In this document: positions 1 through 20,968 of the stretch, one piece after another
Position numbering within the stretch: position 1 is the stretch's first letter
How the letters are laid out: each line of letters starts with the position of its first letter
Assembly (NCBI GenBank): GCA_031372065.1
Contig: JANMKN010000318.1
Coordinates: 1 to 20,968 of the forward strand
Source: Abditibacteriaceae bacterium
GTDB taxonomy: Bacteria > Armatimonadota > Abditibacteriia > Abditibacteriales > Abditibacteriaceae
Direction: 5' to 3'
DNA length: 20,968 nucleotides
The notes under the pieces: generated by a model
Databases searched by the model: none
Seen by the model: only the letters and a program-made list of their open reading frames with translations
Told to the model about the DNA's origin: nothing
Made by a program: the position numbers and the translations under genes

Positions 1-1077
1 GCCGTCGGATGGGCCGCCGAGCAGAATTTCGCCGCCGCTTTCTCGCATTTGAGCGGCGCACCACGCGGCTTGCCGCGCATCGAAAAGCGCGCCGATGGAA
101 ACACCATTTTGCAGAGGATTTCCTGTTGTGAGCGCCGCTAATTTTTCTTTTAGGTGGTCGCGCACCTTTTCATAAATCGCCGGATGAACCAGCGCGCCGT
201 TGATGGAAGTGCAAGTTTGACCGTTATAACGCGTGGCGCCCTCGGCCAAAACTTGCGCGGCAGTTTCGGCGTTTTGATTTTCATCCACAAACGTCCACAC
301 ATTGCCCGCTCCATCAGCAATCGCGCTTTTTCCGGCTTCAAAAGTTTGCTTTAATATGTCCGGCGCGTGGCCGCTGCTGCCCATATAATGCAGCAAAAGG
401 GGAGTTTCTGATTCGCACAGCGCCGATACGAATTCTTTCGATTTGCAAAGCACCATGCTAATCGCATTCAGCGGCACATCGGCAATTTTCAAGGCGTGCG
501 CCAATAGCAAAGTCGAGCGAGCCGATTGCAAAGGCGCCCGCAAAACCACACGATTGCCGGTTGCCAAAGCATTAAAAATCGCCGTCAGACCGACTAATAA
601 AAACGCGTTTTGCGGCAGAATAATGGCAATCGTGCCCCACGGCACGCGCACCAAATTGATGCCTCGTTTTTGATTGTTCGCTTCGTAAAAAATCGGCGCA
701 TTTTGCGGGTTTTGCAGGCGCTTAAATTCCGCGCAAAATTGTTGGATGTAAGCGAGGCTGTCTTTGAGCAACTCTTCGCAATCGCGCGCGATAAAACCCG
801 TTTCGCGCTGCATCGCATCCCGCAAAGGTTCGCGCAATCCATGCAAGGCATTGTGCAAGCGCGACGCGAAGTTTTCGACTTCGCCGAAGGTTATTTTGAG
901 TGGTGTTTGCGGTGCAAATAACGCTTGCAATTCTTCATCAGAAAGCAGCTGCGCGCTTTGGATAAGGGAGCCATCGCACGGCGAAATTTGCTGGATCATT
1001 TCGCCGCTGCCGGAAAAATCGCCCCACAGCAGGTTTCCGCTGCGCCAAGGCGCGCCCAAGGAAGGAATTGAATTCAT
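1..1077 (-). CDS. Aldehyde dehydrogenase superfamily protein, divergent (3' end outside window)
   Basis: Missing from the ORF track because its stop is outside the window. Manual translation from ATG 1077 is open to base 1: MNSIPSLGAPW...VRVPWGTIAIILPQNAF...ALATGNRVVLRAP...HYMGSS...ADGAGNVWTFVD...RYNGQTCTSING...IGALFD. These match the ALDH motifs PxGVxxxIxPWN, GNxVVxKP, FTGS, ELGG and GQxC. The start overlaps the EamA stop (TAATG). Confidence 0.88.
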   Translation of the reverse strand, partial: MNSIPSLGAPWRSGNLLWGDFSGSGEMIQQISPCDGSLIQSAQLLSDEELQALFAPQTPLKITFGEVENFASRLHNALHGLREPLRDAMQRETGFIARDCEELLKDSLAYIQQFCAEFKRLQNPQNAPIFYEANNQKRGINLVRVPWGTIAIILPQNAFLLVGLTAIFNALATGNRVVLRAPLQSARSTLLLAHALKIADVPLNAISMVLCKSKEFVSALCESETPLLLHYMGSSGHAPDILKQTFEAGKSAIADGAGNVWTFVDENQNAETAAQVLAEGATRYNGQTCTSINGALVHPAIYEKVRDHLKEKLAALTTGNPLQNGVSIGALFDARQAAWCAAQMRESGGEILLGGPSDG

Positions 1078-2012
1078 TACTTGAAAAAGGAGGAGAAAAG
1101 ATTTTCAGGAAGACTAACCAGCAGCACGCCGAATAGGATAATAGCTATGCCAAGCCATTGAATTTTCGCCAATCGCTCTTTTAACAAGACCCAAGCCAAT
1201 AAAATGGTGACCACACTAAAAAGCGACGCCAGCGAGGTGACAACTGTGGTGAAGCCCAAACGATCACCATTAATAAAAGCCATCCACGATAAGCAATCCA
1301 CCACAGAAATGCTGCCGGCGAGGGCAAGAATGTTTTTCCACGAAAGGGCCGGGGGCGCACTTTCGGTAGCAACAGCTTCTATAGAGGACGAACGTGAATT
1401 AAGAGAAGCAGCCAAGCCCGCCACGGACAGCATGGTTGCCATGATTTTTAAACCGATCAGTGGCACAACAGGCCCCAGATGAACATCCAAAGGCTCCATC
1501 ATCCAAAACATAACGCCAAAACCGACCGCACAACCGAGGGCTTCGGGCACGCCGCGTAAGCCTTTGTTTGATTCATCTTCGTGGGCACTGGCGCGCGTGG
1601 CTAACACCACTCCAACAAAAAGCAGTGCGGCCCCAACCAGAATATAGGCCGGTAATTTTTCGCGCGTGCCCAGCGATAATAAAGCCGTTACAACAGCAAA
1701 GCTGGAGGCCAAAGGCGATACCAAAGCCAAGGTGCCAATTTCGAAAGCGCGATACGAAAGCACCAAACCTATGACATGACATAGTCCGGCGCCAATCAAC
1801 CAAAACCAAACTGGCACGCTGCCTTCATACTCCTGTAAGCCACTCCATTTGGCGACATTGAGTAGCGGCAATAAAATTATCCACGCCAACAAACTGGCCG
1901 ACTGCGCATAAACCATAGCCCGCATGGTGCCGACACCACGCGCCAGACACGTCACTAAATAATCACCAACACCCCATCCCAGCGCGGCCAAAAGGCCGAA
2001 GATAATTCCCAT
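1077..2012 (-). CDS. EamA/DMT family transporter
   Basis: 311 aa, about 10 hydrophobic helices in two repeated halves; typical segments LAALGWG, YRAFEIGTLALVSPL, TILLAWVLLKERL and QWLGIAIILFGVLLV. Confidence 0.92.
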   Translation of the reverse strand: MGIIFGLLAALGWGVGDYLVTCLARGVGTMRAMVYAQSASLLAWIILLPLLNVAKWSGLQEYEGSVPVWFWLIGAGLCHVIGLVLSYRAFEIGTLALVSPLASSFAVVTALLSLGTREKLPAYILVGAALLFVGVVLATRASAHEDESNKGLRGVPEALGCAVGFGVMFWMMEPLDVHLGPVVPLIGLKIMATMLSVAGLAASLNSRSSSIEAVATESAPPALSWKNILALAGSISVVDCLSWMAFINGDRLGFTTVVTSLASLFSVVTILLAWVLLKERLAKIQWLGIAIILFGVLLVSLPENLFSSFFK

Positions 2013-2018
2013 GACATG

Positions 2019-2060
2019 AAAACAAAAAAGGAGCGCGAAAAATGCGCCCCTTTTTGTTTT
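2019..2060 (-). terminator. Intrinsic terminator-like hairpin between methyltransferase B and the EamA gene
   Basis: Minus strand reads AAAAAGGGGCGC-ATTTTTC-GCGCTCC-TTTTTTGTTTT directly after the TAA at 2059-2061: a GC stem with one G-U pair followed by a U tract. Confidence 0.7.
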
Positions 2061-2862
2061 AGCTTGTGCTTTCTTTTTTTACGGCCCGGCCAAACATGAT
2101 GCTGCTGAATCCCTGCTCCGAATTATCAGGCACCTGCCGTGAGCGCACATCAATGTTGACGAACCCATTGCGGCGCAGCCAAGCCAGCAAATCTTCGGCG
2201 TTGACTCCGGCGCCGGGATAGCATCGTTCGCCAACACAATAATAATGATGGCCTTCGCAAGCCGCGAGAATCAAAGTGCCGCCCGGCTTGACCATGCTGG
2301 CGATGTTTTGCATATAAACATCCCATGTTTGCTTGCTGTCAGTAGAAGAATCGGCACAGCAATAAGAAACCACAAGGGGATAAAACTCGCGTTTTTCCGG
2401 CCCCAGTGGATTGCTTTGGGTCACATCACCCGGCCAAATGCCTTTGATGCGTTCGCGGGACAGTTGCTCACGTTCACGAGCTTCTTCATCCGTTGGATTG
2501 GCATTGCCTTCCAACTTCAACATATCTTTGGTGAAAATCAGCCAATCGTGGGCATCAGCATCGTTACTTAGCCATTTTTCGACTTCGGCACGGTTAGCCG
2601 GAAGAAATTCGGCCATGTGGACAGTTTTGGCTTTCAACACCATCGGCATACTGAAAAGCATGACGGGGCCAGTGCCAAATTCCAGAGCGACATCCACAGG
2701 CTCCACTTTCTGCATGGATTCGACGACCCATTCAACGGCATAATGCCCATCGAGCGTGATGTCGGCATAATATTCGTTGATGTAATCCTTGGAATTCCAA
2801 TCACTCCATTCGGCGTATTCAACAGCTTTTTCAACAGTTTGCACGGTTTCGTTTTGCGACAC
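2059..2862 (-). CDS. NNMT/PNMT/TEMT family SAM-dependent methyltransferase (paralog B)
   Basis: Start reassigned to GTG 2862, which has an AAGGAG RBS 6 nt upstream; 267 aa. Motifs YINEYY, LEFGTGP, AEFLPANRAEVEKWL..HDW, YCCADSS, VKPGGTLIL and YYCVGERCY parallel NNMT/PNMT motifs. Confidence 0.85.
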   Translation of the reverse strand: MSQNETVQTVEKAVEYAEWSDWNSKDYINEYYADITLDGHYAVEWVVESMQKVEPVDVALEFGTGPVMLFSMPMVLKAKTVHMAEFLPANRAEVEKWLSNDADAHDWLIFTKDMLKLEGNANPTDEEAREREQLSRERIKGIWPGDVTQSNPLGPEKREFYPLVVSYCCADSSTDSKQTWDVYMQNIASMVKPGGTLILAACEGHHYYCVGERCYPGAGVNAEDLLAWLRRNGFVNIDVRSRQVPDNSEQGFSSIMFGRAVKKESTS

Positions 2863-2885
2863 AGTTTTCTCCTTGTCGGGCCGAA

Positions 2886-3746
2886 TTAGGCCGAAGTTTT
2901 TACGCCGCAAGCAAAAATGACGCTGCCATATCCTTGTTCCGAATGATCGGGCACAAGGCGCACGCGCAAATCTATATTGCCGAAGCCATCTTCCTGCAAG
3001 GCTTGCAATACATCTTGCGCCGTTACGCCCGCACAAGGAAAAAGGCGCTCACCGACGCAGTAAAAGTTAGCGGCACCGCAAGCCGACAAAATCAAAGTGC
3101 CGCCCGGCGCCACCAACCCTGCGATGTTGCTCATATAACGCCGCCACGTTTTCTTGTCGTTGGTAGCGCCTTCGGCACAATAATGCGAAGTCACAAGAGG
3201 ATACGACGCGCGCTTTTCGAGGCCCAGCGGATTTTCATCGCCGGCATCGCCGGGCAGAACTGCGGTTACGCGTTCGCGCACTTGCTGCTCACGGGCACGC
3301 GCCTGAACGTCCAGAGTTTCGGGAGAAGTTCCCTCGGCTGAAACTTCTTCCAAGCGAAGAGTTTCGCGTGAAAACGGCAGCCAATCGTGTGTGGCTTGGC
3401 CGCGTAGCCAGCGTTCGACTTCCTCGCGGTTTGATTCCAAGTATTCCGCCAGATGAAGCTCCTGCACTTTAGGCAACAAAGGAAATAAATGATGCACTGT
3501 CGGGCCACAACCAAAATCAAGGGCCAATGACACGCTGCCAACTTTGCGCATGGATTCTACCAGAAATTCCATGGCATATCGTTCGTCTGCCATGACTTCT
3601 TCGTAGTATTCGGCCAGATAATTAGCTGGCTGCCACTCGCTCCAAGCCGCGTAAACAATTTCGGCAGATTCTGTGGCACCACTTTTTGAAGAATCCAGAC
3701 TTTTTCCTGCATTATCTGGAGTCTGAGTGGCTAAAATTGTTGACAT
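2886..3746 (-). CDS. NNMT/PNMT/TEMT family SAM-dependent methyltransferase (paralog A)
   Basis: Start reassigned to ATG 3746 (AGGGGG RBS); 286 aa. Motifs YLAEYY, LDFGCGPT, AEYLESNREEVERWL..HDW, HYCAEGA, LVAPGGTLIL and FYCVGERLF. Confidence 0.87.
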   Translation of the reverse strand: MSTILATQTPDNAGKSLDSSKSGATESAEIVYAAWSEWQPANYLAEYYEEVMADERYAMEFLVESMRKVGSVSLALDFGCGPTVHHLFPLLPKVQELHLAEYLESNREEVERWLRGQATHDWLPFSRETLRLEEVSAEGTSPETLDVQARAREQQVRERVTAVLPGDAGDENPLGLEKRASYPLVTSHYCAEGATNDKKTWRRYMSNIAGLVAPGGTLILSACGAANFYCVGERLFPCAGVTAQDVLQALQEDGFGNIDLRVRLVPDHSEQGYGSVIFACGVKTSA

Positions 3747-3822
3747 TCGGAAATCCCCCTGTTTCGAAAAATCACGGATATTTGCGCGCAAATGCTCACA
3801 AAATTGTATCCTTAATGCTTAG

Positions 3823-3861
3823 ATTATAGCCTTTTGCTCACTTGTGTTGCATCAGGCTATA
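3823..3861 (-). promoter_or_regulatory. Candidate -10 box for the methyltransferase operon, overlapped by an inverted repeat
   Basis: Perfect TATAAT on the minus strand at 3823-3828 with no good -35. TATAGCC (3825-3831) and GGCTATA (3855-3861) form an inverted repeat overlapping it. Confidence 0.35.
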
Positions 3862-4076
3862 GCGAACTGGGGGAATGAATTGTCTTTCTTCTTGGGTGTC
3901 TGGCATTACACTGCGTTACATCATGTTGTTGTCGTAGCAACAGCAAACCGAGACAGGAAACCCCGCCAAGATTTAATGGGCCTCTCCCAAATCATGCTAT
4001 TGCCCAATCGTCGCGTTAGTTGTTTCGTTTGTGAGTCTGTCTGACGCAGACAAGGCTCTTGTAACAAAGCCAATCA

Positions 4077-7000
4077 ATGCTCCTAACAGCGCGCCAAACA
4101 CGCACTAAGAACTATCTGCTACTCGCCACAGGCATTTATGCAGTAGTTTTTGTGGCAGTGCTGATAGCGCATCCTGGCGGGCCACTCTTCGATTTTTTGT
4201 TTGGCCTGTTTCGCCATCATTCTCCAACGCCCACCGATTTGGAAAATGCAGGCAAAATTTACAAGGATTTTGAAAATATTTATCAAATTCTGCCGCCTTT
4301 ATTCGCGGCGTGTTGCGCGATATTTTATGCCTTGCGTGGCTTTCATCTCCTCCCGAACCGCCGTGTCGGTTGGTTTTTGATTGGCATAGGCTGCTTTTTA
4401 TGGAGCATTGGACAAAGCACTTGGACTTACTATGAAACGCTACGCGGCGTGGATGTGCCATTTCCCGGTGGGGCCGATGTTGGTTATCTGGGCGGTTATC
4501 CATTCATCATTGTTGGCGTAGCTTTGCTGTTTGACAAAATGCCATTGTCGGGGCGCATTCGCCTCTTATTAGATAGCGCTTTAGCAGCCAGCAGTGTGGG
4601 CGTGGTAAGTTGGTATTTTCTTGTCAACAAGCTGTGGAGCGATGCGGGAGCCGACCTGCTTACGCGTCTGCTCACGGTAGCCTACCCACTCTCCGATATT
4701 ATCGTGCTGTTTTTTGCGTTGGTCTTGCTCAGTGGCGCATGGGATAACAAAGAAAGGCGCCTTTCTTTGGTTTGTTTGGCCGCAGGCATGATTTTGTTAG
4801 CCTGTGCCGATAGCCTTTTTAGCTATTACAACCTCATAGGTCTGTATCAGACGGGAAGTTGGTTCGATTGGTGTTTTGCTTTTGGCTGGCTCCTTATAGG
4901 ATATGCTTCGCTAATCCGTTTATGGCAGCGCCAAACAACAGAAACCGCCAATGCAGATGCTCCCCGATCATTTGCCGGGCAAGAATTGTTAGAATCGCGT
5001 CCATTTTGGCAATCGGTGACACTTGGTTTGTTAGCCCGTCTTTTAGCGCCTTACATTGCTGCATTTGGCGCCTTATCGTTGCTGACGTATACAGACTATA
5101 CCACGCCTAAAGCCTTAAATTTTCATTACCTGAGTAATACGGTCATCATGCTGGGGTTATGGTTGATTAATCTTGTTATTTTGCGTCAGGTTTTTACGTT
5201 ATTGGAAAACCAAAACCTCACACAACAATTAAGAGCTTTCAACACCACTTTGGAACAGAAGGTGGTTCAACGCACAGATCAAATCAATTCGCTTTTGCAA
5301 CTGGCTAAGGCTGTCAACAATACACGCGATTTCGATTTGGTCGTCAATGCGGCAGGCCAGCATACGTTACACGTTTTACAAGCCGATGCCGTCATCTTGT
5401 GGTCATCGGGGGGCGATGTGCCAGAAATGTCGCTGCCACCGCGAGTTTTTCCGGAAAATGTGCGTCAGGAATATCCGGGACTGATTAAATTCCTCACGGC
5501 CCACGACATGGTATCTGAAACGGCCATCGTTTCTTTGCAGGAAATTGCTGCCCAACATCCATCGCTCAAAGCAAAAGTGGCGCGCGGTGTTGTGGCTCCT
5601 CAAATCGGCGCCATTTCTACAGAGCTTGCATCCGAAAAATCGCTGGCGAATTTAAAGGGCCAATGTCTGATTGCCCCTTTGTTTTGGCAAGGCAAGGCCA
5701 TCGGCATGATCGCGGCGACCTCGTGGAACGAACCCTTCGAAGACGACGAAACAGCCATGCTGGAAAGCATTGGCGTTGAAGTTGGCACCGCCATGGAAAA
5801 TGCGCGGCTCTATGGCGCCGCCTTGAAAGCGGCTGACCGCGATTCCGTCACGGGACTGCTGAACCATCGTGCTGTCCATCAGCGCCTTGATGACGAATTT
5901 CAGCGCGCCCAGCATCAGGATCGTCCTTTGTCCGTCATTATGATGGATTTGAACAATTTCAAATTATTCAATGACACCTATGGGCATCCTGTGGGCGATC
6001 AGGTCTTGAAACGTGTCGCCCGCGCCTTGGAATCGGAATGCCGCAAGCCGGGCATTTTGGCGCGTTATGGTGGCGACGAATTCATCGCGGTCTTGCCCGA
6101 CACCGATGAACCCAAAGCGATGGTGCTGGCCCAGCGTTTGAGCGAGCGAATGAACCGCGAGGGATTTCAAGGTAGCAGCGATTCAACCACGGTGCCGATC
6201 TCACTTTCCTTTGGCGTGGCGAGTTATCCCGAAGATTGCACCAATCGTTTTGAATTGGTCACCATCGCTGACCGCAATTTGTATCAGGCGAAAGTCTCCG
6301 ACAGTGGCATCATGGGCACCACGGAATCTCAACGCACGCACCGTGCCCTGCGTAGCGAAGGTTCCTTTGATGTATTAGATGCCATGGTCACCGCCGTTGA
6401 TAACAAAGACCGTTATACGCGCCGGCATTCGGAGGATGTCACCGAATATGCGTTGTGGATCGCGGAAGAACTGGGTTACTCCGAAGGCACTCAACGCGTT
6501 ATTCGCATCGGCGGGCTTTTGCATGATGTTGGCAAAATTGGCGTGCCCGAAGATATTCTGCGCAAGCCCGGCAAACTCAGCAACGAAGAATACGAAACCA
6601 TGAAGCGGCACACCCAATTAGGCGCTTTGATTGTGGGCGGCGTATCCGGCATGGAATCTATTATTGACATCGTGAAATCGCATCACGAACGATGGGATGG
6701 CAAAGGTTACCCCGATGGTCTGGCAGGCGAAGACATTCCCTTGCTGGGCCGCTTGTTAGCGGTTGCCGATGCCCTAAGTGCCATGACAACAGATCGCCCC
6801 TATCGCAGAGGTTTTCCGTGGGAAAAAGCGGTGGAGGAGATTCGCAAAGGCATAGAAACTCAATTTGACCCCGAAATGGCAAAAGCCTTTTTAGCAGTAG
6901 CGGCCAAAGGTCGTCCAGGTTCCTCACATCATCAGCATTCTCCAATGGATAGTGACCGTTTCGCAGAGGAAAGTTTTTATGCGAGTGCGGCGCCCACCGA

Positions 7001-7121
7001 TGCCGTGGAGCCAAATGGCCCATCTGCGACATCTCAGAGTTTGGGCACTCAAAAGAGTTTAGGCACTCAGAACGACGAAGAGCAGGATTATCCAAATCCA
7101 AAACACTCTGCTTTGCCTTGA
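4077..7121 (+). CDS. Multi-pass membrane sensor / GAF / GGDEF / HD-GYP c-di-GMP turnover protein
   Basis: About 9 N-terminal TM segments including PFPGGADVGYLGGYP, a coiled linker, a GAF-like region ending AMENARLY, DSVTGLLNHR...FKLFNDTYGHPVGD...RYGGDEF, then RHSEDV...LLHDVGKIG...HHERWDGKGYP...RPYR. Confidence 0.93.
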   Translation: MLLTARQTRTKNYLLLATGIYAVVFVAVLIAHPGGPLFDFLFGLFRHHSPTPTDLENAGKIYKDFENIYQILPPLFAACCAIFYALRGFHLLPNRRVGWFLIGIGCFLWSIGQSTWTYYETLRGVDVPFPGGADVGYLGGYPFIIVGVALLFDKMPLSGRIRLLLDSALAASSVGVVSWYFLVNKLWSDAGADLLTRLLTVAYPLSDIIVLFFALVLLSGAWDNKERRLSLVCLAAGMILLACADSLFSYYNLIGLYQTGSWFDWCFAFGWLLIGYASLIRLWQRQTTETANADAPRSFAGQELLESRPFWQSVTLGLLARLLAPYIAAFGALSLLTYTDYTTPKALNFHYLSNTVIMLGLWLINLVILRQVFTLLENQNLTQQLRAFNTTLEQKVVQRTDQINSLLQLAKAVNNTRDFDLVVNAAGQHTLHVLQADAVILWSSGGDVPEMSLPPRVFPENVRQEYPGLIKFLTAHDMVSETAIVSLQEIAAQHPSLKAKVARGVVAPQIGAISTELASEKSLANLKGQCLIAPLFWQGKAIGMIAATSWNEPFEDDETAMLESIGVEVGTAMENARLYGAALKAADRDSVTGLLNHRAVHQRLDDEFQRAQHQDRPLSVIMMDLNNFKLFNDTYGHPVGDQVLKRVARALESECRKPGILARYGGDEFIAVLPDTDEPKAMVLAQRLSERMNREGFQGSSDSTTVPISLSFGVASYPEDCTNRFELVTIADRNLYQAKVSDSGIMGTTESQRTHRALRSEGSFDVLDAMVTAVDNKDRYTRRHSEDVTEYALWIAEELGYSEGTQRVIRIGGLLHDVGKIGVPEDILRKPGKLSNEEYETMKRHTQLGALIVGGVSGMESIIDIVKSHHERWDGKGYPDGLAGEDIPLLGRLLAVADALSAMTTDRPYRRGFPWEKAVEEIRKGIETQFDPEMAKAFLAVAAKGRPGSSHHQHSPMDSDRFAEESFYASAAPTDAVEPNGPSATSQSLGTQKSLGTQNDEEQDYPNPKHSALP
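7036..7071 (+). repeat. 18-bp tandem duplication in the C-terminal tail
   Basis: AGAGTTTGGGCACTCAAA / AGAGTTTAGGCACTCAGA (16/18 identical), encoding QSLGTQ-KSLGTQ. Confidence 0.8.
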
Positions 7122-7275
7122 GTTTCTTACAAAAAACACAAAAAGAAGGTTTTTGCGCATTCATAAGTTACTCTGATAAGTCAATTATCACTAAAAACTT
7201 CTCACTTTTAGATAAGATATTTTTCGAGCCAATTTCTTGATCTGGAACTTGATTTGAAAAAGGAGAGCTTGCCAC

Positions 7276-8748
7276 ATGATCACAGCTTCAAACTACTCAG
7301 ACCTTCTGACACAATTTTCTGACAAGCATTTGGTGACTCTCTCCACGGGTGCGACTTGCGCTTATTTGGGTGATGAACGCAATTTGCGAGAATTTTTAGT
7401 TGCGGACGAAGCCGCGCGGTGGCTGCGTCGCGCCGGACATACAGTTGTATTTTTTCTTATAGACGACAGTCTTGACCCCTTGAATTTTCGCCAATTGCGT
7501 GTGGCCGTCAACAAGAACGAAGAGTTGATCGAAAAATTTCAGCATTGGTGTGGCAAGCCTATCGCTCATCTGCCCGATCCGTGGGGCTGCCACGAATCGT
7601 ATGCGGCGCATTTTGAAGAAGAACTGGTTGACCGCCTGCATCGCCTTGATTGTCACCCGACTTTAGTTACCACAGCGCAGCTTTATGAGCGCGGTGTTTA
7701 CAAGCCTTATGTCACGCTTGTGCTGGAACGTTATGACGAAATCATGGCGTTTTTTGCCGAGCGTTTTCCCGCCTATAAACCGGACAAACTGTTCTGGCCC
7801 ATTTGCCCCCATTGCCGTTATATTCATGAAACGCGCGTGGAAGCTATTGTCAATCAATCCATCGAGATTTGCTGCGACCATTGCAATAAACGCTCAATTG
7901 TGCCGATTGAGGAAGTCGAAGGCAAATTGAACTGGAAATTAGATTGTGCGGTGCGCTGGACGGTGTTCAATATTGATTGTGAACCGTTCAATAAAAAGTA
8001 TCTCGAACCCCAAACCGGCACCGTGCCGATTGCACAAGCCGTTTGCGCCGAGTTTTTCAATGGCCCCGATGTCGTTCCGCTGCTTTACGGCACTGTGGAA
8101 ATGAAAAAAGAGTTGTCTTACAAATTGCTGGATTCGCTGCCCACCACGGTTTTGCGTAGTATGATGACCGAGCGTCCGGCCACAGACATTAATTTATCGC
8201 AGGAAAAAATCATGACCGCTGTTTCACGTTTCGGCGTGTTACCCGGCCTCAGTTATCTGGATTTCATCAAACAGCTTTTGCCAATGTGGCTTTTGACGCC
8301 CGAAAAGCTGACGCAATCGCAGCGTGATTTAGTGGCGAATGGCATCGCCTTTAGCCAAAACTTTTTGGATGCCAATATTTGTTTGCAAATGCCGACCAGA
8401 GCGCATTTTCAAGATCAAACGGTGCCTGTTATTCGCGAAGTGCGCAATTTGCTGCGCGAAGTGATTCGCTTGCGACAAGAAGAAGACCCGGAATGGGAAG
8501 AATTCCAGGATTTAATCAAGCAAATCATCGCCACGATGGGCACACATAAAGGGCAGGCTTTGCATCGCTTGCGCGTGTTGGTAGGGCAAGAACAGGGAAT
8601 GCCCGCCGGACGTTTTCTTTTTGTGCTGCCACTTGACTATTTAAGTGTGCTGGAATACATATGCGACCTGTTTGTGCAGGCTAACACCGATAGATCAGTC
8701 GAAACTCCGGTTTTTGCCAATGGCGTTCCACTGTCCACAGCGGTGTGA
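7276..8748 (+). CDS. Class I lysyl-tRNA synthetase-like protein (paralog with degenerate ATP-binding motifs)
   Basis: AAGGAG RBS. LysRS-I-like blocks: NLRE, DDSLD, GKPIAHLPDPWGCHESYAAHF, LYERGVY, CPHC/CDHC Zn pairs, GKLNWKLDCAVRW...IDCEP, and C-terminal LVGQEQG. HIGN is replaced by DERN and there is no KMSxS motif. Confidence 0.85.
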   Translation: MITASNYSDLLTQFSDKHLVTLSTGATCAYLGDERNLREFLVADEAARWLRRAGHTVVFFLIDDSLDPLNFRQLRVAVNKNEELIEKFQHWCGKPIAHLPDPWGCHESYAAHFEEELVDRLHRLDCHPTLVTTAQLYERGVYKPYVTLVLERYDEIMAFFAERFPAYKPDKLFWPICPHCRYIHETRVEAIVNQSIEICCDHCNKRSIVPIEEVEGKLNWKLDCAVRWTVFNIDCEPFNKKYLEPQTGTVPIAQAVCAEFFNGPDVVPLLYGTVEMKKELSYKLLDSLPTTVLRSMMTERPATDINLSQEKIMTAVSRFGVLPGLSYLDFIKQLLPMWLLTPEKLTQSQRDLVANGIAFSQNFLDANICLQMPTRAHFQDQTVPVIREVRNLLREVIRLRQEEDPEWEEFQDLIKQIIATMGTHKGQALHRLRVLVGQEQGMPAGRFLFVLPLDYLSVLEYICDLFVQANTDRSVETPVFANGVPLSTAV

Positions 8749-8786
8749 TTTTCGCGGGCATTTTGCGACAAGGCATTTCATCGAAA

Positions 8787-9779
8787 ATGAAACGATTTCT
8801 CAATTACACAGCGTTCTTTTGGGTTGCGAGCGCATTTGCGACGTTTTCGGTTCACGTCCAAGCGCAAAATGCGGTTCAACCAGCACAACCAGCCGCACAA
8901 GAATCAAACCCACCCGGCACGACAACCGAGGAGGAAAAGGCCGAACCGACAGGGATATTCGCCGGGGCTGATTTATATTATGGATTCGGCAATTTGCCCG
9001 GTTTTCGGCATTTTCGCGATGGATTTTGGGCCGCAGGCTCCAGTTTGGCCTACCCGTCACACGTTTATGTGCGCTCTAACACCAAGAGCGGCGCACAAGC
9101 CAAATTAGCGATTTCGCTGGGCGAGATTTACAACGGTTCCACAAGTTTTGACCAGCCTATCGAAGCCTGGTGGAAGCAACCACTCAAAAGCAACAACTCG
9201 ACCAAAAGTTCGGTGACATTGGGCAAGTTTTATGTTCCCTTTGCCTTGCAGGAATGGGAATACGAGACCAAATGGGGCGCGCTTTACGAAGGCGAATGGA
9301 ATGCCACCACCCTTGGCGCCGCCATGGTTTACAATCGCAACGTTGATCATGCAAACGGTTATGCTCGCGTGGGACACAATTTCGGAGAACGTCTCAATGT
9401 CGGCATCTCACTGGCCACCGGCAGTGGTTTGATGTATGACACGGTGCATGACAAAGCCATCGGCGTTGATCTGACAGGGTCTGCAGGCGATTGGGAAGTG
9501 TTAGCCGAATATATGGGCGCAAGGGGCACTGCCGCACAGCGTTTTCGTTTTGGTTGGGCACGCTTGAATTACAATAAATGGCAGCGCTTCAAGCCTTTTG
9601 CGGCGCGCTACGATTATAAGGACACCACAGGCGCATTCGGCACCTATCGTTCCTATGTGGCCGGGGCCAGCTACGCGCTACGCCCTGATCTTCAAGTTGA
9701 AGGCGGCTACGCTGTCGCTACGGGTAAAAATATCTGGTTTGCTCAAATTCATTGGACACCAGAACGAAAAGTCAAATAA
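8787..9779 (+). CDS. Secreted outer-membrane beta-barrel (porin-like) protein
   Basis: Signal peptide MKRFLNY...VQA from ATG 8787 (alternative GTG 8745 overlaps the upstream stop). A low-complexity linker is followed by amphipathic Gly/aromatic-rich strands, LGKFYVPF (porin-like) and a terminal strand WFAQIHW. Confidence 0.7.
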   Translation: MKRFLNYTAFFWVASAFATFSVHVQAQNAVQPAQPAAQESNPPGTTTEEEKAEPTGIFAGADLYYGFGNLPGFRHFRDGFWAAGSSLAYPSHVYVRSNTKSGAQAKLAISLGEIYNGSTSFDQPIEAWWKQPLKSNNSTKSSVTLGKFYVPFALQEWEYETKWGALYEGEWNATTLGAAMVYNRNVDHANGYARVGHNFGERLNVGISLATGSGLMYDTVHDKAIGVDLTGSAGDWEVLAEYMGARGTAAQRFRFGWARLNYNKWQRFKPFAARYDYKDTTGAFGTYRSYVAGASYALRPDLQVEGGYAVATGKNIWFAQIHWTPERKVK

Positions 9780-9895
9780 TAATTAAAGCGCCTCGAAATG
9801 GCGCCAAAGCGGTCATAAAGTAAATATTTCACAAAAATACCTACAATCATCAGATTTTTAAGTATGTTTGTAATGCTGTAGTAATGCGCGAGGTG

Positions 9896-9927
9896 TATAT
9901 TAAAAGAGCGTTAGTCCAGACTAACGC
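9896..9927 (+). promoter_or_regulatory. Candidate -10 box plus a 20-bp palindrome with perfect 9-bp arms upstream of the receiver gene
   Basis: TATATT at 9896-9901; GCGTTAGTC-CA-GACTAACGC at 9908-9927. Confidence 0.5.
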
Positions 9928-9949
9928 CAGAACTAAAGAAGGAATAAAC

Positions 9950-10363
9950 ATGAACGAGGAAATTTCGTTCCGCGCGCGGCGTCTGCCAAAAGTGTCTGAC
10001 ACTTATCGCATTTTGATTGTCGAAGACGAAATCGAAGTGTCGCGCCTAATCGGTATGGCATTGGAAAGTCGCGGCTATAAATTCAAGCCGGCTCTTGATG
10101 GCGCGCAGGCATTAGAAGTTTTCAGCGGCTTTGATCCCCATATGGTGCTGCTGGACTTAACGATGCCGGGCATTAGTGGGCAAGAAGTTTACGACGCTAT
10201 TCGCAGCATGAGCGATGTGCCAGTTATGGTGGTGAGCGCTTTAGTCGGCGATAGAGACATTCCGTTACCAGAAGGCGTGGCCGGACAAATGAGCAAGCCC
10301 TTCAGCCCACCCAATCTCGTGCGCCGTGTGCAAGCTGTGTTAGAAGAAACTTACGGGACGTGA
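9950..10363 (+). CDS. Single-domain response regulator receiver (CheY-like)
   Basis: ATG 9950 with AAGGA RBS; RILIVEDE, LLDLTMPG (phospho-Asp), VVSA and SKPF; no output domain. Confidence 0.9.
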   Translation: MNEEISFRARRLPKVSDTYRILIVEDEIEVSRLIGMALESRGYKFKPALDGAQALEVFSGFDPHMVLLDLTMPGISGQEVYDAIRSMSDVPVMVVSALVGDRDIPLPEGVAGQMSKPFSPPNLVRRVQAVLEETYGT

Positions 10364-10367
10364 CCAC

Positions 10368-10397
10368 AAAAATTGATGCTTAAAAAATTGATGCTTA
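10368..10397. repeat. Perfect 15-bp tandem direct repeat
   Basis: AAAAATTGATGCTTA twice (10368-10382, 10383-10397), followed by TTGAC-N7-GTCAA (10398-10414). Confidence 0.85.
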
Positions 10398-10478
10398 TTG
10401 ACGTTTTTAGTCAAATCACAAAAAGCCGATTTTAATTTGTTCGCAGTCAACCGGTTGAGATTACCTGTTTATAAGCCG

Positions 10479-10805
10479 ATGCCTTACCTTGCCGAATCAA
10501 ATCACCAAAATTCCGATTATCAAAATGCGGGTCTTTCGACTCTGTCGGAAATCTCGCCGCAGCCCCCTGTCGAGCGCATTTTCATGGAAAACGAAGAATA
10601 TCAATTTTATGCGCGTTGCCGCCGTGCTATTTTGCTGTTGAATGCTCAATTAGTCAAAGCCGCCGCCGAACGCAGCGAGTTTGCGCCTTTTTTGCTGGAA
10701 GCGATGGGCAATGCCATGTCCGAGTTGCTGGAACACGGCGATGAACGCGATTTATTGCTGTTGGAGCAGTGGCTCGACGAAGAAAACGAGCCGCATAGCG
10801 CCTAA
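10479..10805 (+). CDS. Small hypothetical acidic helical protein
   Basis: ORF of 108 aa from ATG 10479 (alternative ATG 10584) with an amphipathic helical C-terminal half; co-oriented with neighbours and followed by a strong hairpin. Start uncertain. Confidence 0.6.
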   Translation: MPYLAESNHQNSDYQNAGLSTLSEISPQPPVERIFMENEEYQFYARCRRAILLLNAQLVKAAAERSEFAPFLLEAMGNAMSELLEHGDERDLLLLEQWLDEENEPHSA

Positions 10806-10823
10806 AAGCGAAAAATCCAATAC

Positions 10824-10896
10824 AGCGGGGCAAACGCCCTCTTCCAAACGAACTATTCTGCGATCTCGTCTGGAAGAGGACGTTTGCCCCGCTTTT
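10824..10896. terminator. Long hairpin (28-bp arms) with T tract; terminator or structured element
   Basis: AGCGGGGCAAACGCCCTCTTCCAAACGA (10824-10851) / TCGTCTGGAAGAGGACGTTTGCCCCGCT (10866-10893), 2 mismatches, ending in TTTT. Confidence 0.65.
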
Positions 10897-10915
10897 CTAT
10901 GCCTCTTGAGCGCCA

Positions 10916-11067
10916 CTACAACTCTCGCAAGCCAGCTTACAACGCTCTTAGATCGGCAAACGCCACTCGTATGCCTGTCTACGACTCTCGTAAGCCAACT
11001 TAAGCATCTCGTCTGCCGACCTACAACTTGTGTATGCTATTCTACGAGCCGCGTAAGATAATCTACA
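10916..11067. repeat. Degenerate 21-bp tandem repeat array (7 units plus a partial)
   Basis: Units: ctacaactctcgcaagccagc / ttacaacgctcttagatcggc / aaacgccactcgtatgcctgt / ctacgactctcgtaagccaac / ttaagcatctcgtctgccgac / ctacaacttgtgtatgctatt / ctacgagccgcgtaagataat / ctaca. Confidence 0.8.
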
Positions 11068-11178
11068 TGAGGCGTTTGCCGGAAAATGTCACACTTATGC
11101 CGATTTTAAATTGCAAAACGCCTCTGGCGGGGCTAAACATTGAACGGCTCCCGCCACCATTAAAAAGGAAAATCTCTC

Positions 11179-12426
11179 ATGTCTTTTGAAATGCCGCATT
11201 TGCGCCAATTTGACCCCGAAGTCGCCGCTGCCATTGACGCCGAATTAAATCGTCAACGCAACACTTTAGAAATGATCGCCTCGGAAAATTTCGTTTCAGA
11301 AGCCATCATGGAAGCCACCGGCTGCGTGATGACCAACAAGTATGCCGAAGGCTATCCCGGCAAGCGTTATTACGGCGGTTGCGACGAGGTTGACGTTGTG
11401 GAAAACCTCGCTATTGAGCGCGCCAAGCAGCTTTTCGGTGCCGAACACGCCAATGTGCAGCCACATTCGGGTAGTCAGGCCAACGCGGGCGTGTTTTTGG
11501 CGCTTTTGCAGGCGGGCGACACCTTTTTGGGCATGAACTTGGCCGCCGGAGGCCATTTAACGCACGGCCACAAGATGAATTTCAGCGGCAAATTATATAG
11601 TCCGATTTCCTACGGCCTTGACCGCGAAACCGAGCGCATTGATTACAACGAAGTGCGCCGTTTAGCCAAAGAACACTCGCCCAAACTGATTATCGCCGGT
11701 TTTTCGGCTTATCCGCGCGCGATTGAATGGGAAAATTTCCGCGAAATCGCCGATGAAGTCGGCGCGCTTTTCATGGTGGACATGGCGCACGTCGCCGGAC
11801 TTGTCGCGGCGGGCGAATATCCGAATCCCGTGCCACACGCCGATGTTGTCACCACGACCACGCACAAAACACTGCGCGGCCCGCGCGCCGGTTTGATTTT
11901 GTGCAAAAGCGAACACGCCACGGCCATTGACAAAGCGATTATGCCCGGCATTCAAGGCGGCCCGCTGATGCACGTTATCGCCGCCAAAGCTGTGTGTTTG
12001 AAAGAAGCGATGGAGCCGGGATTCAAAGATTATCAGCGTCAAATACGCGTCAATGCCAGCGCTTTGGCCGACGGTTTAATCGCTGGCGGCTTGCGTTTGG
12101 TCACAGGCGGCACCGATAACCATTTGGTTTTGGTTGACCTGACGCCCGCTGATATTACCGGCAAAGACGCCGAAATTTTGCTGGAACACGTCGGCATTAC
12201 TTGCAACAAAAACCAGATTCCCTTTGATCCGCGCCCGCCTTTGGTCACGTCCGGCGTGCGTTTGGGCGTTCCGGCTTTGACCACGCGCGGCCTCAAAGAA
12301 GCCGAAATGAGCGCCATCGCGGATATTATCTGCGAAGCCGTCAAAAAGCGCGGCGACGAGGAAGAATTGCAGCTTTTGCAAGGCCAAGTTGCGCAAATCT
12401 GCGAGCGTTTTCCACTTTACGTTTAA
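11179..12426 (+). CDS. glyA: Serine hydroxymethyltransferase
   Basis: [54 protein letters not shown] (PLP lysine), GGTDNH; AAGGA RBS. Confidence 0.99.
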
Positions 12427-12460
12427 GCTAAGTATTCGGACAGAATTATGTGAGGCTTTG

Positions 12461-12544
12461 CGTCATTCTGAGGGAGCCTAAGCGACTGAAGAATCCCCAT
12501 TAGGCAAGGGGATTCTTCAGTCGCTTAGGCTCCCTCAGAATGAC
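12461..12544. repeat. REP-like perfect inverted repeat (37-bp arms, 9-nt loop)
   Basis: GTCATTCTGAGGGAGCCTAAGCGACTGAAGAATCCCC (12462-12498) and its exact reverse complement (12508-12544); begins with CGTC. Confidence 0.9.
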
Positions 12545-12594
12545 AAACCTTCTTTAATCTAATTGTGTCCACCTACTTATATATAATTAAGTTC

Positions 12595-13563
12595 ATGAAT
12601 GAATACTGGAAAAATCGGCTCGCGCAATTCGATGGAGTCCCGATTGTAGATGTTTTTGGCGTGTCAATGAGTGATAGTGGCCGCGGATGGTCATCCCTTG
12701 AGCAAAAATCGTCAAGTGATCGCGACGGTCTTGGATTAACTGGTTTCGATATGGAGTTATGGCGAGTGGGAGATGGCAAGATTGAAGCTACATTGACTCA
12801 TGTAACTGCAATCCTTAGTTACAATCAATGGGGGTCTCTTGTGGGCGAAGGAGGATATTTACGCTCTCATCCTGTTTTTCACATCAAAGCGAAAGTCGCT
12901 CAAAACCCGGCAGGCTTCCAAGAATTTCTATTTGTGGAATGGGTCGGCCCTGCCTCTAATGATACTGAGTTGAATCATCTTTTCTACCAACTGAGACAAC
13001 CTGTTACTCTTGATGCGCCACCGCTGCCACCTCTTCAACTATCCACTTATGATGGCTCTTGGAGTGGGCAAATTTCTCTACCTTCATGGGATGGATTCGA
13101 CCTTCAATCAGAGCCAAATTACGGAGGGAAGGGAACAGTATTTCCATTGGGTATAGGTTCAGAGCCTATGCCAATCGTCAGGTTAGGCTATCAAGGCGTT
13201 CCGCCTTCGCCAGAACAAGCAGCGGCTTACGTTTATTTAGTTGAGAACGACAAAGTTGTTCAAAATGCCCTGTTGCAAGCCATTTTGGATGTTTATCCTG
13301 AATGGCAGGCCGAGTGGGGCGGCGACCTTGAATATATGCCCGATGTGAACCACGTAAGGGAATTCCAATCGCTGCTTATACTTTGGGATTTGTCTATCTT
13401 GAATGATGTGAAAGAAGGTTACGCTTACGTCTACTTTAACCTTATTCCCAATTGGGATGTGGAACATGGTTTGGGTGCCATTTTACACAAGGATCGTGTA
13501 GTGGCGGTGGACAATCACGATTCACTCTATAAGGTAATCGAACGAGATATAGAATCGAATTAA
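12595..13563 (+). CDS. Hypothetical protein; C-terminal domain resembles DUF6985-type proteins
   Basis: 322 aa from ATG 12595; C-terminal PSPEQAAAYVYLVEN...LLQAI..VYP...WDVEHGLGAILH pattern; visibly more AT-rich than flanking glyA and ppdK. The domain name is recalled, not verified. Confidence 0.7.
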   Translation: MNEYWKNRLAQFDGVPIVDVFGVSMSDSGRGWSSLEQKSSSDRDGLGLTGFDMELWRVGDGKIEATLTHVTAILSYNQWGSLVGEGGYLRSHPVFHIKAKVAQNPAGFQEFLFVEWVGPASNDTELNHLFYQLRQPVTLDAPPLPPLQLSTYDGSWSGQISLPSWDGFDLQSEPNYGGKGTVFPLGIGSEPMPIVRLGYQGVPPSPEQAAAYVYLVENDKVVQNALLQAILDVYPEWQAEWGGDLEYMPDVNHVREFQSLLILWDLSILNDVKEGYAYVYFNLIPNWDVEHGLGAILHKDRVVAVDNHDSLYKVIERDIESN

Positions 13564-13572
13564 AGCAAACAC

Positions 13573-13606
13573 AAAAGCGGCACGCTCTTTCGAGCGCGCC
13601 GCTTTT
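13573..13606. terminator. Bidirectional intrinsic terminator between convergent genes
   Basis: AAAAGCGGCACGCTC-TTTC-GAGCGCGCCGCTTTT with A/T tracts on both sides. Confidence 0.85.
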
Positions 13607-13623
13607 ATTTTACAACACCGAAT

Positions 13624-16296
13624 TTACTTCGATTCCAACGCGGCTTGCGCTGCTGCTAAACGGGCAACGGGCACGCGTTTGGGGCTGCACGAAACGTAGT
13701 TGAGGCCGAGTTTGTTGCAGAACTTGACGCTGTCGGGGTCGCCGCCGTGTTCGCCGCAGATGCCGAGTTTGATCTTCGGGTTCACGCTGCGCGCGTCGTC
13801 CACGCAGATTTGCATCAGGCGGCCTACGCCGGTAGTGTCAATCGAAACCGTCGGGTCTTCCTTGTAGATTTCCTTGGCGATGTAAGGCATCAGGAACGGG
13901 CCAGCATCGTCGCGGCTCATGCCGTAGGTCATCTGCGTCAGGTCGTTGGTGCCGAAAGAGAAGAAGCTGGCTTCCAAAGCGATTTCCTTGCTGGTCAAAG
14001 CGGCGCGCGGCACTTCGATCATGGTGCCGAACATATAATCCACTTCGATGCCCGCTTTGGCCGCTGTGGCTTTGGCGATGCGTTCGAGATCGTTTTTCAC
14101 ATAGGTCAGCTCGTTGATGTGGCCGACCAGCGGAATCATGATTTCAGGATGCACGTCAATGCCTTCCTTTTTCACAACCGCCGCCGCGCCGATGATGGCC
14201 GCGACTTGCATTTCCACGATGCCGGGGAACACGATGGACAGGCGCACGCCGCGCAGACCGAGCATCGGGTTCATCTCGTGCATTTCCGCCACTTTGTTGA
14301 GCAGTTTGGTTTTTTCCGCATCTTTGCCGCCGCCCGCTTCGAGAACTGCCAGTTCTTTGGCCAGTTCCATCTGGTTCGGCATGAATTCGTGCAACGGTGG
14401 GTCAATTAAACGCACCGTCACGGGCTTGCCGTGCATGGCGCGGAAGATGCCTTCAAAGTCGCCCTGCTGAATCGGCAACAGCTCGTCGAGAGCTTTCTGA
14501 CGCGAGGCTTCGTCTTCCGCCAAAATCATGCGGCGCACAATCGGCAGACGATCTTCCTCCAAGAACATATGCTCGGTGCGGCAAAGGCCAATGCCTTCGG
14601 CGCCCAAAGCTAAGGCTTCTTCGGCTTGTTCGGGCGTGTCGGCGTTGGCGCGCACACCCATGGTGCGGAACTCATCGGCCCAGCCCATCAGCGTGCCGAA
14701 GTCGCCACTTTGTCCGGCGGCTTCGACATCCAAAGCGCCGTTGTAAACGATGCCGTCGGTGCCGTCAATGGTAATCCAGTCGCCTTCTTTAATCACGGTG
14801 CCGTCGGGCGTGGTGAATTGCGTGGCGTGATGGCCGTCGAGTTTAATATCCGAGCAGCCGCAAATGGTTGGAATGCCGAACTGACGCGCCACCAAAGCCG
14901 CGTGCGAAGTGCGTCCGCCGCGCGCCGTCAAAACGCCTTGCGCGGCCAACATTCCTTTCAAGTCGTCGGGCGTGGTTTCTTGCGAGCAAAGGATAACCGC
15001 TTTGCCTTCGCCGCCCTTGCCCAGTTCCGCCGCGCGGTCGCTGGAGAAAACAGCCATGCCAACAGCGCCGCCGGGGCCAGCATTCAGGCCGCGCGCGATG
15101 ACTTTGCCGTCTTTGGTGTTCTTCAAACGCGGATGCAGCGCTTGTTCCAAGCCAGAAGGCGCCACCATTTTCACGGCGGTTTCTTTGGTGATGAAATTCT
15201 CTTTCACCATTTCCACAGCGATGCGAATCGCAGCCGTGCCGGTGCGCTTTCCGCTGCGGCATTGCAGGATGAACAGCTTGTTCTTTTCGATGGTGAACTC
15301 AATGTCCTGCATATCCTTGTAGTGATTCTCAAGGCGACGGGCATTGGCAATCAGTTCGTCGTAAATCGCTTTGTTGTCGGCTTCCAGTTCGGCGATTTCG
15401 CGCGGTGTGCGCACGCCGGCCACTACGTCTTCGCCTTGCGCGTTGGGCAGATATTCGCCATAAATCACGTTCTCGCCGGTCGCGGCATTGCGCGTAAACA
15501 TCACGCCGGAGCCGGAATCGTCGCCCATGTTGCCGAAAACCATGCTCTGCACGTTGACGGCGGTGCCAATCGAGTGCGAGATTTTTTCTTTGTTGCGATA
15601 AATGATGGCGCGCTCGTTGTTCCAAGAACGGAACACAGCGGTAATCGAAGTTTCAAGCTGCTCGTAAGGGTCAGTGGGAAAGTCGCGGCCCGTCTGCTCT
15701 TTGAAAAACACTTTATAGATGTCGCAGAGCGCTTTCCAGTCGGCACCAGTCAGTTCGGTGTCTTCGACTTTGCCGAGTTTTTCTTTATGATCGGACAAAA
15801 TGCGCTCGAAGCCGTCTTTGGAAAGGCCGGGATAATCGGCTTTGAGCGTGATGTCCGAAAACATCATGATAAAGCGGCGATACGAGTCGTAAGCGAAACG
15901 GTCATTGCCGCCGGACGCGCTGATGAGGCCTTCGATGGCGTCATCGTTGAGGCCAAGGTTGAGAACGGTGTCCATCATGCCGGGCAGCGAGAACTTGGCG
16001 CCCGAACGCACGGAAAAGAGCAGCGGGTTTTTGTTGTCGCCGAACTTCTTGCCGATTTGCTTTTCGACATCTTCGACGGCGGTTTTCACATCGTCCATCA
16101 GGCCGGCGGGAATTTGCTTTCCATTGGCGTAATATTCGGTGCAGACTTCGGTCGTGACCGTAAAGCCGGGCGGGACGGGTAGGCCAATATTGGTCATTTC
16201 GGCTAAGTTAGCGCCTTTGCCGCCCAGTAAATCTTTCAATTCTTTCTTGCCTTCGCGGAACAGCCACACGCGATTATTTGGGGTCGAACTACTCAC
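13624..16296 (-). CDS. ppdK: Pyruvate, phosphate dikinase
   Basis: LLGGKGANLAEM, SVRSGA, GEDVVAG, GGRTSHAA (phospho-His), GLCRTEHMF, NPMLGLRG, GTNDLTQ, ICGEHGGDP; GTG start with GGAGG RBS. Confidence 0.99.
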   Translation of the reverse strand: MSSSTPNNRVWLFREGKKELKDLLGGKGANLAEMTNIGLPVPPGFTVTTEVCTEYYANGKQIPAGLMDDVKTAVEDVEKQIGKKFGDNKNPLLFSVRSGAKFSLPGMMDTVLNLGLNDDAIEGLISASGGNDRFAYDSYRRFIMMFSDITLKADYPGLSKDGFERILSDHKEKLGKVEDTELTGADWKALCDIYKVFFKEQTGRDFPTDPYEQLETSITAVFRSWNNERAIIYRNKEKISHSIGTAVNVQSMVFGNMGDDSGSGVMFTRNAATGENVIYGEYLPNAQGEDVVAGVRTPREIAELEADNKAIYDELIANARRLENHYKDMQDIEFTIEKNKLFILQCRSGKRTGTAAIRIAVEMVKENFITKETAVKMVAPSGLEQALHPRLKNTKDGKVIARGLNAGPGGAVGMAVFSSDRAAELGKGGEGKAVILCSQETTPDDLKGMLAAQGVLTARGGRTSHAALVARQFGIPTICGCSDIKLDGHHATQFTTPDGTVIKEGDWITIDGTDGIVYNGALDVEAAGQSGDFGTLMGWADEFRTMGVRANADTPEQAEEALALGAEGIGLCRTEHMFLEEDRLPIVRRMILAEDEASRQKALDELLPIQQGDFEGIFRAMHGKPVTVRLIDPPLHEFMPNQMELAKELAVLEAGGGKDAEKTKLLNKVAEMHEMNPMLGLRGVRLSIVFPGIVEMQVAAIIGAAAVVKKEGIDVHPEIMIPLVGHINELTYVKNDLERIAKATAAKAGIEVDYMFGTMIEVPRAALTSKEIALEASFFSFGTNDLTQMTYGMSRDDAGPFLMPYIAKEIYKEDPTVSIDTTGVGRLMQICVDDARSVNPKIKLGICGEHGGDPDSVKFCNKLGLNYVSCSPKRVPVARLAAAQAALESK

Positions 16297-16389
16297 AGTT
16301 TTGGGTTTCCTCCGGGTAAATTTGCCTCAAACAGGATAGCACGCGAGGCTTGAGGCGACAATTAGAACAGGATAAACTTTCAACTTGCT

Positions 16390-16683
16390 ATGAAATTTCA
16401 AGTGATACCCGCCTTTTGTATAGGACTTGGCGCTGGCAGCCCGATGCTTATTGTGGCTTCATGGCTTTATTGTTACCTATTCAACATATCCCGGCCTATA
16501 ACTATGCCGTGGATAGGGCTTGTTGCATCAATTACTCTTACTGGAATAGTGGCACTTTGCAGTCCAAAATTGCCAAAGAAAACGAAACACTACCTTTTTA
16601 GTGCCTGGCTGGGAGCGGTAGTGGGAAGCACAGCATTTATGATATTTGCATCTGAAATGGCGAGAGAACCTTTTTGGGGATAA
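16390..16683 (+). CDS. Small hypothetical membrane protein (3 TM)
   Basis: 97 aa with three hydrophobic segments and a basic loop (PKLPKKTKH). Confidence 0.55.
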   Translation: MKFQVIPAFCIGLGAGSPMLIVASWLYCYLFNISRPITMPWIGLVASITLTGIVALCSPKLPKKTKHYLFSAWLGAVVGSTAFMIFASEMAREPFWG

Positions 16684-16691
16684 CGTGCTAA

Positions 16692-16844
16692 AACGCTCTG
16701 GCGAAGATAGATGGTTCGTATGAAGTGAATCCTGAAACGGATTTACGGCCTGTGTGCCCCAATTGCCATTCCATGTTGCATCGCAATGCCAAAACACTGA
16801 CCATAGAAGCGTTAAAAAAATCAATCCAAAAAACTCATAGCTAA
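16692..16844 (+). pseudogene. C-terminal remnant of an HNH (McrA-like) endonuclease
   Basis: Frame between stops reads NALAKIDGSYEVNPETDLRPVCPNCHSMLHRNAKTLTIEALKKSIQKTHS*, matching the HNH C-terminal DLxPVCPNCHxMLH pattern; the N-terminal portion is absent. Confidence 0.78.
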
Positions 16845-16857
16845 AAGGCACTTCTCT

Positions 16858-17766
16858 ATGCTCAAAAAGCCTCTCCTTGTTTTTATTATTGTGTTTGCCT
16901 GTAGCACGGCTCACGCCCAAACCGCGCCTCCATTAGTCGTTAACGAGACTCTTATCGCCAAACTGAGTCCCGGTGTGGCTACTGCCATGACAACGCAGTT
17001 CGATTATCTGCCGTGGGGCTATCATGTCGAATGGAGTCCTGACATGAAGCGCGTAGCTTATTGGGCGACGAATGAAAAGGGAATGTATCTCGTTGTCAAC
17101 GGCGTGTCTGACAAGCCTTATGATGTGCAAGAGGATGGCAGTCCGCGCGGCGGCTTAATTCCGCCGCCGGTCGTTTTTTCGCCCGATAGCCAGCATTACG
17201 CTTATGTTGCCCGACGCGACAAAAAGCAGTTCGTCGTGCGCGATGGCAAAGCAGGCGCCGCCTACGATTGGATAGCACCCGACGACCTGCATTTCAGCCC
17301 CGACAGCCAGCGCATGGCGTATTGGGCGCGGCGCGGCAAGAAAAATCTGACAGTTTTGCACGACGGCGACAAAATTAAGGAATTCGGTTTTGTTCCACGC
17401 AAAGCAGACGCACCTCAGAGTTTTTATAACGAAGATGTCTTGGCTTCCCAAAAACCATCATGGAAAGTCATTGAGCGAGACAAAAAGCAAATTATTGTTT
17501 ACAACGGCAAAGAAGGCGTGCCTTATGACTTCATCCACACTCAAACATTGGCGTTCAGCGCCGATGGAAAGCACTCGGCTTGGTGCGCAGAACGGGACGA
17601 AAAACTGTTCATCATCTTCGATGGCGTAGAGGCTGGCAAAACCTATGGAGCAGCAACTGGCTTGCAGCTTCCGCCGCTGGTTTTTGACACGCCGGCCTCG
17701 TTTCATACTTTAGCTTTGCGCGCAGATAAGATATTTCGCGTCGAAGTCAATTGGTCGGAAGAGTAA
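16858..17766 (+). CDS. Secreted protein with TolB/PD40-like beta-propeller repeats
   Basis: Signal peptide ending TAHA-Q; repeats WSPDMKRVAY, FSPDSQHYAY, FSPDSQRMAY and FSADGKHSAW, each followed by a hydrophobic strand and a (D/N)G turn. Confidence 0.82.
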   Translation: MLKKPLLVFIIVFACSTAHAQTAPPLVVNETLIAKLSPGVATAMTTQFDYLPWGYHVEWSPDMKRVAYWATNEKGMYLVVNGVSDKPYDVQEDGSPRGGLIPPPVVFSPDSQHYAYVARRDKKQFVVRDGKAGAAYDWIAPDDLHFSPDSQRMAYWARRGKKNLTVLHDGDKIKEFGFVPRKADAPQSFYNEDVLASQKPSWKVIERDKKQIIVYNGKEGVPYDFIHTQTLAFSADGKHSAWCAERDEKLFIIFDGVEAGKTYGAATGLQLPPLVFDTPASFHTLALRADKIFRVEVNWSEE

Positions 17767-17771
17767 AAAAC

Positions 17772-18089
17772 AAAAAGCGCCGATTTCGATATTCAATCAT
17801 GTTACGCAGTGCGCTTATGGTAGGCACTGGAGCGAGCAGCAAAGCTGCTCGCTCCCCTCACCCGGCCTCTCCCCCGAACGCTGCGCTGGGGAGAGGAGAA
17901 CCTCGCTCATACGTTTCCGCCCGTTTCAAGCGAGAAGAAGAGTATTAACTACACTCCCCTCTCCCCGCGTAGCGGATTGGGGGAGAGGGGCCGGGGGTGA
18001 GGGGCTTAAGTTGATGCCTATGCGGACACGCTACAGCGTGTCCGATGCATACCAACGACAAAAAAAGCGCCGATTTCGATATTCAATCA
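17772..18089. repeat. Hairpin cluster bounded by a 28-bp direct repeat
   Basis: AAAAAGCGCCGATTTCGATATTCAATCA at 17772-17799 and 18062-18089. Inside are hairpins at 17829-17855 and 18023-18044, and an inverted pair of CCCCTCACCC..CTCTCCCC..GGGGAGAGG units (17854-17898, 17954-18004). Confidence 0.85.
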
Positions 18090-18104
18090 AAATCGGCGCT
18101 TTTT
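18061..18104. terminator. Bidirectional intrinsic terminator
   Basis: AAAAAAGCGCCGATTT-loop-AAATCGGCGCTTTTT between convergent genes. Confidence 0.85.
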
Positions 18105-18115
18105 CGTGGTTTTGT

Positions 18116-18364
18116 TTAAACCACGGTTCGCGTGACTTCGGTGACGACGACTTTTTGCGGCGTGGGCAAGGCGACGTCAATTTGTCCGCCATTTTCCCAC
18201 AAAACGGTGCTGGCATTGGGCACCACAATCGCGGAAACCGCGCCGTTGGCGTCAAAATTCACTGTCGCCATGCCTTGCACCTGCGACTGAACTGCCACTC
18301 CGGCGGCTAAAGTAATCGTCAAAACGTCGTTGTTGGGTTCGTAAGTAATGAGCATTGGGTTCAC
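18116..18364 (-). CDS. DUF2283-like small protein
   Basis: AAAGGA RBS before GTG; ITYEPNNDVLTITL...VNFDANGAVSAIVVPNAS resembles the YDxxxDxLYI...DxDxxGxxxGIEIxxAS pattern. Confidence 0.7.
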   Translation of the reverse strand: MNPMLITYEPNNDVLTITLAAGVAVQSQVQGMATVNFDANGAVSAIVVPNASTVLWENGGQIDVALPTPQKVVVTEVTRTVV

Positions 18365-18446
18365 TTGTCCTTTTGAAAAGTGAGAGTCGCAAATGCAAAC
18401 TGCGCGCCCTGAAAAGTGATTGATTAAGGCGCCCGGCGCTCCGCTT

Positions 18447-20252
18447 TCATAAGCCTGCTTTTTTAAGCTCGTCCTGCAAAGCGCGCAGTGTTTTATGTTC
18501 GACGCGCAAAGCGGCTATCAATTCGTGCCACTTGTTGAGATTATCTTGTTTTTTATGAATATCGCGGACGCACCTCAGAATTTTGGCGGCTTCCTGATAA
18601 GCGCCGCGATGGCGCTGGGTAATGTGGTAATGCGCCAGCAAAGTCCACTGTTCCAGAGCGAAATCGGGATGCGTTTTTTCCGCCGCCAAAGCCAATTTCG
18701 CGCGACGTTCATCTTGCTCTCGCGCTTTCAATTGCGGCCACAGATGCAAGGCTAACTCTACTTTGCCTTCGTGCAAAGCAAGATCGCAAAGCACAGCGGT
18801 GCGCCCTTCAGATTCTAATTTTTGCAGCATATCTTGCCGCACTGCATCGCGTTGTTGGTTTTGCTCGGCGAGCGCCAATAAATCGTCCCACACACTCGTT
18901 TGCGGCGCGGCTAAAAACAATTGACGATGCCATTTGATCGCTTCTTCAAGAGGCCCATCGGCTTTGGTGCGCTCGGCCAGCCAACCAAGATAATAAGCCG
19001 GATGCTGCTCGTTGGGCCGCAAGCGTTCGGCGACATAATTCAAGGCGGCGCGGCGGTGGCCCGCTTCATAAAGTTGATTGGCGAAATTCATCACCAAACC
19101 CGGCCCATTGACGAATTGATTTTTCGCCACATTTAGCGCCTTGTCTATTTCGCCCAATTCCAGCAAGGCCGTGGCGCGTTGCGGTGGAGAACCTTCGTTC
19201 CGCAACAACTGCTGGGCTTCGTTGGCTCGGCCTGTGCGACGCAATCGTTCGGCCAGAAAATTCATCACCGTTTCGTAATTGGAATCCGAGGTGTAATCAA
19301 TCACGAAATCTTCATCATCGCCGCTCGTTCCCTGCCAGACTTTGTAGCGCGGCTTTGACACGTCGCCAAGTCGCGCGCGCAAACGCGCCTCGATGATCGC
19401 CCATTCACCGTCATCGCACGAAAGCAAAGCGTCGTCGGCAGACGCCCCAAAACCAATGCCGCCGAAATTCAAATCGGCCACCCACGCCTCCAATAAAAGA
19501 TGTAGCCAACGTTCTCGCGCTTCGGGCGAAGAACCATCCAAACAGCGCCCGATGCCCGCTGCGCAATCGTCGGCGAGGCCGCTCAATTCGCCCTCCTGAT
19601 CCCATTCCATCAGTTCCGGCGTTTCGGCCACTAATTCTTGCAACACAACAGCGAATAGTTCGCCCGCTTGCTGAGGCGTTTGAGTTTGCAATGCGGCGGC
19701 CTGACGCGTAAAAAACTCCAAGTCGTGGCGCGCTTCGCGGAAATTGGCGTCCCACTCGGCGCGTTTAAGACGCTTCATTACGTCTTTAATCTTCTTGCGC
19801 GCTTCGTCAACGCTGCTTGCTGTGGTGCCGCTGATTTGGCGCTTCACGACATTGCGCAATTTCGGCTCGATTTCCACTAATTGCAGGATAAGTTGCGCCA
19901 ATTCATCGTGCGGGCATTCTAAAAGTTGCGGTAATAATTCGGATTCGCTTTGAAAAATTTCCGGCGTGTTAACCCATGTTAGCAGGAGCGCCACCAAATG
20001 CTTGCACGGCCCGCCGTATTCGTAGGGACAAGTGCAATGCAGCGCGCCGACGTTTTGCACAGTCAATCTGACACTAAGGCGATACGGCTCCATATCGCTG
20101 CCTTCGCAAAGCGCGCGTAATTCATCGCCAACGCGCACGGTTTCGCTCAGTGCGCCATCTCCAAAAATCTTCTGGCCGCGCGCAAAAACTTTCGGCGCGC
20201 ATAATTCGGCGATGTCGCCTTCGTCAAATCGAGGTTCTATGGGGTGTTTCAT
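18447..20252 (-). CDS. SWIM zinc finger family protein with helical C-terminal region
   Basis: N-terminal FARG...V.GS-like segment (CEGS..PY), CTCPYEYGGPCKHLVALLL (CxC...CxH), a long helical body, and C-terminal YQEAAKIL...HKTLRALQDEL. Confidence 0.9.
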   Translation of the reverse strand: MKHPIEPRFDEGDIAELCAPKVFARGQKIFGDGALSETVRVGDELRALCEGSDMEPYRLSVRLTVQNVGALHCTCPYEYGGPCKHLVALLLTWVNTPEIFQSESELLPQLLECPHDELAQLILQLVEIEPKLRNVVKRQISGTTASSVDEARKKIKDVMKRLKRAEWDANFREARHDLEFFTRQAAALQTQTPQQAGELFAVVLQELVAETPELMEWDQEGELSGLADDCAAGIGRCLDGSSPEARERWLHLLLEAWVADLNFGGIGFGASADDALLSCDDGEWAIIEARLRARLGDVSKPRYKVWQGTSGDDEDFVIDYTSDSNYETVMNFLAERLRRTGRANEAQQLLRNEGSPPQRATALLELGEIDKALNVAKNQFVNGPGLVMNFANQLYEAGHRRAALNYVAERLRPNEQHPAYYLGWLAERTKADGPLEEAIKWHRQLFLAAPQTSVWDDLLALAEQNQQRDAVRQDMLQKLESEGRTAVLCDLALHEGKVELALHLWPQLKAREQDERRAKLALAAEKTHPDFALEQWTLLAHYHITQRHRGAYQEAAKILRCVRDIHKKQDNLNKWHELIAALRVEHKTLRALQDELKKAGL

Positions 20253-20261
20253 AAGGCTAAT

Positions 20262-20968
20262 TTATTTCATTTGAGTCAAAGCCGCGCGCGCTTGGCGCAC
20301 CATTTGGGCAGCCTGTTGCGGTGAATCGGAAAGCGCGGTGAGGTGGCCCATTTTGCGACCCGCAAGTGCGCGGCTTTTGCCGTAGAGATGCAATTTTACA
20401 TCGGGGAACTCAAGAGCCGCTGCCCAGTTTGGCTCGCCGTTTTCCCATAAATCGCCCAATAAATTTGCCATCGCCGCCGGGCGCAAAAGCTGCGTTGAGC
20501 CAAGCGGCAAAGCGCAGACGGCGCGTAATTGTTGCTCGAACTGACTTGTCAGCGAAGCATCAAACGAAAAATGCCCCGAATTATGCGGACGCGGCGCCAT
20601 TTCGTTGACGATAAGTTCACCACGCGCTGTCAGGAAAAATTCAACACACAGCACGCCGACAACTTGCAATTTTTCCAAGATGCCACGTGTGATTTCAATC
20701 GCTTCGTCGGCAACTTGCGGCGAGACGTTCGCGGGCGCGGTTGTCACATCGAGAATGTGGTTTTCGTGCTGGTTTTCGACCACGCCCCAATGCGAAAATG
20801 CGCCGTCCACACCGCGCGCCGCGACCACCGAAACTTCGCGCTCAAACGAAATCCAGCCTTCTAAAACGCCTTCGGCACCGCCCAAATTTTGCCACGCGAT
20901 GTCAACATCGGCGGGCGTATTGATTTTCGTTTGACCTTTGCCATCGTAGCCGAAACCGGCGGTTTTCA
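20262..20968 (-). CDS. purK: N5-carboxyaminoimidazole ribonucleotide synthase (5' part outside window)
   Basis: Frame open to the window edge: KTAGFGYDGKGQ...FEREVSV...NEMAPRPHNSGH...SQFEQQLRA...LHLYGK...GRKMGH. Confidence 0.96.
   Translation of the reverse strand, partial: KTAGFGYDGKGQTKINTPADVDIAWQNLGGAEGVLEGWISFEREVSVVAARGVDGAFSHWGVVENQHENHILDVTTAPANVSPQVADEAIEITRGILEKLQVVGVLCVEFFLTARGELIVNEMAPRPHNSGHFSFDASLTSQFEQQLRAVCALPLGSTQLLRPAAMANLLGDLWENGEPNWAAALEFPDVKLHLYGKSRALAGRKMGHLTALSDSPQQAAQMVRQARAALTQMK

Follow-up and report, generated by a model that had tools for sequence, protein, structure and literature searches.

HisZ regulates HisG and a HisRS-like domain regulates GCN2, both regulators being relatives of class II HisRS. 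The cyclodipeptide synthases (CDPS) lack HIGH and KMSKS and use aminoacyl-tRNA. Like HisZ and the GCN2 domain, the protein at the centre of this report, a paralog of class I LysRS (LysRSl), is a synthetase copy that appears disarmed by its motifs and stands in a regulatory setting; however, LysRSl has a dedicated aldehyde dehydrogenase (ALDH), carrier and porin, which neither of the two described systems is known to have. For the signalling side, a close parallel is NspS-MbaA of Vibrio cholerae, in which polyamine sensing sets c-di-GMP (PMC8967002). The shared element would be a small amine that is detected outside the cytoplasm through a membrane-bound c-di-GMP enzyme combining synthesis and breakdown domains. 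MbaA is a GGDEF-EAL protein paired with a periplasmic binding protein, and neither a synthetase paralog nor an ALDH is known from its system.

Literature searches returned no description of a class I LysRS-derived paralog with a non-translational job, nor of a LysRSl/ALDH/c-di-GMP cassette, in agreement with the initial annotation, which had known of no described system of such composition. We tentatively propose, at somewhat less than even confidence, that the locus, from a soil bacterium belonging to the little-known Abditibacteria, is a signalling cassette for the synthesis, export and sensing of a small molecule derived from lysine, with c-di-GMP set in response.

Gene content of the locus

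The window, i.e. the whole stretch of 20,968 nucleotides that was analysed (G000:C6:1-20968), starts at a contig end (base 1) and contains the following features:

1..1077, minus strand: atypical ALDH, N-terminal 359 aa (PF00171, E 4e-43)
1077..2012, minus strand: EamA/DMT-family membrane carrier (PF00892, E 3.9e-16, two stretches)
2025..2055, minus strand: terminator-like hairpin in the gap between MT1 and EamA (12-bp stem, 6 of its pairs GC, followed by a T run)
2059..2862, minus strand: N-methyltransferase MT1, NNMT/PNMT/TEMT family, accessory (PF01234, E 1.2e-30)
2886..3746, minus strand: N-methyltransferase MT2, NNMT/PNMT/TEMT family, accessory (PF01234, E 1.2e-34)
3747..4076, no strand: divergent intergenic (promoter) region of 330 bp between the two gene arms
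4077..7121, plus strand: membrane c-di-GMP enzyme (the sensor), multi-TM, GAF, GGDEF and HD-GYP (Pfam matches and motifs)
7276..8748, plus strand: LysRSl, the class I LysRS paralog that lacks the ATP-binding motifs (PF01921, E 7.7e-45)
8745..9779, likely start ATG 8787, plus strand: outer-membrane porin-like barrel, ~16 strands in the model (AlphaFold and Foldseek)
9884..10363, plus strand: single-domain receiver, a neighbour probably outside the conserved unit (PF00072, E 2e-17)

The long ORFs and strong family matches indicate that the eight genes are real and not chance. Both ORFs and domains bear out the arrangement first annotated, with eight genes in two divergent arms around a region of about 330 bp. 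A short TATA-like block in this region also occurs in three same-genus genomes, and no Rfam riboswitch or T-box was found in the region. On the left arm, the EamA stop and the ALDH start have one base in common and the two genes are translationally coupled; the carrier itself has ~10 hydrophobic segments. The true start of MT1 is a GTG with an AAGGAG Shine-Dalgarno sequence upstream.

The sensor has about 8-10 hydrophobic segments within residues 1-376, followed by RYGGDEF at residue 665, HDVGK at 816 and HHERWDGKGYP with its GYP at 877. The GGDEF, HDxGK and HHExxDGxGYP motifs are kept in 24/24 orthologs, and the intact GGDEF and HD-GYP motifs of the initial annotation are thus present; the I-site RxxD occurs in 13 of the 24 and is absent in the window copy. 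By motif, the protein classes as a putative diguanylate cyclase (PF00990) and HD-GYP phosphodiesterase (PF13487). The barrel has a hydrophobic leader readable at its N-terminus and no Pfam match. Its AlphaFold model (~16 strands, pLDDT 74.9) has general porins as best Foldseek matches (OmpM1, OmpU and Omp38, E 2e-9 to 1e-8; OmpM1 8bys, E 2e-9, TM 0.56), and Atlas gives porin families at 0.96, so that the predicted structure is that of a general 16-strand outer-membrane porin. The receiver sequence has a recognisable Asp pocket, phospho-acceptor Asp and Lys.

The LysRS-like protein and its ALDH partner

LysRSl shares with class I LysRS (1IRX, from Pyrococcus horikoshii; PF01921, TIGR00467) the full-length fold, the four zinc cysteines and the motifs PDPWGCHESY and GKLxW. 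Its predicted model (pLDDT 93.5) aligns with 1IRX over 439 residues (Z 31.7, rmsd 4.7, model residues 5-465) and comprises the Rossmann core, the Zn-binding insertion and the C-terminal domains of the LysRS1 fold; the tRNA-side domains are retained in this comparison. Conversely, LysRSl differs from class I LysRS in scoring 128.9 bits against TIGR00467, below the curated equivalog cut-off of 147.55, in being found with an ALDH, and in both ATP motifs. In the alignment, DERN stands where HIGN is expected (the HIGH signature of class I LysRS, HxGN), GDER being conserved throughout the LysRSl clade, and an 11-residue deletion has removed the KMSKS loop (MSSSxG in LysRS1) in all clade members aligned. 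Across a 32-sequence alignment that takes in true LysRS1, W220, E236, G248 and three of the four zinc cysteines (C177, C180 and C200) do not vary, and the fourth, C203, is almost invariant; G25, T27, R38 and E39 are likewise kept. The residues mapped onto LysRSl from 1IRX were G27, T29, E41, W218, H240 and Y268, which we take to form the lysine pocket. We infer that LysRSl has retained the binding of lysine or of a lysyl group.

A canonical class II LysRS is encoded elsewhere in the same genome (contig C227, 629.7 bits); consequently, LysRSl is not the cell's own LysRS. A tRNA-Lys gene lies immediately downstream in 3 of the 56 loci scanned. The class I Rossmann fold is also found in enzymes of non-translational chemistry, of which BshC (4wbd, Z 19.3) and MshC (Z ~16) were compared with the LysRSl model. 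LysRSl differs from these and from the CDPS in keeping the whole LysRS architecture, C-terminal domains included, and kinship beyond the fold was not found by sequence.

Only 359 aa of the ALDH are visible because the gene runs off the contig start. Orthologs in relatives have 473-489 aa, which places the C-terminal ~115-120 aa of the window copy beyond the contig end; the rest of the assembly was searched for this part without success. Besides PF00171, the protein has a weak LuxC match. The catalytic Cys (Cys302) is kept in 33/33 aligned family members and the oxyanion Asn (Asn169) in 27/33, the window copy included. The position that holds the general base of hydrolytic NAD(P)-dependent aldehyde dehydrogenases (Glu268, ELGGK motif) is Asp in all 33, aligning with the Glu of LELGGK in 9ihb. 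An aldo-keto reductase recurs adjoining the ALDH in related loci, which fits aldehyde chemistry.

Conserved core, accessories and sister cassettes

Synteny was followed through 20 Armatimonadota loci from several families, anchored on the LysRSl gene. The ALDH adjoins this gene in 16/20 loci, and an adjoining sensor gene, intact or cut by a contig end, is present in 17/20, with a remnant in one more. In the three loci without an intact adjacent sensor (L044, L046 and L055) the LysRSl gene is still present; L055 keeps it next to the ALDH, with the sensor gene at another place. Among 301 genomes of the phylum, which are kin, so that the counts are not independent events, LysRSl was found in 20 (E <= 1e-163) and the ALDH ortholog in 19, all of them within the 20 LysRSl carriers, while the twentieth (G002) holds frameshifted ALDH pieces. 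A sensor-domain ortholog (E <= 1e-100) is present in 19 of the 20 carriers, the copy in G010 being cut by a contig end, and the best sensor match in any non-carrier genome is 3.7e-70. None of the three orthologs was found in the other 281 genomes.

The conserved core of the cassette is thus LysRSl, ALDH and sensor; the methyltransferases, EamA (12/20 loci, on either arm) and the porin (13/20 loci, its family being wider than the cassette) are accessories. The receiver, previously placed in the circuit, was seen behind the porin in just the window and the same-genus genome G002, and probably drops out of the conserved unit. That the two arms are mere neighbours by chance, without shared function, has a close to negligible probability: nothing speaks for it beyond the general point that genes may be adjacent without sharing a function, and it was rejected on the synteny across families and three deep clades and on the strict genome co-occurrence. 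The proposed link between the arms, for which synteny and co-occurrence had been named as the check, holds, as the arms are adjacent in most of the 20 loci, co-occur in 20/301 genomes, and were not seen to occur independently in relatives.

The initial annotation had pointed to a methylated amine signal or secondary metabolite, with core biosynthetic genes possibly unseen beyond base 1; in this version, the two N-methyltransferases would be the core makers. MT1 and MT2 are 48% identical and both exceed the cut-off of 60 bits for NF041360 (GntF, guanitoxin synthesis), at 81.5 and 115.3 bits, respectively. Moreover, a methyltransferase was found in 7 of 61 relatives, all seven of which carry LysRSl and have the copy adjoining the cluster (one has a second, unlinked copy). 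The GntF scores and this distribution speak for a methyltransferase core, which is nevertheless very unlikely. A methyltransferase is present in only 9/20 Armatimonadota loci and absent from 11, two same-genus genomes included, and in relatives the left arm ends with the full-length ALDH, followed by varying genes (P450, aldo-keto reductase, small GGDEF protein or porin). No hidden biosynthetic genes are therefore expected beyond base 1. Although MT1 and MT2 belong to the same NNMT/PNMT/TEMT fold family as GntF, a scan of 13 window proteins gave no score for any further family of the guanitoxin pathway, and a Pfam-only scan gave no guanitoxin-pathway annotation on other genes of related cassettes; the GntF name would probably be an over-annotation here. 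MT1 and MT2 may serve as optional tailoring enzymes that N-methylate the product.

For the wider family, 75 metagenome loci were fetched, 62 of which have a LysRSl ORF. The ALDH lies beside LysRSl in 39/62 and signalling proteins in 44/62, and the enzyme pair occurs in two other signalling operon types. Each of the resulting three architectures (A, B and C) joins the two enzymes to transport parts and a sensor system. In the LysRSl tree, the architectures form three clades with 100% support; the ALDH tree has the same grouping (support 99 for A and 100 for C). The sister cassettes combine the enzyme pair with an EamA carrier, an outer-membrane barrel and, for sensing, a homologous membrane sensor in some and a kinase with an orphan periplasmic amino-acid-binding protein in others. 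The TM domain of the window sensor is homologous to the stand-alone membrane protein of the sister cassettes (hhalign probability 98%, E 2.5e-13).

In type B, an orphan SBP_bac_3 protein is encoded in the interval that separates LysRSl and ALDH. Among proteins of solved structure, its nearest relatives are binders of Gln, Arg or Lys/Arg/Orn, which fits an amino-acid-like periplasmic ligand. As a point against the proposed signalling cassette, this protein suggests a ligand with an intact alpha-amino-acid head; a lysine derivative fits and an amino aldehyde less well. Uptake of an external amine or aldehyde for detoxification or catabolism, with import by porin and EamA, conversion by the ALDH (sometimes with aldo-keto reductase or methyltransferases) and reporting by the membrane enzyme via c-di-GMP, could draw on this binding protein, and on the ALDH and aldo-keto reductase being typical detoxifying enzymes. 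It could also draw on other Armatimonadota (G054 and G040) that carry the porin and the same sensor-domain type without the two enzymes; this also counts against the proposed signalling cassette, as the sensor may read an external cue not made by the cell. However, no ABC permease or ATPase lies beside the type B binding protein and no energised importer is found in the cassettes, the catabolic steps are too few, and the strictly co-occurring LysRSl is left without a role; such an uptake pathway is consequently unlikely. For EamA carriers in general, import is possible as well as export.

A candidate lysine-derived signal

In the preferred make-export-sense cassette, the LysRSl/ALDH pair would be responsible for making or converting a small molecule derived from lysine. 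Its passage across the envelope would be the task of EamA carrier and porin, and the membrane GGDEF/HD-GYP enzyme would sense it and set c-di-GMP. On this reading, the enzyme pair would act as a synthase, not in sensing or catabolism, transport would be outward, and the receptor would be the multi-TM/GAF part of the membrane enzyme. This general scheme was that of the initial annotation and it is still the best one available, as the sister cassettes also pair enzymes with carrier, barrel and sensor; the makers have changed. LysRSl and ALDH, previously put on opposite sides of the circuit, together become the likely maker. The cassette has just two core enzymes, too few for writing out a full pathway.

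A different role for LysRSl would be that of a pseudo-enzyme sensor, a cytoplasmic binder of free lysine or uncharged tRNA(Lys) that modulates the GGDEF/HD-GYP enzyme directly, much as HisZ acts on HisG or the HisRS-like domain on GCN2, with ALDH, EamA and porin as a side function. The loss of the ATP motifs with retention of the fold, the Zn site and a putative amino-acid pocket is consistent with this, as are the operon shared with signalling proteins in all three cassette types and the cytoplasmic GAF domain carried by the sensor and by the type C kinases. Still, it leaves unexplained why an ALDH with an unfailingly conserved Cys matches LysRSl in genome distribution and clade structure, and why EamA, porin, methyltransferase and aldo-keto reductase recur, and it sits poorly with L055, where LysRSl persists with the ALDH and not with the sensor. 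We regard it as rather unlikely. Searches for fused LysRSl/ALDH or LysRSl/GGDEF proteins found none, which is weak evidence against the preferred cassette.

Returning to the signal-synthase reading, a more specific chemistry can be sketched by analogy. Haem synthesis runs through GluRS, Glu-tRNA and glutamyl-tRNA reductase (GluTR, HemA), and the cassette would resemble this route if the Cys of its ALDH reduced a tRNA-bound lysyl ester, supplied by the synthetase-like partner, to an amino aldehyde. Unlike the cassette proteins, GluTR is not of the ALDH family and GluRS retains its ATP motifs. On this model, LysRSl would capture Lys-tRNA from the normal synthetase and hand the lysyl group to the Asp-for-Glu ALDH, and a reduction like that of glutamyl-tRNA reductase would yield a lysine aldehyde-derived amine, N-methylated in some lineages, exported by EamA and read by the GGDEF/HD-GYP enzyme. 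Such a tRNA-fed autoinducer pathway setting c-di-GMP is doubtful in this detailed form.

The partner ALDH is placed, by source names, in the cultured strains Abditibacterium utsteinense and Capsulimonas corticalis; should these strains have the complete cassette, the idea could be tested in them directly. Few synthetase paralogs are known to work outside translation, and each (HisZ, GCN2, MshC and the cyclodipeptide synthases) opened new biochemistry. In three deep lineages, among them the barely studied Abditibacteria, LysRSl is linked with a special ALDH and with second-messenger or two-component signalling. If a signal is indeed made from lysine or lysyl-tRNA, the enzyme pair would be a bacterial signal synthase of a new class and would give c-di-GMP control a new input.

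Gene order and its conservation in relatives

The window opens contig C6 of a 6.1-Mb assembly (410 contigs, 93.9% complete). The initial annotation had described eight genes in two divergent arms, and these were borne out, together with the 330-bp gap between the arms, by open reading frames, domains and motifs.

Features of the two arms
1-1077, minus: ALDH (atypical aldehyde dehydrogenase, PF00171), incomplete, the gene being cut by the contig start
1077-2012, minus: EamA membrane carrier, with its own stop overlapping the ALDH start
2025-2055, minus: terminator-like hairpin (12-bp GC-rich stem, then a T run), with the MT1 stop on one side and the EamA start on the other
2059-2862, minus: MT1, NNMT/PNMT/TEMT methyltransferase, GTG start preceded by AAGGAG
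2886-3746, minus: MT2, NNMT/PNMT/TEMT methyltransferase
3747-4076: divergent gap between the arms, 330 bp
Plus strand: sensor, 1014 aa, with about 8-10 membrane segments, GAF, GGDEF (RYGGDEF) and HD-GYP (HDVGK, HHERWDGKGYP)
7276-8748, plus: class I LysRS-like protein, 490 aa
8745/8787-9779, plus: porin (secreted protein without a Pfam family)
9884-10363, plus: single-domain receiver

MT1 and MT2 are paralogs (48% identity) and, since same-genus relatives lack the pair, may represent a separately terminated insertion. No riboswitch or T-box was found in the window, the sole matches being false positives of microRNA models on a long hairpin at 12457-12547, between an SHMT gene and a DUF6985 gene. 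As this hairpin is matched by microRNA models only, and below their thresholds, it probably represents a palindromic element or a terminator. Elsewhere in the window, a 601-aa protein with a SWIM zinc finger only (18447-20252, minus strand) adjoins purK, and a 302-aa ORF (16858-17766, plus strand) gave only a faint TmcD-like match.

The conservation of this layout was examined in 20 loci with the LysRS-like gene as anchor, i.e. the window and 19 loci from one-genome-per-species contigs, with names including Abditibacteriaceae, Abditibacterium, Chthonomonadales, Fimbriimonas and similar.

Genes beside the LysRS-like gene in 20 loci
ALDH: 16/20
Sensor: 17/20, intact or contig-cut; remnant in 1 more (L046)
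Porin: 13/20
EamA, either arm: 12/20
Methyltransferase: 9/20
Receiver: 2/20 (the window and G002, one genus)

Of the four loci that lack an adjacent ALDH, three are cut by contig ends. The fourth belongs to G017, in which ALDH-EamA face a split sensor gene on one contig, and the LysRS-like gene and porin are located on another; the sensor gene (G017:C2, L139:5960-8723) is present as four ORF pieces, namely the TM domain, a middle piece, a GGDEF fragment and an HD fragment. Genome G002 has its ALDH, MT1 and sensor in split pieces and a LysRS-like gene with one in-frame TGA. In both genomes, the broken arrangement reflects either decay or assembly error. In locus L055, ALDH-MT face the LysRS-like gene and the sensor is found at another place in the genome.

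A search of 301 genomes of the phylum, which are kin so that the counts are not independent, gave a similar picture. The LysRS-like profile matched 20 genomes at E ≤ 1e-163, and one more at 3e-31 that probably carries a true LysRS1. The ALDH profile (E ≤ 1e-80) matched 19 genomes, all within the 20 carriers, the missing one being G002 with its broken copy. The membrane domain of the sensor was found in 43 genomes at E ≤ 1e-20; at E ≤ 1e-100 only carriers had it, 19 of the 20 (in G010 it is contig-cut), and non-carriers reached 3.7e-70 at best. Carriers turn up here and there in at least five families (11/26 in the family of the window, 4/31, 1/17, 1/15, etc. in others), which implies several gains or losses of the set as a whole. 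In combination, synteny and co-occurrence strongly support the proposal, made from the layout, that the two arms are functionally linked.

Two members of the proposed circuit fared differently. The receiver, confined to a single genus, is probably an unrelated neighbour, and the methyltransferases are optional. Of 61 relatives, seven have a methyltransferase; each of the seven is a cassette carrier with the gene beside the cassette, and one genome (G023) contains a second, unlinked copy.

The LysRS-like protein and its partner dehydrogenase

The LysRS-like protein matches 1IRX, the class I LysRS structure from Pyrococcus horikoshii, at E 1.3e-25, and its score of 128.9 bits falls under the curated LysRS cut-off (147.55); the same genome encodes a normal class II LysRS (629.7 bits). 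In the alignment with true LysRS1, the signature TPSGxxHxGNxRE reads TCAYLGDERNLRE, so that HIGN becomes DERN, and all clade members aligned have an 11-residue deletion that takes out the MSSSxG (KMSKS) loop. The protein can hardly perform ATP-dependent amino-acid activation. The zinc cysteines C177, C180 and C200 are invariant and C203 nearly so, and W220, E236, G248, D64, D67, G93 and the PDPWGCHESY block are likewise retained. At the 1IRX positions that we take to form the lysine pocket (G27, T29, E41, W218, H240 and Y268), five of six residues are the same (G25, T27, E39, W220, Y271), and H240 is replaced by Tyr, or retained as His in some members. In structural comparison of the model (pLDDT 93.5), 1IRX ranks first, with 439 residues superposed and the C-terminal domains included (Z 31.7), followed by BshC (Z 19.3) and by CysRS and MshC (about Z 16). 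The protein looks made for holding lysine, a lysyl group or tRNA. A function as a sensor of the HisZ or GCN2 kind appears unlikely as an account of the cassette.

Cys28 was considered as a catalytic residue and ruled out, as this position is occupied by C, S or T in different clade members. Similarly, the isoelectric point does not discriminate as a hint of tRNA binding (5.2-9.6 in LysRS-like proteins, with a similar range in true LysRS1). A search for longer forms revealed no LysRS-like fusion proteins, which is weak evidence.

In the ALDH of the window the final 115-120 or so residues are absent at the contig start, and the missing end was not found on other contigs of the same assembly. In relatives, an ALDH of 473-489 aa closes the arm and is followed, depending on the genome, by a P450 gene of opposite orientation, an aldo-keto reductase gene, a gene for a small GGDEF protein or the porin gene. 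Consequently, the core biosynthetic genes once suspected beyond base 1 are not expected there. The closest solved relatives, vanillin, benzaldehyde, succinate-semialdehyde and non-phosphorylating GAP dehydrogenases, reach only about 120 bits. Across the family (n = 33) the catalytic Cys is present in 33/33 and the oxyanion Asn in 27/33, and in every one of the 33 sequences Asp takes the place of the general-base Glu in ELGGK. This exchange cripples standard ALDHs; reductive members of the superfamily are not known to require the general base. No ALDH fusions emerged from a search for longer forms or among the 120 listed of 188 profile matches, which span 405-582 aa and have no domains other than ALDH-type ones (PF00171, with or without PF05893), again weak evidence. 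Partner ALDHs (P0258 and P0266) also occur under source names that denote strains in culture, namely Abditibacterium utsteinense and, as CCAX7_39530, Capsulimonas corticalis, with the ALDH alone seen under these names.

A survey of aaRS paralogs counts one class I LysRS paralog and does not describe the LysRS-like protein of the cassette (PMC5388404). In the open-access literature searched, neither the cassette nor any motif-less paralog of LysRS1 is described. In agreement with the initial annotation, the composition is without a described counterpart as far as we could find.

Sensor, porin and three cassette architectures

Both catalytic motifs of the sensor, GGDEF and HD-GYP, are intact in 24/24 orthologs. 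The secreted protein downstream of the LysRS-like gene is a porin as judged from its predicted structure: Atlas assigns it to porin families at 0.96, and the AlphaFold model (pLDDT 74.9, about 16 strands) has the general porins OmpM1, OmpU and Omp38 as top matches (E 2e-9 to 1e-8, TM about 0.55). The porin family is broader than the cassette, with close copies in the non-carriers G018 and G022 and distant copies in other families. Genome G054 has porin, TM-histidine kinase and receiver in order (L137:4769-8127), and in G040 a porin faces a TM-GAF-GGDEF-HD-GYP protein (L138:3950-7607), both without LysRS-like protein or ALDH. As the sensors in these two genomes have a membrane domain of the same family as that of the window, the porin/sensor pair looks like an older module to which the two enzymes were added later. 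The same loci favour an external cue, in line with a cassette for uptake and detoxification. Across cassettes, carriers and outer-membrane channels recur, with few enzymes and no energised importer, and we regard an uptake and detoxification unit as quite improbable.

Among 1.84 billion representatives, 844 matched the LysRS-like profile at E ≤ 1e-3, 74 of them at E ≤ 1e-30, forming a gradient from the LysRS-like clade via a second motif-less clade to true LysRS1. The second clade (P0037, P0038, P0043, P0047, P0051, P0056, P0057; 465-507 aa) likewise lacks the KMSKS loop, and its HIGH site has the sequence GITTAY..(D/N)NQLREF. A metagenome scan yielded 75 loci, many on short contigs, with the LysRS-like ORF in 62; when the neighbouring genes of these were clustered, ALDH was present in 39/62 and signalling proteins in 44/62.

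Cassette architectures (variable genes in parentheses)
Type A (the window): ALDH (EamA) (MT) facing TM-GAF-GGDEF-HD-GYP, LysRS-like, (porin or EamA)
Type B: secreted barrel-like protein, LysRS-like, orphan SBP_bac_3 binding protein, ALDH, HAMP histidine kinase, REC-GAF-GGDEF-EAL, REC-GGDEF-PilZ
Type C: LysRS-like, (aldo-keto reductase), ALDH, EamA, stand-alone 8-TM protein, 92-aa protein, histidine kinase, receiver

The three types form three clades with 100% support each in the LysRS-like tree (FastTree, 56 sequences), and the ALDH tree (33 sequences) gives the same grouping (support A 99, C 100), both being quick builds without an outgroup. The sensor domain of the window has a homolog in the stand-alone TM protein of type C (hhalign probability 98%, E 2.5e-13, 171 columns), and the type B binding protein is closest to Gln/Arg and Lys/Arg/Orn binders. 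Type C loci L105 and L127 also contain NNMT-type methyltransferases, and an aldo-keto reductase adjoins the ALDH in two type A loci as well (G005, L103).

Seven tRNA genes were found in the 56 loci scanned. Three are tRNA-Lys genes (anticodons CTT once, TTT twice) on the same strand and within about 1.5 kb downstream of a type A LysRS-like gene (L049:12929-13001, L053:12727-12800, L115:8221-8292). They could reflect a functional link or an island border, which tRNA genes commonly mark.

A possible lysine-derived signal

The constant part of the cassettes, LysRS-like protein and Asp-type ALDH, never varies, and alongside it is a periplasm-facing sensor system, consisting either of a membrane domain from a single family or of a binding protein with a kinase. 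The make-export-sense circuit of the initial annotation is retained as the simplest reading, with its roles reassigned and that of maker given to the LysRS-like/ALDH pair. We hold it tentatively, at somewhat less than even confidence: a lysine-derived small molecule, whose chemistry we infer, would be made or converted by the pair, transported and sensed. The ALDH and the recurring aldo-keto reductase suggest aldehyde chemistry. In the boldest form, lysyl-tRNA would be the substrate and the ALDH its reductase, by analogy with the way GluTR acts; the retained tRNA-side architecture, the Asp-for-Glu change and the tRNA-Lys genes downstream in 3/56 loci (equally possible island borders) point this way, and we consider it unlikely.

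Under the simplest reading, the product of the pair may in some lineages be tailored at its amino groups by the methyltransferases. The molecule would then cross the envelope via EamA and the porin, and be read by the membrane c-di-GMP enzyme.

Follow-up and report, generated by a model that had tools for sequence, protein, structure and literature searches.

What role is left to a full-length class I lysyl-tRNA synthetase (LysRS) from which HIGH, GxD and KMSKS have all disappeared? The question is raised by a 490-aa LysRS paralog encoded at 7276..8748 on the plus strand of a contig from an Abditibacteriaceae bacterium (GCA_031372065.1, contig JANMKN010000318.1, positions 1-20,968, forward strand; this whole stretch of 20,968 nt is called the window). 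The reading preferred here, with a probability of roughly 0.6 for the cassette taken whole, is that the paralog and an aldehyde-dehydrogenase-like protein (the partner ALDH) belong to a cassette that makes, exports and senses a product. The features on which the argument draws are as follows, with the kind of evidence in brackets.

1..1077, minus: partner ALDH gene, truncated by the contig end; catalytic Cys in RYNGQTCTS, DGxGN motif (profiles, alignment)
1077..2012, minus: EamA/DMT-family transporter, likely an exporter, the direction being presumed (Pfam, family profile)
2059..3036, minus: NNMT/PNMT/TEMT-family methyltransferase 1 (profile)
2886..3791, minus: NNMT/PNMT/TEMT-family methyltransferase 2 (profile)
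4077..7121, plus: membrane sensor domain-GAF-GGDEF-HD-GYP protein; GGDEF, HDVGK and HHERWDGKGYP motifs present (sequence, Pfam)
7260..7265, plus: AAGGAG, Shine-Dalgarno-like, with the ATG 10 nt further on (sequence)
7276..8748, plus: the LysRS paralog, 490 aa, full length, without HIGH, GxD or KMSKS (profile, fold, alignment)
7348..7392, plus: family signature GATCAYLGDERNLRE, residues 25-39, replacing GITPSGYVHVGNFRE (alignment)
7489..7515, plus: family-specific insertion RQLRVAVNK, residues 72-80, with conserved Q73, R75 and K80 (alignment)
7804..7884, plus: two CxxC pairs, C177, C180, C200 and C203, a zinc ribbon as in LysRS1 that probably binds zinc (alignment)
7921..7959, plus: segment GKLNWKLDCAVRW, with W220 retained (1irx W218) and C224 in place of an invariant canonical W (alignment)
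7990..8001, plus: NKKY where GKDH is expected; Gly and Asp gone, aromatic/His retained at 242 (alignment)
8086..8157, plus: Y271..R294, the segment that lost the KMSKS loop (alignment)
8401..8673, plus: helical C-terminal domain, homologue of the anticodon-binding domain, with the altered surface motif LRxxVGQxxG (fold, alignment, PF19269 below cut-off)
8745..9779, plus: conserved protein of no known family (no Pfam match), overlapping the stop of the paralog gene (Pfam search, family profile)

The real start of methyltransferase 1 (2059..3036, minus) probably lies 3′ of the listed one, and the 8745..9779 protein is presumably secreted or an outer-membrane barrel.

A class I LysRS fold without its ATP motifs

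The reading frame is open from 7276 to 8748, with AAGGAG 10 nt ahead of the ATG, and the earlier sequence-only reading of an intact 490-aa ORF with a ribosome-binding site thus stands. The gene shows zero differing letters against one covering contig of run X1, an agreement that is not independent because X1 may be the window's own source; two pieces of run X2 (7113-7410 and 7997-8385) reach parts of it, again with no differing letter. That reading had also seen a class I LysRS from end to end, and profile and structure searches bear this out. The protein matches PF01921 with an E of 7.7e-45 and Pyrococcus horikoshii LysRS (1irx) with 1.3e-25; its TIGR00467 score of 128.9 is under the cut-off of 147.55, and PF19269 matches the C-terminal domain below cut-off (E 0.14). 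An AlphaFold2 model built from 119 sequences (pLDDT 94, pTM 0.86) superposes on 1irx over residues 5-465 (Z 30.4, rmsd 4.8, 438 aligned; Foldseek E 3.7e-23) and contains the Rossmann catalytic domain, the zinc ribbon and the helical anticodon domain of that structure. The second-best fold match is BshC (4wbd), with Z 19.4, rmsd 3.7, 285 residues aligned and 7% identity. In an atlas search the first match was a PF01921 cluster of 76 members, named automatically.

Residue by residue, the paralogs were compared in an alignment of 52 subfamily 1, 11 subfamily 2 and 53 canonical-like rows, the last picked from profile matches and host genomes. The span from G25 to E39 measures 15 residues in 51 of the 52 family rows and in all 53 canonical-like rows, and therefore HVGN aligns with DERN without a gap. 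Within the HIGH-type HxGN motif, His and Gly are each found in 52 of 53 canonical rows, while D33 and R35 are invariant in the family (52/52 each); LGDER and RE are also nearly invariant among the 120 listed homologues. An alternative register, in which YLGD would stand for HIGN (HLGD in 4/52 rows), was rejected, as the gapless span and the start of a helix at E34 in the model favour DERN. At the GxD site the canonical rows have G in 52/53 and D/E in 51/53, and the family has mostly S or N at 239 and mostly A, S or K at 241. The replacements noticed in the single sequence, of a HIGN-type motif by DERN and of GKDH by NKKY, are borne out by the alignment. The loss of the KMSKS loop, put at about a dozen residues, is likewise real: Y271..R294 has a median of 24 residues in the family versus 35 in canonical rows, 11 fewer, and a KMSS-like pattern occurs in 0/52 subfamily 1 and 0/11 subfamily 2 paralogs, versus 40/53 canonical rows. 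Judged from this alignment, three adenosine-binding elements, the HIGH His/Gly, GxD and the KMSKS loop, are lost together.

The amino-acid side of the site tells a different story, as had been proposed. G25 (51/52), T27 (49/52), E39 (52/52), W220 (51/52), Y/H242 (51/52) and Y271 (45/52) are retained; they are the counterparts of 1irx G27, T29, E41, W218, H240 and Y268, which we take to be the lysine-pocket residues. The two CxxC pairs picked out earlier are invariant (C177, C180, C200 and C203, each 52/52), and K217, K221 and R227 in the zinc-ribbon region are kept. Two features go beyond that earlier description, the RQLRVAVNK insertion and a W-to-C change. The insertion lengthens D64..P95 by 8 residues (32 in the family versus 24 in canonical rows), and position 224, W in 53/53 canonical rows, is C in 46/52 subfamily 1 and 9/11 subfamily 2 paralogs. 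Because the latter change may alter the pocket, the ligand may not be lysine. A CysRS-like zinc site was considered, since W220..C224 resembles W205..C209 of E. coli CysRS by eye, and was rejected: profile comparison gave a probability of 0.65%, and equivalents of C28 and H234 are missing. C28 was also dismissed as a universal nucleophile, the residue being T or S outside Armatimonadota (C27, T14 and S10 among 52 rows). T27 is common in canonical LysRS1 too, where the position is T in 32 and S in 18 of 53, and no single nucleophile is invariant.

The C-terminal domain has diverged further. F487, Y491 and GPR are conserved residues of the canonical anticodon domain; in subfamily 1 a Y present in 53/53 canonical rows has become L, an F (47/53) has become V, L or A, and an R/K (46/53) has become P or S, while subfamily 2 retains the Tyr in 9/11. 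Subfamily 1 has C-terminal residues of its own in R433 (50/52) and Q438 (45/52). Mean identity across the N-terminal catalytic half is 53% in the family versus 35% in canonical rows, and the C-terminal domain, at 26%, is relatively relaxed. With the anticodon residues replaced and this domain relaxed, binding of tRNA-Lys is not assured.

Distribution, descent and host synthetases

A search with the paralog returned 282 proteins at E <= 0.001 among 7997 candidates. The 120 listed homologues are 42-88% identical, and the named ones belong to Armatimonadota or Abditibacteriota, with representatives in the cultured species Capsulimonas corticalis (CCAX7_39560 and CCAX7_39530) and Abditibacterium utsteinense; the label 'lysine--tRNA ligase' on some members looks like a misannotation. 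A genome scan gave 58 further loci, including Patescibacteria, Nitrospirota, Eisenbacteria, Gammaproteobacteria and others. In a tree of 116 sequences all 63 paralogs form one clade (support 1.0) on a long branch, divided into two subfamilies and branching from LysRS1 sequences.

Presence is patchy. Of 301 genomes sampled from the phylum, 25 matched the profile, 20 of them true members and 5 canonical LysRS1; a Patescibacteria sample held the gene in 1 of 401 genomes, that one being the centre genome itself, and two further matches there proved to be canonical LysRS and were set aside. Relatives of genome G313 have it in 2 of 151. A search for subfamily 2 loci found one metagenome locus only, viral scans found no relatives, and a plasmid search gave 7 weak partial matches, none covering 80%.

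Where the gene occurs it is maintained. Close pairs have dN/dS of 0.03-0.18 (for the window versus locus L008, dN is 0.088 and dS 2.0), and distant pairs have 0.4-0.8 with dS saturated. Conservation of DERN under purifying selection, which the sequence-only reading had proposed as a check, is thus found, with D33 and R35 at 52/52. Its view that this is not the housekeeping LysRS is also upheld. The window's own genome, 94% complete, carries a class II lysS (G000:C227), and its only PF01921 match over the cut-off is the paralog. Among the host genomes of 41 of the 58 loci, 32 have a class II LysRS match at E <= 1e-40 (30 over cut-off), and 7 of the 9 without one have a second, canonical class I gene with a HIGH-type motif. 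Another LysRS is thereby present in 39 of 41; the remaining two, G308 and G316, whose completeness is not given, show the paralog only. On such sequence evidence the protein is neither a product of decay nor a housekeeping enzyme.

The aldehyde dehydrogenase partner

The constant neighbour is the partner ALDH, found in 49 of 59 loci (the window plus 58) by six-frame searches with neighbour profiles built from these same 59 loci and with thresholds set by the analyst. Of the ten loci without it, L012, L033 and L061 carry it elsewhere in the genome, and the other seven have a contig edge within 4 kb upstream. In the phylum sample it occurs in 19 of 301 genomes, all among the 20 that have the LysRS paralog, and the twentieth (L007) holds it in pieces; this is a count rather than a test, because kin are not independent. 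Pairwise identities of the two proteins correlate across 32 loci (r 0.85), as common descent of a cassette would produce too.

The partner has an unusual active site of its own. The catalytic Cys is present in 120/120 homologues. DGxGN stands in place of ELGGK, so that the general-base Glu is absent (D 120/120, N 119/120), Arg replaces the cofactor Lys (120/120), and Gly (G380) replaces the second Glu of EExFGP (119/120). The acylating EutE has AGAGN aligned with this protein's DGAGN, yet overall the partner is nearer to hydrolytic ALDHs than to acyl-reducing ones, its profile scoring AldA at 131 and PatD at 128 bits versus 42 for EutE and 35 for ProA. The LuxC match is weak, and no named NCBIfam cut-off was passed among the best 25 rows for each of three members. 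The cysteine chemistry, to judge by these residues, is retained.

Putative exporter, receptors and locus layouts

Around this pair the cassette varies in a structured way. EamA is found in 31 of the 59 loci, NNMT-family methyltransferases in 11, signalling genes in 47 and one of two porin-like genes in 27 (a homologue of the 8745..9779 protein in 16, a weak TorF-porin-like gene in 11 others). Two receptor types, mutually exclusive, together cover 50 loci: the membrane sensor domain in 31, and a family 3 solute-binding protein in 19, never together with the sensor. In 5 Patescibacteria loci a gene of 266 aa stands alone as a homologue of the window's sensor domain (E 1e-14 to 7e-12). The best atlas matches of the sensor domain are unnamed clusters, with MASE3, MASE4 and 7TM leads scoring below 0.9. 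The solute-binding proteins are near-identical at the pocket (18/18 aligned), with the Arg and Asp of amino-acid binders, presumably the amino-acid-binding residues, plus an added Glu; such a pocket points to an amino-acid-like ligand with an extra positive charge.

The Armatimonadota-type layout, to which the window conforms, has ALDH, EamA and methyltransferases on the minus strand and sensor-GGDEF-HD-GYP, LysRS paralog and porin-like gene on the plus strand. A second layout comprises the paralog, the binding protein, ALDH, a HAMP kinase (3 of 5 tested had weak Cache matches) and either a receiver-GGDEF-EAL gene or a kinase gene; the Patescibacteria layout comprises paralog, ALDH, EamA, stand-alone sensor and kinase. 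For subfamily 2 the context is that of one locus, L103, on an archaeal-looking contig beside archaeal-type ribosomal genes and a canonical LysRS1. Its order is an NTase-like gene (PF01909 E 0.005, below cut-off), the paralog, an ALDH, a zinc alcohol dehydrogenase and a metallo-beta-lactamase fold; the ALDH scores 224 bits on the partner profile versus 131 for E. coli AldA, and the 12 listed ORFs include no signalling gene. A tRNA-Lys lies within 1.5 kb of the paralog in 2 of 32 loci scanned. Rfam over 7 sources returned 3 tRNAs only and no riboswitch or T-box; promoter-like sites were at chance level (6 found versus 7.7), and neither 22 nor 56 upstream regions showed a shared operator.

These layouts speak against one earlier suggestion, namely direct signalling from the paralog to the GGDEF/HD-GYP protein beside it. 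In 19 loci a binding protein and histidine kinase take the place of that neighbour, and in the 5 Patescibacteria loci a stand-alone membrane sensor and kinase do. The constant partner is instead the ALDH, a link that the sequence-only reading did not contain. The other possibility raised in that reading, a new chemistry, would suit the loci better.

Proposed role and its alternatives

Within the preferred cassette, the LysRS paralog would be one half of a two-protein biosynthetic module with the partner ALDH. It would no longer activate lysine with ATP, and would instead take Lys-tRNA that the housekeeping LysRS has charged, bind it at its aminoacyl end and perform the acyl transfer only, in the manner of a cyclodipeptide synthase (CDPS), possibly via T27, C/S/T28 or C224. 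The ALDH cysteine would then receive or convert the acyl product, or supply its acceptor. The product may be a small amine or amino acid derived from lysine, which some lineages would N-methylate; it would be exported by EamA and sensed by the membrane sensor or a periplasmic amino-acid-binding protein with c-di-GMP or kinase output. Two precedents guide the choice of this step. AlbC, according to the available portion of one paper, has neither HIGH nor a KMSKS loop and draws on charged tRNA rather than ATP (PMC3105412), and the IleRS-like SbzA is described, in the accessible text of another, as a full-length class I synthetase that transfers the aminoacyl group from Ile-tRNA (PMC6331615). A kept pocket with both ATP motifs dropped is the CDPS pattern, and this together with the SbzA transfer favours ATP-independent use of Lys-tRNA, a role in which the paralog would be an enzyme working with the ALDH on lysyl groups and to which we assign slightly less than even odds. 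A bolder form is distinctly less likely: a split aminoacyl-tRNA-converting enzyme, in which the paralog holds Lys-tRNA and the ALDH cysteine takes the lysyl group, would release a new lysine-derived molecule as a cell-to-cell signal tied to the charged-tRNA pool. Two unrelated types of receptor would read this signal, which Armatimonadota, Patescibacteria, Nitrospirota, Eisenbacteria and Gammaproteobacteria would have in common.

HisZ serves HisG as a non-catalytic partner, and by analogy the paralog might be a tRNA-independent, non-catalytic ALDH subunit that binds lysine or a related amine and either activates the enzyme or presents the amine to a thioacyl intermediate. A kept pocket with ATP site and canonical anticodon residues lost would suit such a subunit, as would the strict pairing, the absence of an invariant nucleophile and a new R433/Q438 surface that could be a protein interface. 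However, invariant polar residues (D33, R35, R75 and K80) in the rebuilt ATP site and a retained zinc ribbon with K217, K221 and R227 seem to exceed the needs of a passive binder, and no aldehyde-supplying gene is conserved among the neighbours; the subunit role is the main rival to the preferred reading, though rather doubtful on balance. The same rebuilt site (DER plus the RQLR..K insertion) could alternatively belong to a nucleotide-dependent ligase that activates lysine for a non-tRNA acceptor, in the manner of MshC or GluQ. The new invariant basic residues R35, R38, R75 and K80 could bind phosphates, and the gene ahead of the subfamily 2 paralog is NTase-like (PF01909 E 0.005, below cut-off). 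Such a ligase is nonetheless improbable, given a HIGH Gly changed to Arg in 52/52, a variable GxD Asp and a deleted KMSKS loop, and given that SbzA, with some charging left, retains both motifs in the accessible account (PMC6331615).

Signalling of lysine or uncharged tRNA directly to the adjacent GGDEF/HD-GYP protein would fit the co-oriented position of the gene directly behind that of the signalling protein in most Armatimonadota-type loci, and signalling genes do occur in 47/59 loci. Yet the output module depends on clade and comes with an extracytoplasmic input of its own, it is the ALDH that stays constant as partner, and L103 has no signalling gene among its listed ORFs, which leaves a sensor role with little probability. 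A backup or stress LysRS with weak charging is less probable again. Its full-length architecture, the two of 41 genomes (G308 and G316) with the paralog alone, the tRNA-Lys within 1.5 kb in 2/32 loci and the measurable rates reported for LeuRS alanine mutants of HVGH and KMSKS, in the part of the study available (PMC10450160), could all be read that way; those mutants retain the Gly and the loop, another LysRS is present in 39/41 genomes, canonical anticodon residues are lost, and the pairing with ALDH would be left unexplained. Simple decay of a redundant lysS copy, finally, is hardly credible: patchiness (20/301 and 1/401) and distant-pair dN/dS of 0.4-0.8, where dS is saturated, are outweighed by a new motif invariant across several phyla, by close-pair values of 0.03-0.18 and by the grouping of 63/63 paralogs in one clade with support 1.0.

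Comparison with known systems

Class I LysRS (1irx; PF01921; TIGR00467) is the nearest relative, sharing the whole fold, domain order, zinc ribbon and pocket residues. The paralog differs from it in having no HIGH, GxD or KMSKS, in its 8-residue insertion, the W-to-C change at 224 and the replaced anticodon residues, in falling under the TIGR00467 cut-off, and in being a second copy beside another LysRS in 39 of 41 genomes. Glutamyl-tRNA reductase converts aminoacyl-tRNA through a Cys thioester, and LuxP/LuxQ-type signal cassettes place a binding protein and kinase receptor beside a synthase; for the present cassette both are functional analogies only, with no claim of kinship in sequence or fold. 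GCN2 is a non-catalytic synthetase paralog that keeps the fold without charging. HisZ and SLIMP, too, retain a synthetase fold without charging, in the available text of PMC9437257; these and GCN2-type proteins are all class II, and none has an ALDH partner or an exporter and receptor at its side. BshC, the runner-up in fold, has other domains and acts in the bacillithiol pathway; the accessible part of PMC5790435 presents it as a putative ligase whose amino acid is assumed to arrive pre-activated, in a form not known, the reaction itself not being established.

The closest functional parallels are found among proteins that draw on charged tRNA. The CDPSs AlbC and Rv2275 resemble the paralog, on the available account, in their class I synthetase descent, the absence of HIGH and the KMSKS loop and the kept pocket, and AlbC S37 stands two places after strand residue G35 as T27 stands two after G25 (PMC3105412), a mapping made by motif rather than by superposition. 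CDPSs have no C-terminal tRNA-binding domain, whereas the paralog has a helical one; against their catalytic Ser and pocket-helix Tyr and Glu it would set T27 (S in 2/52), W220 and C224. No CDPS appeared among the 50 listed fold matches of the model, which does not thereby exclude kinship. SbzA and the AlaRS-like AcmF, as far as the accessible texts go, use charged tRNA as the donor of an aminoacyl group to a small molecule, and sit in antibiotic clusters rather than beside receptors, neither being derived from LysRS (PMC6331615, PMC12945691). SbzA also retains HIGH, KMSKS and weak charging, in contrast to a paralog without either motif (same portion of PMC6331615).

A literature search made without most subscription papers found no description of this family. 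The available part of PMC9437257 names only LysU, PoxA and LysX and no repurposed class I LysRS, and that of PMC12945691 contains 0 occurrences of LysRS or lysyl. By its motifs and domains the paralog falls outside the defining features of LysRS1, CDPS and SbzA-type families alike, and on the best reading it would work like an aminoacyl-tRNA-dependent synthetase paralog. The cassette is its own test kit, with a candidate synthase pair, an exporter and two kinds of receptor, among them a soluble binding protein that could capture the ligand from spent medium. The family would represent a second route, besides that of the CDPSs, by which a class I synthetase sheds both ATP motifs and, unlike the CDPS route, one that keeps the full-length protein and gains a fixed ALDH partner.

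Gene neighbourhood of the cassette in the window

Around LysRS*, the class I LysRS paralog without HIGH, GxD and KMSKS, the window carries the following features:

2059-3791, two methyltransferases
4077-5276 (+), an unnamed multi-pass membrane sensor domain, here fused to GGDEF/HD-GYP
8745-9779 (+), a protein assignable to no known family
9884-10805 and 11179-20885, in order downstream, a stand-alone receiver protein, an unassigned protein of 135 aa, a glyA-like gene, DUF6985, a pyruvate phosphate dikinase-like gene, a SWIM-domain protein and a purK-like gene (the glyA, dikinase and purK names were assigned by eye)

The protein overlapping the LysRS* stop is present in 16 of the 59 loci and looks secreted and barrel-like. 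For the genes from 9884 onwards, conservation with the cassette stops at the closest relative. The sensor domain matches no Pfam family, either in the window or in the Patescibacteria loci (L054-L058), in which the same domain constitutes a stand-alone 266-aa gene followed by a kinase.

Both methyltransferases, at 115 and 81 bits, exceed the 60-bit cut-off of NF041360, a model named for the guanitoxin protein GntF. This label is probably too broad, because their scanned neighbours include no other guanitoxin pathway gene.

Neighbours of the cassette in relatives

Additional oxidoreductases flank the cassette in several relatives. A beta-hydroxyacid dehydrogenase does so in three Abditibacterium-type loci (L013, L014 and L016, at about 12.0-13.0 kb), and aldo-keto reductase matches do so in two others (L010, 1705-2913; L055, 11667-12680). 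Such enzymes would fit an aldehyde intermediate, a putative link. In two Oleiphilaceae loci (L041, 1-3556; L044, 4827-9723), the arginine succinyltransferase genes AstA, AstD-like and AstB precede the cassette. A tRNA-Lys gene lies at the cassette end in 2 of the 32 loci scanned (L017, 12929-13001; L018, 12727-12800), a placement that may mark a site of integration, point to a functional connection or be coincidental. Apparent frameshifts break up several cassette genes in one record (L007, 2454-11471); these are probably sequencing errors in the assembly.

The smaller paralog subfamily, subfamily 2 (GITTAY..NQLRE), is represented with context by one cluster, on an archaeal-looking contig (L103, 809-6323). 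It contains NTase-like, ALDH, zinc alcohol dehydrogenase and metallo-beta-lactamase-fold genes, and lies beside a canonical LysRS1.
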